Below, piece after piece: positions 1 to 49,991 of a DNA stretch of 49,991 nt. The notes beneath the pieces were generated by a model. The model worked only from the letters and a program-made list of their open reading frames with translations, made no database searches and had not been told where the DNA came from. This stretch comes from an uncultured Oscillospiraceae bacterium (GTDB lineage Bacteria > Bacillota > Clostridia > Christensenellales > Aristaeellaceae). The position numbers and the translations under genes were made by a program. The stretch spans positions 1 through 49,991 of the forward strand of contig CAZLYF010000002.1 of the NCBI GenBank assembly GCA_964563725.1, in the 5' to 3' direction. The number at the start of each line of letters is the position of its first letter. The first letter of the stretch is position 1.

Positions 1-2
1 TA

Positions 3-761
3 AATTTGGCGAACGACCCCGCAATCGAGCGTATCGCGACGCCGCGTATGGCGCTTACGGCGGCGGAATACCTCGCGTTCGACTTGGATATGCACGTCCT
101 TGTCATCATCACCGACATAACCAACTACGCCGAGGCGCTGCGCGAGGTGTCCGCCGCCCGCAAGGAAGTGCCGGGGCGCCGCGGCTACCCGGGCTACCTG
201 TACACGGACCTGGCCACCATGTACGAGCGCGCGGGGCGCGTCATCGGTCGCAAGGGCTCCATCACCATGATCCCCATCCTCTCCATGCCCGAGGACGATA
301 TCACGCACCCCATCCCCGACCTGACGGGCTACATCACCGAAGGGCAGATCCTCCTGAGCCGCGAGCTGCACCGCAAGGGCATCGAGCCGCCCATCGACGT
401 TATGCCCTCGCTGTCCAGGCTCAAGGACAAGGGCATCGGGGCGGGCAAGACGCGGGAAGACCACGCGCCGACCATGAACCAACTCTTCGCCGCCTATTCC
501 CGCGGCAAGGACGCCAAGGAGCTCGCCGTGATCCTCGGCGACGCGGCCCTGACGGACGCGGACAGGCAGTACGCCGCCTTTGCCGACGCCTTCGAGAGGG
601 ACTACGTCTCCCAGGGCTACGAAGCCAACCGGAGCGTGGAGGAGACGCTGGACCTGGGCTGGAAGCTTCTTGGGATGCTGCCGCGCAACGAGCTCAAGCG
701 CATCCGCGACAGCATGGTCGACAAGTACCTCCCCGCGGCGCAGGAGGGGAACGATGGCTGA
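3..761 (+). CDS. atpB: V-type ATP synthase subunit B, C-terminal ~252 aa (5' end lies outside the window)
   Basis: The frame is open from the window edge. Blocks [43 protein letters not shown] and [32 protein letters not shown] are conserved A/V-type ATPase B-subunit motifs. The stop overlaps the next start (ATGGCTGA). Confidence 0.9.
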
Positions 762-1389
762 CCTGCGCGTCAAACCCACGCGCATGGAGCTGCAGCGCAT
801 GCGCCGCCGCCTGGTCACGGCCAGGCGCGGGCACAAGCTGCTCAAGGACAAGCGCGACGAGCTGGTGCGCCGCTTCGTCCTGCTGGTCAGGGAGAACGTG
901 AGGCTCCGGGAAGCGGCGGAAAAGGGGCTCGGGACGGCGTTCGGGGCCTTCGCCCTGGCGCGGGCCGTGATGGACGGCCAGGCGCTGGAGGAAGCGGTGA
1001 TGTATCCGGCGCGCAAGGCGGAAGTCCTGCTGTCGATGGACAACATCCTCTCCGTGCGCGTGCCCTCCCTGAAGGCCGGCGGCGAAGGGCTCAGGGAGGC
1101 CGTGCCCTCCTACGGGTACGCGGACACCTCGGCGGACCTGGACGGGGCGATCGGGATCCTGTCAGAGCTGCTGCCGGGGCTCCTGCGCCTGGCGGAGGTC
1201 GAAAAGGCCTGCGCCCTGCTGGCGGGCGAGATCGAAAAGACCCGCCGGCGCGTCAACGCGCTGGAGTACGTGATGATCCCGCGCTTTGAAGGGACCATCC
1301 GCCATATCACGATGAAACTCGACGAAAACGAGCGCGGCGCCCTGACCCGGCTGATGAAGGTCAAGGAGATGCTGGCCGCGCAGGCCTGA
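754..1389 (+). CDS. atpD: V-type ATP synthase subunit D
   Basis: ATG at 754 gives [41 protein letters not shown], the typical N-terminus of V/A-ATPase D subunits. 211 aa, and the start is coupled to the B-subunit stop. The 58-aa ORF-track N-terminal extension from 580 is an out-of-frame overlap with subunit B and was trimmed. Confidence 0.9.
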
Positions 1390-1420
1390 GGCGCGCCCGC
1401 AGGGGATCCGCCGGCCTGCG

Positions 1421-2404
1421 TCAGCCGCCCTCCGGCGCTCCCCCCGCCCTGTCCCGGCAGAAGCGCTCCAGCAGGGCGGCTTCTTTGTTGAGCGCGGGAC
1501 CGGGATACCGGGCGCGCAGCCCCTTCAGGAGCCGCAGGTTCGCGTACAGGTCGCAGGCTCGCCCGAGCCGCTCCTGCAGCTCCTGCAGCTTCGGCTGGCC
1601 GCCCTCGCCGGCGCCGCAGGCCGCGGCCAGGCAGCTCTGGACATAGCGGATCTTCTTCAAGCGGATGCGCAGCGCGTGGACGGCCTCCGGGCGCCGCGCC
1701 TTCTTTTTTCCCGCCTGCCTGACGGCCTTCCGCTTCCAGCGGCGCAGCCTCTCCGCCGCGCGCCCGTCCGGCAGGGTCCCGTCCGCGCAGGGCAGGGCGC
1801 GCACTTGGCGGCAGGTTTTTTCGACCGCCCTTTCAAGCGCTCCGCTGCGCAGGTACCGGAGGGCATCCCGCGCCGCCCGTTCGCGCTCCGCCGCGATGAC
1901 GGCGCCCAGGACGCCCGGCGGGGAGGGCAGGCCCCCCGCCGCCGCGAAGGCGTCCCGCTCCGCTAACAGGACGTCCAGCTCGCGGACAGCGGAGAAACGC
2001 GCGAGGATCCCCCTGAGCCGGGCCTGGCAGCGGCGGTATCCGCTTCTGCCCAACAGGGGCCTGCCGAAGCTCAGCAGCGCCCTTGCCCGGCGCGCCCGCA
2101 CCCTGAGCGCGTGCACGCTTTCGGCGTCCGCCGCGGCGGCCAGACAGGCTCCCGCAGCCGGCGGGACCGCGTCGAGCTCCCTGAGCAGGGCGAGCCGGAC
2201 CTGCGCGGGCGTCAGGGAAACCCAGGGCTCCCCGTCCGCCCCGCCCGGCAGCAGCGCCTGACGGATCTCCCGCGCGCCGGGCGTTCCGGCCAAAGCCTCC
2301 CGTCCGCCGCCCTTCCCTGAAGGGCTGTCTTCCTTTCCGCTGGGGACCACCTGGGATTCCCGACCTCCCGCCGATCGATGATCGAAATCCCCATAAGCAT
2401 GCAT
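1421..2404 (-). CDS. CHAD domain-containing protein
   Basis: 327-aa helical, Arg/Ala-rich protein. It has two copies of the His-Ala-Leu-Arg-x-Arg motif characteristic of CHAD domains (VHALRVRARRARALLSF and VHALRIRLKKIRYVQ). Convergent with atpD. Confidence 0.6.
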   Translation of the reverse strand: MHAYGDFDHRSAGGRESQVVPSGKEDSPSGKGGGREALAGTPGAREIRQALLPGGADGEPWVSLTPAQVRLALLRELDAVPPAAGACLAAAADAESVHALRVRARRARALLSFGRPLLGRSGYRRCQARLRGILARFSAVRELDVLLAERDAFAAAGGLPSPPGVLGAVIAAERERAARDALRYLRSGALERAVEKTCRQVRALPCADGTLPDGRAAERLRRWKRKAVRQAGKKKARRPEAVHALRIRLKKIRYVQSCLAAACGAGEGGQPKLQELQERLGRACDLYANLRLLKGLRARYPGPALNKEAALLERFCRDRAGGAPEGG

Positions 2405-2471
2405 CCTGCGCGGGACCGCGTCAAGAAGGGACGGCCCGCGACGGGGGGAGCTTCAGCCCAACGCCCGTTTT

Positions 2472-2500
2472 TTGACAGGGGTCGCGCGCCATGCTATATT
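2472..2500 (+). promoter_or_regulatory. sigma-A-type promoter candidate for the two-component operon
   Basis: TTGACA (2472-2477), 17-nt spacer, TATATT (2495-2500), about 75 nt upstream of the ATG at 2577. It is an AT-rich island in GC-rich DNA. Confidence 0.55.
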
Positions 2501-2576
2501 CCGCCTCAAGCGGGCCGCCCCGCGGGGGCCGGGGAGAAAACGGGGAGCGGCCGGAGATGAAAGCGGGGTGCGGCCG

Positions 2577-3284
2577 ATGGGAAAGGTCCTGATCGCTGAC
2601 GACCACGCGCAGATCACCTCTGTGCTCAAGGCCTACGCCGAAAAGGAAGGGCACGCCGTCGCCGTCGCCAAAGACGGCGGCGAGGCGCTGAAGCTGTATC
2701 ATTCCTTTGAGCCGGACCTGGTGCTCCTGGACGTGATGATGCCCGTCATCGATGGCTTCGAGGTCTGCCGGAGGATCCGGGAGCGCTCCGGGACGCCGGT
2801 CATCATGATCACCGCCAGGGGCGAGGACTTCGAGCGGATCATGGGGCTGGACATCGGAGCCGACGACTACATCGTCAAGCCCTTCTCCCCCGGGGAGGTC
2901 ATGGCCAGGGTCCGCGCCGTGCTGCGGAGGCTGGAAAAAAAGGAAGGCCGCGAAAGGCAGCTGCTTTCGCTGGGCAGCCTGACGGTCGACCTGGACGATT
3001 ACCGCGCTTCCGTCGGCGGGACGGACGTGCCGCTGACCAAAAAAGAACTCGATCTGCTCTGGACGCTGGCCGCAGGCAGGGGCAAGGTGTTTTCCAGGGA
3101 AAACCTCCTCAACGCCCTGTGGGGCTACGACTATTTCGGGGACACGCGCACGGTCGACTCCCACATCAAGCGCCTGCGCGCCAAGCTGGATACGCTGCCG
3201 CACCCCGACTGGGAGATCAGGACCGTCTGGGGCGTCGGGTACAAACTGGAAGCGACGCCGTCCGATGAAAACGATCGCGGGTAA
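2577..3284 (+). CDS. OmpR/PhoB-family response regulator (receiver + winged-helix)
   Basis: MGKVLIADDHAQI...LVLLDVMMPVIDGFEVCRRIR...ITARGEDFERIMGLDIGADDYIVKPFSPGEVMARV is a receiver domain. C-terminal LTKKELDLLWTLA...TRTVDSHIKRLRAKL...IRTVWGVGYKL is the OmpR-type DNA-binding domain. Confidence 0.9.
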   Translation: MGKVLIADDHAQITSVLKAYAEKEGHAVAVAKDGGEALKLYHSFEPDLVLLDVMMPVIDGFEVCRRIRERSGTPVIMITARGEDFERIMGLDIGADDYIVKPFSPGEVMARVRAVLRRLEKKEGRERQLLSLGSLTVDLDDYRASVGGTDVPLTKKELDLLWTLAAGRGKVFSRENLLNALWGYDYFGDTRTVDSHIKRLRAKLDTLPHPDWEIRTVWGVGYKLEATPSDENDRG

Positions 3285-4740
3285 GCTGGCGCTGTCCCTC
3301 TCCCTCGCGCTGCTGGCGCTGTCGGTGGCGGTCGGCCTGACGTTCTCGGCGCTGTTTCGCCAGTACACCGTGAAAAAGGCCAGGGAAGACCTGTCGCAGA
3401 AGGCGGACCTGATCCTTTCGGCCCTTTCGGCGGACGCGTCCGGCGGCCCTCCCATGGGTCCCGGGGCGCGGGGCCGCGCGGGGGACGCGGCGGGCAGCGC
3501 CGGGCGGATGGCCTGGTACAGCCGTTACCTGGATGCCCTGAGCGAGCAGGCGGACACGGACGCCTGGCTGGTAGACGAGGAACTGCAGCTCATCACCGGG
3601 AACATGCGGAGCCTCACCTACGGCGACCTCCCGCCGGGGGCAGAGGAGGTCGTGCGGGAGGTGTTCCGGGGCGAAACCGTGTTCAGCAGCGGCTTTGGCG
3701 CCTTGACCGGCGAGCCTTCCCTGACGGCTGGCGTCCCTGTCTACACGGCCGGCCAGGTCACGGGCGCGCTGCTGCTGCACGCCCCCCTCGAGGGCCTCAA
3801 CGAGGCGCAGCGGGAGGGCGTGCGTATCCTCCTCATCAGCATCGGGGCGGGGCTGGCCCTGTCGATCCTCCTGTCGCTGCTGACGGGGCGGATGACCACC
3901 GGGCCGCTCAAGAGGATTCGCCGGGCGTCGCTCCTGATCGCCGGGGGCGACTACGCGGCCAGGAGCGGGGTGCGCAGGGGGGACGAGATCGGGGAGCTGG
4001 CCGAGGCGATCGACACGCTCGGGGAAAGGCTGGACGAGGCGCAGCGCGAGCACGAGACGACCGAAAAGCTGCGGCGCGAGTTCATGGCCAACGTCAGCCA
4101 CGAGCTCAAGACGCCCGTCACGGTGATCCGCGGCTCCCTCGAAGCGCTCAGCGACGAGGTGGTCACCTCCCCGCAGGAGGTGAAGGAGTACTACCGGCAG
4201 ATGCTCAGCGAGACCAGCGTCCTTGAGCGGCTCATCAGCGACCAGCTGGACCTGAGCAAGCTGCAGAACCCGGACTTCCAGATGGAGATGCAGGACAACA
4301 ACCTCTGCGACGTCCTGAGCGACGCGGTGCGCAGCGCGCGCCAACTGGCGCAGGCAAAGGAGATCGCCCTCTTCCTGCGGCTCGACCGGGAACATTTCCC
4401 GTTCCGAGGCGATTACAGCCGCCTGAGGCAGATGTTCATGATCGTACTCAACAACGCCGTGAAATACTCCTTCCGCGGCGGGGAGATCGACGTGACGCTT
4501 CAGGGGAGCGCGGTGACCGTCAGGGACCGGGGGATCGGCATCTCTCCCGAGGACCAGGCCCACCTGTTCGAGCGCTTTTTCCGCGTGAGCGCCCACGGGA
4601 ACGCCGAAGGCTCCGGACTGGGCCTCGCCATCGCCAGGCAGATCGCCCGCAGACACCGGGTCGATATCAGCCTCAGCAGCGCGCCCGGCGAGGGGACGGA
4701 GGTGCGCTTCGTTTTTCCGCAGGGGAGCGCCCCATCCTGA
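3265..4740 (+). CDS. Sensor histidine kinase (TM-sensor-TM-HAMP-HisKA-HATPase)
   Basis: N-terminal TM helix (LALSLSLALLALSVAVGLTF) and a second TM (ILLISIGAGLALSILLSLL). H-box FMANVSHELKTPVTVIRGSLEAL, N-box VLNNAVKYS, G-boxes DRGIGI and GSGLGLAIARQIARRH. Overlaps the regulator gene by 20 nt. Confidence 0.9.
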   Translation: MKTIAGKLALSLSLALLALSVAVGLTFSALFRQYTVKKAREDLSQKADLILSALSADASGGPPMGPGARGRAGDAAGSAGRMAWYSRYLDALSEQADTDAWLVDEELQLITGNMRSLTYGDLPPGAEEVVREVFRGETVFSSGFGALTGEPSLTAGVPVYTAGQVTGALLLHAPLEGLNEAQREGVRILLISIGAGLALSILLSLLTGRMTTGPLKRIRRASLLIAGGDYAARSGVRRGDEIGELAEAIDTLGERLDEAQREHETTEKLRREFMANVSHELKTPVTVIRGSLEALSDEVVTSPQEVKEYYRQMLSETSVLERLISDQLDLSKLQNPDFQMEMQDNNLCDVLSDAVRSARQLAQAKEIALFLRLDREHFPFRGDYSRLRQMFMIVLNNAVKYSFRGGEIDVTLQGSAVTVRDRGIGISPEDQAHLFERFFRVSAHGNAEGSGLGLAIARQIARRHRVDISLSSAPGEGTEVRFVFPQGSAPS

Positions 4741-4781
4741 AACAGGGCGGCGCCTGCCCGGGCGCGGACCGGAGGAGAGCG

Positions 4782-5402
4782 ATGGAGGGCGGAGCCCGCC
4801 GCGGCGGCCCGGGAGGGGCGCTGTCCTTGCAGGAGGAAAAGCTCAGGGCCTTCAGCGAAGCGGCCCGAAGGATGAACGGCGAAGGCCTCAGGTGGTGCGC
4901 CGGGGCGTCCTTCATGCTGGACCGCCTGGGCATCCTCCCCGGCTTCAACGACGTCGACCTGGTCGTCGCGCGGGAGGATTTCGGCCGCGCGGACGCGATC
5001 CTCGCCTCGCTGGGGGAGCGGCAGCCGCCCAAGCCCCCGGACAGCCGGGTGGCGTCGGAACGCTTTTCCGAGTTCTCCCTCGGAGGGATCGAGGCGGACC
5101 TTTTCTGCGGCTTCACCGTCCGCTGCGGCGGCTTCGCGTACCGCTACGTTTTCGACGAGGCATCCCTGGCGGGCGGGACCTTCCTGCACGGCGCGCGGAT
5201 CCCGCTCGCCGCGCCGGAGGACTGGCTCGTCCTGTATCTGCTGATGCCCGGCAGAAGAGAGAAGGCGCGCGCCGTCTCAAGGTGGCTCCGGGCGGAGGGG
5301 ATCGGGCGGCCGGAGCTCCTTGAGCGCGCGAAGGGACAGCCGCTCCCGGACGCGGTGGCCAGGCGGATCGACAGCCTGCTCGCGCGGGCGCGGCGCCCGT
5401 GA
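4782..5402 (+). CDS. Putative nucleotidyltransferase-fold protein
   Basis: GGAGGAG RBS about 5 nt upstream of the ATG. The motif WCAGASFMLDRLGILPGFNDVDLVVAREDF resembles the G-S...D-x-D core of minimal nucleotidyltransferases. Function not resolved. Confidence 0.45.
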   Translation: MEGGARRGGPGGALSLQEEKLRAFSEAARRMNGEGLRWCAGASFMLDRLGILPGFNDVDLVVAREDFGRADAILASLGERQPPKPPDSRVASERFSEFSLGGIEADLFCGFTVRCGGFAYRYVFDEASLAGGTFLHGARIPLAAPEDWLVLYLLMPGRREKARAVSRWLRAEGIGRPELLERAKGQPLPDAVARRIDSLLARARRP

Positions 5403-5498
5403 GGGGCCGCGCCGGGCACCGGCGGCTTGCCCGCGGGCGAGGGTTCTGGTAGGATGGGCGCAAAGGGAACAGGGGCGCCTCAGAGGAGGGAAAGCAGC

Positions 5499-6608
5499 AT
5501 GGACAAGGTCCGCGTCGCGGTCGTAGGCCTCGGGTTCGGGGGGGAATTCGTGCCGATTTACCAGCAGTACGGCAAAACGGAATGCGTGGCGGTCTGCCGC
5601 CGGGACAGGAAGAAGCTCGACGAATTCGCCGACAGGTTCGGCATCGGGAAGCGCTATACCGACTACGGGGCCCTGCTCAGGGACGAAAGCGTCGACGCCG
5701 TCCACATCAACAGCGACCTCGCCTCCCACGGCTGGATGGCCGTCGAGGCCCTGAAGGCGGGCAAGCACGTCGCCTCGACGGTCACGATGTCCGTGGACCC
5801 GCAGGAGTGCGAGCAGATCGTGCGCCTGGAGGAGGCTTCCGGCAAGGTCTACATGATGATGGAAACGGCGGTCTATACCAGGGAATACCTCTGTGTCAGG
5901 GGGATGCACGGGAGGGGCGAGTTCGGCCGCATCCAGTTTCTGAGGGGCTCCCACCAGCAGAACATGTCGCTGCCTGGCTGGCCGGACTACTGGTACGGGC
6001 TCCCGCCGATGCATTACCCGACCCACGCGATCGCCCCCCTGTCGGACCTGCTGGGGAAGCCCGTGTCCAGGGTGCGCTGCCTCGGGTCCGGGCGCATCCG
6101 GGCGGAATACGCCGCGAAATACGGCTCGCCTTTCGCCGCCGAGACGGCGCAGCTGTCCTTTAAGGACAGCGACGTGGCGGCCGAAGCGACGCGCACGCTG
6201 TTTGACACCGTCCGGCAGTACAGGGAGAGCTTTGACGTGTACGGGTCGGAAAAGTCCTTCGAATGGGAACAGTGCGCGGGCGAGCGCCCCGTGGTCTTCA
6301 CGGGCTTTGAGGACGCAGCGCGCGTACAGGTCCCGGATTCCGACCGGCTGCTCCCGGAGGACATCGCGCGCTTCGCCCTTGACAGGCAGGTCCTTGACGA
6401 CGGGCACGTCTCCTTCATCCAGGGCAGCGGTCACGGCGGCTCCCACCCGCACATGGTCCGCGAGTTTGTCGACGCGGTCCTCGAGGGACGCAAGGCCCAC
6501 GTCAGCGCGCGCGTCGCGGCCAACTGGACTGTCGCGGGCTTCCTTGCCCACGAGTCGGCGATGCGCGGGGGAGAGGTCCTGGACATGCCGGAATTCGCCA
6601 CGTTTTGA
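5499..6608 (+). CDS. Gfo/Idh/MocA-family NAD(P)-dependent oxidoreductase
   Basis: ATG at 5499 preceded by GAGGAGGG. N-terminal Rossmann motif MDKVRVAVVGLGFGGEFVPIY, followed by AVHINSDLASHGWMAVEALKAGKHV, typical of the family. Confidence 0.8.
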   Translation: MDKVRVAVVGLGFGGEFVPIYQQYGKTECVAVCRRDRKKLDEFADRFGIGKRYTDYGALLRDESVDAVHINSDLASHGWMAVEALKAGKHVASTVTMSVDPQECEQIVRLEEASGKVYMMMETAVYTREYLCVRGMHGRGEFGRIQFLRGSHQQNMSLPGWPDYWYGLPPMHYPTHAIAPLSDLLGKPVSRVRCLGSGRIRAEYAAKYGSPFAAETAQLSFKDSDVAAEATRTLFDTVRQYRESFDVYGSEKSFEWEQCAGERPVVFTGFEDAARVQVPDSDRLLPEDIARFALDRQVLDDGHVSFIQGSGHGGSHPHMVREFVDAVLEGRKAHVSARVAANWTVAGFLAHESAMRGGEVLDMPEFATF

Positions 6609-7636
6609 CCGGGAAGGGGCGCCGTCCCGCGGCTGAGGGAAACCACGGCGGGATCGAATACGAGCTGGTCAGCCATCCCGAAGGCACGGGCGTGCACCTG
6701 TTCGTGGTGACGATCCATCAGCGCCAGACGCACTACCACAGCGATTTCGAGCTGTTCATCCCCATCGACGGCTCCGTGTACATCGGCCTGGCCGACAAGC
6801 GGCACCGCGTCAGGCAGGGCGACTTCTTCTTCGTCAACGCCTATGAGGCGCACAGCCTGACGGGCACGGAGGAGCCCAACCTCCTCCTCGTGCTGCAGGC
6901 CAGCCCGAACTTCTGCAGGGCCTACTATCCCCAGTTCGCCGCCCTCCGACTCCTGCAGCGCCACATCACGGCCGAATGGGCGCCGAGGCTCTACGAAGGG
7001 CTGCGCTGCGGCCTGGCGGAGGCTCTGCACAGCGTCGCCGGCAGGGAGCCGGGCGCCCCGCTCGCCCTCTTCGCCGCCCTCAACCGGCTGGCCTGCTCCC
7101 TCGTGCGCCACGGCATCTACCAGGACCCCTCCGTATCGGCCCTTGGCCGCAAGGAACGCGGCAGGGCGCGCATGATGGACATCGCGGGGTATATCCAGGA
7201 CCGCTACGCGAACCGCCCGTCCCTGGAGGAGCTGGCAAAAAAGGAAGGCCTCGACGTCTCCTACCTCTCCCACTTCATCAGGCAGTCTTTCGGGATCTCC
7301 TTCAGGGAGTACGTCCACCGCCTGCGCCTGGAACGCGCGGCCGCGCTGATCTTCGGTACGGACAGGCCCCTCATCGACGTCTGCCTGGAGTCGGGCTTTT
7401 CCGACTGCCGCTATCTCAACCGCGCCATCCGGCAGGAGTACGGCGCAAGCCCCGCGCAGCTGCGCGCGGGCGAGGCCGGCCAAGCGGAGCGGACCCTCTT
7501 CTCCGGCGGCGCCGACGGCAGGGAGCACGAGATCACGCAGATCAGCCTGATCTACGGTCATCTGTGCGAGAGGCTTTCAGCCCTCGCGGCCGCCCCCGGC
7601 GGGCCTGATGCGGGCGAATCCAAAAATTGTCGTTGA
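6605..7636 (+). CDS. AraC-family transcriptional regulator (cupin sensor + HTH)
   Basis: N-terminal cupin-like block HYHSDFELFIPIDGSVYIGLADKRHRVRQGDFFFVNAYEAHS. C-terminal AraC HTH LEELAKKEGLDVSYLSHFIRQSFGISFREYVHRLRLERAAALI...ESGFSDCRYLNRAIRQEYGASP. The start is uncertain: TTG at 6605 overlaps the upstream stop and there is no nearby ATG. Confidence 0.8.
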   Translation: MTGKGRRPAAEGNHGGIEYELVSHPEGTGVHLFVVTIHQRQTHYHSDFELFIPIDGSVYIGLADKRHRVRQGDFFFVNAYEAHSLTGTEEPNLLLVLQASPNFCRAYYPQFAALRLLQRHITAEWAPRLYEGLRCGLAEALHSVAGREPGAPLALFAALNRLACSLVRHGIYQDPSVSALGRKERGRARMMDIAGYIQDRYANRPSLEELAKKEGLDVSYLSHFIRQSFGISFREYVHRLRLERAAALIFGTDRPLIDVCLESGFSDCRYLNRAIRQEYGASPAQLRAGEAGQAERTLFSGGADGREHEITQISLIYGHLCERLSALAAAPGGPDAGESKNCR

Positions 7637-7653
7637 AAAAACGCAAAAACATA

Positions 7654-7682
7654 CAGACAACCCAGGACAATTGTGATAAGAT
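7654..7682 (+). promoter_or_regulatory. Promoter candidate (extended -10) in the AT-rich gap before the ABC transporter
   Basis: TGaTAAGAT extended -10 (7674-7682) with a weak -35 CAGACA (7654-7659). It lies in the only AT-rich stretch (7620-7700) between araC and the transporter genes, so it is a likely AraC-controlled region. Confidence 0.35.
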
Positions 7683-7778
7683 ACAGGCATCAAAGGAATA
7701 TGCAGCCCGGCCGGCCGGCTTGGGACAGACTTTTCTCCCCGGGCAGCCGGGAGGCGGCGCGGGGGCCAGGGACCACAC

Positions 7779-9329
7779 ATGAAGGAAGAAACCGTGACAG
7801 GCGAACGCGGCACAGCGGGATCGGGAGCCGGTAAGGCCGCCCCGGCGGGGCCTGTGCTGCGGCTGCGCAACGTTTCGAAGACCTTCCCCGGCGTGAAGGC
7901 CCTCTCGCATATCGATTTCGACCTCTTTCCCGGGGAGATCCACTGCATCTGCGGCGAGAACGGGGCGGGAAAGTCGACCCTCATCAAGATCCTCTCCGGC
8001 GCGCACAGGCCCGACGCCGGGGGCGTCATCGAGTTTGAGGGCAGCCCGATGCCCCTGAGCCCCAGGCACGCGATCGAGCTGGGCATCCAGACGATCTACC
8101 AGGAACACAACACCTTCCCGCACCTGAGCGTCACGGAGAACATTTTCGCCGGCCTGGAGATCATGCGCGGCCTGAAGGTCGACCGCGGGGCCATGCGGGC
8201 CCGGGCGAAGGAGACCTTGGACCACCTGCGCTGCAATTTCAGCCCCGACGACCTGGCCGGGGACCTGTCAAGCGGGCAGAAAAAGCTCGTTGAGATCGCC
8301 AAGGCCCTGGTGTTCCAGCGGAAGGTGATCATCCTCGACGAACCCACCGCCTCCTTTTCCGTGTCCGAGATCGACCTGCTGCTGGACGTGGTGAAGAAGG
8401 TGGCCTCCGCGGGGATCGCGGTCGTCTACATCTCCCATCACCTCGACGAGGTGTTCCGCGTCGGGGACCGCATCACGGTGCTCCGGGACGGGCTGAAGGT
8501 CATGACGACCAGGGCGGACGGGATCGACGAGCCCGCGCTGGTCAACAGCATGATCGGCCGCGACGTCTCCGCGTTTTATCACCGCGACCATTTCGAGCGG
8601 GGCCCCGTGGCCGTCGAGGCCAGGGGCCTGACCGGAAACGGCGTCAGGGACATCTCCTTTCAGGCCTTCCGCGGACAGTGCCTCGGCTTCGCGGGGATGG
8701 TGGGGTCCGGCCGCTCCGAACTGATGACCCTGATCATGGGCGGCGCGAAGAAGACCGGCGGCTCCCTTGCGGTGGAGGGGAAAAGCGTGCTGTTCAGGCA
8801 GCCTTCCGACGCGATCCGCCACAGGCTGTGCTACATCACGGAGGACAGGCAGAAGGAAGGGCTGTTCCTGAAGCACTCCATCGCGCGCAACACGGTCGTG
8901 GCGAACCTGGTCAACCAGAAACGCCTGTTCCTGAGCCCCAGAAAGGACCTGGAGACCGGGAACCGCTACATCCGCCAGCTGAGGACCCGGGCGAAGGACG
9001 CGCAGACGCTGGTGTCCGAGCTTTCCGGCGGCAACCAGCAGAAGGTGGTGCTGGCCAAGTGGTTCAACACGGACGGGGAGATCTTTCTCTTTGACGAGCC
9101 GACGCGCGGGATCGACGTGGGCGCCAAGCAGGAGATCTACCAGATCATGATGGACCTCATGCGGCAGGGCAAATGCATCCTCATGGCCTCCTCCGACATG
9201 CCGGAGATCATCTCCATGTCGGACCACGTCATCGTCATGAAGGACGGCCGCGTCGCGGCGGAGCTTTCCCGCGCGGACATCTCGGAGGAAAACATCCTGC
9301 GCCATTCGATAGGAGGCTCGCAGATATGA
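7779..9329 (+). CDS. Sugar ABC transporter ATP-binding protein (two fused ABC domains, CUT2/RbsA-MglA type)
   Basis: Walker A GENGAGKST, signature LSSGQKKLVEIAKAL and Walker B VIILDEPT in the first half. LSGGNQQKVVLAKW and IFLFDEPTRGIDV in the second half. 516 aa is typical of the duplicated monosaccharide importer ATPase. Confidence 0.9.
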   Translation: MKEETVTGERGTAGSGAGKAAPAGPVLRLRNVSKTFPGVKALSHIDFDLFPGEIHCICGENGAGKSTLIKILSGAHRPDAGGVIEFEGSPMPLSPRHAIELGIQTIYQEHNTFPHLSVTENIFAGLEIMRGLKVDRGAMRARAKETLDHLRCNFSPDDLAGDLSSGQKKLVEIAKALVFQRKVIILDEPTASFSVSEIDLLLDVVKKVASAGIAVVYISHHLDEVFRVGDRITVLRDGLKVMTTRADGIDEPALVNSMIGRDVSAFYHRDHFERGPVAVEARGLTGNGVRDISFQAFRGQCLGFAGMVGSGRSELMTLIMGGAKKTGGSLAVEGKSVLFRQPSDAIRHRLCYITEDRQKEGLFLKHSIARNTVVANLVNQKRLFLSPRKDLETGNRYIRQLRTRAKDAQTLVSELSGGNQQKVVLAKWFNTDGEIFLFDEPTRGIDVGAKQEIYQIMMDLMRQGKCILMASSDMPEIISMSDHVIVMKDGRVAAELSRADISEENILRHSIGGSQI

Positions 9330-10426
9330 CATCCGGGGACAAAAAGGCCTTCGGCATCTTCCGGAAAAACAGCGACCTGCAGACGGTCTCCGTTGTGACG
9401 GTGGCCTTTTTCGCGGCGGTGCTCATCTACCAGGCCGTTTCGAGCCTGGCCGGCAAGGGGACGCTGGAGTACCCCTCCTTCATCTACCCCTCCAACCTCC
9501 TCAACATCCTCCAGCAGGTCTCCGCCGTGGGGATCATGGCGCTGGGGATGACGGTGGTGATGCTGACGGGGGGCATCGACCTGTCCATCGGCATGATGAC
9601 GTCGCTGGTGGCGATCTTCATCGCCAAGGCCGTGATGCACTGGGACGTGCCCGCATCGCTCGCGGTGGTCTACGCGGTGGGCATCTGCGTCGGCCTCGAG
9701 CTGCTGATGGGCTTCATCATCTCCTGGCTCAACGTCGAGGCCTTCATCATCACCCTGGGCGGGATGATCGCCTGCAGGGGCATCGCGCTGCTCATCAGCA
9801 ACTCCCAGGAAGTCGCCATGCGGCAGAACCTCAAATGGTTCAAGTCCAACGTCTTTGACTGGTTCGACCCGGAAGGGATCAAGCTCTTCGGTCTGAAGAT
9901 GAACCTCCCCTACTACGTGATCCTCTTCGCCGTTCTGGGCGTCCTCACCTGGATGATCCTCAAGTACACCAAGTTCGGCCGCAGGGTCTACGCGGTCGGC
10001 AACAACCCCAGCGCGGCCTACCTGTCGGGCATCAGCGTGAAATTCACCAGGCTCATGGCCTTCGCCTTCAACGGCCTGTGCGTGGGGATCGGGGCGACGA
10101 TGCAGCTGGTCCGGGTCAACACCGGCATCATCACCGTCGGCCAGAACATGGAGATCGACGTGATCGCGGCGGTGGTCATCGGCGGGGTCGCGATGTCCGG
10201 CGGCAAGGGGAACGTGATGGGCGCCTTCATCGGCGCCATCCTGATGGGGGCCATCACCAACGCCATGACCATCATGCGCATCCAGTTCGAATGGCAGTTC
10301 CTCGTCAAGGGCGTCATCATCATCGTCGCCGTCGCCGGCGGCGCGGTCTCCGAGATGCTCACCCGCGGCAGGGCGCTGCGCGAGAAGGCGCGGGAAGAGG
10401 AAAACGCAGGAAAGACCGGCGACTGA
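9326..10426 (+). CDS. Sugar ABC transporter permease (RbsC/AraH-like)
   Basis: ATG at 9326 overlaps the ATPase stop (ATATGA). Multi-TM protein with GGIDLSIGMM and VGNNPSAAYLSGISV motifs typical of CUT2 permeases. Confidence 0.85.
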   Translation: MTSGDKKAFGIFRKNSDLQTVSVVTVAFFAAVLIYQAVSSLAGKGTLEYPSFIYPSNLLNILQQVSAVGIMALGMTVVMLTGGIDLSIGMMTSLVAIFIAKAVMHWDVPASLAVVYAVGICVGLELLMGFIISWLNVEAFIITLGGMIACRGIALLISNSQEVAMRQNLKWFKSNVFDWFDPEGIKLFGLKMNLPYYVILFAVLGVLTWMILKYTKFGRRVYAVGNNPSAAYLSGISVKFTRLMAFAFNGLCVGIGATMQLVRVNTGIITVGQNMEIDVIAAVVIGGVAMSGGKGNVMGAFIGAILMGAITNAMTIMRIQFEWQFLVKGVIIIVAVAGGAVSEMLTRGRALREKAREEENAGKTGD

Positions 10427-10441
10427 CCCAGCGCGATACGA

Positions 10442-10460
10442 TTTTCCCCGCAGGGGAAAA
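10442..10460 (+). other. Perfect 8-bp inverted repeat / RNA hairpin between the permease and binding-protein genes
   Basis: TTTTCCCC-gca-GGGGAAAA, read directly from the sequence, 24 nt before the ATG at 10484. Confidence 0.6.
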
Positions 10461-10483
10461 AGAAATACAAGGAGGAATATCCC

Positions 10484-11596
10484 ATGAAAAAACTCGCTGC
10501 CCTCTTGCTCGCCGCCGTCATGCTGTCCGGCGTCGCGGGCGCCCTCGCCGAAACCAAGCTCATCGGCTTCTACGCCGACAACGTGGACAGCTATTACGCG
10601 GCCACGACGGAAGTGCTCAAGGCGCTGGCCGCGGCCGACCCCGACGTCGACTGGCAGATCGACGTCACCACCGGCACGGGTTCCGCCGCCGAGCAGCTCA
10701 ACGCCGTGCAGAACTTCATCACCTCAGGCTACCACGCGATCGCGGTGATCCAGAACAACGTGGAGACCACCTCGGAGTGCATCCAGATGGCGAAGGACGC
10801 GGGCATCCCCTACTTCGGCATGACCCACAGCTTCGCCAGCGCCGTCAACGCCGCCGACGCGGCCGCGTTCGTCGGCTACAACTTCGTTCAGGAAGGCGTT
10901 TACGCCGGCCAGGACGCGTTTGAGTGGGGCGCCAAGAAGGTCGTCAACATCGAGGGCGTCCTCGGGCAGGGTTCCGCCGGCGCGCAGTCCCTGGGCTTCA
11001 TCCAGGCCTATGAAGAGGCCGGGGCGGATCTCGGCGCATGGGAGTCTGCCGAGGAATGGGCCAAGAACAAGAACTCCGGCATGGCGGGCGGCGAAGGCCT
11101 GCAGATGTACTGGACCTCAGGCGGCTGGATGAAGGACTCGGCGAAGACCGCCATGACCAACATCATCACAGAACTGGGGCCGACGGGCTTCGACGGCGTC
11201 TACGCGCAGAACAACCCCATGATGGAAGGCGTCATCGAGGCGATGGAAGAAGCCGGCCTCGAAACGGGGGACTACTGGCTGGGCAGCGGCAACGGCCGCG
11301 AGATCTCCTGGAACTGGGTCAGGGACGGCGTGATCGACGCGGACGTGAACCAGTCGGCCCTGCTGGAAGGCGAAGCGCTCTACCAGATCCTCAAGGCCTA
11401 CTTCGCCGGCGAGCCCTACCGCAAGTACATCCACCCCTACCTCAACTTCTACAACACGGCCAACATCAACGAGATCTATGACTCCCTCGTGCCGTTCACG
11501 GACGTCGAGACCTACCTTGCCAAGCGGGCGGCCGGCGCGATCGTGTACGACATCGACGACCCGAAGTTCGCCGACGCCGTCGGTTTCCCGAACTGA
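10484..11596 (+). CDS. Sugar ABC transporter substrate-binding protein (periplasmic-binding-protein type I fold), secreted
   Basis: AAGGAGGA RBS. Signal peptide MKKLAALLLAAVMLSGVAGALA. The mature protein resembles the ribose/galactose-binding family (IGFYADNVDSYY..., GIPYFGM..., VNIEGVLGQGSAGAQS). Confidence 0.8.
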   Translation: MKKLAALLLAAVMLSGVAGALAETKLIGFYADNVDSYYAATTEVLKALAAADPDVDWQIDVTTGTGSAAEQLNAVQNFITSGYHAIAVIQNNVETTSECIQMAKDAGIPYFGMTHSFASAVNAADAAAFVGYNFVQEGVYAGQDAFEWGAKKVVNIEGVLGQGSAGAQSLGFIQAYEEAGADLGAWESAEEWAKNKNSGMAGGEGLQMYWTSGGWMKDSAKTAMTNIITELGPTGFDGVYAQNNPMMEGVIEAMEEAGLETGDYWLGSGNGREISWNWVRDGVIDADVNQSALLEGEALYQILKAYFAGEPYRKYIHPYLNFYNTANINEIYDSLVPFTDVETYLAKRAAGAIVYDIDDPKFADAVGFPN

Positions 11597-11598
11597 CC

Positions 11599-11669
11599 GC
11601 CCCGCGTTCGGGGCAATGAACAACGCCGCGGGGCCGGGGTCCGCCTGAGCGGGTCCCGGGCCCCGCGGC
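11599..11669 (+). other. Two GC-rich stem-loops directly after the binding-protein gene (no U-tract)
   Basis: The first is GCCCCG-cgtt-CGGGGC (11599-11614). The second is a long imperfect hairpin, GCCGCGGGGCCGGGGTCCGC-ctga-GCGGGTCCCGGGCCCCGCGGC (11625-11669), whose outermost 11 bp pair perfectly. Confidence 0.6.
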
Positions 11670-11690
11670 CCTCAGCAAGGAGGCGCGCGG

Positions 11691-12551
11691 ATGATCAAAG
11701 TCGGCATGAACCTGCTTCTGTGGTCGGACAAGACGAATTTCGCGCAGCACAGCCGCCTGCTCCCCTTCTGCAGGGACATCGGCTTTGACAGCGTGGAGTT
11801 CAACGTCGGGATCGTATCCGACCCCAAGGAGTGCGAAAAGTTTGGGGAACTCGCCAGGCGGCTCGGCCTGGAGGTGACGACGGTGGGGACCTTTTCCCCT
11901 GAGGTCTGCAACCCCGTCAGCCCGGACGCGGCGCTCAGGGACGCCGTCTATCCCGAATTCAGGAAGTTCGTCGACCTGACGCTGTCCTTCGGGGGGAAGC
12001 TGATCTGCGGGCCGCTGTACCAGGCGCTGGGCTACTTCACGGGGGAGCGCCCCACGAAAAGGGAATGGGACTGGTCCGTCGGCACGATGGGTCCCTGTTT
12101 TGAATACGCGCGGGAGAAAGGGGTCACGGTCGCCGTGGAGCCTCTCAACCGCTTTGAATCCTTCCTGGTCAACACCGTGGAGGACGGCGTCCGGTATGTG
12201 CGGGAGTTCGGCCTGCCCAACGTCGGCCTGCTCGTGGACACCATGCACGCCAACATCGAGGAGCTGGACGTGGCCGCTTCCTTCCGCGGGGCGCTGCCCT
12301 ACATCAGGCACGTGCACATTTCCGAAAACGACCGGGGCGTCCCGGGCACGGGGCACGCCTGCGGGCAGGAGGTCTTTGACGCGTTCCTGGACGGCGGATA
12401 CGACGGCCTCCTCACGATCGAGGCCTTCAACCTGGGCGCGCCCTCCCTGACGGGCGCGCTGCACCTGTGGCGCAGCTTCGCCAAAAGCGACGACCTGCTG
12501 GCCAGGCAGGGGCACGACTACATCCGGCGCTGCCTGCATCGGAGGGCCTGA
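11691..12551 (+). CDS. Ketose 3-epimerase-like TIM-barrel enzyme (D-tagatose/D-psicose 3-epimerase family)
   Basis: AAGGAGG RBS. MIKVGMNLLLWS..., EPLNRFESFLVNT, LLVDTMHANIEE, HVHISENDRGVPGTGH and GYDGLLTIEAF align with the four metal-ligand blocks (E, D, H, E) of ketose 3-epimerases. Confidence 0.65.
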   Translation: MIKVGMNLLLWSDKTNFAQHSRLLPFCRDIGFDSVEFNVGIVSDPKECEKFGELARRLGLEVTTVGTFSPEVCNPVSPDAALRDAVYPEFRKFVDLTLSFGGKLICGPLYQALGYFTGERPTKREWDWSVGTMGPCFEYAREKGVTVAVEPLNRFESFLVNTVEDGVRYVREFGLPNVGLLVDTMHANIEELDVAASFRGALPYIRHVHISENDRGVPGTGHACGQEVFDAFLDGGYDGLLTIEAFNLGAPSLTGALHLWRSFAKSDDLLARQGHDYIRRCLHRRA

Positions 12552-12553
12552 AC

Positions 12554-13795
12554 ATGACGGACAGGGAAAAGATCAGGAAAGCCTTCGGGGAAGGGGACGG
12601 GATCCTGCGCATGGCGCCCAACTGGGTGCCCCGGCCGTTCAACCGCCCCGGCCGCAGGCTCCGCCTGCACCCGGACGACTATTTCGCCATGGGCATGGAG
12701 CGCGGCGCGATCGTTGAAAGGTGGTTCTCCTCCATCACCCGCGTGGAGACCGCCGGGGCCGGCCCTAGGGAGGGCCTGAGCTTCGTGAACGTCGACGACG
12801 ACATCGGCCACGCCGTCCTGTTCCGTGATTTCATCGACGAACTGGGCGCGGACCTGATCGGACAGGAACTGATGGACCGGTACGGGACCTGGCCGATGTA
12901 CTCGAAGTTCTACGACTACATGCAGCCTCTCTTCCACCACATCCACCACGGGGAGGAAGCCTGCAGGCGGTATGGAAACGTGAAGCCCAAGCACGAGCAC
13001 TATTTTTTCCCCAAGCAGTACAACCCGCACCTGGGGGAGATGCCCGTGACCTATTTCGGGTTCGACCCCTCCGTGACGCGGCGGGAGGTCCGGGAACGCC
13101 TTTCGGACTACGCGAAGCGCGACATCCACATCACCGAGCTTTCCCGCGCTTTCCGCATGGAACTGGACACCGGCTGGTACACCCCCGCCGGGGTCGTGCA
13201 CGCGCCCGCTTCCCTGTGCACCTATGAGCCGCAGTGGAACAGCGACGTCATGGCGATGTGGGAGAACGTCGTCAACGGGGAGGTCTTCGGGCCCGGCGCC
13301 CTCTCGGGATACGTGCCCGAAAAGGACAGGGACGACCTGGATGTCATCATGGACGTGGCCGACTGGGAGCTCAACACCTGCCCGGATTATCGGGAACGCT
13401 TCTTCCGCAGGCCGATCCCGGAGGGCAGGGGGGACGCCTTCGTCCAGGAGTGGGTCTGTTACGGCAACAGTTACGTCGCCGCGAAACGGCTGACCGTGCA
13501 ACCCGGCGGGGAAGCGGCGGTCCCGGACGCCGCGGCGTACGGCTGCGTCGTGATCCAGGGGCGCGGGAGCTTCGGCGCGCACCCCTGCGAGTCCCCCACC
13601 TTCATCCGATACGGCGCCCTGAGCGCGGACGAGTTTTTCGTCTCCCGGGACGCGGCGAAGAAGGGGGTCCTGGTCCGGAACGCCTCCAGGTACGAACCGC
13701 TCGTCATCCTCAAGCACTTTGGCCCCGACTGCGGGATCCCGCAGGTGGAGGCGATGGGGAAGCCCTTCCCGCGGCCCCGCCGGCAGGACCCCTGA
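12554..13795 (+). CDS. Cupin-fold sugar isomerase-like protein (type I phosphomannose isomerase-like), function unresolved
   Basis: ATG at 12554. The blocks LRMAPNWVPRPF..., GAIVERWFSS, YSKFYDYMQPLFHHIHHGEE and KPKHEHYFF resemble the PMI type I layout. Assignment by eye only. Confidence 0.4.
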   Translation: MTDREKIRKAFGEGDGILRMAPNWVPRPFNRPGRRLRLHPDDYFAMGMERGAIVERWFSSITRVETAGAGPREGLSFVNVDDDIGHAVLFRDFIDELGADLIGQELMDRYGTWPMYSKFYDYMQPLFHHIHHGEEACRRYGNVKPKHEHYFFPKQYNPHLGEMPVTYFGFDPSVTRREVRERLSDYAKRDIHITELSRAFRMELDTGWYTPAGVVHAPASLCTYEPQWNSDVMAMWENVVNGEVFGPGALSGYVPEKDRDDLDVIMDVADWELNTCPDYRERFFRRPIPEGRGDAFVQEWVCYGNSYVAAKRLTVQPGGEAAVPDAAAYGCVVIQGRGSFGAHPCESPTFIRYGALSADEFFVSRDAAKKGVLVRNASRYEPLVILKHFGPDCGIPQVEAMGKPFPRPRRQDP

Positions 13796-13820
13796 GATAG
13801 ACGAAAGAGAGGAAACCGAC

Positions 13821-14696
13821 ATGAAAAAGATCTCGCTGAGTTCCTGGGCCATCCCCCAGCCCCTCCCCGAACTGATCAGGGGCGCGAAAAAGATCGGCTA
13901 TGACGGCATCAGCCTGGGGGGCTTCCCCCCCTTTGGCGCGCATCCGGACATTGTCGACACCCCGGAAAAGAAAGCCGCGCTGGCCAGGGAGTTCCGGGAC
14001 AATGGCATGGAGGTCGCCGACTTCGCGCTGGACATGTGGAAGTACGACGCCCTCAAAAAGACGCGGGAGTGGCGGGCGGAATACAGCCGGGCCCTCAAGT
14101 GCGCGGCGGAGCTTGACCTGACGAAGATCATGCGTGTCGACACCTGCACGCCTCCCCACCTGCCCGAGGGCATGCGCTACGCGGACGTCATGAAGTTCTT
14201 CACGGGGCATTTCAGGGAGATGGCGAAGGAGGCCGCGTCCTACGGCTTCAGCGTGGTGTGGGAATTTGAGCCCGGCTTCATCGTCAACGAGCCCCGGCGC
14301 GTCATCGAGCTCGTCGGCGCCGTCGGCGAGCCGAATTTCTCGCTGCTGTTCGACACCTGCCACGCGTACAACTGCGCGATGGGGCACCGCCACATCGAGG
14401 AGGACCGCAAGCTCAAGGGCGGCATCCTGGAGTTCGTCCGGATGGCGAAGGACTTGATCGGCCTTGTGCACCTCATCGACAGCGACGGGACGCTCAACGA
14501 GACGGGCACCTCGACGCACGCTCCCTTCGGGAAAGGATTCATCAACTTTGACGAAGTCATCCCGGCCCTCCTGAAGGACGCGAACTACCGCGCGGACTGG
14601 TGGGCGATCGACCTGTGCGAGTGGCCCAACGCCTGGGAGGTCGCCGCGGACTGCTGGCGTTTCGTCGACGGGCTCAACAGGAAATACTGCAGCTAA
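13821..14696 (+). CDS. Sugar phosphate isomerase/epimerase (xylose isomerase-like TIM barrel)
   Basis: ATG at 13821. KKIGYDGISLGG..., VVWEFEPGFIVNEP, LLFDTCHAYNCA, LVHLIDSDG match the family's metal-binding blocks. Confidence 0.7.
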   Translation: MKKISLSSWAIPQPLPELIRGAKKIGYDGISLGGFPPFGAHPDIVDTPEKKAALAREFRDNGMEVADFALDMWKYDALKKTREWRAEYSRALKCAAELDLTKIMRVDTCTPPHLPEGMRYADVMKFFTGHFREMAKEAASYGFSVVWEFEPGFIVNEPRRVIELVGAVGEPNFSLLFDTCHAYNCAMGHRHIEEDRKLKGGILEFVRMAKDLIGLVHLIDSDGTLNETGTSTHAPFGKGFINFDEVIPALLKDANYRADWWAIDLCEWPNAWEVAADCWRFVDGLNRKYCS

Positions 14697-14717
14697 GCCA
14701 TGGAGGGAGGAAACACC

Positions 14718-15800
14718 GTGAAAGGCAAGATGAAGGTCCAGAATTTCTACGAGCCGCTGGTGATGAAGTACGAGGAGCATGACATCCCGCAGATCGCCGA
14801 CAACGAGGTGCTGGTGAAGGTCATGGCCTGCTCCATCTGCGGCAGCGACGTATCCTACTACTACGGCCACAGCCCGCTGGGCACGCCAAATGGGAAGGGG
14901 CCCCTCTACCTCGGGCACGAGATGAGCGGCGTGGTGGCGGAGGTGGGGGCGCTTCCCGCAAAAGCGGGCCTGTTTCGGGAAGGGGACCGCGTCGCGGTCA
15001 ATCCGGTGCAGCAGTGCAACGCCTGCGAATTCTGCATGCGCGGGGAGTTCAACGTCTGCCCCCACAGCGAGGTCATCGGCGTTTCGGTCAACGGCGGCTT
15101 TGCCGAATACGTGAAGGTCAAGTACACGCACGTCTACAGGATCCCCGACAACGTCCCCTTTGAGCTGGCCGCGATGACCGAGCCCCTCGCCTGCGCCACC
15201 AACGCCGTCAAGCGCCTGGACATCCATCTGGGGCAGGACGTCGTCGTGTTCGGGCCCGGGCCCATCGGCCTGATGATGGTGTCGCTCGCCAAGGCGAGCG
15301 GGGCCGGGCGGGTCGCGCTGATCGGCCGGCGGGACTATCCGCTGGGCGTCGGCAAAAAGGTCGGCGCCGACATCCTCATCAACACGGCCGACAAGGCTTC
15401 GCCGCACTACGCGCCGGACGCGGCCAAAAAGATCCGGGAGGCGCTGGGCCGCCTCGCGCCCCGCGCGATCGTCGCGACGTCGAACATGGAGGCCCTCCAG
15501 GGCGCGCTCCTGGTGACGGGCCCCTCGTCCACGATCGTCTACTTCGGGCTCCCGGGGCCCAAGGACAAGCTTGAGGTCCCGATGCTGGAGGCGATCCAGT
15601 CCGAGCGGACGATCAAGTGCTCCTGGCTGGCCCCGCTCGTGTGGGACAACGCGTTTGCCGTCATGGGCTCCGGCCAGGTCGACCTAAGCCCCATCCTGAC
15701 CCACAAATTCCCGCTCAAGGACGCCGAGAAGGCCCTCCGCTTCATGAAGGAATCAAAGGAAGACAAGCTCAAGGGCGTCATCACCATCGGCGTCAGGTAA
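14718..15800 (+). CDS. Zn-dependent medium-chain dehydrogenase (sorbitol/threonine dehydrogenase-like polyol dehydrogenase)
   Basis: GTG at 14718 follows GGAGGGAGG by 6 nt; ATG at 14700 is the alternative start. Catalytic Zn motif CSICGSDVSYYYGH...GHEMSGVV, structural Zn cluster CNACEFCMRGEFNVC, Rossmann VVVFGPGPIGLM. Confidence 0.85.
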   Translation: MKGKMKVQNFYEPLVMKYEEHDIPQIADNEVLVKVMACSICGSDVSYYYGHSPLGTPNGKGPLYLGHEMSGVVAEVGALPAKAGLFREGDRVAVNPVQQCNACEFCMRGEFNVCPHSEVIGVSVNGGFAEYVKVKYTHVYRIPDNVPFELAAMTEPLACATNAVKRLDIHLGQDVVVFGPGPIGLMMVSLAKASGAGRVALIGRRDYPLGVGKKVGADILINTADKASPHYAPDAAKKIREALGRLAPRAIVATSNMEALQGALLVTGPSSTIVYFGLPGPKDKLEVPMLEAIQSERTIKCSWLAPLVWDNAFAVMGSGQVDLSPILTHKFPLKDAEKALRFMKESKEDKLKGVITIGVR

Positions 15801-15820
15801 GCGCGCCGGGAGGAGAGCAA

Positions 15821-17230
15821 GTGAAAAAAATCGCCATCATCGGGGCCGGGTCCATCGTTTTCTGCAAGACGCTGGTGCTGGACATCATGAACACGCCTTC
15901 GCTGCGCGACGCGCGCTTTGCCCTGATGGCGCCCAGCACGCGCAACACCAGCCAGGTGGAGGCCTTCATCAACAAGGTCATCCGCAAGGAAGGCCACCCC
16001 GCCAGCGTATACGTGACCACCGACCGGCGCGAAGCGCTTCGGGACGCCGACTACGTCATCCTGAGCTTCCAGATCGGCGGCAACGAGGCCTTCGGGCTCG
16101 ACTGCGAGATCCCGCTCAGGTACGGCGTGGATTCCTGCATCGGAGATTCCATGGGGCCGGGGGGCGTGTTCCGCGCCCTCCGCACGATCCCCGTGATCCG
16201 CGGGCTCTGCGACGACGTCAGGGACTGCTGCCCGGGCGCGCTGATCCTCAACTACGTCAACCCCATGGCCATGATCGGATGGGCGCTGGGGAAGGAAGGC
16301 GTCAACTATGTGGGCCTGTGCCACGGGGTGCAGACCACGCTTGACCTGATCGCCGGATACTGCGGCGTGGAAAAAAAGGACGTCGACTTCCTCTGCGCGG
16401 GCATCAACCACATGGGCTGGTTCCTGCGCATCCAGAAGGACGGCGCCGACCTGTACCCGAAGTTCCGGGAGGTCATGGAAAAGCCGGGGTATTACGTCAA
16501 CGAGAAGGTGCGCGCGGAAGTGCTGCGCCATTTCGGGTTCTTCTGCACGGAATCCACCGGGCACCTGTCGGAATACCTTCCCTACTTCCGCAAAAACAAA
16601 AAAGCGCTGGGCCTGTACTGCGACGAGCCGGGCTTCGGCGGGGAGACCAACGCCTACTACAAGTTTTCAAGCGCCGTGGCGAAAAAGTACGCGGGGCGCC
16701 TGCTGGACCATGAGCCCATCGAACTGCCGCCGCGCAGCGTCGAGTACTGCTCCTATATCCTGGAAGCGATCGAGACGGGCGTCCCGTTCCGCTTCAACGG
16801 CAACGTCCTCAATCAGGGCATGATCTCAAACCTTCCCGCCGACTGCTGCGCGGAAGGCCCGCTTTACGCGGACGCGATGGGCCTGCACCGCTGCATCGTC
16901 GGCGAGCTGCCGCCCCAGCTGGCCGCGCTGAACATGACCAACATCAACGTGCAGCGGCTTGCGGTGCGCGCGGCCTATTCGGGCGACCCGGAAGAGGTCG
17001 TGCACGCGCTGGCGCTGGACCCGCTCACCTCCGCCGTCTGTACCCTGGCGGAGATCAGGGAACTCGCCGCCGAGATGCTGTGCGCCCAGAGGAAGTGGCT
17101 GCCGCAGTTTGAGGGCAGGGAACTCGCGGTCAAAAAGGATATCCCCATCCCGGCGGACGTGGCCAGGCAGCCCGTCCCCGTGGACCCCGCGCTCGCCATC
17201 ATGGCGCGCTTCGGGGAACTGGGAAAGTAA
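15821..17230 (+). CDS. Glycoside hydrolase family 4 enzyme (NAD+/Mn2+-dependent alpha-glucosidase/alpha-galactosidase type)
   Basis: GTG at 15821 after GGAGGAGAG. VKKIAIIGAGSIVFCKTLVLD Rossmann start, DYVILSFQIGG, and CIGDSMGPGGVFRALRTIPV...ILNYVNPMAM are GH4 hallmarks. Confidence 0.8.
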   Translation: MKKIAIIGAGSIVFCKTLVLDIMNTPSLRDARFALMAPSTRNTSQVEAFINKVIRKEGHPASVYVTTDRREALRDADYVILSFQIGGNEAFGLDCEIPLRYGVDSCIGDSMGPGGVFRALRTIPVIRGLCDDVRDCCPGALILNYVNPMAMIGWALGKEGVNYVGLCHGVQTTLDLIAGYCGVEKKDVDFLCAGINHMGWFLRIQKDGADLYPKFREVMEKPGYYVNEKVRAEVLRHFGFFCTESTGHLSEYLPYFRKNKKALGLYCDEPGFGGETNAYYKFSSAVAKKYAGRLLDHEPIELPPRSVEYCSYILEAIETGVPFRFNGNVLNQGMISNLPADCCAEGPLYADAMGLHRCIVGELPPQLAALNMTNINVQRLAVRAAYSGDPEEVVHALALDPLTSAVCTLAEIRELAAEMLCAQRKWLPQFEGRELAVKKDIPIPADVARQPVPVDPALAIMARFGELGK

Positions 17231-17261
17231 GCGCGCAAAGATATTTCCGGAGGAAAGACCT

Positions 17262-18293
17262 GTGTCAAAATTCGTATTCACCGTCGGGCCCTGGAACGTG
17301 CACGAAGGCACGGAGACCTTCGGCCCCGGGATCCGTCCCACGCTGCCCCTGGAGGAGAAGATCAGGACATTCAAGGAGATCGGCATCGACGGGGTCCAGT
17401 TCCATGACGACGACGCGGTCCCCGGGATCAACGGCCTGTCCGACAAGGCGATCGTGGACGCCGCCAAAGACGTCAGGGCGCTGCTGGACAGGTACGGCCT
17501 GTTCGCCGAGTTCGTCGCTCCCCGCCTGTGGTTTGACAGCCGCACCAACGACGGCGCCTACACCGCCAGCCGCAGGGAGGACTACGAGTTCGCCATCTGG
17601 CGCAGCCTGCGCTCCGTCGACATCGCCAGAGCCCTGGGCACCGACAAGATCCAGCTGTGGCTCGCGCGGGAAGGGACGCTGTGCGCGGAGGGGAAAAACC
17701 CCGTGCAGAAGATCCTCCAGCTGCGCGACGCCCTCAACGAGATCCTGCGCTACGACCCGGGCATCCGGATCCTCATCGAGCCCAAGCCCAACGAGCCGGT
17801 CGACCGCAGCTACTGCGGCACCGTCGGCCACGCACTCGCGGTCGGCGCGCAGACCGTCGACCCTTCCCGCGTGGGCATTTGCGTGGAAAGCGCCCATTCC
17901 ATCCTTTCCGGCCTCGACCCCGCCAACGACATGGCCCTCGCCTTGGCCTTCGGAAAACTCTGGGGCGTGCACCTCAACGACCAGAACGGGATGAAATTCG
18001 ACCAGGACAAGAGCTTCGGCGTGGAAAACCTCCGGCAGGCCTTCAACCAGGTCAAGGTGCTGCACGAGAACGGTTTCGGCGAGCGCGGCGAATGCGTGGG
18101 CCTGGATGTGAAGGCCATGCGGACCCAGGGCGCCGACGACTGCTACCGCCATATCATCAATTCCATGAAGATCTTCCGCCTGCTGCTTGAAAAAGTGAAG
18201 AAATTCGATTACGCCCTCCAGGCGGAATGCGTCCGGGAGCAGAATTTCGAAAAGCTGGAGATGTACGTGATGCAGCTGCTGATGGGCGGCTGA
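17262..18293 (+). CDS. Xylose isomerase-like TIM-barrel protein (sugar isomerase, substrate unknown)
   Basis: GTG at 17262 after GGAGGA. FVFTVGPWNVHEGTETFGP...GIDGVQFHDDD...LIEPKPNEP...HLNDQNG resembles class I xylose isomerase blocks. The ORF-track extension from 16959 overlaps the GH4 gene out of frame. Confidence 0.7.
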   Translation: MSKFVFTVGPWNVHEGTETFGPGIRPTLPLEEKIRTFKEIGIDGVQFHDDDAVPGINGLSDKAIVDAAKDVRALLDRYGLFAEFVAPRLWFDSRTNDGAYTASRREDYEFAIWRSLRSVDIARALGTDKIQLWLAREGTLCAEGKNPVQKILQLRDALNEILRYDPGIRILIEPKPNEPVDRSYCGTVGHALAVGAQTVDPSRVGICVESAHSILSGLDPANDMALALAFGKLWGVHLNDQNGMKFDQDKSFGVENLRQAFNQVKVLHENGFGERGECVGLDVKAMRTQGADDCYRHIINSMKIFRLLLEKVKKFDYALQAECVREQNFEKLEMYVMQLLMGG

Positions 18294-18390
18294 CCGCGCC
18301 GGGGGCGCGACATTCCGGGAGCCGGAGGGGGAAGCCTCCCCGCCCGCGGGGCGGTTTCTCCTCCGGCTCTCTCCCTGCCGGAGGGCCCGC

Positions 18391-19425
18391 ATGGACAGAA
18401 AAGGCATTTGCGTAGCCGGAAACCTGATCGTGGACATCCATTATCCGGTCACAGGCTGGCCGAACCAGGGAGAACTGGTCACGGTCACCGACGGGATCCA
18501 CATGACGACCGGAGGCCTCGTCTGCAACGTGGCCATGGACCTGGCCACCCTTGACCCCGGCCTGCCGCTCACGGCCGCGGGGGTCGTGGGGGAGGACGCG
18601 GAAGGCAGATACCTCCTTGAAAAGCTGGGCGGTTTTCCCAGCATCGGCCTGTCCCAGGTCAAAACGGAAGGAAAGACCTCTTTCACCATGGTCATGAGCA
18701 ACGAAAAGACGAAGGAAAGGACGTTTTTCCAGTACCGGGGAGCCAACGCGCGCTTTGACGAATCCTGCCTCGACTGGGACGCGCTGGATGCCGGGATCCT
18801 GCATATCGGCTACCTGCTGCTGCTTGACGCGCTGGACGGGGAAGACGCGCAATACGGCACGAAGATGGCGCGCCTGCTGCGCAGGGCGCAGGGGCTGGGG
18901 ATCAGGACCTCCATCGATGTGGTCAGCGAGGCGGGCAACCGCTTCAAGGGGATCGTCACGCCCGCGCTCAGGTACGCGGACTACTGCATCATCAACGAGA
19001 TCGAGGCGCAGCAGATCACCGGCGTCGCGCTCAGGGAGGCCGGCGGCGCGCTGCTTGACGGAAACATGGGGGCAGCGCTTCAGGAGATGCGGCGCCTCGG
19101 CGTCGCCGCCTGGGCGGTGATCCACTGCCCCGAAGGCGCCTTTGGGATGGACCGCGAAGGCGCCCTCTTGCGCCGGGACAGCCTGAGGCTGCCCGAAGGC
19201 TATATCAAGGGGACGGTGGGCGCGGGGGACGCGTTCTGCGCGGGGGTCCTCTACGGGGCGTACCGGCGCTGGGACATCTCAAGGTCCATCGAGATGGGCA
19301 TCGCGTCGGCAGCCTGTTCGCTCAGCGAGCCTGACGCCTCCTCCGGAATGAAACCGGCCGGGGAAGCGCTTGAACTGTATGAAACGCTGCGTCGGCCGCC
19401 GGCCGCCGCGGGAGACGGGAAGTGA
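18391..19425 (+). CDS. PfkB-family carbohydrate kinase
   Basis: GGAGGG RBS. N-terminal ICVAGNLIVDIHY..., internal TGGLVCNVAMDL, and C-terminal anion-hole/catalytic motif GTVGAGDAFCAGVLYG (GAGD). Confidence 0.85.
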   Translation: MDRKGICVAGNLIVDIHYPVTGWPNQGELVTVTDGIHMTTGGLVCNVAMDLATLDPGLPLTAAGVVGEDAEGRYLLEKLGGFPSIGLSQVKTEGKTSFTMVMSNEKTKERTFFQYRGANARFDESCLDWDALDAGILHIGYLLLLDALDGEDAQYGTKMARLLRRAQGLGIRTSIDVVSEAGNRFKGIVTPALRYADYCIINEIEAQQITGVALREAGGALLDGNMGAALQEMRRLGVAAWAVIHCPEGAFGMDREGALLRRDSLRLPEGYIKGTVGAGDAFCAGVLYGAYRRWDISRSIEMGIASAACSLSEPDASSGMKPAGEALELYETLRRPPAAAGDGK

Positions 19426-19436
19426 GGAGAAACGCA

Positions 19437-20354
19437 ATGGACGCGAGAGAAACGGTCCTAAAGGCGCTGGAGAAGAGCTTGTGCATCCCGGCCTTCAACA
19501 TCCCCCATCTGCCCATGCTCAAGGCCGTGGCCCAGGCAGTCGCCGACGAGCATGCCGTCGCGATGATCCAGGTGGCCAGGCTGGAATGGGTCAAGTTCGA
19601 GGCGCAAAGCCTCGAGGCAGTCGCGGAGGAATACGGGAGGCACGCGGTCAGCGGGCACACGCTGCTGCACCTGGATCACGTTCCCGTCATCGACGAGGAC
19701 GGCCTGCGCGTGGACTGGCTGCCCATCCTCAGGCGCGCGCTGGGCGCGGGGTACCAGTCCGTGATGCTGGATGGCTCGCGCCTGCCGCTTCCTGAAAACA
19801 TCCGCGCCTCGAGGGAGGCCGCCGACCTCGCGCACGCGCACGCGGCGGGCTGCGAAGCGGAACTGGGCTCCGTCATGGGCCATGAGGGGAGCGGCATCGG
19901 CAGCTCCTACGAGGAGCTGTTCCGCTCAAAGAAGGGCTTCACGGACCCTGACGAAGCGCGGTGCTTCGCGCGGGAAAGCGGCTGCGACTGGCTCTCGGTC
20001 GCCGCGGGCAGCGTGCACGGCGCCATCGCCGCCAGCGTCCGCCTCGAGAAAAAGCCCGAGGCGCGGCTGGACACGGAGCATATCGCGCTGCTGCGCAAAG
20101 CGGCTGGCGTCCCCCTGGTGCTGCACGGCGGCTCCGGGATCAACCGCGGCTGCGTCCGGGAGGCCATCCGGGCCGGCATCGCCAAGATCAACGTCGGGAC
20201 GGATATCCGCCAGCCCTACGAGCGGGCGATGCAGGAGAGGAACGACGTCGAATACGCCCGGCAGAAGACCTATGAGGCGGTCCGCGCGGTGATCAGCGGC
20301 TTCCTCGGCCTTTCGGGCAGCAGGGAAGCGCTTCAGGGCGGACAGACGGCATGA
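19437..20354 (+). CDS. Class II ketose-bisphosphate aldolase (FbaA/GatY/KbaY family)
   Basis: ATG at 19437, 6 nt after GAGGAGA; GTG at 19422 is the alternative. PAFNIPHLPMLKAV, LHLDHV (Zn His), VMLDGS and PLVLHGGSG are family blocks. Confidence 0.8.
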   Translation: MDARETVLKALEKSLCIPAFNIPHLPMLKAVAQAVADEHAVAMIQVARLEWVKFEAQSLEAVAEEYGRHAVSGHTLLHLDHVPVIDEDGLRVDWLPILRRALGAGYQSVMLDGSRLPLPENIRASREAADLAHAHAAGCEAELGSVMGHEGSGIGSSYEELFRSKKGFTDPDEARCFARESGCDWLSVAAGSVHGAIAASVRLEKKPEARLDTEHIALLRKAAGVPLVLHGGSGINRGCVREAIRAGIAKINVGTDIRQPYERAMQERNDVEYARQKTYEAVRAVISGFLGLSGSREALQGGQTA

Positions 20355-21562
20355 ACGCGGTCATGTACGGCGCCGGGAACATCGGCCGGGGCTTTGTGGG
20401 CGCCCTGTTCAGCCAGTCCGGCTACAGGGTGACCTTCATCGATGTGGCGAAGGCGGTGGTGGAGCGTCTGCACCTCAGCGGCCGCTATCCCGTGCGGATC
20501 GTGTCGGACGAAGGCAACCGGGACATGGAGATCACGGGCGTGGACGCCGTCGACGGAGGTGATCCCGAGGCGGCCGCGCAGGCGATCGCGGAGGCAGACA
20601 TCATGGCGACCGCGGTGGGCGTCAAGGCCCTGCCGCTGATCATGCCCAACCTCGTCTCCGGCCTCCGCCGGCGCTTCGCGCTCGGGCGGCCGCCGCTGAA
20701 CATCCTCCTGTGCGAGAACCTGAACGACGTGCACAAGGTGGTCGAAGGGCTTCTGAGGGAGCGGATGACGGCGGAGGAAGCGCGGCTGCTCAATGACAGG
20801 GTCGGCCTGGTGGAGGCCTCCATCGGCCGGATGGTCCCCGTGCAGACGCCCGAGATGCAGGACGGCGATCCCCTGCGCGTCTGCGTGGAGGCGTACGGCT
20901 TCCTGCCCGTGGACCGCGCCGCCTTCAGGGGCGGGATCCCGTCCGTCAGGAACATGATCCCCTTTTCTCCCTTTGATTTCTACGTCAAGCGCAAACTCTT
21001 CCTCCACAACATGGGTCACGCCGCCTGCGCGTATCTGGGGCTGTACACAGGCAGGCGCTACATCTGGGAGGCGGTCGGGGACCCCCTCATCGAGCTGGCC
21101 GCCCAGAACGCGATGCAGGAAAGCGCTGTCGCGCTTTCGAAGAAATACGGCGTGCCCCTGCCCGATCTGCTCGATCACGCGCAGGACCTGCTCGGCCGTT
21201 TCGGCAACAGCGCGCTCAAGGACACCTGCGCCCGCGTCGCCGCCGATCCCGGCCGCAAGCTGGCCGCTTCCGACAGGCTCACGGGCGCCGCGCGGCTGTG
21301 TCTCCAGACCGGCGTCACGCCGGCCTTCATCTCCCTCGCCGCCGCCGGCGCGGTCCGCCTCTACCTGGAGGAGACGGGCCGGGAGCAGACGGGGGAAGGC
21401 GCGGCGCGCGCGCTGCGGGAGTTGTCGGAGCTCTCCCCCGGGGACGAACCGGGCGCGATGATCCTCGGCATGCACGGACTGCTCGCCGCCCGCCGGCCGC
21501 CGGAGGATCTGTACAGGGCGGCCAAGAAGCTCAGGCTGTCCCGCCTGGGTGAGATCATCTAG
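20351..21562 (+). CDS. Mannitol-1-phosphate 5-dehydrogenase-family enzyme (long-chain polyol-phosphate dehydrogenase)
   Basis: The start overlaps the aldolase stop (ATGA). MNAVMYGAGNIGRGFVGALFSQSGYRVTFIDV matches the MtlD N-terminus (FGAGNIGRGF). An HNMGHA block lies further along. Confidence 0.75.
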   Translation: MNAVMYGAGNIGRGFVGALFSQSGYRVTFIDVAKAVVERLHLSGRYPVRIVSDEGNRDMEITGVDAVDGGDPEAAAQAIAEADIMATAVGVKALPLIMPNLVSGLRRRFALGRPPLNILLCENLNDVHKVVEGLLRERMTAEEARLLNDRVGLVEASIGRMVPVQTPEMQDGDPLRVCVEAYGFLPVDRAAFRGGIPSVRNMIPFSPFDFYVKRKLFLHNMGHAACAYLGLYTGRRYIWEAVGDPLIELAAQNAMQESAVALSKKYGVPLPDLLDHAQDLLGRFGNSALKDTCARVAADPGRKLAASDRLTGAARLCLQTGVTPAFISLAAAGAVRLYLEETGREQTGEGAARALRELSELSPGDEPGAMILGMHGLLAARRPPEDLYRAAKKLRLSRLGEII

Positions 21563-21578
21563 CGCCATCCGGCGCCTG

Positions 21579-21608
21579 TTGACACCAGTTTACCCTTTTC
21601 GATACAAT
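21579..21608 (+). promoter_or_regulatory. Near-consensus sigma-A promoter of the SPFH/ESCRT-III/Vps4/TIR operon
   Basis: TTGACA (21579-21584), 18-nt spacer, TACAAT (21603-21608), 40 nt upstream of the ATG at 21648. It follows a small hairpin, GCGCC-atcc-GGCGC (21562-21575), at the end of the sugar operon. Confidence 0.65.
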
Positions 21609-21647
21609 ACCGTTCAGCCGGTGTCGCCGTCCGTCACGAACACGAGG

Positions 21648-22670
21648 ATGCATCCAGTGAACAGCGGAAATAGGGTCACGGTCAGCGAAGAGGGGGACTT
21701 CCTGGTCTGGAGGCACCCGGATACGGCGTTTTCAAAGGACGCGGTGCTGAGGGTGCCGGCGGGATATGAGGTGATCATCGAACGCAACAACGTCCTGTCG
21801 GACGTCTACCGCGAGGGGAGCACGGTTTATCCGGGCAGGCGGGAGGGCGGCTTTGGGCTTGCCCTCCGGGAAAAACCCGCGGTGCGCGTTTATTTCTTCA
21901 GGAAGCTGCCCGGCAGGCCGCAGCGCTGGGGCGTGGGCGGCATCCGCTTTTCTGACAGGAACACGAATGAAACCGGACGCCTGGGCGCCCTGGGCACGTA
22001 CAGCGTCGTTCCGGTCAGCGCGAAAAAACTCCTGCGGCACGCGATGGGCTTCGGCGGACAGCTCGTATCCAGGGAAATCGCCTCCTGTCTTGAGCCGGAC
22101 ATCATCAGGACGGTCAGGACCGAAATCGCCAGGCTGGTTCAGGACGGGGGGATGGCCTCCCTGGGCGGGCGCCTTGACGGCGCCGCCGAAGCGATCAAGG
22201 AGGCCCTGCAGCCAAAGTTCGAGGAGTACGGGATTCGGATCGAGTCGTTCCAGATCCTGAATGTCGAGATCATGGACCGGGATGGCGAACGCGCCGCGGC
22301 GCGGGGCGACCCCGCTCCCCCGGACACAGGGGGAGGCTTTCCCGGAAAGGAAGGTCAGGAAGAGGAAATGATCGCAAGCAAACGGATCGGCGAGAGAAAC
22401 ATCGAGTCCCGCAATGAGACGGCCAACCTGTTCACCAAAGCCGGCGAGCGCGTGAAGCCGCGCGGATACAAGGAAAGGCTGCTGAAGCTGGAAGGGGAGC
22501 TGATGCTCAGCGAGAGCGCTGACAGGGACGCCGTCCGATTCGACATGGAGCTCAGGACCCTGCTGGCCGAATTTCCCAGGGTCGTCGAGGAAGGGATCGA
22601 GACCATCGCCGAACGCTATCTGGAGCGGATGCGCTACCTGATCGGGAAAAGGAACGGGGAGCCGGGCTGA
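21648..22670 (+). CDS. SPFH-domain protein of the YdjI / 'virion core protein-like' type, with a helical C-terminal extension
   Basis: EGDFLVWRHPDTAFSKDAVLRVPAGYEVIIERNNVLSDVYREGSTVYPG matches the beta-rich N-terminal signature of YdjI-type SPFH proteins. KFEEYGIRIESFQILNVEIMD is a typical SPFH domain end. About 90 extra charged/helical residues follow. GTG at 21657 is an alternative start. Confidence 0.7.
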   Translation: MHPVNSGNRVTVSEEGDFLVWRHPDTAFSKDAVLRVPAGYEVIIERNNVLSDVYREGSTVYPGRREGGFGLALREKPAVRVYFFRKLPGRPQRWGVGGIRFSDRNTNETGRLGALGTYSVVPVSAKKLLRHAMGFGGQLVSREIASCLEPDIIRTVRTEIARLVQDGGMASLGGRLDGAAEAIKEALQPKFEEYGIRIESFQILNVEIMDRDGERAAARGDPAPPDTGGGFPGKEGQEEEMIASKRIGERNIESRNETANLFTKAGERVKPRGYKERLLKLEGELMLSESADRDAVRFDMELRTLLAEFPRVVEEGIETIAERYLERMRYLIGKRNGEPG

Positions 22671-22728
22671 ACAGGGGCTTCGCAGCCCGGCGCGTCAATG
22701 ACTGCGGCTGAAGGAGCGATTCAGGCAT

Positions 22729-23442
22729 ATGACAGGGAACAAGGGTTTTTTCGGAAAGCTGTTTAGCCGCGGGAGGCCGCAGGAAGAGCTGTCCGCGGAC
22801 GAGTGCAGAGCCCGCCTGTTCAGGCTGAACAACAAGCTTGACGAGGAAAATGATAAGCTCAGGAAGGCGGAGAAGGAGCTTGAAGAGCTGAAAACCGAAG
22901 CCGTCAGGCTCAAGACGGGCGGCGCCGGGAGCGCGAGCGGGAACGCGCGCTACGAGCTGGTCAAAACCAGGGCCGAGGGCGTGATGGCAACCATCACAAG
23001 CCATACCGGCAGCGTCAGCCTGCTGATGCGCGAGATCAGAAACCTCAGCGACTATGCCACGGCAAAGGGGATGAAGCAGATCGTCGACCTGATCGGGCAG
23101 TCGAGGCTTCCCGACACGGAGACGCTGTGGGACGAGCTTGACCAGGCCGTCATCGCGCGGGAAGCGCTGGTGGAAGGACAGAAAAGCGTCAGGTCGCTGC
23201 TCGACGAGGCGCTGAAGGACGCGACGGCCGAAACGGGCGGCCGGGAGAAAACGGAATTCGACAGGCTCGTCGATCGGGAAGTGGCGGCCATGAACAATAT
23301 CGCCGACATCACCGGGGAGCGTCCAGCCGCAACCGAGGCAGGGCCTGAAACGGAAACCAGCGGACCGCAGAACGGGAAGAAGGGTCCTGAAGAAGATAAA
23401 GCCGAACCGGCCGCACAGGCGGATCCCGATCGCGGCAAGTGA
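22729..23442 (+). CDS. ESCRT-III superfamily (Snf7/PspA-like) coiled-coil protein, paralogue 1
   Basis: 237 aa. N-terminal amphipathic GFFGKLFSRG is like MGLFGK/MGLFDRL of CHMP/Vipp1. It is followed by a long helical hairpin (RLFRLNNKLDEENDKLRKAEKELEELKTEAVRLK ... ARYELVKTRAEGVMATITSHTGSVSLLMREIRNL), shorter helices, and an acidic Thr/Pro-rich tail. AAGGAG RBS 12 nt upstream. Confidence 0.6.
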   Translation: MTGNKGFFGKLFSRGRPQEELSADECRARLFRLNNKLDEENDKLRKAEKELEELKTEAVRLKTGGAGSASGNARYELVKTRAEGVMATITSHTGSVSLLMREIRNLSDYATAKGMKQIVDLIGQSRLPDTETLWDELDQAVIAREALVEGQKSVRSLLDEALKDATAETGGREKTEFDRLVDREVAAMNNIADITGERPAATEAGPETETSGPQNGKKGPEEDKAEPAAQADPDRGK

Positions 23443-23473
23443 ACGCAGCCAGGTGAGCGGAGGGGTGAACTGC

Positions 23474-24118
23474 ATGTTTTTCAAGTCGGCTGCCCGGAAG
23501 GCACAGGAAAACAAGGCGATGATCAGGCAGAACCTGCGGGAACTGACGCGCTGGGTAGCGGCCCTGGAAAAGAAAAAGGCGAGCATGATCGAGAGCGCCC
23601 GCACAGCCAGGGCGCAGGGGCTGACCTCGCAGTACAATTTCGCCTTCAACGCGCTGAAGATGCTCATCAACCATCAGAAGCGGGCGCGCGCGATGAAGCT
23701 GCAGGTGGAGATGGTGGAAAACCTGCGCGACCTGAGCAATATGAGCTCAGACTTTTTCAGGCTGTTTGGAAAGGTCGGCAAGGAAGTGTCGGACGCGGCC
23801 AGGAACATGAACTATTCCAAAAACCTCGCCTCCTTCGAGACGGGGATGACCGCGGTCGACCAGACGCTCGCGCAGCTGCAGGACTTCATGGACGAAGCCC
23901 AGATGACCTATGAGGAGATGCCCGGGATGGACGAGGAATCGGGCGTCGACGACGAGATCAGGCAGCTGATCGACGTGACCGGCGCCATGAAGCTCGACGA
24001 CAAGGACCAGGTGCCGCATACCGCGCAGAGAGCCGGGGCCGGGCTGGAGGACGCGGCGCTCGACGAAGACATCGAGCGGCGCCTGCAGGAGATCCGCGGC
24101 AGGCGCGCCAACCCCTGA
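23474..24118 (+). CDS. ESCRT-III (Snf7/CHMP-like) protein, paralogue 2, with C-terminal MIM1 motif
   Basis: ATG at 23474 lies 8 nt after GGAGGGG; GTG at 23453 is the alternative. 214 aa. MFFKSAARKAQENKAMIRQNLRELTRWVAALEKKKASMIESARTARAQG...FAFNALKMLINHQKRARAMKLQVEMVENLRDLSNMSSDFFRLFGKVGKEV...TLAQLQDFMDEA follows the alpha1-alpha5 layout of CHMP proteins. An acidic linker follows, and the last helix DEDIERRLQEIR fits MIM1 (D/E)xxLxxRLxxL(K/R). Confidence 0.7.
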   Translation: MFFKSAARKAQENKAMIRQNLRELTRWVAALEKKKASMIESARTARAQGLTSQYNFAFNALKMLINHQKRARAMKLQVEMVENLRDLSNMSSDFFRLFGKVGKEVSDAARNMNYSKNLASFETGMTAVDQTLAQLQDFMDEAQMTYEEMPGMDEESGVDDEIRQLIDVTGAMKLDDKDQVPHTAQRAGAGLEDAALDEDIERRLQEIRGRRANP

Positions 24119-24254
24119 ACGGGAAAGCCCCGCGGCCGCGGCGTCAGGGCGCTTCAAAACGCGGGGCAGGCGGCGGACAGGAGCCGCTCCCGCCCGCAGG
24201 CGGCGGGCCTGAAGGCGTTCGGACGGCGGACGGAGTCAAGGGAGAGGTGACAGG

Positions 24255-25427
24255 ATGACAGGCCCGGCCAGCGAATCCCTGATCGAAGTATTCAACAGCT
24301 ACTACAGCACCGCCAAGCAGAAGGAAAAAGAGGGGCGCTGGGGGCAGGCCGCCAGGCTGTACCGGTATGCCGCGGAAACGATGCTCCATATCGCCAGGGC
24401 TTCGGACGGAGAAACCAGGAAAGCGCAGATCTCGCGCGCCGACAGGCTGACGCAGCTTTCGGACGCGCTGGAACAAAAGGAAAAAGAGGGGACGGAAGGC
24501 AAAAACCCCGCCTCGGGGGCTCAGCCGAAGACGAACAACCCTGGTCAAAGGGGCGACGCGGACCCGGGCACGCAGTGGGAGGCCGAACCTGTCCCGGCAG
24601 TTTCGTTTGAGGACGTGGCGGGCCTAGGCGAGGTCAAGCGCATCGTGACTGAACGGATCATCGATCCGATGAGGCATCCCGACCTGTACCGGCAGGTCGG
24701 ATTGAAGTTCAATACGGGCGTCCTGATGTTCGGGCCGCCCGGCACGGGCAAGACGACCATCGCCAAAGCCATTGCGCACGAGGTCAACGCGTCGTTTTTT
24801 CTGGTGCAGTGCGACAAGGTCCTGTCAAAGTGGTATGGAGAATCGGAAAAGATCGTCCACGAACTGTTCGCAGCCGCCCGCAAACAGCAGACCGCCGTGA
24901 TTTTTTTCGACGACTTTGACGGGATCGGCAGGACGCGCGACGGCAGCCACGAGGCCTCCAGCCGCATCATCACCCAGCTGCTGGTGGAGATGCAGGGTTT
25001 CAGCGAAGACGATACCACCATCCTGCTGCTTGCCGCCACGAACCGGCCCTGGGACATCGACAGCGCCTTTACCCGGGCGGGCCGTTTTTCCTCGATGGTC
25101 TATGTCCCGCTCCCGGACGAGGAGACGAGGCTGTTTCTGCTGAAGCTGCAGTTCAAGGGCGTGCAGCTGGCGGAGGACATCGGCATGAAGGCGTATGCCG
25201 CGCGCCTCCGCGGCAGAAACGGCGCCGACATCGTGGAATTCTGCACCGCCGCCAAGCACAGCGCAGTGAAGCGGGCGAGGGCCGCGCGAAAAGACCTGGT
25301 GACCCTCTGCGGGCAGGATTTTGAGGAAGCCATGGCGACCACGCGCTCCACGGTGCGCAGTGATTCGCTGGAAAAGCTGCACGCGTTCATGAGGCGGGAA
25401 GGGTACCCGATTCCCGACGAGATGTAG
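24255..25427 (+). CDS. Vps4-like AAA+ ATPase with N-terminal MIT-like domain
   Basis: The N-terminal ~80 aa (YSTAKQKEKEGRWGQAARLYRYAAETMLHIARASDGETRKAQISRADRLTQLSDALEQKEKEG) parallels the Vps4 MIT three-helix bundle. Walker A GPPGTGKT (24732-24755). Pore loop 1 LSKWYGESEKIV is almost identical to Vps4 SKWLGESEKLV. Walker B VIFFDDFD. SRH LLAATNRPWDIDSAFTRAGRF...VYVPLPDEETR. Confidence 0.8.
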   Translation: MTGPASESLIEVFNSYYSTAKQKEKEGRWGQAARLYRYAAETMLHIARASDGETRKAQISRADRLTQLSDALEQKEKEGTEGKNPASGAQPKTNNPGQRGDADPGTQWEAEPVPAVSFEDVAGLGEVKRIVTERIIDPMRHPDLYRQVGLKFNTGVLMFGPPGTGKTTIAKAIAHEVNASFFLVQCDKVLSKWYGESEKIVHELFAAARKQQTAVIFFDDFDGIGRTRDGSHEASSRIITQLLVEMQGFSEDDTTILLLAATNRPWDIDSAFTRAGRFSSMVYVPLPDEETRLFLLKLQFKGVQLAEDIGMKAYAARLRGRNGADIVEFCTAAKHSAVKRARAARKDLVTLCGQDFEEAMATTRSTVRSDSLEKLHAFMRREGYPIPDEM

Positions 25428-25453
25428 CCTGGCGCTGGCGGAAGGGCGGACAA

Positions 25454-26791
25454 ATGCGGATGCAGAGGATCAAGTGCCGGGAGTGCGGCGGCTATATCAC
25501 CGACGTCGACCCGGACAGCCTGGTGGTCCGTTGCGGGAATATCGGGTGCGGGGCGGTGCAGCTGCTCATGGACGACCGGACGCTGCCCGTCGGGGAGGGC
25601 GACCGCGAACAGACGGTGGCAAAGCTCCTGTCGTCCGCGGGGGACAGCCTTGACAACTGGCGCTTTTCCCAGGCGGCCCGCGCTGCCTCTGAGGTCCTCC
25701 TGCTCGATCCCGGGCACTTCCTTGCAAACTTTTATCTCCTGTTCGCGCAGCGCGGGGAAAGCGGCGCGGATCCGCGGGACTACGAAAGCTTTCTGAAGGA
25801 GAAACACGACGCGCCGCCCGAGCAGCTGCGGACCGCCGCGGGCCATGCCCTGTCCGGTTTCCGCCTCAGGGAGGCAAACGCCCTCGGCGTCTTCATCGAC
25901 CAGTCCTTTTCGGGATGGGACCGCGACACGCTGCGCCTGCGCCTGAAGGAACTGGCCGCCCTAAGGATCCTGCAGGAGGAGAACTATGCCCTGATCCCGC
26001 GGGACGTGTTCATCTGCCTTCAGAGCGACGACCTGCCGGTCGCGGAAAAAATCTGCGACATGCTGACCGGCGACGGCATTTCATGCTGGATCTACACGCG
26101 CAACATGCCTCCCCACTGTTCCCGGTACGGAGAGGTCATCAGGTACGCGATCGGCGCCTGCAAGGTGTTTCTTGTGGTCGCGTCGTACGCGTCCATGCAC
26201 CTGAGCGAAGACGTCAAGGAAGAGATCCGCATCGCCTCGGGCCTGAACTGCGCGCGCCTGGAATTCAAGGTCGACGGCACGGAGCACACGGGGCTTTTCA
26301 GTCATTTTTTCAAGGGGATCACCTGGATCGAAGGGCAGGAGCGGGCCGATTCCCAATTTGAGAGGCTCAAGGAGGCGGTCAGGAGGGAGCTTTTCGCTTC
26401 ACAGGAAGCCGCCCCCCGCCAGGCGCCTCCGCCCGCGCTGTTTTTGCATGAAACGGACCGCGGGCACGACGTGGTCCGCGTCGACGAATCCGGGTCGGAG
26501 CTGGGAAGGCCGAAAAAAAACCTTGACCACCCCCACGCCTTCCTGAGCGTGTATATGAAGGTCAGCGGTACGCAATGCCGTTTCCTGTATCACGACGGGC
26601 TGTGGCACGTGGCCGACGCGGGCTCGAAGAACGGGACTTTTCTCAAGGGGCTTGACGGGAGCTGCCGACGCCTTGAGCCGCAGGCTGAAAACCGGCTCGC
26701 CGACGGGATGATCCTCAACCTCGCGGGGCAGATCTCCTTCAGGGTCCGGTACGCGAAAGCGGGAGAAACGCCGGCGGAGGGAAAAACGTGA
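25454..26791 (+). CDS. Zn-ribbon / TPR-like / TIR / FHA multidomain protein
   Basis: CRECGG...VRCGNIGCG zinc ribbon (aa 8-32). TPR-like AGDSLDNWRFSQAARAASEVLLLDPGHFLANFYLLFAQ. TIR block DVFICLQSDDLPVAEKICDMLTGDGISCWIYTRNM...YAIGACKVFLVVASYASMHLSEDVKEEIRIA (aa ~183-300). C-terminal FHA block ELGRPKK...VSGTQCRFLYHDGLWHVADAGSKNGTFLKG...LADGMILNLAGQISFRV (aa ~335-433). Confidence 0.75.
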   Translation: MRMQRIKCRECGGYITDVDPDSLVVRCGNIGCGAVQLLMDDRTLPVGEGDREQTVAKLLSSAGDSLDNWRFSQAARAASEVLLLDPGHFLANFYLLFAQRGESGADPRDYESFLKEKHDAPPEQLRTAAGHALSGFRLREANALGVFIDQSFSGWDRDTLRLRLKELAALRILQEENYALIPRDVFICLQSDDLPVAEKICDMLTGDGISCWIYTRNMPPHCSRYGEVIRYAIGACKVFLVVASYASMHLSEDVKEEIRIASGLNCARLEFKVDGTEHTGLFSHFFKGITWIEGQERADSQFERLKEAVRRELFASQEAAPRQAPPPALFLHETDRGHDVVRVDESGSELGRPKKNLDHPHAFLSVYMKVSGTQCRFLYHDGLWHVADAGSKNGTFLKGLDGSCRRLEPQAENRLADGMILNLAGQISFRVRYAKAGETPAEGKT

Positions 26792-27528
26792 TCAAGGTCC
26801 ATGCCGTCGTCGACATCGGATGCGTCCGGGAGAAAAATGACGACCGCGCGCTTGTGGGCGGAACAGTCCTCGGCGAGGGGGCCCGCAGCGCGGAGTTTGA
26901 GGACGGCGTCCTGATCTGCGTGGCGGACGGCGTCGGCGGAAGCGGCGGCGGCGGCCTCGCCGCCGAGGCCGCCCTGAAGGCCCTGGGCAGCGCGCCCCTT
27001 CCGGCAGGCAGGAGAGAGATCGAAGCGCTGCTGCAGTCAGCCAACGATGCGGTGCTTGCGCTTCAGCGCAGCGCCGCCGCCCTGTCCCAGGCGGCGACGA
27101 CCGTGGCCGGCGTTGTGCTCAGGGACGAAGGCTGCATGGTTTTTCACGCGGGGGACAGCCGCGTGTACAGGATCCGCCGCTCCCGCCTTTCCTGCCTTAC
27201 GGTGGACGACAGCCTTGTGCTCAGGCTGGCGCCGGGAGGCCTGATGCCCCGGGACGCAGCGGCGTCCCCCCGCGGAGGCATCACGCGCTGGGTGGGCCGA
27301 AGCGAAGGCTTCGAGGCAGAAATCGCGGAAGAGACGGGAGGGTTCTATCAGGGGGACGTCCTGCTGCTGTGTTCCGACGGGCTTTACGCGGAGCTTAAGG
27401 AACCCCTGCTGGAAAAAGCCCTGGCGGAGGAGAGGGACGGCGAAGCGCTCTGCCGCGGCCTCGTGGACAGGGCAAGGGCACTGGGCGGCAGGGACAATAT
27501 CACCGCGATCGTTGCCGTGAAGGAGTGA
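26788..27528 (+). CDS. PP2C-family Ser/Thr protein phosphatase
   Basis: The GTG start overlaps the upstream stop (GTGA). REKNDDRALV, ICVADGVGGSGGGGLAAEAA, TTVAGVVL...MVFHAGDSRVYRI, LLLCSDGLY and GGRDNITAIVAVK are the conserved PPM motifs with the metal-binding Asp residues. Confidence 0.9.
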   Translation: MIKVHAVVDIGCVREKNDDRALVGGTVLGEGARSAEFEDGVLICVADGVGGSGGGGLAAEAALKALGSAPLPAGRREIEALLQSANDAVLALQRSAAALSQAATTVAGVVLRDEGCMVFHAGDSRVYRIRRSRLSCLTVDDSLVLRLAPGGLMPRDAAASPRGGITRWVGRSEGFEAEIAEETGGFYQGDVLLLCSDGLYAELKEPLLEKALAEERDGEALCRGLVDRARALGGRDNITAIVAVKE

Positions 27529-27533
27529 GGGCT

Positions 27534-29636
27534 ATGGAAGCGACCCGCCTGGAGGGCATCAGTCCAGAGTACCGCGAGAAGCCGCCCGAGTATGAAGGGC
27601 TGGATTTTTCCGGCATCAGGGTCGAAGGGCTTGTCGACGAGGGGGAAACGAGCTACTTCCTGCTGGAGGAGCAGCTGAAGAAGGACGCTGTCGGGAACCA
27701 GTCGATCCTGTACGTCTGCCGCAGGTGCACAAAGGAAAACGAAGCGGCCGGAACAGAGAAATTCATCGCGAAAGTGTATTACAACTGCGTCAACATCGAC
27801 GACAACGCGCAAATGAAGATACGCCGCTTCCTGCATTCCCCCGAGGCAAGGCAGAACCATATCCTTCCGCAGGTCAATCACGGATACATCAACAAGTCGT
27901 TCTACTGCGAGATCTACCCGTTCTGCCCGGACGGCGACCTGAGCCGCGCGCGGTATTCCTACGAGGAACTGCTTGCCGAGGTGCTGCCGCAGCTCAACGC
28001 CGCCCTGCGGACGATCGCCCAGGCGGGCATCGTGCACAGGGACATCAAGCCGGCCAACATCTATCGGACAGGGAAAGAGCTCTTCGTCGCGGACTTTGGC
28101 ATCGCGACGCTCTCGGACAATGCGTACACGGTGCGCGCCCGGGGAACGCCCACCTATACGGCGCCGGAGATCGCCCTGGGCTTCACATCGGAAAAGACAG
28201 ACTACTATTCGCTGGGGGTCACGCTGTGCGATCTGTACAAGGGGGAACCGCTGTTCAAGGAGATGAGCGACGCCGAAGCGCTGCGCTGCATTTCCAGAAG
28301 GGAACTGCCCCTCTCCTTTGCGCCCGGGCATGAACCGCTCAAGAGGCTCATCGAAAGCCTGCTCCAGTACGAGGACAAGCGCAGCGGCTTTCAGCAGGTC
28401 GAGGAGTTCCTGCGCAGCCCGAAGGATTTTGTTCCCGTCATTGACGCGGGAGCCAGTCAGATCAACTATGTTTTTGCGGGTACGCATTACAGGACCTGCG
28501 ACTCCCTGTCCCAGGGGCTCGTCAGCAAGTGGGACGAAGCGAAAAACCATCTGTTCACGCGCACGCTGAAGACCTATTTCGATCAGGTCCAGATGGATAT
28601 CGGCGCCAGTGCGGGAAGGGTCGTTGACGATGCGGACAAGGCCATCAGGCAGGTCGAGGCCAATGAGAGCCTTTCCGCCGCGGAGAAGGAGCGCCTGACG
28701 TCCCTGCTTGAAGACGCGGCCCTGATGTACTTTCTCAGGACGCTTTCCGCTTCGTACTGGCTGGGATGGCGCGGCAGGAAATACAACGGGCTGTGCGATA
28801 TCGCCGACAGGCTCTTAGAAGGGGACAGCGACGCGGCTGCGCTGTTTGACAGGCAGATCCTCCAGCAATGGGTCGGAGCCTTTGTCGGGAGGGACACGGA
28901 GGAACGCGCAGCGCTCGCAAAAGCCGTTCTCCTGTCGTCACTGAACGATGCCTGCGCGAAAAAGCTGTTTATACTGAGCTTTTCGTCAAGGGCGGAGGAC
29001 CGGGAACTGACTTGGGACGGCCGCCGCTTCCCGACAATGGACAGCCTTTTTGAAGCCCTGACGAGAAACGCGCAGACTTTCTATTCGAATTACGAAGCGC
29101 TGATGGTTTCCGGCGATTTCGTGGCCTTTTTCTGCAGGGCGCTCCCTCTGGAAAGCCTCGGCGCCACGTATGCCGAGGCGACTGACGCGCAGCTGACAAA
29201 AAAGGACAGGTTCAGGCTGCTTTTAAAGATCTTCGAGGCAACGGTCAGCAGGCCCTCTGACGTGCGCAGTTTCTATCTGAACTACGGCGACAATGCGGAC
29301 GCGGTTTGGGTCATTCGGAACCTGCTGAAGCTTTACGCCTTTGAAGGGGAGAAGGCAGGCGCCCTGTTCAGGAAGATCCAGGGGCTGCGGCTGCCTGATC
29401 CGCGGGAAGAGGACCTTGCCTCCTTATGCCGGGCCCTCGACGGGTTTCATGCGGTCGTGGAGGAATTGAGGCGCCTCCTGAAGGACAATTTCTTCCTGTC
29501 CTATATCGGCCAGTCCGGCGGAGCAAGTGAGGACGGGGTCTTCGCGCGTACAAGCGGAGCTTTTTTCGTGTATGAATTCTGGGACAGGCCTGCGCCGGCG
29601 TCGCTGCTGCATCACATGAATGTGAAACAGTCTTGA
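27534..29636 (+). CDS. Hanks-type Ser/Thr protein kinase with ~400-aa C-terminal repeat-containing domain
   Basis: ATG at 27534 lies 9 nt after AAGGAG; GTG at 27525, overlapping the PP2C stop, is the alternative. Lys motif FIAKVYY, catalytic loop HRDIKPANI (HRD at 28035-28043), DFGIAT, GTPTYTAPE, DYYSLGVTLCDL. No TM segment or PASTA repeats. The C-terminal half has three degenerate repeats. Confidence 0.85.
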   Translation: MEATRLEGISPEYREKPPEYEGLDFSGIRVEGLVDEGETSYFLLEEQLKKDAVGNQSILYVCRRCTKENEAAGTEKFIAKVYYNCVNIDDNAQMKIRRFLHSPEARQNHILPQVNHGYINKSFYCEIYPFCPDGDLSRARYSYEELLAEVLPQLNAALRTIAQAGIVHRDIKPANIYRTGKELFVADFGIATLSDNAYTVRARGTPTYTAPEIALGFTSEKTDYYSLGVTLCDLYKGEPLFKEMSDAEALRCISRRELPLSFAPGHEPLKRLIESLLQYEDKRSGFQQVEEFLRSPKDFVPVIDAGASQINYVFAGTHYRTCDSLSQGLVSKWDEAKNHLFTRTLKTYFDQVQMDIGASAGRVVDDADKAIRQVEANESLSAAEKERLTSLLEDAALMYFLRTLSASYWLGWRGRKYNGLCDIADRLLEGDSDAAALFDRQILQQWVGAFVGRDTEERAALAKAVLLSSLNDACAKKLFILSFSSRAEDRELTWDGRRFPTMDSLFEALTRNAQTFYSNYEALMVSGDFVAFFCRALPLESLGATYAEATDAQLTKKDRFRLLLKIFEATVSRPSDVRSFYLNYGDNADAVWVIRNLLKLYAFEGEKAGALFRKIQGLRLPDPREEDLASLCRALDGFHAVVEELRRLLKDNFFLSYIGQSGGASEDGVFARTSGAFFVYEFWDRPAPASLLHHMNVKQS

Positions 29637-29648
29637 GGGTAGGGCGGC

Positions 29649-30614
29649 ATGAATACGAAGCTGATTGAAACGCAATACCGCGAAGCGGAAAGGAAACTGA
29701 CGGAAACCAGGTCCCTGAACATCCGGCAGCTTGGACTGCTTGGCGCCGGGGCGCGCGGGCTGTTCCTCCTCCGCTTTCTGGAAGAGACCTTCTGCTATTT
29801 TGCCATAGCCTACCTGGCGCTGCATCTGGCAGGCCGGCTCCTTCCGGAACTGCCCTTCAAAGCGCCCTTCCCGATCGACTACGGCAATCAGGCGAGGGGG
29901 GTCCGGGTCGAAATCATCATCGCCTACGCTTCGCTGTGCGTCCATTTCGTGTTTCTCGCCATTTCCGCGCACCGGCACCTGAGCTTCGACCTCAGGCACC
30001 GGTCGCTGAAAAAGGCGCTGTCAAAATCCATCCAGGCCATCGACAAGAAACTGCAGGAACTGCCGGAACTGAAAAAAAGCTTCATCCGCGCCGTGTCTGC
30101 GAATGAAACCATCAACATACCCGTGGAAGCGAGGGACAGGCGCCTTCAGGAGATCATCGTCGGCCCGGACCAGCTGCAGAGAAAGACCTCCGCCGCCGCC
30201 GACCGGCTCGCCGGCTTCTTTCTGTGGATATCCGTCGCCTTTTTCTCGTATGTGTACACGCGGCTTCAGTACAGGTCATTCGCGAACGAGTATCTGTCCG
30301 CGATCAACCCAATGGGCAACGACGCCATGCCCGCTTTTCATATTTTCATCCAGTTCATCGCGGTCGTCCTGTGCCGCTACGCGTACAGCTGCGTCGGGGA
30401 GCGCGCAAGCGTCCTGCGCGCGTTGACGGGCTTCCTCACCATCCCCGTCGCCATGGCGCTTTTCGCGGGCATTCTCTGGGCGCTGAAGGCTGCGGCGGAA
30501 GGCGGCACGCCCTTGAAACTCGCCCTGTCCGCGGGGGCGCTGCTCGCTGTCGTCCTCCTGACGGCCAGGGCAAGGTCCCGCAGAAACGCGCAGGCGCGGG
30601 AGAAGAAACCCTGA
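29649..30614 (+). CDS. Polytopic membrane protein, unknown family (last gene of the operon)
   Basis: 321 aa, starting 12 nt after the kinase stop. Hydrophobic segments FCYFAIAYLALHLAG, IIIAYASLCVHFVFLAISA, LAGFFLWISVAFFSYVY, AFHIFIQFIAVVLCRYAY, GFLTIPVAMALFAGILWAL and LALSAGALLAVVLLTA. A charged soluble loop spans aa ~115-185. Confidence 0.7.
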   Translation: MNTKLIETQYREAERKLTETRSLNIRQLGLLGAGARGLFLLRFLEETFCYFAIAYLALHLAGRLLPELPFKAPFPIDYGNQARGVRVEIIIAYASLCVHFVFLAISAHRHLSFDLRHRSLKKALSKSIQAIDKKLQELPELKKSFIRAVSANETINIPVEARDRRLQEIIVGPDQLQRKTSAAADRLAGFFLWISVAFFSYVYTRLQYRSFANEYLSAINPMGNDAMPAFHIFIQFIAVVLCRYAYSCVGERASVLRALTGFLTIPVAMALFAGILWALKAAAEGGTPLKLALSAGALLAVVLLTARARSRRNAQAREKKP

Positions 30615-30638
30615 AAACCGCGAAGCGTCGGCTGGCTT

Positions 30639-30851
30639 TCAGCGCCGCGGCCCCGGCCGCTGCCTGACGGATACCGGAACGAGGATGGCCCTGAGGCTCT
30701 GGAGCCGCCCTGCGCGCGCAAGCAGCGGGACGATCCCCGAAAGGAGGCCCCTCCTGAAGGCCGGGAAACCGAAAAAACCATGGACGGCGGCTGCTTTCAG
30801 CATGCGGCTCCCCATCCGGTCGATGCTGTCCCCGCAAAAAAACCCTGTCAT
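30639..30851 (-). CDS. Candidate small (70 aa) hydrophobic protein, hypothetical
   Basis: Minus-strand ORF MTGFFCGDSIDRMGSRMLKAAAVHGFFGFPAFRRGLLSGIVPLLARAG..., with GGGAGGG just upstream of the ATG. Third-position G/C is high by hand count, as in real genes here. No recognisable family, and it could be a GC artefact. Confidence 0.25.
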   Translation of the reverse strand: MTGFFCGDSIDRMGSRMLKAAAVHGFFGFPAFRRGLLSGIVPLLARAGRLQSLRAILVPVSVRQRPGPRR

Positions 30852-30981
30852 GTGCCCTCCCTGAAACAGCATCCGCTGCCTGCGCGCCCCGGGACCGTCT
30901 TCTGCCGGCGCCTGGCCGGGACGCGCCGGATGCCTTCAGTACTGTATACCCGCCCGGACGGAAACGAAACGGGCTTCCCGG

Positions 30982-31010
30982 TTGACGAAAGGGCGCGGAC
31001 GCGGTATCGT
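30982..31010 (+). promoter_or_regulatory. Promoter candidate for the marR-flavin reductase pair
   Basis: TTGACG (30982-30987), 17-nt spacer, TATCGT (31005-31010), 46 nt upstream of the ATG at 31057. Confidence 0.4.
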
Positions 31011-31056
31011 TTCCGCGATGGGGCATATCGATGGATGAAGGAGAACAGAGGCCGCG

Positions 31057-31566
31057 ATGGACAGCAGGGAAAAGCTCAACCACTTTCTGGTGAAGGTCTT
31101 TCATGAGATCCTCAGAACCGAAGAAGCCTGCGTGCGGGAAGGAGGCTATCAGGACCTGTCCGTGAGCGAGATGCATGTGATCGAAGCCGTCTGCATGGCC
31201 GAGGAATCGGGGAAGAACAACGCGCGGGACATCGCGGAGACCCTTCGCATCACCCCCGGGAGCCTCTCGGTATCCCTGAACGTCCTGGAAGGAAAGGGCT
31301 ACATCCTAAGGGAACGCGACGCGCAGGACAGGCGAAAGATCAGGATCTCCGCCACGCCGCGGGGGAAGAAGGCGGACAAGGACCATGAGCGGTTCCACCA
31401 CTGGATGATCGACCATGTCCTTGGCATCCTTTCGCCCGAGGAGACGGAGGTCTTCGTCCGGGCGCTGGAAGGCGTCGGCGAATTCTTCGCCAGGGAAGGC
31501 GCAAAGAGGCGCACGCGCCCAAGAGGGGCCGGAAAGGCGAAAAATGAAGGAAATCAGCATCAATGA
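31057..31566 (+). CDS. MarR-family transcriptional regulator
   Basis: Winged-helix block LSVSEMHVIEAVCMAEESGKNNARDIAETLRITPGSLSVSLNVLEGKGYILRERDAQDRRKIRISATPRGKK is a classic MarR signature. Confidence 0.85.
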   Translation: MDSREKLNHFLVKVFHEILRTEEACVREGGYQDLSVSEMHVIEAVCMAEESGKNNARDIAETLRITPGSLSVSLNVLEGKGYILRERDAQDRRKIRISATPRGKKADKDHERFHHWMIDHVLGILSPEETEVFVRALEGVGEFFAREGAKRRTRPRGAGKAKNEGNQHQ

Positions 31567-32047
31567 CGTCAGGGCGGCCATCGCGGACCGGATGGCCGAC
31601 GGCGGGGTCTTCCTCTCCTCCGGACGGGGGGACGACGCGAACGTGATGGTGATCGGCTGGGGCGGCTTCGTCCGCTTTTTCAGCAGGCAGCTTTTTCTGG
31701 CCCCGGTGCGCCTGAGCCGCTTCACCCATCACCTCATCGCCGAGAGCGGCGCGTTCACCGTCAGCGTCCCGCTCGCGGGCCTCAGGGAGGAACTGGCGTA
31801 CGCGGGCAGCCAGAGCGGGCGGCAGGTGAAAAAATTCTCGGGCCACGGCCTGACGGCCCTGCCGGCGCAGGCGGTGGACAGCGTGATTGTCGCGGAGTGC
31901 GGCCTTCACCTGGAATGCCGGGTGCTCGCCAGGGTGGAGATGGCCCTGGAGGGGATCGAGCGGACGCTGCTCGACAGGTGGTATGCCCAGCCGGATCCCC
32001 ACACGCAGTTCCTCGGCGAAGTCCTGCGCTGCTATCGTCTGGACTGA
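31544..32047 (+). CDS. Flavin reductase-like (FMN-binding split-barrel) protein
   Basis: ATG at 31544 overlaps the marR end by 23 nt. VFLSSGRGDDANVMVIGWGGF...RFTHHLIAESGAFTVSVP resembles the flavin reductase-like domain family. Confidence 0.6.
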   Translation: MKEISINDVRAAIADRMADGGVFLSSGRGDDANVMVIGWGGFVRFFSRQLFLAPVRLSRFTHHLIAESGAFTVSVPLAGLREELAYAGSQSGRQVKKFSGHGLTALPAQAVDSVIVAECGLHLECRVLARVEMALEGIERTLLDRWYAQPDPHTQFLGEVLRCYRLD

Positions 32048-32123
32048 CCTCTCCCTGACCTGACGGCCTTCCGGAGGCGGGGCCGCGGCGGGCCGGCGTC
32101 CCTGTTCGGAGTTTTCCGGTGCG

Positions 32124-32146
32124 CCCCGGCCTGGCCGGGGATTTTT
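32124..32146 (+). terminator. Rho-independent terminator candidate after the flavin reductase gene
   Basis: CCCCGGC-ctg-GCCGGGG followed by ATTTTT. Short stem and tight loop, hence moderate confidence. Confidence 0.5.
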
Positions 32147-32157
32147 CCGTATTGGGC

Positions 32158-32186
32158 TTGACAGGACGCCGAAAGGCGGCGATAAT
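32158..32186 (+). promoter_or_regulatory. Near-consensus promoter for degV
   Basis: TTGACA (32158-32163), 17-nt spacer, GATAAT (32181-32186). It is followed by the inverted repeat GAACTTCA-n13-TGAAGTTC (32193-32221). Confidence 0.6.
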
Positions 32187-32275
32187 CGCTTTGAACTTCA
32201 AAAAAGGAACGGCTGAAGTTCGAAAACAGGGGAAGGCCCGGCCGACGCCGGGCGCCTGAAGCGAAAGGAAGAGCC

Positions 32276-33118
32276 ATGATCAGGATCATAGCGGACAGCA
32301 CCTGCGATTTTTCTCCGGAGGAGGCGGCGTCCCTGCGTATCGACACCGTCCCCCTGACGATCCACTTCGGCCATTTGACCTACCTGGACGGGATCGACAT
32401 GACGCACGCGGAATTCTACCGGAAGCTCCGCGCCGCGGAAACCCTGCCCACCACGTCCCAGGCCAACCCGGCGCAGTTTGAGGAGCTCTTCGCGGCCCAT
32501 GCCGGCGCGGGGGACGAGATCGTCGTGATCACCATTTCCTCCCTGCTCAGCGCCACGCTGCAGTCCGCCAGGATCGCGGCGGAAAAGGTCGCCCCCGGCA
32601 GGATCCATCTGGTCGATTCGGGAAGCGCTACCTTCGGGGCGCAGCTCCTCCTGCGCGAGGCTGTCCGTCTGCGGGACGAAGGCAGGCTGGACGCGGGGCA
32701 GATCGCCCAGAGGATACGGGAAACGGCGCCGCGCCTGAGCATCTACGCGGTCGTGGACACGCTGAAATATCTCAAAATGGGAGGCAGGCTCAGCGGAAGC
32801 GCCGCCCTCATCGGCGGCTTCCTGGGCATCAAGCCGGTGGTGCAGGTGCGCGACGGCAAGGTGGAATCCGTCGGCAAGGTCCGCGGGGAGCACAGCGGCA
32901 TCAAGGCGCTGGTGGAACGCTTTGACCAGGACGGGCCCGACCTCGCCTTCGGCGTTTCCTTCGGCAACGCGGACGCCCCGGAAAGGATGGAGAAATACAT
33001 CGCGGCCTTCGGCGCCCGCCTGGATAAGACCAGGGTGTTCAAAAGCGGCATCGGAAGCGTGATCGGCACCCATTCTGGCCCCGGCGTGGTCGGCGTCGCG
33101 TACATCAAAAAGGGATAG
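32276..33118 (+). CDS. DegV-family fatty-acid-binding protein
   Basis: MIRIIADSTCDFSPEEAASLRIDTVPLTIHFG...TSQANPAQFEELF...VVITISSLLSATLQSA...LKYLKMGGRLS are DegV family blocks. Confidence 0.9.
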   Translation: MIRIIADSTCDFSPEEAASLRIDTVPLTIHFGHLTYLDGIDMTHAEFYRKLRAAETLPTTSQANPAQFEELFAAHAGAGDEIVVITISSLLSATLQSARIAAEKVAPGRIHLVDSGSATFGAQLLLREAVRLRDEGRLDAGQIAQRIRETAPRLSIYAVVDTLKYLKMGGRLSGSAALIGGFLGIKPVVQVRDGKVESVGKVRGEHSGIKALVERFDQDGPDLAFGVSFGNADAPERMEKYIAAFGARLDKTRVFKSGIGSVIGTHSGPGVVGVAYIKKG

Positions 33119-33145
33119 CCCCGCCGCGTCCGCCGCGCGGCGGCG

Positions 33146-33931
33146 TCAGAACAGGCTGCTCAGCGCCCGGACGCCTTTCCCGCAGGGATCCCTCAGATAC
33201 ACCGGCAGGCGCACGGGCGGCGGGCCCTCCCCCTCGCTGAGGCGGCCGTCCGGGACGCGCAGGGCAAAGGGCCTGCGCTCCCGCAGGGCCGCCACGTAGT
33301 CGTGGATGCTCCTGAGTGGCTTGTCGAACGCCACGCCCATCATCTGGTCGTCCGGGAACTGGCCGGCCGCGTGGATGTCCGATCCGGCGGTCATGACCAG
33401 CCCGTGTTTCCTGGCGAAACTGTAGGCCTGCCGGTCGTTTTCGGGGCGGTTTCCCCCGTTGCACACCTCGAAGGCGTCGACGCAGCCGGGGGAAAGATGG
33501 ATGGTCGGGATGTAGTCGCGGTCGCGGAAGGGATGCGCCTGCACGACGCAGCCCCCGTGGCGGCGCACCTCCTCATATTGCCTGTTCAGCGACCATCCCG
33601 CGACCTCGGGATGCCCAAGAAGCCATTCCCGGTCAAGGCCGTAGATGAGGTAGTCATCCCCGTCATAGGTCTCCTCCCACCCAAAGAAGACGGAAAGGCC
33701 CGCCGCTTCCCCCGCTTCCCGCGTTTCCTCATAGCCGCTCATGAACGCCCCGATGAAGCGCTCCCACGGGAGGGCCGCGTCGGCGGCGCAGTTGCCGTGG
33801 ATGAAATGGTCGGTCACGATGAGGCCGGCGTAACCCAGACCCTTGTAGCGGGCGACGTACTCAGGCCCCCTGGAGCGGCCGCACAGGCTGCCCAGGGCGG
33901 TATGAAGGTGGGTCTCGTAGACGTAAGGCAT
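33146..33931 (-). CDS. PHP-domain metal-dependent phosphoesterase
   Basis: MPYVYETHLHTALGSLCGRS...GLIVTDHF...AHPFRDRDY...GSDIH are PHP His/Asp metal-ligand motifs. The start overlaps the rhaB stop (TGATG). Confidence 0.75.
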   Translation of the reverse strand: MPYVYETHLHTALGSLCGRSRGPEYVARYKGLGYAGLIVTDHFIHGNCAADAALPWERFIGAFMSGYEETREAGEAAGLSVFFGWEETYDGDDYLIYGLDREWLLGHPEVAGWSLNRQYEEVRRHGGCVVQAHPFRDRDYIPTIHLSPGCVDAFEVCNGGNRPENDRQAYSFARKHGLVMTAGSDIHAAGQFPDDQMMGVAFDKPLRSIHDYVAALRERRPFALRVPDGRLSEGEGPPPVRLPVYLRDPCGKGVRALSSLF

Positions 33932-35346
33932 CAGGCCCCTTCCTGCGCGGGCAGGTACTTGACCACGTCCGCGCCCTGGCGCACCATGCGGCGCGCCTCC
34001 TTCAGGCCGGCGATCTCCCCGTCCGCGATCATCTGGGCGATCAGGTTGCCCAGCGCCGTCCCTTCCGCGGGGCCCGCGTACACGGGCAAGCCGGTGGCGT
34101 CGGCCGTCATCTGGTTGAGCACCTTGTCCCGGCTGCCGCCGCCGACGATGTTCAGGGACGTGAATTGCGTCCCGGTGAGCGCCGCAAGATCCCGGACGGA
34201 ATCCCTGTAGCAGGCCGCCAGGCTGGAATACACGCTCAGCAGCAGGCCGCCGAGGGTCTCGGGGGGCGGAAAGCCCCGTTCCGATAGCGCGGAGCGGATC
34301 TCGGCCGACATGCTGTCCGGCTTGAGGAAGCGGTTGTCCGACACATTGAAGATCCCGCCGCAGGCCTGTCCGCCCAGGGAGGCGCTGCGTGCCATCTGGG
34401 CCATCTCGTCATAGGAGAAGGCCTTGTTGTGCTCCCGGCGGATGCTCTGCAGGATCCACATGCCCATGATGTTCTTCAGAAGCCGGATCCTGCCCCCGTA
34501 GCCGCCTTCGTTGGTGAATCCGGAGGCGAGCGCTTCGGGCGTCGTGAGGGGCTCGTCCCTGTCCACCCCGAGCAGGCTCCAGGTGCCGCTTGAGAGGTAC
34601 ACGGCCTGTTCGTCCCGGGCGGGGATGGCCATGAAGGCGCTGGCGGTGTCGTGGGAGGCAGGCAGGACGACGTCGCAGCTGTAGCCCACCCGCGACTGCA
34701 CGTCCCGCTGAAGCGTTCCAAGGCGCGTCCCGGGCAGGGAGGGCCTGTCCGGGAAGAGCGATCCGGGGATGCCGGCCGCCCTGAGCACCTCGCGGTCCCA
34801 GTCCCGCTCCGCGGCGTTGAGGAGCGCGGCGGTCGAGGCGATGGAATACTCGTTTCTCATTTCGCCGCACAGGCGGAAGGCGAAATATTCCGGGAGGAAG
34901 AGGCAGCGGGCTGCCGCCCGCAGGTCCCTTTCCGGCGTGGCCATCAGCTGGTAGAGCGTGTTGAACGGCTGTTTCGCGGTGCCGGTCCGCCGGTAGAGTT
35001 CGCTCAAGGTCAGGGATTCCTCAAGTTTCCTGTCCACGCCTTCGGTCCGCTTGTCCCTGTACGCGAAGGCGTCCCCGACCCGCCGGCCCTGCCCGTCCAG
35101 GAGCACGTAATCGACGCCCCAGGTGTCGACGGCGACAGAACGGGGCGGCTCGGCGCCGCACGCTTCCATGCCGCGCAGGACCTCCTCCGTCAGCAGGTCC
35201 ACGTCCCACAGGAGCCTCCCGCCGTCCTCGAGCATCCTGTTTTCGAAGCGGTACACCTCTGTCATGGCGATCAGGCCGTTTTCCACATGTCCCAGGATGT
35301 GGCGGCCGCCGGAAGCCCCGATGTCTACGGCAAGATAGCGTTTCAT
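33931..35346 (-). CDS. rhaB: Rhamnulokinase
   Basis: ATG at 35346 (minus strand). YLAVDIGASGGRHILG, DTWGVDYVLLD, AYRDKRT, FNTLYQL, ASHDTASAF, YLSSGTWSLLG, TNEGGYGGRIRLLKNIMGMWILQ and NIVGGGSRD align block by block with E. coli RhaB as I recall it. Confidence 0.85.
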   Translation of the reverse strand: MKRYLAVDIGASGGRHILGHVENGLIAMTEVYRFENRMLEDGGRLLWDVDLLTEEVLRGMEACGAEPPRSVAVDTWGVDYVLLDGQGRRVGDAFAYRDKRTEGVDRKLEESLTLSELYRRTGTAKQPFNTLYQLMATPERDLRAAARCLFLPEYFAFRLCGEMRNEYSIASTAALLNAAERDWDREVLRAAGIPGSLFPDRPSLPGTRLGTLQRDVQSRVGYSCDVVLPASHDTASAFMAIPARDEQAVYLSSGTWSLLGVDRDEPLTTPEALASGFTNEGGYGGRIRLLKNIMGMWILQSIRREHNKAFSYDEMAQMARSASLGGQACGGIFNVSDNRFLKPDSMSAEIRSALSERGFPPPETLGGLLLSVYSSLAACYRDSVRDLAALTGTQFTSLNIVGGGSRDKVLNQMTADATGLPVYAGPAEGTALGNLIAQMIADGEIAGLKEARRMVRQGADVVKYLPAQEGA

Positions 35347-35359
35347 CCGGTTTCCCTCC

Positions 35360-36775
35360 TTAGGATGGCGGCAGGGCGCCGGCCGCCGGGCCTGCGCGCG
35401 CCGGCAGCCTGCCCCGCCAGGTTCCGTAACGGTAGGCAAGCAGGTTGAGGAAGGCCCCGATGGTCCAGGTGAGCAGCATCGAGATGAACACCGATTCGGG
35501 CAGGCCGTTGGGGTGCTGGGCGCTTCGGGTCAGGGAAGCGAGCAGGTAGGCCGCCGGGACGCGCAGCACCACGGAGACCAGGATCGATATCCACATGGGG
35601 GTCACCGTGTCGCCCGCGCCGCGCATCGCGCCCGAAAGGGACTGCAGGACCGCCATGGCGACATAGCCGAAGGCCAGGATCCGCATCATGCGCATCGACA
35701 GGTCGATCAGCTCCTCTGTGTCCGTGAAAAGCCCCATCAGGCCGCGCCCGAACAGGAGGATCGCCGCGGTCAGCGCCGTCGCGACGCCTACGGCCAGCAG
35801 GGTCCCTTGTCTGGCGCCGCGCCTGATGCGGTCGGCTTTCCCCGCGCCCGCATTCTGCCCCACAAAGGTGGTCAGGGCCTGGCCGAAGGAGAAGCTGGGC
35901 ATCATGGCGAAACCATCCACGCGCATGACGATCACGGTGCAGGCGACGAAGGCGGGCCCGAAACTGTTCTGCAGGCGGCTCACCAGCAGCATGGCCACGG
36001 AGAAGATCGCCTGGGTGATCCCCGTGGGCAGGCCCAGCCTGAGGATGCCCGAAGCCGTGCGCCGCTTGAGCCTCAGCGTGGACAGGCCGATGTCAAACAC
36101 CTCCGTCATCCGCCTGAGCTTCAGCGCGCAAAGCGCCGCCGAGATCGCCTGCGCCAGGACGGTCGCCAGCGCCACGCCGGTCACGCCCAGGCCGAAGCTG
36201 ACCACAAACCACAGGTCCAGCAGGATGTTGAGCAGGGTGGACAAAAGCAGGAAACCAAGGGCGGAAAACGAGTCCCCGAGCCCGCGCAGGATGCCCGCCA
36301 GCACGTTGTAGTACATGAAGCCCGCGATGCCAAGGAAAAAGATGCGCAGATAACTTGCGGACCAGGCGATGTACACGGCCGGCGTGTTCAGGAGCCGCAG
36401 CACCGGGAGGGAGAGCGTGACCCCGGCCGCGAGAACGATCAGGGAGGCGACGGCCGTCATCGTGATGCAGTTTCCGATGGTATCCGACAGGCTCCCGCGG
36501 TCCCGGGCGCCGAAGTGCTGGGCCACCAGGATCCCGGCGCCCGTGGAGATGCCCACAAAGAGGGCCAGGAGAAAATTAAGGATCGGAAAAGCGCTGCCCA
36601 CGGCGGCCAGCGCATGGTCCCCCACATATTTGCCCACGATGGCGGAGTCCGCGGCGTTGTAGAGCTGCTGGGCAAAGTTGCCAACGAGCATGGGGACGGC
36701 GAATTCAAGGATCCTCTTCCACGGCGCGCCACGGGTCATGTCGCGGGGGGAAAACAAGCTTCTGAGCCGGCGCAT
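35360..36775 (-). CDS. MATE-family efflux transporter
   Basis: 471 aa, about 12 TM segments. N-terminal ILEFAVPMLVGNFAQQLYNAADSAIVGKYVGDHALAAVG is the canonical MATE (NorM/DinF) opening motif. Confidence 0.9.
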   Translation of the reverse strand: MRRLRSLFSPRDMTRGAPWKRILEFAVPMLVGNFAQQLYNAADSAIVGKYVGDHALAAVGSAFPILNFLLALFVGISTGAGILVAQHFGARDRGSLSDTIGNCITMTAVASLIVLAAGVTLSLPVLRLLNTPAVYIAWSASYLRIFFLGIAGFMYYNVLAGILRGLGDSFSALGFLLLSTLLNILLDLWFVVSFGLGVTGVALATVLAQAISAALCALKLRRMTEVFDIGLSTLRLKRRTASGILRLGLPTGITQAIFSVAMLLVSRLQNSFGPAFVACTVIVMRVDGFAMMPSFSFGQALTTFVGQNAGAGKADRIRRGARQGTLLAVGVATALTAAILLFGRGLMGLFTDTEELIDLSMRMMRILAFGYVAMAVLQSLSGAMRGAGDTVTPMWISILVSVVLRVPAAYLLASLTRSAQHPNGLPESVFISMLLTWTIGAFLNLLAYRYGTWRGRLPARAGPAAGALPPS

Positions 36776-36903
36776 TCCTGACCTTTCCTGCCTTGCGGCG
36801 CCTGGATTATATCAAAGCGGACGGCCCGTGACAACCGGAGGACGCCGGCCCCTTCGGCCCGGTCGCCTGGCTGGGCAGCCTAACCTTTTTTGCTTCTTTT
36901 CGC

Positions 36904-36932
36904 TTGACAGGCGCCCGCGGCCGGTGTACCAT
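36904..36932 (+). promoter_or_regulatory. Promoter of the feo operon
   Basis: TTGACA (36904-36909), 17-nt spacer, TACCAT (36927-36932). The -10 element sits inside the inverted repeat CCGGTGT-n6-ACACCGG (36921-36940). Confidence 0.55.
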
Positions 36933-36940
36933 GACACCGG

Positions 36941-36958
36941 TGTTAGTTATAACTAACA
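36941..36958 (+). promoter_or_regulatory. Perfect 18-bp palindrome, probable metalloregulator (DtxR/MntR-type) operator
   Basis: TGTTAGTTATAACTAACA is its own reverse complement (checked base by base). It lies between the -10 element and the feoA RBS. The half-site TTAGTTA resembles DtxR/IdeR TTAGGTTA half-sites. Confidence 0.6.
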
Positions 36959-36973
36959 GCGAGGTGCGGACAG

Positions 36974-37198
36974 ATGACATTGGACCAGTTGCCCGTAGGA
37001 CAGACGGCGAGGATCACGAAGGTGGACGGCGAGGGCCCGCTGCGGCTCCGGCTGCTGGACATGGGGCTGATCCCCAAAACCGCCGTGACCATCCAGAAGA
37101 CCGCGCCCCTGGGGGATCCCATCGAGATGGTGCTGCGCGGCTACTCCCTGACGCTGAGGCTGGAGGACGCGCGCAGCATCGAGGTGGCGCAGCCTTGA
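36974..37198 (+). CDS. feoA: Ferrous iron transport protein A
   Basis: 74 aa. LDQLPVGQTARITKVDGEGPLRLRLLDMGLIPKTAVTIQKTAPLGDPIEM is the FeoA SH3-like domain. Confidence 0.9.
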   Translation: MTLDQLPVGQTARITKVDGEGPLRLRLLDMGLIPKTAVTIQKTAPLGDPIEMVLRGYSLTLRLEDARSIEVAQP

Positions 37199-39204
37199 TT
37201 TTCGCGCTCGTGGGCAACCAGAACAGCGGGAAGACCACGCTGTTCAACCAGCTGACCGGCTCAAGGCAGCACGTCGGCAATTTCCCCGGCGTCACCGTCG
37301 AGCAGAAAACGGGCATTGTCCGCGGCGCCAGGGACGTGCTTGTCGTGGATCTGCCGGGGATCTACTCGCTCCGCTCATTTTCAAGCGAAGAAAAGGTTAC
37401 CAGGGACTTCATCCTGACCCAGAAGCCCGACGGGATCATCAACATCGTCGACGCGACCAGCATCGAAAGGAACCTGTACCTGACGCTGCAGCTGGCCGAG
37501 ATGAGGATCCCCATGGTGCTCGCCCTCAACATGATGGACGAGGTCAGGGGCAACGGAGGCGCCATCGACATCGCCAAACTGAGCGAGGGGCTGGGCATCC
37601 CGGTGGTCCCCATCAGCGCGGCCAAAAACGAGGGCATCGAAGAGCTCATCAGGCAGGCCGCGCGCGTCGCTGCCGATGGCATCCTTCCCCTCCGCCATGA
37701 TTTCTGCGAGCCCGGGCCCGTGCACCGCTGCATCCACGCCGTAACGCACGCGGTGGAGGACCACGCGCAGAAGCGAGGCATCTCCCCCCGCTTTGCCGCG
37801 ACCAAGCTGGTGGAGGGCGACGGGACCATGCTTGAAAGGCTTGGCCTGGGGGCCAACGAGATCGAACTCATCGACCACAGCGTCAGGGAAATGCAGGACG
37901 AAAGCGGCATGGATCGCAACGAGGCCCTGGCAGACATGCGGTATTCCTTCATCCAGGACCTCTGCGCCGGCTGCGTCAGGAAGGGCGACAGCAGCAGGGA
38001 AAGGGTGCGCAGCGTCCGCATCGACGCCGTGCTGACGCACCGGCTTTTCGGGCTCCCGATCTTTTTCGCGGTGATGCTTGCGATCTTCTATCTCACCTTC
38101 GACGTCATCGGGTCGGGACTGGCGGATCTGCTGGGCCAAGGCATCGACTTGGCCTCCGCCGCAACGGACCGGGCGCTTCACGCCTTTGGCATCAACCCCG
38201 TGGTGCACAGCCTCGTGATCGACGGCGTGTTCGCGGGCTTGGGGAGCGTGCTGAGCTTCCTGCCCATCATCGTGGTGCTGTTCTTTTTCCTCTCCATCCT
38301 GGAAGACAGCGGCTACATGGCGCGCATCGCCTTCATCATGGACAAGGCGCTCAGGAAGATCGGCCTGTCGGGGCGCAGCATCGTGCCCATGCTGATCGGC
38401 TTTGGCTGCACGGTGCCGGCCGTGATGGCGGCCAGGACCCTCTCTTCCCGGCGGGACAGGATCATGACCGTGCTGCTGACCCCGTTCATGAGCTGCTCGG
38501 CGAAGATTCCCGTCTACGCGCTGTTTTCGGCGGCCTTCTTCCGGGACAGGCAGGCCGCGGTGATGCTCGTCCTGTACGCCTCGGGCATCCTCATCGGCCT
38601 TCTGTCCGCCTTTATCTTGGGCCGGACGCTGCTCAAGGGGGGCGCGATGCCCTTCATCATGGAACTGCCCAACTACCGTTTCCCATCGTTCAAAAGCGTG
38701 GTCCTGCTGATGTGGGACAAGGCGAAGGACTTCCTGCAGCGCGCGTTCACGGTGATCTTCATCGCCACCCTCGCCGTGTGGTTCCTCAGGTCCTTTGACG
38801 TGCGACTCAACCCCGTCGGGGACGCCGCCGGGAGCATGCTCGCGTCGATCGGCCGCTGGATCGCGCCCGCTTTTGCGCCGCTGGGATTCGCGGACTGGCG
38901 GGCGGCGACGGCCCTGGTGACGGGGCTCAGCGCGAAGGAGACCGTGGTCAGCACCTTCAGCGTGCTGACGGGCGCCTCGGCGACCGGGCTGGCGGACGTG
39001 TTGGGCGCTTTGTTCACGCCGCTGTCGGCAGCGAGTTTTTTGAGCTTTGTCCTGCTCTACACCCCCTGCGTCGCCGCGGTCGCGGTGACGCGGCGCGAGC
39101 TCAGCTCCCGCGCGATCGCCGCGGGAATGGTCGCCTTTCAGGTCGCGCTCGCCTGGCTCGTGTCCCTTGCGGTGTTTCAGCTGGGCCGCCTGATCACAGG
39201 ATAG
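37195..39204 (+). CDS. feoB: Ferrous iron transporter B (G-protein + permease)
   Basis: TTG at 37195 overlaps the feoA stop (TTGA). G1 GNQNSGKTTLFNQLTG, G2/G3 GVTVE...DLPGIYSL, followed by the gate-motif-containing polytopic membrane domain. The 97-aa ORF-track extension from 36904 overlaps feoA out of frame. Confidence 0.9.
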   Translation: MIFALVGNQNSGKTTLFNQLTGSRQHVGNFPGVTVEQKTGIVRGARDVLVVDLPGIYSLRSFSSEEKVTRDFILTQKPDGIINIVDATSIERNLYLTLQLAEMRIPMVLALNMMDEVRGNGGAIDIAKLSEGLGIPVVPISAAKNEGIEELIRQAARVAADGILPLRHDFCEPGPVHRCIHAVTHAVEDHAQKRGISPRFAATKLVEGDGTMLERLGLGANEIELIDHSVREMQDESGMDRNEALADMRYSFIQDLCAGCVRKGDSSRERVRSVRIDAVLTHRLFGLPIFFAVMLAIFYLTFDVIGSGLADLLGQGIDLASAATDRALHAFGINPVVHSLVIDGVFAGLGSVLSFLPIIVVLFFFLSILEDSGYMARIAFIMDKALRKIGLSGRSIVPMLIGFGCTVPAVMAARTLSSRRDRIMTVLLTPFMSCSAKIPVYALFSAAFFRDRQAAVMLVLYASGILIGLLSAFILGRTLLKGGAMPFIMELPNYRFPSFKSVVLLMWDKAKDFLQRAFTVIFIATLAVWFLRSFDVRLNPVGDAAGSMLASIGRWIAPAFAPLGFADWRAATALVTGLSAKETVVSTFSVLTGASATGLADVLGALFTPLSAASFLSFVLLYTPCVAAVAVTRRELSSRAIAAGMVAFQVALAWLVSLAVFQLGRLITG

Positions 39205-39213
39205 GAGGAAGGG

Positions 39214-39381
39214 ATGACGGTCCTTGACTGGCTGCTGGTGCTTCTTCTCGTTTCCTGGGCTGTTTTTGCGCTCCGGTTTGGAAGGAAGAAACCGTCCGGA
39301 GGCGGCTGCGGCGGCCGCTGCGCCGGCTGCACCGGCGCCTGCGGGTTGCCGGGAAGGAGCGGGCCGGAGGAGGGGCCGTGA
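39214..39381 (+). CDS. FeoB-associated Cys-rich small membrane protein (55 aa; below the ORF-track size cutoff)
   Basis: Hand translation: MTVLDWLLVLLLVSWAVFALRFGRKKPSGGGCGGRCAGCTGACGLPGRSGPEEGP. One TM helix plus a Gly/Cys cluster. GGAGGAAGGG RBS 10 nt after the feoB stop. Its stop overlaps the next GTG start. Confidence 0.7.
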   Translation: MTVLDWLLVLLLVSWAVFALRFGRKKPSGGGCGGRCAGCTGACGLPGRSGPEEGP

Positions 39382-39767
39382 GGGGCAGCGAATCCCTGGA
39401 AGATTATCTGGAAACCATCCTCATGCTGAGCGGCAGAGGCACGGAAATCCGCGGCGCGGACGTCGCCAGGGCGCTTCGCTTTTCCAGGCCCTCAGTGAGC
39501 GTCGCGATGAAAAAGCTCAGGGAGTCGGGGATGGTCGACGTCGACGCTCGCGGCTGCATCAGGCTGACGGACAGGGGACTCGCCGCCGCGGAGCCAGTCT
39601 ATGAGCGGCACCGCGTCATCGCCCTGGCGCTGATGGAGCTGGGGGTCAGCGAGGCGACCGCCTGCGCTGACGCCTGCAGGATCGAGCACGCCATCAGCGA
39701 GGAGAGCTACCTGGCCGTCAAGGAACGCCTGATGAGGGCGCGCGAAGACAGGAGCGCCGGCGGCTGA
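39378..39767 (+). CDS. DtxR/MntR-family metal-dependent transcriptional regulator (no SH3 domain)
   Basis: SLEDYLETILMLSGRGTEIRGADVARALRFSRPSVSVAMKKLRESGMVDVD...LTDRGLAAAEPVYERHRVIALAL...ACRIEHAISEE matches the HTH and metal-site helices of the family. Confidence 0.85.
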   Translation: MRGSESLEDYLETILMLSGRGTEIRGADVARALRFSRPSVSVAMKKLRESGMVDVDARGCIRLTDRGLAAAEPVYERHRVIALALMELGVSEATACADACRIEHAISEESYLAVKERLMRAREDRSAGG

Positions 39768-39865
39768 CAGGCGACGCGGCGCTGCTTTCCCCGCCCGCGG
39801 GGATTGACGGCGCGCCCCCTATGTGATATCCTGCACAAGGATCAATTTTATGGAGGGATTTCGCA

Positions 39866-40396
39866 ATGAAGAAGCTCGTTTCCCTGCTCCTCTCAGCCCT
39901 TCTGGTCGTGGGCATGGTTTCCGCCGCAGGCGCCGATACGCTCGGCCTGGGCATGGTCACCTCAGTGGGCAGCCGCGCCGACGCCGGCGAGAAAAACGGC
40001 AGCGCCCAGGTGAACACCACCGTCTGCACGCTGCTTCTTGACGCCGAAGGCAAGATCAAGGCCGTGCAGTTCGACGTGCAGCAGACCAAGATCCAGTTCA
40101 CCGCCGAAGGCAAGCTGGCCGACGTCCCCGAAGCCCCGCTGACCAAGATCGAAAAGGGCGACGCCTACGGCATGCGCGGCGCCAGCGGCATCGGCAAGGA
40201 GTGGTTCGAGCAGATCCACGTCTTCGAAGCCTACTGCGTCGGCAAGACCGTTGCGGAAGTGCTCGCCATCGAGACCTACGAGCGCGACGCCAATCACCCG
40301 AAGGTCCCTGCGGCCGAGGACATGAAGAGCTCCGTGACCATCAGCGTGGGAGACTACCTGGCCGCCCTGGAGAAGGCCGCTGCCGCCGCGAAGTAA
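39866..40396 (+). CDS. Secreted protein of unknown function
   Basis: Signal peptide MKKLVSLLLSALLVVGMVSAAGA, GGAGGGA RBS, 176 aa. No family recognised by eye. Confidence 0.65.
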   Translation: MKKLVSLLLSALLVVGMVSAAGADTLGLGMVTSVGSRADAGEKNGSAQVNTTVCTLLLDAEGKIKAVQFDVQQTKIQFTAEGKLADVPEAPLTKIEKGDAYGMRGASGIGKEWFEQIHVFEAYCVGKTVAEVLAIETYERDANHPKVPAAEDMKSSVTISVGDYLAALEKAAAAAK

Positions 40397-40418
40397 GCCT
40401 TTTATTCCGAAACCCTTT

Positions 40419-40450
40419 GCCGCCCGCTCTCCCGGGCGGCCTTTGTTTGT
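40419..40450 (+). terminator. Rho-independent terminator
   Basis: GCCGCCCG-ctctcc-CGGGCGGC (8-bp GC stem) followed by CTTTGTTTGT. Confidence 0.7.
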
Positions 40451-40483
40451 GTCCCGCGGGGGTGGTGGTATACTGAAACGGCC

Positions 40484-41713
40484 ATGAGACTCTTTTTTTT
40501 GAGGCGCCCGGGACGCTCCCCGCTTTCCCGGGGCGCGGCCGCTCCCCTCGCGGCCTGCGCGGCGGCCGCGCTGCTGTTCGCGGCCCTGCACCTGTGCCTT
40601 CCCGGCGATCCCTTCGCGCCCTCCCCCTACAGCAGCTACACGCTGCAGGCGCTGGCCTGGCGTTCCGGAAGGGCCTGGCTGGAAGCGGACGTCCCCTACC
40701 TGGAGCTGGCGCTGTACGAAGGGCGCCGCTACGTCAGCTTCCCGCCCGTACCCAGCGTGCCCGTCTTTTTGCTGACCTTCGTGTTTGGCGGCGATGTGCC
40801 CGACGGGATGCTCAACATGCTCTACGCCCTGTGCGCCTGCGCGGTCCTGTGCCGGCTGCTCGAAAGGCTTGGATGGCGCCCCGCCCGGGCGGCGGCCCTG
40901 GCAGTCCTCCTGTGCCTGGGCTCCTCCCTGCTCCCCCTTGCGCTCAGCGGCGCGGTGTGGTACCAGGCGCAGGTGCTGGCGTTCCTGCTGACGGCGCTTT
41001 CCGTGGAACGCATGCAGGCCCGGCGCCCGCTGCCGGCGCTGCTGTGCTGGGCGCTGGCCGTCGGGTGCAGGCCGCTCAACGTCCTGTATGGGCCGGCGCT
41101 GCTGATCTTTTACGCGCTGCAGTCGCGCCGGATGGGGCTCGGCGCCGCCCGTGCCCTGCGGAGCCTGGCCCCCGGCGCCGCGGCCGCGCTGGCGGTCGCC
41201 CTTGCCATGGGTGCGTACAACCTGGCCCGTTTCGGGAACCCGTTCGAGTTTGGGCATCACTTCCTGCCCGAATTCTCCACCCAGGGCGGCGATCAGTTCT
41301 CCCTTGCGCACATCGGGGGCAACGTCAGGAACTTCGTGTTTTCCTGGCCGTTTGAGGCTACGGGCGGTGGGTGGGCGTTCAAGCAGTTCGGGTTCTCCCT
41401 CTTCCTGGCCAACCCGGCGCTGCTGTGGCTGGCCGCGGACCTCGGCGCCGGCCTGGTCACCAGGTCGGCCCGGCCCGGCCCCTGGTCGGCGGCGCTGTGC
41501 CTCCTGCTGCAGCTGCTCGCGCTGCTTTCCCACCGGACCTTCGGGGGTTTCCAGTACGGCGCGAGATATGCCGCGGACCTCATCCCCTACGCGGCGCTCC
41601 ATCTGGCGTACAGGAGACCCGGGCCCCGCAGCCGCCTTTTGATGGAGCTCCTTCTGGCGGCGGGCCTGGTCATGGCGGCCTTTGGCAGCTGCGCCGTCCG
41701 CCTCCCGGCGTGA
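40484..41713 (+). CDS. Large polytopic membrane protein, possibly a GT-C-type (ArnT/PMT-like) glycosyltransferase
   Basis: 409 aa and about 10 hydrophobic segments. The first extracytoplasmic loop has a YEGRRYVSFPPVPSV-type motif reminiscent of GT-C enzymes. The functional call is weak. Confidence 0.5.
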   Translation: MRLFFLRRPGRSPLSRGAAAPLAACAAAALLFAALHLCLPGDPFAPSPYSSYTLQALAWRSGRAWLEADVPYLELALYEGRRYVSFPPVPSVPVFLLTFVFGGDVPDGMLNMLYALCACAVLCRLLERLGWRPARAAALAVLLCLGSSLLPLALSGAVWYQAQVLAFLLTALSVERMQARRPLPALLCWALAVGCRPLNVLYGPALLIFYALQSRRMGLGAARALRSLAPGAAAALAVALAMGAYNLARFGNPFEFGHHFLPEFSTQGGDQFSLAHIGGNVRNFVFSWPFEATGGGWAFKQFGFSLFLANPALLWLAADLGAGLVTRSARPGPWSAALCLLLQLLALLSHRTFGGFQYGARYAADLIPYAALHLAYRRPGPRSRLLMELLLAAGLVMAAFGSCAVRLPA

Positions 41714-41786
41714 GCCGCGCCCGGCTTCGGATTGTTCCCCCTTTGTTTTGCCGGCGTTTTCCGCCGGAAACGGCGCCCGGACGCTG

Positions 41787-41815
41787 TTGACAGGCTGCGG
41801 GCCCGGGGATATAAT
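41787..41815 (+). promoter_or_regulatory. Perfect-consensus sigma-A promoter of glnA
   Basis: TTGACA (41787-41792), 17-nt spacer, TATAAT (41810-41815). Confidence 0.7.
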
Positions 41816-41827
41816 CGCGTCGTCAAA

Positions 41828-41874
41828 GGGCGAGGGTGCCCCGTTGATCGCGGCGCCCCCGCCTTTTCCTATTT
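41828..41874 (+). terminator. Terminator-like hairpin in the glnA leader (possible attenuator)
   Basis: GGGCGAGGGUGCC (41828-41840) pairs with GGCGCCCCCGCCU (41852-41864): 10 Watson-Crick pairs, 2 G-U pairs and 1 mismatch, with an 11-nt loop. UUUCCUAUUU follows, just before the RBS GGGAGGG. Confidence 0.45.
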
Positions 41875-41890
41875 GCAGGGAGGGAAACGT

Positions 41891-43222
41891 ATGCACAAGC
41901 TCAGCAGGGAAGACATCGTCAGCCGGGTCAGGGAAGAGGACATCCGTTTCATCCGCATGCAGTTCACGGACATCTTCGGGCAGCTGAAAAACGTGGCGAT
42001 CACCTCTTCGCAGATCGAAAAGGCGCTGAACAACCAGGTCACCATCGACGGGAGTTCCATTGAGGGCTTCGTCCGCATCGAGGAGTCGGACATGCTGCTC
42101 TATCCCGACCTTGACACCTTTACCGTGCTCCCCTGGCGGCCGCAGCACGGGAAGGTCGCAAGGATGATCTGCGACGTGTACAAGCACAACGGCGCCCCCT
42201 TTGAGGGAGACCCGCGGCACGTGCTCAAGAGGGCCCTCAAAAAGGCCGAGGACAGGGGTTACTGCTTCAACGTCGGCCCGGAGTGCGAGTTTTTTCTCTT
42301 CCAGACGGACGAGAAAGGCGAGCCCACGACGCACACCGGCGACAAGGCCAGCTATTTCGACCTGGGTCCCCTGGACCACGGCGAGGGCGCGCGCAGGGAG
42401 ATCTGCCTGACGCTTGAGGAGATGGGTTTTGAGATCGAGGCCTCGCACCATGAGGTGGCCGAAGGCCAGCACGAGATCGACTTCCGATATGCCGACGCGC
42501 TCAGGACCGCCGACAACATCATGACCTTCAAGCTGGCCGTCAAGACCCTGGCGCAGAAGAACGGCCTGCACGCGACCTTCATGCCCAAGCCGATCTTCGG
42601 GATCAACGGTTCGGGCATGCACACGAACATGTCGCTCTTCAGGGACGGCAAAAACATTTTCTTTGACGAAAGCGACAGGCGGAAGCTCTCCAGGGAAGCC
42701 TACAGCTTCATCGCCGGTCTCCTTGCGCACGTCCGGGGCATGACGGCGGTGCTCAATCCCCTGGTCAACTCCTACAAGCGCCTGGTGCCCGGGTACGAGG
42801 CGCCCTGTTACAAGGCCTGGTCGGCCAGCAACCGCAGCGTGCTCATCCGCATCCCCGCGGCGCGGGGGCAGAGCACCCGGCTGGAGCTGCGCTCCCCCGA
42901 CCCGGCGTGCAACCCCTACCTCGCGCTGGCGCTGTGCCTGGCCGCGGGGCTGGACGGCATCGAAAGGAAGCTGACGCCGCCCGACGAGATCGCCGAGAAC
43001 ATCTTCGCGATGAGCGCCGCCGAACGCGAGGGGCGCGGGATCGAAAGCCTGCCCGGCTCCCTGATGGAAGCGCTCGGGCTGCTTCAGGAGGACGCGCTGG
43101 TCAGGGAAACGCTGGGCGGGCATGTCCTCGGCCAGTACGTGACGGGCAAGACGAAGGAATGGGACGAGTACCGGACCCGCGTCACGGACTGGGAAATCGA
43201 AAAATACCTCCTGCTGTACTGA
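41891..43222 (+). CDS. glnA: Glutamine synthetase, type I
   Basis: ATG at 41891 after [55 protein letters not shown] region, [12 protein letters not shown] and NRSVLIRIP are GS-I signature blocks. 443 aa. Confidence 0.95.
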
Positions 43223-43260
43223 CGGGGGCGGGCCGGGGCTGACCGGAACGGACGGCCGCG

Positions 43261-43809
43261 ATGGACAGGGTGATCGTTGCGTTTCAATCGGAAGGGGACT
43301 GCCTGCGCGTGCGCGGCAGCCTCGAGGCCGGCGGCATCCGCGTGCGCGGGACGCACTGCTCGGGCGCCGGCGCCATCCGCGCGGTCAAGCGCATGGGCGG
43401 CGGCGTCGTCGTGTGCGGGGCCAGGCTCAGCGATATGACGGCCGGCCAGCTTGCCCGGGAACTGGGGCAGTCGGCCGCCGTGCTCGCCGTCTCGACGCCG
43501 CTGCAGAGGGAGTATTGCCAGGGCGACGGCGTCCGCTGGCTGCCGGTCCCCTTTTCCGCGGGCGGCCTGACCGAAGAGGTGCGCTCCCTGATGAACGAGG
43601 AAGAAAGCAGCCCCCGGTGGTCCCGCCAGCAGCGGACCGCCGGGGAGGAGGAACTGGTCAGGCTCGCCAAGGAGAAGCTGATGCAAAGCGCCCGCATGAA
43701 TGAGGAAGAGGCCCACCGTTTCCTCCAGCGCCTGTGCATGCAGCGGGGGATCCGCATGCAGCGCGCCGCGCGGCGGGTCCTGGAAACGCTTGACGCGGAG
43801 GAAGCCTGA
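43261..43809 (+). CDS. ANTAR-domain RNA-binding regulator with degenerate receiver-like N-terminus
   Basis: C-terminal LVRLAKEKLMQSARMNEEEAHRFLQRLCMQRGIRMQRAARRVLE is a typical ANTAR three-helix motif. The stop abuts the gltB ATG (TGAATG). Confidence 0.8.
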   Translation: MDRVIVAFQSEGDCLRVRGSLEAGGIRVRGTHCSGAGAIRAVKRMGGGVVVCGARLSDMTAGQLARELGQSAAVLAVSTPLQREYCQGDGVRWLPVPFSAGGLTEEVRSLMNEEESSPRWSRQQRTAGEEELVRLAKEKLMQSARMNEEEAHRFLQRLCMQRGIRMQRAARRVLETLDAEEA

Positions 43810-48330
<4,521 letters not shown>

Positions 48331-48338
48331 GGGGCGCG

Positions 48339-49832
48339 ATGGGAAAAACCACGGGTTTCCTGGAATACGGACGAAAAAGCGACCGGGCGGGCGCGCCGGC
48401 GGACAGGATCGGGCACTTCGGGGAGTTCCGTCTGCCCCTGGCGCAGGAGGAGCGCCGCCTGCAGGGGGCGCGCTGCATGGACTGCGGGGTGCCCTTCTGC
48501 CAGTCCGGGCTCCTCTTTGACGGGGCGGCGGCCGGCTGTCCCCTGCACAACCGGGTACCGGAATGGAACGACGCGCTCTGGCGGGGCGACTGGGGCCTTG
48601 CCGCGGAGCTGCTGCTCCTTTCAGACGATTTTCCGGAGTTCACGTCCCGGGTCTGTCCGGCCCCCTGCGAAGCGGCCTGCGTGTGCGCGCTCCACGCCGA
48701 CGCCGTGTCGATCCGGGACAACGAATACGCCATCATCGAACACGCCTTTTCGTCGGGCGTCGTCCGTCCCGTTCCCCCTTCCTCAAGGACGGGCAGGCGC
48801 GCCGCCGTCGTAGGCTCCGGGCCCGCGGGGCTCGCCGCGGCGAACCGGCTCAACCGGCAGGGCCACTCCGTCACCGTGTACGAACGCGAGGACCGGGTCG
48901 GCGGGCTGCTGATGTACGGGATCCCGAACATGAAGCTGGACAAGGGGGTCCTTGACAGGCGGGTCCGCCTGATGCAAAGCGAGGGGGTCCGGTTCAGGAC
49001 CTCCGTCGACGTGGGAAAGGACCTCTCCATGGAGGAGCTCCTCCGTGGCCATGACGCCGTGCTGCTGTGCTGCGGGGCCCAGGCGCCCAGGAAACTCAAG
49101 GCGGAAGGCGCGCAGGCCCGCGGCGTCCACTACGCGGTGGACTACCTCAAGGCCGTCACAAAGGGCCTGCTCGACGAAACGCAGCCCCTGCCCCCGGATA
49201 TGGACGCCAGGGGACGCCGCGTGATCGTGGTGGGCGGCGGCGACACGGGCAACGACTGCGTCGCCACGGTCCTGCGAGGGGGCTGCCGCTCGGTGCTGCA
49301 GCTGGAAATGCTGCCCATGCCGCCCGCGGGCCGGCCCGAGGACAACCCCTGGCCCCGCTGGCCGCGGACGCTGAAGACCGATTACGGCCAGGAAGAGGCG
49401 GCCGCGCTGTTCGGGAGGGATCCGAGGGTTTTTTGCGCCACCGTCAAGCGCTGCGCCGCCGGCGGGGACGGCGGTCTGCGGGCCGCGGTCCTGGTCCGGC
49501 TGGAAGCCTGGCGCGATCCCGGCACGGGGCGGGCCGACATGAGGGAGGTCCCCGGCAGCGAATGGACGGAGGAGGCGGAGCTGCTGCTCGTCGCCGCCGG
49601 CTTCGAGGGCTGCCCGCCCGCCGCGGCGGAGGCCCTGCGGCTCCGGCTCGACGGCCGGGGGCGCGCGCTGACCCGTCCGGGAGAACACGGGACGGACGAC
49701 CCGAAGGTCTTCGCGGCAGGGGACCTGCGCGTCGGTCCGTCGCTCGTGGTCAGGGCGATCGCCGAGGGGATCAGCTGCGCCGGGCAAGCCGGCCGCTGGC
49801 TGTCGGGACAGGCGGGCGGAGCGCCCCGGTAA
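48339..49832 (+). CDS. gltD: Glutamate synthase small subunit (NADPH-dependent)
   Basis: Fe-S Cys clusters CMDCGVPFC and [15 protein letters not shown] Rossmann motifs [13 protein letters not shown] and [13 protein letters not shown]. Confidence 0.95.
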
Positions 49833-49870
49833 GCGGCGCGGGCGGGAACCGGACACCGAAAGGAAGGGGC

Positions 49871-49991
49871 ATGGGCGCGAAATTCATCTTCATCACAGGC
49901 GGGGTCGTCTCCTCCCTTGGGAAGGGGATCACCGCGGCGTCGCTGGGGCGCCTGCTCAAGTGCCGGGGGCTGAAGGTCACGATGCAGAAGC
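49871..49991 (+). CDS. pyrG: CTP synthase, N-terminal 40 aa (continues beyond the window)
   Basis: [40 protein letters not shown] is the invariant PyrG N-terminus. GGAAGGGG RBS. Confidence 0.9.

Follow-up and report, generated by a model that had tools for sequence, protein, structure and literature searches.

The window, by which we mean the whole stretch of 49,991 nucleotides analysed, contains a tight cluster of genes whose features are collected in Table 1. The sigma-70-like promoter candidate lies inside the 5' extension of the called SPFH open reading frame, and the SPFH gene therefore probably starts at ATG 21648. Its product matched Pfam PF13421 (E = 2.8e-9). The start of the gene for paralogue 2, ATG 23474, has the Shine-Dalgarno sequence GGAGGGG upstream and agrees with the N-terminus of the family, MxxFKSK. 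No family match was found in Pfam or NCBIfam for the membrane protein; it may belong to the system, as suggested by the 12-nt gap between its gene and that of the kinase.

Table 1. Operon genes, protein domains and the promoter candidate, with window coordinates
Feature	Position	Strand	Basis or remark
Promoter candidate, sigma-70-like, TTGACA-18-TACAAT	21579..21608	+	11 of 12; upstream of operon
SPFH/Band-7 protein, Band_7_1 type (YdjI-like family), C-terminal coiled-coil extension	21549..22670	+	Operon gene 1
ESCRT-III-like paralogue 1, 237 aa	22729..23442	+	Profile-profile match to paralogue 2 family
ESCRT-III (Snf7-type) paralogue 2, 214 aa	23474..24118	+	Family size, Pfam Snf7 in relatives, CHMP2A match, model and fold search
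Amphipathic helix at the C-terminus of paralogue 2, residues 192-212	24047..24109	+	Translation, model, chance level, conservation
Vps4-like AAA ATPase, 390 aa: MIT, disordered linker, one AAA cassette, C-terminal helix	24255..25427	+	
MIT domain, residues 4-78 (helices 4-25, 29-48, 52-78)	24264..24488	+	phmmer, family profile, AlphaFold
Disordered MIT-to-AAA linker, residues 79-110	24489..24584	+	pLDDT 31-37; length and sequence vary across family
AAA cassette, lid domain and C-terminal helix (369-382)	24585..25424	+	Model, motif alignment, Pfam Vps4_C
Zn-ribbon + TIR + FHA protein, 445 aa	25454..26791	+	Pfam TIR_2 4.2e-8, FHA 1e-6
PP2C Ser/Thr phosphatase	26788..27528	+	NCBIfam Stp1/IreP 5e-40, Pfam PP2C_2; 4-nt overlap of its start with the upstream gene
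Ser/Thr protein kinase, 703 aa, long C-terminal region of unknown kind	27525..29636	+	Pfam Pkinase 2.7e-20
Multi-pass membrane protein, 321 aa	29649..30614	+	Hydrophobic segments read from translation; last gene of tight cluster

Paralogue 2 belongs to a large, unannotated family of Clostridia, comprising about 560 clusters at 50% identity, for which neither Pfam nor NCBIfam has a model. Relatives of the Snf7-like domain were observed fused to NERD or TnsA-like nucleases, and the same domain also occurs fused to FtsK translocase and RuvB-nuclease modules. Pfam Snf7 matched 19 of 106 relatives (best E = 1.4e-9) and was the only Pfam family to recur, PspA_IM30 not being among the recurrent matches. 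A single relative (P0351) scored above the gathering cut-off of Snf7 (28.9 versus 27.3 bits), and the window protein alone had no Snf7 (PF03357) match at E <= 0.1 in the Pfam search. Compared with the PDB, the family profile matched CHMP2A (7zcg_B) with E = 5e-5 over positions 6-150 and CHMP1B with E = 0.019; a profile of five sequences returned only coiled-coil noise. The AlphaFold model (pLDDT 77) has five core helices in the ESCRT-III order (helical spans 6-47, 51-109, 115-147 and 155-177), a flexible acidic linker and a separate C-terminal helix (192-212), and includes the long α1-α2 hairpin and α3-α5 of the ESCRT-III fold. When the model was searched with Foldseek, the best 16 matches were all to the ESCRT-III superfamily, 15 of them Snf7-type and one Vipp1, and the leading PDB matches comprised CHMP2A, CHMP1B, CHMP3, Shrub, Vps24, CdvB, Snf7 and Asgard ESCRT-III, with probabilities mostly of 0.9-1.0 and weak E-values (at least 0.015). 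The ESCRT-III identity put forward in the original prediction was thereby borne out, the evidence, transitive via relatives, family profile and model, indicating that paralogue 2 is a genuine member of the Snf7/ESCRT-III family.

Paralogue 1 has a basic/hydrophobic N-terminus and an acidic, Pro/Thr-rich tail, in which no MIM1-like helix was found, and it had no match in Pfam. By profile-profile comparison, its family was collinear with the paralogue 2 family over about 165-175 columns (probability 84-86%, E = 5-8e-6), indicating that it is a distant paralogue of paralogue 2. Its tail is conserved in a form of its own, IYG...LL.MFE...KKKK.KMEE.

The translation of 24062-24118, DEDIERRLQEIRGRRANP*, corresponds to residues 197-214 of paralogue 2 and begins with the MIM1-type motif DEDIERRLQEIR (24062-24097, residues 197-208 of 214), which lies within 10 residues of the C-terminus. 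This tail had been described as a textbook MIM1, with Ile in place of Leu and an acidic linker ahead of it. We found that all six constrained positions of the consensus (D/E)xxLxxRLxxL(K/R) fit (D1, I4, R7, L8, I11 and R12), Ile standing for Leu at positions 4 and 11, and that the acidic linker is present in the translation. As in MIM1 motifs generally, the motif lies in a helix at the extreme C-terminus, modelled with a pLDDT of about 91 at residues 201-210, and is preceded by a flexible linker, which was modelled with low confidence. The pattern [DE]xx[LI]xxR[LI]xx[LI][KR] had one match only in the 99,978 six-frame residues of the window, the tail of paralogue 2 itself, and composition-preserving shuffles of the protein gave a match of this kind within its last 30 residues at a frequency of 7e-5. 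Among 226 full-length family members, 202 have, within their last 28 residues, an amphipathic helix whose positions i, i+4 and i+7 are hydrophobic, and 118 retain a relaxed MIM1 pattern with the terminal K/R, whereas the strict form with central Arg at position 7 was found in only two, the commonest tail being I-D-K-E-M-E-E-L-R-K-K-I, with Glu at that position. The term textbook needs one qualification, strict MIM1 being a peculiarity of the window's lineage rather than the rule in the family. Glu7 is found in most members, and any real MIM-MIT interface would differ in its chemistry from that of eukaryotes.

The region at 24255-24488 of the adjacent gene had been likened to a Vps4 MIT domain, and its sequence proved to be as quoted; in addition, the VPS4B MIT sequence quoted for that comparison agrees with PDB chains 2jqh and 4u7y. 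When residues 1-78 of the ATPase were searched against the PDB with phmmer, the best eight matches were all MIT domains of VPS4A/VPS4B (E = 8.7e-4 to 0.078). The family profile matched the MIT domains of chitin synthase (1.4e-5), Sulfolobus Vps4 (0.012) and VPS4A (0.015), and also matched TPR repeats strongly; the Pfam MIT model (PF04212) reached only E = 0.014 on the window ATPase, below its cut-off. A check on whether the N-terminus might not be a three-helix bundle revealed, in the full-length AlphaFold model, three helices with a pLDDT of 93-97, after which the chain continues as a disordered linker (residues 81-105 below 50). Residues 4-78 combine similarity to known MIT domains with a three-helix bundle and a flexible linker, which indicates that the N-terminus of the ATPase is a MIT domain. 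The testable parts of the original prediction all came out as proposed, and it may be regarded as supported.

In its domain order the ATPase resembles eukaryotic Vps4: an N-terminal MIT of three helices is joined by a disordered linker to a single classical AAA cassette, whose pore loop follows K-W-x-G-E-S-E-K, and a further helix forms the C-terminus. Specifically, pore loop 1 reads SKWYGESEK, compared with SKWMGESEK in Vps4 and TMWFGESEA in p97 D2, and the other motifs are Walker A GPPGTGKT, Walker B FFDDFD, sensor-1 N263 and Arg fingers R274 and R277. The family shows no variation in Walker A, in the sensor-1 Asn or in either Arg finger. Walker B, by contrast, reads D-D instead of D-E in the window protein and in 4 of 40 relatives, with Asp at the position of the catalytic Glu, suggesting that the ATPase may be slow; this change is confined to the window's lineage. 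Pfam Vps4_C matched 29 of 41 family members, and the NCBIfam CdvC model aligned end to end (8-380 with 6-366 of 370), at 186 bits, far under its cut-off of 650 bits. A BLASTP alignment of the whole protein with an approximate VPS4A sequence, verified in its MIT part only, was collinear between residues 18-378 and 14-429. The β-domain insertion of Vps4 was not found in the model, in which the lid helix (323-343) is separated by a one-residue strand only from helices 353-362 and 369-382, and the protein has 390 aa, compared with 437 aa in yeast Vps4. An ATPase without the β-domain would also be without a Vta1/LIP5-type cofactor site. In small neighbour-joining trees, which contained no archaeal Vps4, PAN or VAT sequences, the family was sister to Vps4 plus spastin in 192 of 200 replicates (96%), a figure that fell to 165 of 200 (82.5%) when the references were restricted to verified ones. 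Pairwise scores of the ATPase core were similar for p97 D2 (193 BLAST bits) and Vps4 (179-183; yeast Vps4, 179), p97 D2 being marginally nearer, and the best 50 Foldseek matches were all p97/Cdc48.

The gene set SPFH–ESCRT-III ×2–MIT-AAA recurs in about 40 species-level genomes, and the relatives carrying it are Clostridia. Once duplicate and anomalous loci were removed, the paralogue 2 and AAA genes were adjacent in 38 loci, with both the MIT domain and the tail helix kept. As is the case for Vps4/CdvC, the ATPase gene has an ESCRT-III gene as its neighbour, both in the window and at these 38 related loci. A Band_7_1 gene is present in 37 of 43 tabulated related loci. The SPFH, paralogue 1 and paralogue 2 genes were all found in 33 loci, accompanied by the AAA gene in all but two, in which the available sequence ends just past paralogue 2. 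Two loci, L005 and L008, encode an SPFH protein with Zn-ribbons at its C-terminus. The window's lineage adds the TIR-FHA, PP2C and Ser/Thr kinase genes, which are absent from the core operon in most genomes, and one locus (L007) has an FHA-only orthologue of the TIR-FHA protein at the same position. The core operon has housekeeping neighbours, among them ribosomal-protein operons and yabP/yabQ. The system is widespread in Clostridia and not a one-off of the bacterium from which the window derives.

Several known systems share parts of this organisation. The Snf7 core, basic/hydrophobic N-terminus, acidic linker and MIM1-type tail helix of paralogue 2 resemble those of the A-type ESCRT-III proteins of eukaryotes (Vps2/CHMP2 and Did2/CHMP1), and the best sequence and fold matches are also eukaryotic, to CHMP2A/CHMP1B for paralogue 2 and to the MIT of VPS4A/B for the ATPase. 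Unlike the eukaryotic counterparts, however, the window motif has Ile for Leu at two positions and most relatives have Glu for the central Arg, the ATPase is without the β-domain, no ESCRT-I, ESCRT-II or ubiquitin components were seen near the operon, an SPFH protein is the partner, joined in the window's lineage by a kinase, a phosphatase, FHA and TIR, and the genes are co-transcribed neighbours in a bacterium. Crenarchaeal CdvB has a MIM2-type motif, whereas that of paralogue 2 is MIM1-type. The operon also differs from archaeal CdvB/CdvC systems in its bacterial host, its low score with the CdvC equivalog (186 against 650 bits) and its partners, no CdvA, winged-helix (arCOG09748) or Cas2-like ones being seen at the bacterial operon. 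It agrees with the euryarchaeal 'Main', 'Halo_FHA' and 'Meth_adaptin' types (Makarova et al. 2024, PMC10936438) in having the ESCRT-III gene(s) directly 5' of the MIT-AAA gene. Some archaeal types include FHA proteins, Ser/Thr kinases and phosphatases, and one includes an SPFH protein with Zn-ribbons (PMC10936438), the same accessory repertoire as that of the window and its relatives.

Among bacterial systems, PspA-YdjGHI of Bacillus subtilis similarly encodes an ESCRT-III-superfamily polymer together with a Band_7_1 SPFH protein and Zn-ribbon modules. By analogy with PspA/Vipp1 systems, a role in membrane maintenance is plausible for the operon, but its polymer proteins are Snf7-type rather than PspA-type, and it has a classical MIT-AAA unfoldase in place of PspF, a σ54 activator unrelated to Vps4 (PMC7619361). 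Passages of Ravi et al. (2024, PMC11237479) record bacterial VPS4-like AAA ATPases, read as transfers from archaea, and an association of some bacterial members of the PspA or Snf7 clade with AAA+ ATPases. In the VPS4-like cases of these passages, unlike here, a TPR + 6TM protein displaces snf7, and other contexts involve TM-bearing Snf7 homologues with ABC transporters; the passages make no mention of a Clostridia operon of SPFH, two Snf7 and MIT-AAA genes, nor of a MIM1-like tail.

Based on the observed homologies and domain architectures of the parts, the motif and its conservation, and the gene order, we propose that the operon probably encodes a bacterial ESCRT-III/Vps4-type membrane-remodelling module with MIM-MIT recruitment. 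The two Snf7-type paralogues (22729-23442 and 23474-24118) would co-polymerise at the cytoplasmic face of the membrane, and the polymer may be positioned by the Band_7_1 SPFH protein, in the way that YdjI tethers PspA to the membrane in B. subtilis (PMC10936438). Paralogue 2, once polymerised, would have its C-terminal amphipathic helix exposed by the flexible acidic linker, and this helix may dock in the helix-2/helix-3 groove of the ATPase MIT in the manner of type-1 MIMs, which are helical and occupy the H2/H3 groove in parallel orientation to helix 3 (PMC9477494). Docking would concentrate the ATPase on the polymer, where hexamers may form and thread subunits via Vps4-type pore loops, so that the filament would be remodelled or disassembled and the membrane thereby repaired, cut or made to form vesicles. 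Ser/Thr phospho-control by the kinase, PP2C and FHA reader would be imposed on the module in the window's lineage, with a TIR domain in addition.

The module of the window's lineage might instead serve as a conflict/abortive-infection or other stress-signalling system rather than in housekeeping membrane maintenance, with the kinase, PP2C and FHA sensing an insult, the TIR and/or ESCRT-III-like polymers acting as effectors on NAD+ or the membrane, and the ATPase resetting the system. This alternative concerns the biological role and would be compatible with the MIM-MIT mechanism, but we consider it unlikely. The TIR_2-FHA fusion, PP2C and STK do share the same tight operon, but FHA, STK and STP genes also occur in archaeal ESCRT systems for which no defence role has been proposed (PMC10936438). 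The best NCBIfam and PADLOC matches of the kinase are defence-associated kinases (MAD6 and PD-T4-6), whereas the SPFH, ESCRT-III-like and TIR-FHA proteins match no PADLOC model and the PADLOC matches of the ATPase (IetA and TRIP13) reflect generic AAA similarity. Nuclease fusions (NERD or TnsA-like) of Snf7-like relatives and the Walker B Glu-to-Asp change found in the window's lineage alone would suit such a role, yet the core operon lies beside housekeeping genes, mostly without the signalling genes.

A quite unlikely alternative is that the parts are homologous but recruitment of the ATPase is not the main task of the paralogue 2 tail helix, which could be autoinhibitory or make lattice contacts (ESCRT-III α6), or dock to SPFH or small TM/TPR-like operon proteins; in that case the MIT-like domain would have another ligand, for example the tail of paralogue 1, which is itself conserved. 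The paralogue 2 gene is, however, almost always directly 5' of the MIT-AAA gene, and the i, i+4, i+7 spacing of MIM1 is exact, with the terminal basic residue, the extreme C-terminal location and the preceding acidic linker, even though Glu replaces the key Arg in most family tails. Charge anticorrelation between MIT and MIM was best for the pairs MIT 63 with MIM 7 and MIT 70 with MIM 14, two pairs in the same register, as would fit a parallel arrangement; this co-variation is no higher than background and not significant, because correlations of the same size occurred in AAA-domain columns (2/390 versus 2/1350). A different partner for the tail would also agree with the strong TPR-repeat matches of the MIT family profile and with the at least seven modes of tail binding known for MIT domains (PMC9477494). 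Autoinhibition and recruitment are not mutually exclusive. In eukaryotic ESCRT-III, one C-terminal region serves both. Convergence, in which a generic coiled-coil protein of 214 aa and an ordinary Cdc48-like unfoldase with a TPR-like N-domain carry a chance MIM1, would account for the absence of a significant Pfam match to the window protein alone, the noise returned by the five-sequence profile, the weak Foldseek E-values and the p97 neighbours of the ATPase, but is very improbable given that Snf7 is the sole recurring Pfam family, CHMP2A is matched by the deeper profile, the single-sequence MIT query has eight VPS4 MIT chains as its best matches, the motif has so low a chance level and synteny is kept in about 40 genomes.

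We found no prior description of the SPFH–ESCRT-III ×2–MIT-AAA operon in the literature. ESCRT components except PspA/Vipp1 are called not identifiable in bacteria in one study (PMC10936438), and a Vps4-like ATPase 'appears absent in bacteria' according to another (PMC7619361), which thus left the disassembly of bacterial ESCRT-III-superfamily polymers open and used the absence of Vps4 for inference on the role of ESCRT-III in LUCA. A bacterial operon of Snf7, MIT-AAA and a MIM1-like tail would directly test these review statements. On balance, we lean towards the view that Snf7-type ESCRT-III and a dedicated MIT-AAA ATPase, coupled via a MIM1-like tail, form a native and widespread machine of Clostridia, encoded in core chromosomal neighbourhoods. 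If so, the ESCRT-III/Vps4 pair and the MIT-MIM recruitment code would not be limited to archaea and eukaryotes, and both would either predate the split between bacteria and archaea or have crossed domains anciently, together with SPFH and Ser/Thr-phospho genes. The FtsK and RuvB-nuclease fusions give a hint that bacteria might use the domain for division, DNA segregation or conflict. The operon would also provide a minimal two-subunit system for ESCRT-III/Vps4 mechanics in vitro and a new, wholly unannotated protein family common in gut Clostridia, and it would link SPFH microdomain proteins, Ser/Thr phospho-signalling and ESCRT-type remodelling in parallel to the euryarchaeal systems.

The operon comprises eight genes, arranged head to tail on the plus strand at ~21.5-30.6 kb with gaps of -4 to 136 nt, whose products include two ESCRT-III-like paralogues and an AAA ATPase.

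Genes of the operon in the window, and large proteins encoded next to the ATPase gene in five related loci (L005 to L040)
Feature	Position	Strand	Remark
SPFH/Band_7_1 protein	21549-22670	+	
Paralogue 1, 237-aa helical protein	22729-23442	+	no family match
Paralogue 2, 214-aa helical protein	23474-24118	+	no family match for the sequence alone
AAA ATPase, 390 aa	24255-25427	+	
Zn-ribbon + TIR + FHA protein	25454-26791	+	
PP2C phosphatase	26788-27528	+	
Ser/Thr kinase, 703 aa	27525-29636	+	
Multi-pass membrane protein	29649-30614	+	no family match
1,170-1,520-aa protein, L005	9098-12913		
1,170-1,520-aa protein, L011	8796-13013		
1,170-1,520-aa protein, L016	9575-14137		
1,170-1,520-aa protein, L017	9931-13830		
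1,170-1,520-aa protein, L040	8775-12566		

With the paralogue 2 sequence alone, Pfam and NCBIfam scans returned no family and a word-indexed search found a single relative. Its start was placed at the ATG at 23474, which is preceded by a GGAGGGG Shine-Dalgarno sequence and gives an N-terminus fitting the family pattern MxxFKSK. A five-sequence profile compared with the PDB gave only coiled-coil noise, and useful matches came from deeper profiles. Seeding a profile with relatives picked by synteny recovered 555 proteins, and an exhaustive HMM search gave 560 clusters at 50% identity (299 at E ≤ 1e-10), all unannotated or "hypothetical". The sole recurrent Pfam family among 106 diverse full-length relatives was Snf7 (PF03357; 19 sequences, best E = 1.4e-9), with one relative passing the gathering score (28.9 vs 27.3 bits), and the profile of these 106 sequences matched human CHMP2A (E = 5e-5, positions 6-150) and CHMP1B (E = 0.019) in the PDB. 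In the AlphaFold2 model (pLDDT 77), helices span 6-47, 51-109, 115-147 and 155-177; a linker of low confidence comes next and, at 192-212, a terminal helix modelled with confidence. When this model was compared with the PDB by Foldseek, all 16 best matches belonged to the ESCRT-III superfamily (15 Snf7-type and one Vipp1), CHMP2A coming first, followed by CHMP1B, CHMP3, Shrub, Vps24, CdvB, Snf7 and Asgard ESCRT-III; the probabilities were high and the E-values weak, as expected for flexible helical hairpins. By its family profiles and predicted fold, therefore, paralogue 2 is a Snf7-type ESCRT-III protein. Paralogue 1 had no database matches, but HHalign of its family against that of paralogue 2 gave a collinear alignment (probability 84-86%, E = 5-8e-6), so that "two ESCRT-III paralogues" appears a reasonable label, the assignment being more secure for paralogue 2 than for paralogue 1.

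The original prediction placed a MIM1 motif at the C-terminus of paralogue 2 and a MIT-like domain at the start of the next gene, and both were found where expected. Nucleotides 24062-24118 translate to DEDIERRLQEIRGRRANP and the stop codon, with the motif at residues 197-208 of 214 and all six constrained positions of the consensus (D/E)xxLxxRLxxL(K/R) fitted, Ile replacing Leu twice. Across all six reading frames of the window (99,978 residues), this tail is the sole match to [DE]xx[LI]xxR[LI]xx[LI][KR], and the chance of such a match falling in the last 30 residues was 7e-5 in 200,000 composition-preserving shuffles of paralogue 2. On the ATPase side, residues 1-78 alone, searched with phmmer against all PDB sequences, gave the MIT domains of VPS4B and VPS4A as the best eight matches (E = 8.7e-4 to 0.078); the VPS4B sequence quoted for comparison in the original prediction agrees with PDB chains 2jqh and 4u7y. 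A 24-sequence profile of the region matched the MIT domains of an oomycete chitin synthase (1.4e-5), Sulfolobus Vps4 (0.012), VPS4A/B and calpain-7. It also matched TPR repeats, which MIT domains resemble. In the AlphaFold2 model of the ATPase (pLDDT 86), helices 4-25, 29-48 and 52-78 have pLDDT values of 93-97, so that the MIT region is modelled as the predicted three-helix unit, and residues 81-105 are disordered.

We surveyed the tails of 226 full-length paralogue-2 family members. In 202 of them the last 28 residues include hydrophobic positions spaced i, i+4 and i+7, and 118 show a relaxed MIM1-like pattern ending in K/R, while the strict consensus with a central Arg was found only in paralogue 2 of the window and one relative, P0301. 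The usual family tail is (S/D)xxI(D/E)KE(M/L)xx(L/I)(R/K)KKI, in which motif position 6 is Lys and position 7 is Glu. Lineages with a Glu7 tail have a more basic MIT helix 3 (ERARRL, versus SRADRL in the window), a sequence pattern that looks like a charge swap. The strongest charge anticorrelations between MIT domain and tail had r = -0.78 for MIT residue 63 and MIM position 7, and r = -0.76 for residue 70 and position 14; they share one register, which would fit a tail lying parallel to helix 3, the orientation in which type-1 MIMs bind (PMC9477494). However, r ≤ -0.75 was reached by 2 of 390 MIT pairs and also by 2 of 1350 pairs of the tail with unrelated AAA-domain columns, and because these correlations are equally strong, we regard the co-variation as compatible with MIT-MIM pairing and do not count it as evidence. 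We also considered whether D63 of the window's ATPase corresponds to the acidic, Arg-contacting residues of the VPS4 MIT domain, but helix 3 was aligned without gaps by one method and with a six-residue gap by another, and we therefore make no residue-level claim for it.

Downstream of the linker, the ATPase has one AAA cassette with a lid and then a C-terminal helix (369-382), and the evidence from sequence and model on whether this core is that of a Vps4 is mixed. Foldseek with the whole model gave p97/Cdc48 only among its best 50 matches, since the AAA core dominates the full-length model, and the β-domain is absent from the model. Pairwise scores were 193 bits for p97 D2, 183 for VPS4A and 179 for yeast Vps4; the VPS4A reference was verified for its MIT part only, those for yeast Vps4 and spastin agreed 100% with PDB sequences, and the p97 segments were taken from search output. 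The NCBIfam CdvC model spans the ATPase end to end, with 186 bits against a cut-off of 650, and Pfam Vps4_C is present in 29 of 41 family members. The pore-loop-1 sequence, SKWYGESEKIV..LF..AR, is far closer to that of Vps4 (SKWMGESEKLV) than to that of p97 D2 (TMWFGESEAN). In small neighbor-joining trees, the bacterial ATPase family was monophyletic and sister to Vps4 plus spastin in 192 of 200 bootstraps, a figure that fell to 165 of 200 when verified references only were used. Vps4 itself has been argued by Makarova et al. to derive from Cdc48 (PMC10936438), so the intermediate look of the core is not surprising, and we conclude that the ATPase is Vps4-like in architecture and probably also in clade. 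Its Walker B motif (24909-24914, D219-D220) reads FFDDFD, with Asp where the catalytic Glu is expected. In alignment A3, such a D-D pair occurs in 5 of the 41 family members, one of them the FHA/PP2C-linked relative P0004 of locus L007, and all others have D-E. The replacement, specific to the window's lineage, suggests altered ATPase kinetics.

The same arrangement recurs in other genomes. On a 1.2-kb metagenomic contig that encodes the closest paralogue-2 relative, the same three genes follow one another as they do in the window, and contigs with ATPase relatives encode an SPFH protein (with Zn-ribbons), a small TM protein, in some cases a small TPR-like protein, paralogues 1 and 2 and the AAA protein, next to ribosomal-protein operons or yabP/yabQ. 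Behind the gene for the ATPase's nearest relative (48% identity) lie FHA and PP2C genes and, in the position of the kinase gene, a gene cut short by the contig end; these downstream genes are ordered as in the window. When one genome of each GTDB species was scanned, 39 loci were obtained, nearly all in Clostridia MAGs (Christensenellaceae, Lachnospiraceae, Eubacteriales and Ca. Caccovivens), with a few in Erysipelotrichaceae and Anaeroplasmataceae; one "Acidiphilium" MAG is probably a binning error. By HMM tabulation of 43 related loci, the paralogue-2 gene lies directly 5' of the AAA gene in 38, duplicates and anomalous loci excluded. The SPFH gene and both paralogue genes could be identified in 33 of the tabulated loci, in a sometimes permuted order; 31 of these also have the AAA gene and the other two end just 3' of paralogue 2.

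Several features vary among the loci. Many have, directly 3' of the AAA gene, a protein of 1,170-1,520 aa that is missing from the window; it is similar at its N-terminal end to the small TPR-like protein of the operon, extracellular domains of the PKD, PPC and FG-GAP types match it weakly, and it could be a cargo, sensor or anchor. A Ruminococcus bicirculans MAG (L048, 2204-6868) has two tandem pairs of Snf7-like and AAA genes, the second AAA protein being 736 aa long, and ATPases of 646-712 aa in several other loci keep the MIT domain. The Snf7-like domain of the paralogue-2 family is also the N-terminal module of fusion proteins, with FtsK/SpoIIIE translocase domains (P0293, P0300 and P0313) or with a RuvB-like AAA domain and, after it, a NERD or TnsA-like nuclease (P0286, P0299, P0327, P0366 and P0388), suggesting ESCRT-III-like membrane targeting of DNA-handling enzymes.

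In the window, a strong, near-consensus sigma-70-like promoter site (TTGACA-18-TACAAT, 11/12) was located at 21579-21608. It falls within the 5' part (21549-21647) of the mechanically called SPFH ORF, which overlaps the end of the upstream gene, and the true start is probably the ATG at 21648 (MHPVNSG...). The spacer between paralogue 2 and the ATPase gene (24119-24254) is GC-rich and, at 136 nt, unusually long, most relatives having 3-20 nt; its folding energy was no better than that of shuffles (z = -0.6), and no convincing terminator was found in it. The product of 25454-26791 unites an N-terminal Zn-ribbon, TIR_2 and a C-terminal FHA domain in one protein. Its positional orthologue in L007 (3328-4131) has a Zn-ribbon-like N-terminus and an FHA domain but no TIR, so that TIR_2 looks recently inserted. 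The remaining genes of the window are ordinary bacterial chromosomal ones (among them WalK-like histidine kinase, sugar ABC transporter, α-galactosidase, rhamnulokinase, FeoB, GlnA and GltBD). The G+C content of the window is ~65%, versus 25-53% in all related loci (L001-L048), and its proteins are singletons in a collection of 15 billion proteins, indicating that the host, as a carrier of this system, is rarely sampled and unusually rich in G+C.

The closest mechanistic analogue of the operon is eukaryotic Vps2/CHMP2 or CHMP1 with Vps4, and at the level of whole systems it comes nearest to the euryarchaeal ESCRT loci partnered by FHA, STK and STP or by SPFH (PMC10936438). Snf7-type proteins are described as archaeal and eukaryotic, and PspA/Vipp1 as bacterial (PMC8281802); a Vps4-like ATPase "appears absent in bacteria" (PMC7619361), and according to PMC10936438, homologues of ESCRT proteins can be recognised in archaea "but not in bacteria". 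Ravi et al. (PMC11237479) report bacterial VPS4-like ATPases, read as transfers from archaea, with a TPR-6TM gene in place of snf7, and some associations of Snf7 or PspA with AAA+ ATPases, so the bare idea of a bacterial Snf7/Vps4-like pairing is not unprecedented. In the full-text literature searched, we found no description of a Clostridia SPFH-ESCRT-III-MIT-AAA operon or of a bacterial MIM-MIT pair.

Beyond the homology, architecture, motif and synteny demonstrated here for the operon, the most likely mechanism is proposed to be as follows. The SPFH protein would mark or organise a membrane site, in the way that B. subtilis YdjI serves PspA (reported in PMC10936438), and the two Snf7-type paralogues would co-polymerise there. 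The exposed C-terminal helix of paralogue 2 would recruit the MIT domain of the ATPase, which as a hexamer would pull subunits through a Vps4-type pore, remodelling or recycling the polymer. In the window's lineage, the triad of kinase, PP2C and FHA proteins would gate the process by phosphorylation, with a TIR domain attached to the putative FHA reader; the Thr/Ser-rich tail of paralogue 1 is, speculatively, a candidate kinase substrate. The role of the operon could be in membrane repair, vesiculation, division, sporulation or conflict response. A PADLOC scan for known defence systems gave no specific match, and the housekeeping neighbourhoods of the core operon argue for a cellular function; the TIR and kinase additions of the window would allow a specialisation for stress or conflict.

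Follow-up and report, generated by a model that had tools for sequence, protein, structure and literature searches.

A TIR domain joined to a candidate phosphothreonine-reading FHA domain in a clostridial protein encoded beside a PP2C phosphatase and a Hanks-type kinase

The window analyzed here, the whole stretch of 49,991 nucleotides of DNA from an uncultured Oscillospiraceae bacterium, encodes a protein of 445 residues (hereafter TIR-FHA) that is predicted to be soluble and to consist of four modules in the order zinc ribbon, helical domain, TIR domain and FHA domain. Judged by its sequence, the protein is chimeric, combining an N-terminal TIR family with an FHA cassette, each of them a conserved system in its own right. 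From the domain architecture and the gene order, which provide good motivation for the idea, we infer that the TIR domain is switched by protein phosphorylation. In the reading that we favor, with a probability of about 55%, TIR-FHA is a soluble effector-adaptor chimera: kinase-driven docking of the FHA domain would cluster the TIR domains, and Glu257 would cleave NAD+. The gene and its parts are as follows:

25454..26791, + strand: gene of the zinc-ribbon/helical/TIR/FHA protein (ATG-start open reading frame, 445 aa, Pfam TIR_2 and FHA above gathering thresholds)
25466..25564, + strand: Cys4 zinc ribbon, approximately residues 5-37 (C8, C11, C27, C32), from cysteine conservation, the family profile and the model
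25595..25987, + strand: seven-helix, all-alpha domain, residues 48-178 (AlphaFold2 with the family alignment, pLDDT above 90)
26000..26407, + strand: TIR domain, residues 183-318 (Pfam TIR_2, fold search and profile search)
26222..26224, + strand: codon of Glu257, the candidate catalytic glutamate (invariant column in two family alignments)
26435..26761, + strand: FHA domain, approximately residues 328-436 (Pfam FHA and alignment with related FHA domains)

The original prediction had read four modules in this single 445-aa protein; each of them was recovered, and its residue numbering (C8, C11, C27 and C32; E257; G351-R352; S371; S391-K-N393-G-T) is right. A Shine-Dalgarno-like site, GGAAGGG, is located about 8 nt 5' of the ATG codon. 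The AlphaFold2 model built from the family alignment is confident for residues 1-330, while the model built from the single sequence had a pLDDT of 37.6 and was not usable.

The presence of a TIR domain was upheld by both profile and structure searches. Pfam TIR_2 (PF13676) matches residues 185-304 (E=4.2e-8, 34.2 bits vs. a cut-off of 28), covering 120 of the 122 profile positions, and the region is modeled in the flavodoxin-like TIR fold with pLDDT above 90. The same Pfam model matches 68 out of 68 aligned relatives, and nine of these 68 are also matched by the ThsB_TIR model. In a Foldseek search, isolated TIR chains (MyD88, MAL, Hydra TRR-2, SARM1, and SPARTA) were matched with target-normalized TM-scores of 0.73-0.82 and a best E of 5.9e-5, the top of the list being occupied by the TIR domains of MyD88 and MAL filaments, which are non-enzymatic scaffolds. 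A profile restricted to the TIR region matches the solved structures of SPARTA, PdTIR, Cat1, and AbTir. Glu257, proposed earlier as the candidate catalytic residue, retains this status, being invariant in the 68 relatives; it falls at the site behind strand C where enzymatic TIR domains have their catalytic glutamate. Four residues ahead of it the protein has Asp; AbTir and SARM1 have Trp at this position, and SPARTA likewise lacks Trp there, yet is active. Glu257 aligns with Glu77 of SPARTA TIR-APAZ (four orthologues or chains), and the E77A substitution in SPARTA TIR-APAZ abolishes NADase activity (PMC9097488). We infer that Glu257 catalyzes NAD+ cleavage.

Residues 1-320 constitute a collinear member of a large zinc-ribbon/helical/TIR family, with approximately 35% identity to the closest members. 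Family members match the protein with E down to 9e-47 over residues 1-328; there are 47 cluster representatives at E<1e-30 and 302 at E<1e-10, and at least 15 proteins were found with the family profile in a word-indexed search of 5.8 billion proteins. The 68 aligned relatives share about 28% identity, and the family signature, R-D-x-F ... W ... E ... A plus the four cysteines, is present in TIR-FHA. Each ribbon cysteine is conserved in at least 90% of the aligned relatives, the ribbon is modeled as two beta-hairpins (pLDDT 77-91, means of 10-residue blocks), and the matches to the family profile include solved zinc-ribbon proteins and RpoP. The ribbon had been described as CxxC...CxxxC; the Cys4 ribbon stands, but the second knuckle reads CxxxxC (C27-GNIG-C32), and its unusual C-x4-C-G-A form is common to the protein and the family. 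Similarly, of the TPR-like helical repeat proposed originally, the helical nature is retained (seven helices in the model), but the TPR-like character is only putative; no TPR profile matched the protein. The seven-helix domain falls inside the region matched by 150 relatives and aligns collinearly, though weakly, with the helical portion of a TIR-less FHA protein in the closest related locus, L017. The family has no name in any source, apart from "RpoP"-type labels.

The best 150 relatives align only with residues 1 to approximately 346 of the protein, and their C-terminal domains vary (LRR, Ig-like, SH3, fn3, Sel1, or DUF6273), with membrane segments predicted after the TIR module in 103 of the 150. 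Relatives run on into membrane segments or extracellular-type repeats, or stay short, whereas TIR-FHA has an FHA domain. The C-terminal region of the family appears to behave as a swappable input, the TIR module being constant. Band_7_1 proteins are encoded both in the window and in operons of this family; the generalization that every family member adjoins a Band_7_1 operon was ruled out, as locus L032 does not. PADLOC detected no known defense system in two related conserved operons.

The FHA domain was also confirmed, Pfam FHA (PF00498) matching residues 367-423 (E=1e-6, 29.5 bits vs. a cut-off of 20.7). This alignment spans profile positions 15-66, and thus the GR motif is outside it; in an alignment with five related FHA proteins, G351-R352 falls on their GR, after which comes a 4-residue insertion. 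The GR and S-x-N-G-T signatures noted initially hold, as R352, S391, and N393 are aligned with related FHA domains, and the residues predicted to contact phosphothreonine (R352, S371, S391, and N393) are all present. The observation that SxxH reads SGTQ was correct as well (S371-G-T-Q374): Gln374 aligns with the His of 1uht and of the five related FHA domains, so that Gln stands in place of the structural His. The five related domains keep this His and have Gly in place of the Ser of SxxH. The FHA region matches the solved FHA structures 1uht and OdhI weakly, and shares 40% identity with the FHA domain of the zinc-ribbon/helical protein in L017. The FHA part of the AlphaFold2 model is unreliable, with pLDDT below 50 for most of it (10-residue block means of 28-63). 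The TIR and FHA domains are separated by a linker of some 40 residues that is modeled with low confidence, is probably disordered, and contains Thr.

Three genes of the operon follow the TIR-FHA gene:

26788..27528, + strand: PP2C-type Ser/Thr phosphatase (Pfam PP2C_2; NCBIfam Stp1/IreP family, E=5e-40)
27525..29636, + strand: soluble Hanks-type Ser/Thr kinase of 703 aa, about 400 of which form a C-terminal domain (Pfam Pkinase)
29649..30614, + strand: multi-pass membrane protein of 321 aa with a long cytoplasmic loop (Kyte-Doolittle hydrophobicity scan)

The reported overlap with the PP2C start, with the kinase gene next, was found at both junctions: the TIR-FHA stop codon and the GTG that starts the PP2C gene share a 4-nt overlap, and so do the PP2C stop and the kinase start. 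By this arrangement, the three genes appear to be translationally coupled. The kinase motifs FIAK83V, HRD, DFG, and TAPE are all present in the translation. Wherever full-length homologues of the kinase were found, they lay in PP2C/kinase/membrane-protein cassettes with an FHA protein among their members, and a metagenome scan with the kinase alignment yielded generic kinase-domain matches only. In L017, which comes from SRR8986148, a TIR-less zinc-ribbon/helical/FHA protein is followed by PP2C (related to the PP2C of the window, E=1e-52), a kinase, and a multi-pass membrane protein. In loci L018-L022, an FHA protein, an AAA ATPase of the ClpB/ClpV type (AAA_2), PP2C, a kinase, and a membrane protein recur together. 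The 321-aa protein is the positional counterpart of the membrane proteins of 300-343 aa that follow the kinase in related loci; no sequence match to these counterparts was found. Hence, the FHA/PP2C/Hanks-kinase triad encoded together in the operon is also encoded in L017-L022, and other loci have the FHA/PP2C/kinase/membrane-protein cassette but no TIR domain in it. The FHA domain of TIR-FHA is, by its sequence relationships, predicted to be the phosphothreonine reader from this conserved cassette. The closest related loci belong to Oscillospiraceae or other Clostridia; the G+C content of the source organism is about 65%.

The favored mechanism would proceed as follows. The kinase would be triggered via its 400-aa C-terminal domain, the adjacent membrane protein, or both, and would phosphorylate threonines of a partner, which could be the kinase itself, the membrane protein, or the helical ESCRT-III/PspA-like subunits encoded upstream. 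The FHA domain would dock on these phospho-marks, concentrating TIR-FHA, and the concentrated TIR domains would self-associate, as TIR enzymes need to do in order to form an active site. In general, TIR domains need to oligomerize in order to be activated (10.1101/2023.09.23.559129). Glu257 would then cleave NAD+, leading to its depletion or to a nucleotide signal, and PP2C together with the MIT-AAA ATPase would reset the system. Phosphorylation would thus act in the activating direction, and the biological role may be abortive defense or a membrane-stress response.

The switch could also be wired inversely. In GarA and OdhI, the FHA domain binds the protein's own phosphothreonine, causing autoinhibition; in a similar way, the kinase would mark a Thr in the linker of TIR-FHA, the FHA domain would bind it in cis and hold the TIR domain off, and dephosphorylation by PP2C, or loss of kinase activity in stress or infection, would free it. 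Such wiring is consistent with the weak match of the FHA region to OdhI, with the Thr residues of the probably disordered linker (e.g., HETD around residue 333), and with the fact that one polypeptide permits self-binding. However, the FHA proteins of related cassettes have no effector to inhibit, and, as TIR-FHA has no orthologues, no conserved acceptor motif can be shown. We therefore consider this variant unlikely.

The TIR-FHA fusion is a singleton, found in one species on two identical contigs. As the 100% identical protein with the same neighbors was recovered from two independent assemblies, SRR8925735 and SRR8925742, the gene is not an assembly chimera. When the whole protein was used as query against 5.8 billion proteins in a word-indexed search, only the self-match was returned, FHA was absent from the best 150 matches listed from a representative library of 1.84 billion proteins, and no second fusion was seen among the relatives examined out of approximately 15 billion proteins. 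Neither a TIR-FHA fusion nor a kinase-gated bacterial TIR was found in the literature searched, in agreement with the original statement that such control logic was not known in described TIR systems; fusions of FHA with other effectors are already on record, e.g., PIN-FHA (PMC7159879). Being a singleton, having the FHA His substituted, and having no TIR domain in its nearest cassette, the protein might be an evolutionary accident, that is, a recent lineage-specific fusion that has no selected function or is decaying. However, the reading frame runs unbroken through its 445 codons, the TIR and FHA domains have kept every other key residue, neither the ribosome-binding site nor the 4-nt coupling to PP2C has been lost, and the same sequence was obtained from two samples; an accident of this kind seems highly improbable.

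The operon is surrounded by housekeeping genes. Its location in a defense island or a mobile element was ruled out, the flanks comprising sugar-metabolism, MarR, flavin reductase, and DegV genes. No defense model of PADLOC matches TIR-FHA, and there is no ThsB match. A receptor for a TIR-made signal was not recognized in the operon: no SLOG, Macro, SAVED, SIR2, or STING-like domain was detected with Pfam and PADLOC. [quoted passage not shown] Thoeris-type TIR domains make nucleotide messengers in this manner, some relatives match the ThsB_TIR model (the 9 out of 68 mentioned above), and several operon proteins have no assigned function. Nevertheless, given the missing ThsB match and receptor domains, we find signal generation of this kind very unlikely.

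The remaining part of the operon is located upstream of the TIR-FHA gene:

21549..22670, + strand: SPFH / Band_7_1 protein of the YdjI-type family (Pfam Band_7_1, 37.4 bits vs. a cut-off of 24)
21579..21608, + strand: candidate sigma-70-like promoter of the eight-gene operon (TTGACA-18-TACAAT, 11 of 12 consensus matches, pattern match only)
22729..23442, + strand: helical protein E3a, 237 aa, from translation (no profile match in Pfam or NCBIfam, nor by phmmer vs. PDB)
23453..24118, + strand: helical protein E3b, 221 aa, candidate ESCRT-III/PspA-like subunit (MIM1-like tail)
24255..25427, + strand: single-cassette AAA ATPase with an MIT-like N-terminal domain, i.e., of Vps4/CdvC architecture (Pfam AAA, E=3e-39)

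The promoter-like site sits inside the longest reading frame of the SPFH gene, whose true start is probably the ATG at 21648. The N-terminus of E3a, GFFGKLFSRGRPQEEL, resembles helix alpha-0 of ESCRT-III, by eye only. In E3b, a MIM1-like motif, DEDIERRLQEIR (nt 24062-24097), lies 6 aa from the C-terminus; the MIM1 consensus used for the scan, [DE]xx[LIVM]xxRLxx[LIVM][KR], has no other match among the 57,596 open-reading-frame residues of the window. Neither helical protein matched Snf7 or PspA_IM30 in Pfam or NCBIfam, and PADLOC found nothing either. Searches of PDB with E3a and E3b by phmmer, and with a profile of eight positional counterparts of the helical proteins, retrieved no ESCRT-III chain, and pairwise BLAST against the counterparts in L003 and L005 gave E=0.33 and 1.1. 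For the AAA ATPase, the MIT (E=0.014) and Vps4_C (E=0.002) matches are both under the Pfam thresholds, and NCBIfam CdvC aligns end to end with E=9e-55, far below the equivalog cut-off; among solved structures, the AAA cassette is nearest to p97/Cdc48 D2, nearer than to Vps4. Full-length relatives of this ATPase were found in two Clostridia MAGs. Derivation of a Vps4-like ATPase from gut methanogens was rejected, as the archaeal loci L004, L006, and L007 match the AAA cassette only, and Cdc48 D2 is the nearest neighbor of this cassette.

Taken together, the SPFH protein, the two helical proteins, and the MIT-like AAA ATPase resemble a module of the ESCRT-III/Vps4 or PspA/SPFH type. A bolder and rather doubtful extension of this likeness is that the eight-gene operon encodes a true bacterial ESCRT-III/Vps4-type polymer machine whose phospho-reader carries a TIR NADase. 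The SPFH protein would serve as the platform, E3a and E3b as two ESCRT-III-like subunits (one of them MIM1-tailed), and the MIT-AAA protein as the disassembly ATPase, while control by the Ser/Thr kinase, PP2C, and the FHA reader would be similar to that in archaeal ESCRT systems. The phosphorylated polymer, formed at a damaged or phage-attacked membrane, would serve as a template on which the TIR domains are brought together and triggered, and the ATPase and the phosphatase would turn the TIR enzyme off.

The same genes could accommodate a protein without catalysis, in which TIR-FHA would be the phospho-adaptor of an ESCRT-III/PspA-type membrane-remodeling or repair machine, with the TIR domain self-associating non-catalytically and nucleating assembly at phosphosites. 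Archaeal ESCRT loci have FHA, kinase, and phosphatase genes and no toxin (PMC11188069), and L017, the closest related cassette, works with a TIR-less FHA protein. The absence of a recognized signal receptor from the operon, the MyD88 and MAL filaments at the head of the Foldseek list, and the SPFH, MIM1-tailed helical, and MIT-like AAA proteins also agree with this view. However, a pure scaffold is hard to square with Glu257, because this residue occupies the catalytic position of an NADase and shows no variation at all within the family; moreover, the best sequence matches are the enzymatic TIR domains of SPARTA, PdTIR, Cat1, and AbTir. On balance, a purely structural role appears improbable, and the catalytic effector-adaptor chimera remains our preferred reading.

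TIR domains are common death or signaling enzymes of bacterial, plant, and animal immunity, and for each TIR system the key question is what assembles the domains to turn them on. Known triggers include nucleic acid (SPARTA), cyclic nucleotides (TIR-STING and TIR-SAVED), NLR oligomerization, and phage proteins (Thoeris). If the preferred reading is true, a phosphothreonine-reader TIR would add reversible protein phosphorylation to this list, and TIR-FHA, the kinase, and the phosphatase would form a simple three-protein system for testing phospho-control of a TIR domain; should the ESCRT reading hold, a phosphorylated polymer acting as a template would be a new route of TIR activation. The analysis has also exposed three conserved systems: a large zinc-ribbon/TIR family, many members of which have predicted membrane segments and extracellular-type repeats after the TIR module; the FHA/AAA/PP2C/kinase/membrane-protein cassette; and bacterial MIT-AAA loci with MIM1-tailed helical proteins. 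These MIT-AAA loci bear on the question of whether bacteria possess ESCRT-like machines.

Several known systems share parts of this architecture. In Firmicutes, PspA is paired with band-7 and zinc-ribbon proteins; in the pspA-ydjGH operon with a band-7 gene of Bacillus subtilis, PspA is accompanied by zinc-ribbon, TPM-domain membrane, and band-7 proteins, and YdjG combines two ribbons with an NTF2-like domain and a membrane segment (PMC11237479). The association of band-7/SPFH, helical, and zinc-ribbon proteins is common to both operons, as a thematic analogy only (YdjG included), but no PspA_IM30 profile match was found in the window. The archaeal ESCRT "Main" and "Halo_FHA" clades combine a Vps4-type ATPase, ESCRT-III, a Ser/Thr kinase, a phosphatase, and an FHA protein (Makarova et al., 2024, PMC11188069); one clade also encodes an SPFH protein, and in these archaeal systems FHA is fused to a CdvA-like domain (PMC11188069). 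These systems differ in having archaeal hosts and an FHA-CdvA-like rather than an FHA-TIR fusion, and the helical proteins of the window are candidates only.

In the threonine phosphorylation pathway of type VI secretion, the PpkA kinase, the PppA phosphatase (PP2C), and Fha1 operate, and the ClpV AAA ATPase disassembles the polymer. The operon resembles it in encoding a Hanks kinase/PP2C/FHA triad beside an AAA+ ATPase, as do the L018-L022 cassettes with their ClpB/ClpV-type AAA_2 protein. However, there are no secretion-system genes, the FHA adaptor carries an enzymatic-type TIR domain, and the ATPase of the window is MIT-AAA and not ClpV. With Thoeris, the protein shares a bacterial TIR domain with a conserved Glu, and a minority of its family (9/68) matches ThsB_TIR; in contrast to Thoeris, the operon has no ThsA (SIR2 or Macro/SLOG), the protein itself has no PADLOC ThsB match, and a fused FHA domain and zinc ribbon, as well as kinase and phosphatase partners, are present. 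Finally, SPARTA TIR-APAZ is the best sequence match to the TIR module among solved structures (E=3e-5, TIR-only profile). Only the TIR region aligns: TIR-FHA lacks APAZ, its N-terminal part consists of the zinc ribbon and the helical domain, and no Argonaute is encoded in the operon. In SPARTA, and as proposed here for TIR-FHA, the TIR effector is turned on once a fused or partner sensor brings the TIR domains together; the input of SPARTA is guide-target nucleic acid, whereas that of TIR-FHA would be phosphothreonine binding.

The gene at positions 25454-26791 encodes a soluble protein in which a predicted TIR effector module is joined to a C-terminal FHA domain. It is one of eight genes that all run in the same direction, are closely spaced or overlap, and encode, in order, an SPFH protein, two helical proteins, an AAA ATPase, the TIR-FHA protein, a PP2C phosphatase, a kinase and a multi-pass membrane protein. 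A promoter-like site precedes the eight genes, and no convincing internal terminator was found within the operon. The features concerned are:

21579-21608: promoter-like site, TTGACA-18-TACAAT, 11/12 sigma-70 matches (pattern match only)
21549-22670: longest ORF for the SPFH protein, Band_7_1 type (Pfam)
22729-25427: two helical proteins directly upstream of an MIT-like single-cassette AAA ATPase
25454-26791, + strand: TIR-FHA gene, ORF of 445 codons with a plausible ribosome-binding site
TIR-FHA residues 185-304: TIR_2 domain (Pfam, E=4.2e-8, 34.2 bits vs cut-off 28)
TIR-FHA residues 367-423: FHA domain (Pfam, E=1e-6, 29.5 bits vs cut-off 20.7)

The near-consensus site is probably the operon promoter; it falls within the longest SPFH ORF, whose true start is probably ATG 21648. 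At its end the TIR-FHA gene overlaps the GTG start codon of PP2C, as stated in the original prediction, and PP2C in turn overlaps the kinase gene through its own stop codon. These overlaps indicate co-translation of the three genes. Since two further assemblies carry the identical protein with the same neighbour genes, the gene is not an assembly artefact. The kinase retains K83, HRD and DFG, lacks a membrane segment, and judging from these motifs is apparently active. Housekeeping genes flank the operon. G+C content of the operon (0.595-0.648 at 22000-30000) is slightly below that of its flanks, about 0.64-0.68 where adjacent and up to 0.71 further off, and AT skew is marked (0.30) at 22-24 kb; the composition may reflect Lys/Glu-rich helical proteins or foreign origin.

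Most of the modular reading of the original prediction held. The 445-residue ORF is real, with TIR_2 and FHA both above the Pfam cut-offs, and the residues had been numbered correctly (C8, C11, C27, C32; E257 at nt 26222-26224; G351-R352; S371; S391-K-N393). The four cysteines of the zinc ribbon are where they had been placed, but the spacing is not CxxC...CxxxC, the second knuckle being CxxxxC. The supposed TPR-like repeat is indeed helical, residues 48-178 forming seven helices in an AlphaFold2 model, but the protein gives no TPR profile match.

Word-index searching across 5.8 billion proteins returned only the target itself. Exhaustive phmmer comparison with 1.84 billion cluster representatives gave 47 matches below 1e-30 and 302 below 1e-10; the best 150 listed (254-2031 aa) all cover query residues 1 to ~346 only. 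Sixty-eight of these 150 were aligned, and this alignment (A1) was the input for the AlphaFold2 model. All 68 match TIR_2, the four ribbon cysteines are at least 90% conserved, and F186, W212, I229, E257 and A261 are invariant. Thus the N-terminal 320 residues are assigned by sequence to a large, unnamed TIR family. The C-terminal domains of the 68 relatives differ (DUF6273, Sel1, BspA-type LRR, Ig-like, Flg_new, DUF5050, SH3, fn3, TM2), and a domain scan of the relatives and the query found FHA in the query alone; the family therefore consists of a constant ribbon/helical/TIR module and a variable C-terminus. The latter is probably a sensor or anchor and often contains repeat domains of extracellular type together with a membrane segment; by hydropathy scanning, 103 of the 150 best matches listed have membrane segments C-terminal to the TIR module, and the query has none. 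This arrangement points to the C-terminal region as a swappable input. Among the matches listed, the closest relatives are ~35% identical to the target, share its odd C-x4-C-G-A knuckle, and run on into beta-rich repeats and then a multi-pass membrane region. In the relatives P0002, P0003 and similar proteins, three or four such repeats of ~70 aa each (V.Y.D..G..L.....L..G.H.I.P....VP.GY) separate the TIR domain from the C-terminal multi-pass region; the repeat has no Pfam match.

The model has pLDDT >90 across residues 1-330, somewhat lower in the ribbon (77-91, block means). Foldseek matched it to TIR structures of MyD88, MAL, Hydra TRR-2, SARM1 and SPARTA, with target-normalised TM-scores of 0.73-0.82 for isolated TIR-domain chains. 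SPARTA TIR-APAZ chains were the best match (E=3e-5) for the profile of the family and for a cleaner one limited to the TIR domain (A5), followed by PdTIR, MyD88, Cat1, AbTir and TcpB/BtpA. In AbTir and SARM1 a Trp stands four residues before the catalytic Glu; the target has Asp at this position, which is not disqualifying, because SPARTA has Gly there and is active. Glu257, the catalytic candidate of the original prediction, is present throughout A1 and in all printed SPARTA alignments pairs with Glu77, whose replacement (E77A) abolishes NADase activity (Koopal et al., PMC9097488). The original prediction named lack of this Glu in a proper alignment as a refuting result, and it withstands that check. 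The TIR domain accordingly looks catalytically competent from its alignments. Beside this invariant glutamate, a non-catalytic scaffold TIR working within a membrane-repair machine, as the SPFH and ATPase neighbours might invite, is an unlikely reading.

The FHA domain has a different ancestry. Homologues of the full 703-aa kinase always sit in one type of cassette, which in five loci (L018, L019, L020/L021, L022) reads CrtO-like, two unknown proteins, FHA protein, Fer4_12, AAA_2 ATPase, PP2C, kinase, and a multi-pass membrane protein of ~300 aa:

L018, 2341-13305: nine-gene cassette
L019, 4787-13084: nine-gene cassette
L020, 2497-13170: nine-gene cassette
L021: nine-gene cassette
L022, 365-11333: nine-gene cassette

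This nine-gene operon is conserved and apparently undescribed. Zinc-ribbon motifs of its FHA protein were confirmed in L018 only. The two unknown proteins have ~270-330 aa and ~500 aa, the Fer4_12 protein is small and radical-SAM-like, the AAA_2 ATPase is ClpB/ClpV-like, and the kinase has the same C-terminal domain as that of the window; L019 differs upstream, with no CrtO-like match. The closest cassette is L017 (kinase 36-40% identical, PP2C E=1e-52). Its protein directly upstream of PP2C is truncated by the end of the contig and opens with a CPLC half-ribbon. It then aligns weakly and collinearly with the helical domain of the TIR family (E=0.03 by BLAST, 0.002 by profile, each for a single comparison), has no TIR domain, and closes with an FHA domain that shares 40% identity with that of the target. 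The target is thus a chimera, which brings the effector module of the TIR family into a phospho-signalling cassette at the position of its FHA protein; the TIR domain may have been either gained in the target or lost in the L017 protein.

Across six aligned cassette FHA domains, the target included, GR and S-x-N-G-T, the signatures named in the original prediction, are conserved. Where the relatives read V-G-N-x-H the target reads V-S-G-T-Q, as foreseen for the SxxH motif; therefore it retains the phosphate-binding Ser, and with it the phosphate-contacting residues, with the structural His replaced by Gln. The FHA portion of the model is unreliable because A1 has no homologues there. The fusion is a singleton among the relatives examined, occurring in none of the 150 best listed from the 1.84 billion representatives; a recent fusion without function, which such rarity might suggest, is nevertheless very improbable.

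We infer, with a probability of about 55%, the following chain. The kinase would put phosphothreonine on a partner; the FHA domain would dock on this mark, concentrating the protein; the concentrated TIR domains would self-associate and then cleave NAD+; and PP2C and the AAA ATPase would reset the system. TIR enzymes generally need self-association (10.1101/2023.09.23.559129). A rival reading is self-inhibition of the GarA/OdhI kind, in which the switch runs in the opposite direction; we regard this as improbable, about on a par with the scaffold. Biologically, the system might serve in abortive defence or in responding to membrane stress; no PADLOC model matches the target.

The upstream genes offer a further lead. 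The second helical protein (23453-24118, 221 aa) ends in DEDIERRLQEIR (nt 24062-24097), six residues from the C-terminus, fitting the MIM1 consensus, (D/E)xxLxxRLxxL(K/R), and being the sole match of this type in 57,596 window ORF residues. The ATPase has a sub-threshold N-terminal MIT match, and its alignment with the archaeal CdvC model runs from end to end. Together these suggest, as a lead, an ESCRT-III/Vps4-like couple. The AAA cassette is nearer Cdc48 D2 than Vps4 among solved structures, both helical proteins lack profile matches, and no sequence or profile method detected an ESCRT-III or PspA fold in them. By eye, the start of the first (22729-23442, 237 aa), GFFGKLFSRGRPQEEL, resembles an ESCRT-III N-terminus. 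Among GTDB species genomes, full-length ATPase relatives occur in two Clostridia MAGs only:

L003, 1105-6816: ATPase-relative locus, Oscillospiraceae MAG
L005, 3464-13995: ATPase-relative locus, Clostridia MAG

In both, the relatives adjoin small helical proteins and a DO-GTPase (DO-GTPase2), with no TIR domain or kinase beside them; in L005 the ATPase is present as two tandem copies, and a zinc-ribbon protein is encoded there too. The ESCRT reading matters because archaeal ESCRT loci hold kinase, phosphatase, FHA and SPFH genes (Makarova et al., PMC11188069). According to a PSP survey, Vps4-like ATPases occur in bacteria, and in Firmicutes PspA pairs with band-7 and zinc-ribbon proteins (PMC11237479).

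In one TIR-family clade the genes lie behind a conserved operon for HTH, trypsin, Band_7_1, two coiled-coil and two membrane proteins:

L016, 12907-17238: operon beside or upstream of TIR-family genes
L023, 934-5135: same operon
L024, 1527-5738: same operon
L025: same operon
L026: same operon

Its products are HTH_31, a trypsin-like protease, Band_7_1, coiled-coil proteins of 318 aa and 176 aa (the latter starting MFGRSRRKNK), and membrane proteins of 239 aa (8 segments) and 94 aa (2 segments); one or two TIR-family proteins often follow, and PADLOC matches the operon to no known defence system. As the TIR-family member in L032 has no such operon, the SPFH/helical link to the zinc-ribbon/TIR module is recurrent, not universal. 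L016 also holds a Pkinase/vWA/PP2C triad (2199-5468) adjoining a DUF4011 helicase and separated by two short minus-strand genes from two downstream zinc-ribbon/TIR genes. A second contig repeats this arrangement, which hints at a wider kinase-TIR association.

By its profile matches, the TIR module is a TIR_2 superfamily member that would work most like SPARTA-type NADases. SPARTA has APAZ and Argonaute and the target neither, so it is not SPARTA; Thoeris has ThsA, which this system lacks, so it is not Thoeris. That a TIR-made messenger is sensed by some unrecognised receptor instead seems less probable still than the scaffold, though more so than a functionless fusion. Literature searching found no TIR-FHA fusion; FHA is fused to another effector domain in conflict systems as PIN-FHA (PMC7159879). 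Neither the parts nor the principle that a sensor drives TIR clustering is new; the novelty lies in the input. Type VI secretion uses an FHA/PP2C/kinase switch, and it is to this switch and to the archaeal ESCRT loci that the control logic of the target comes closest.
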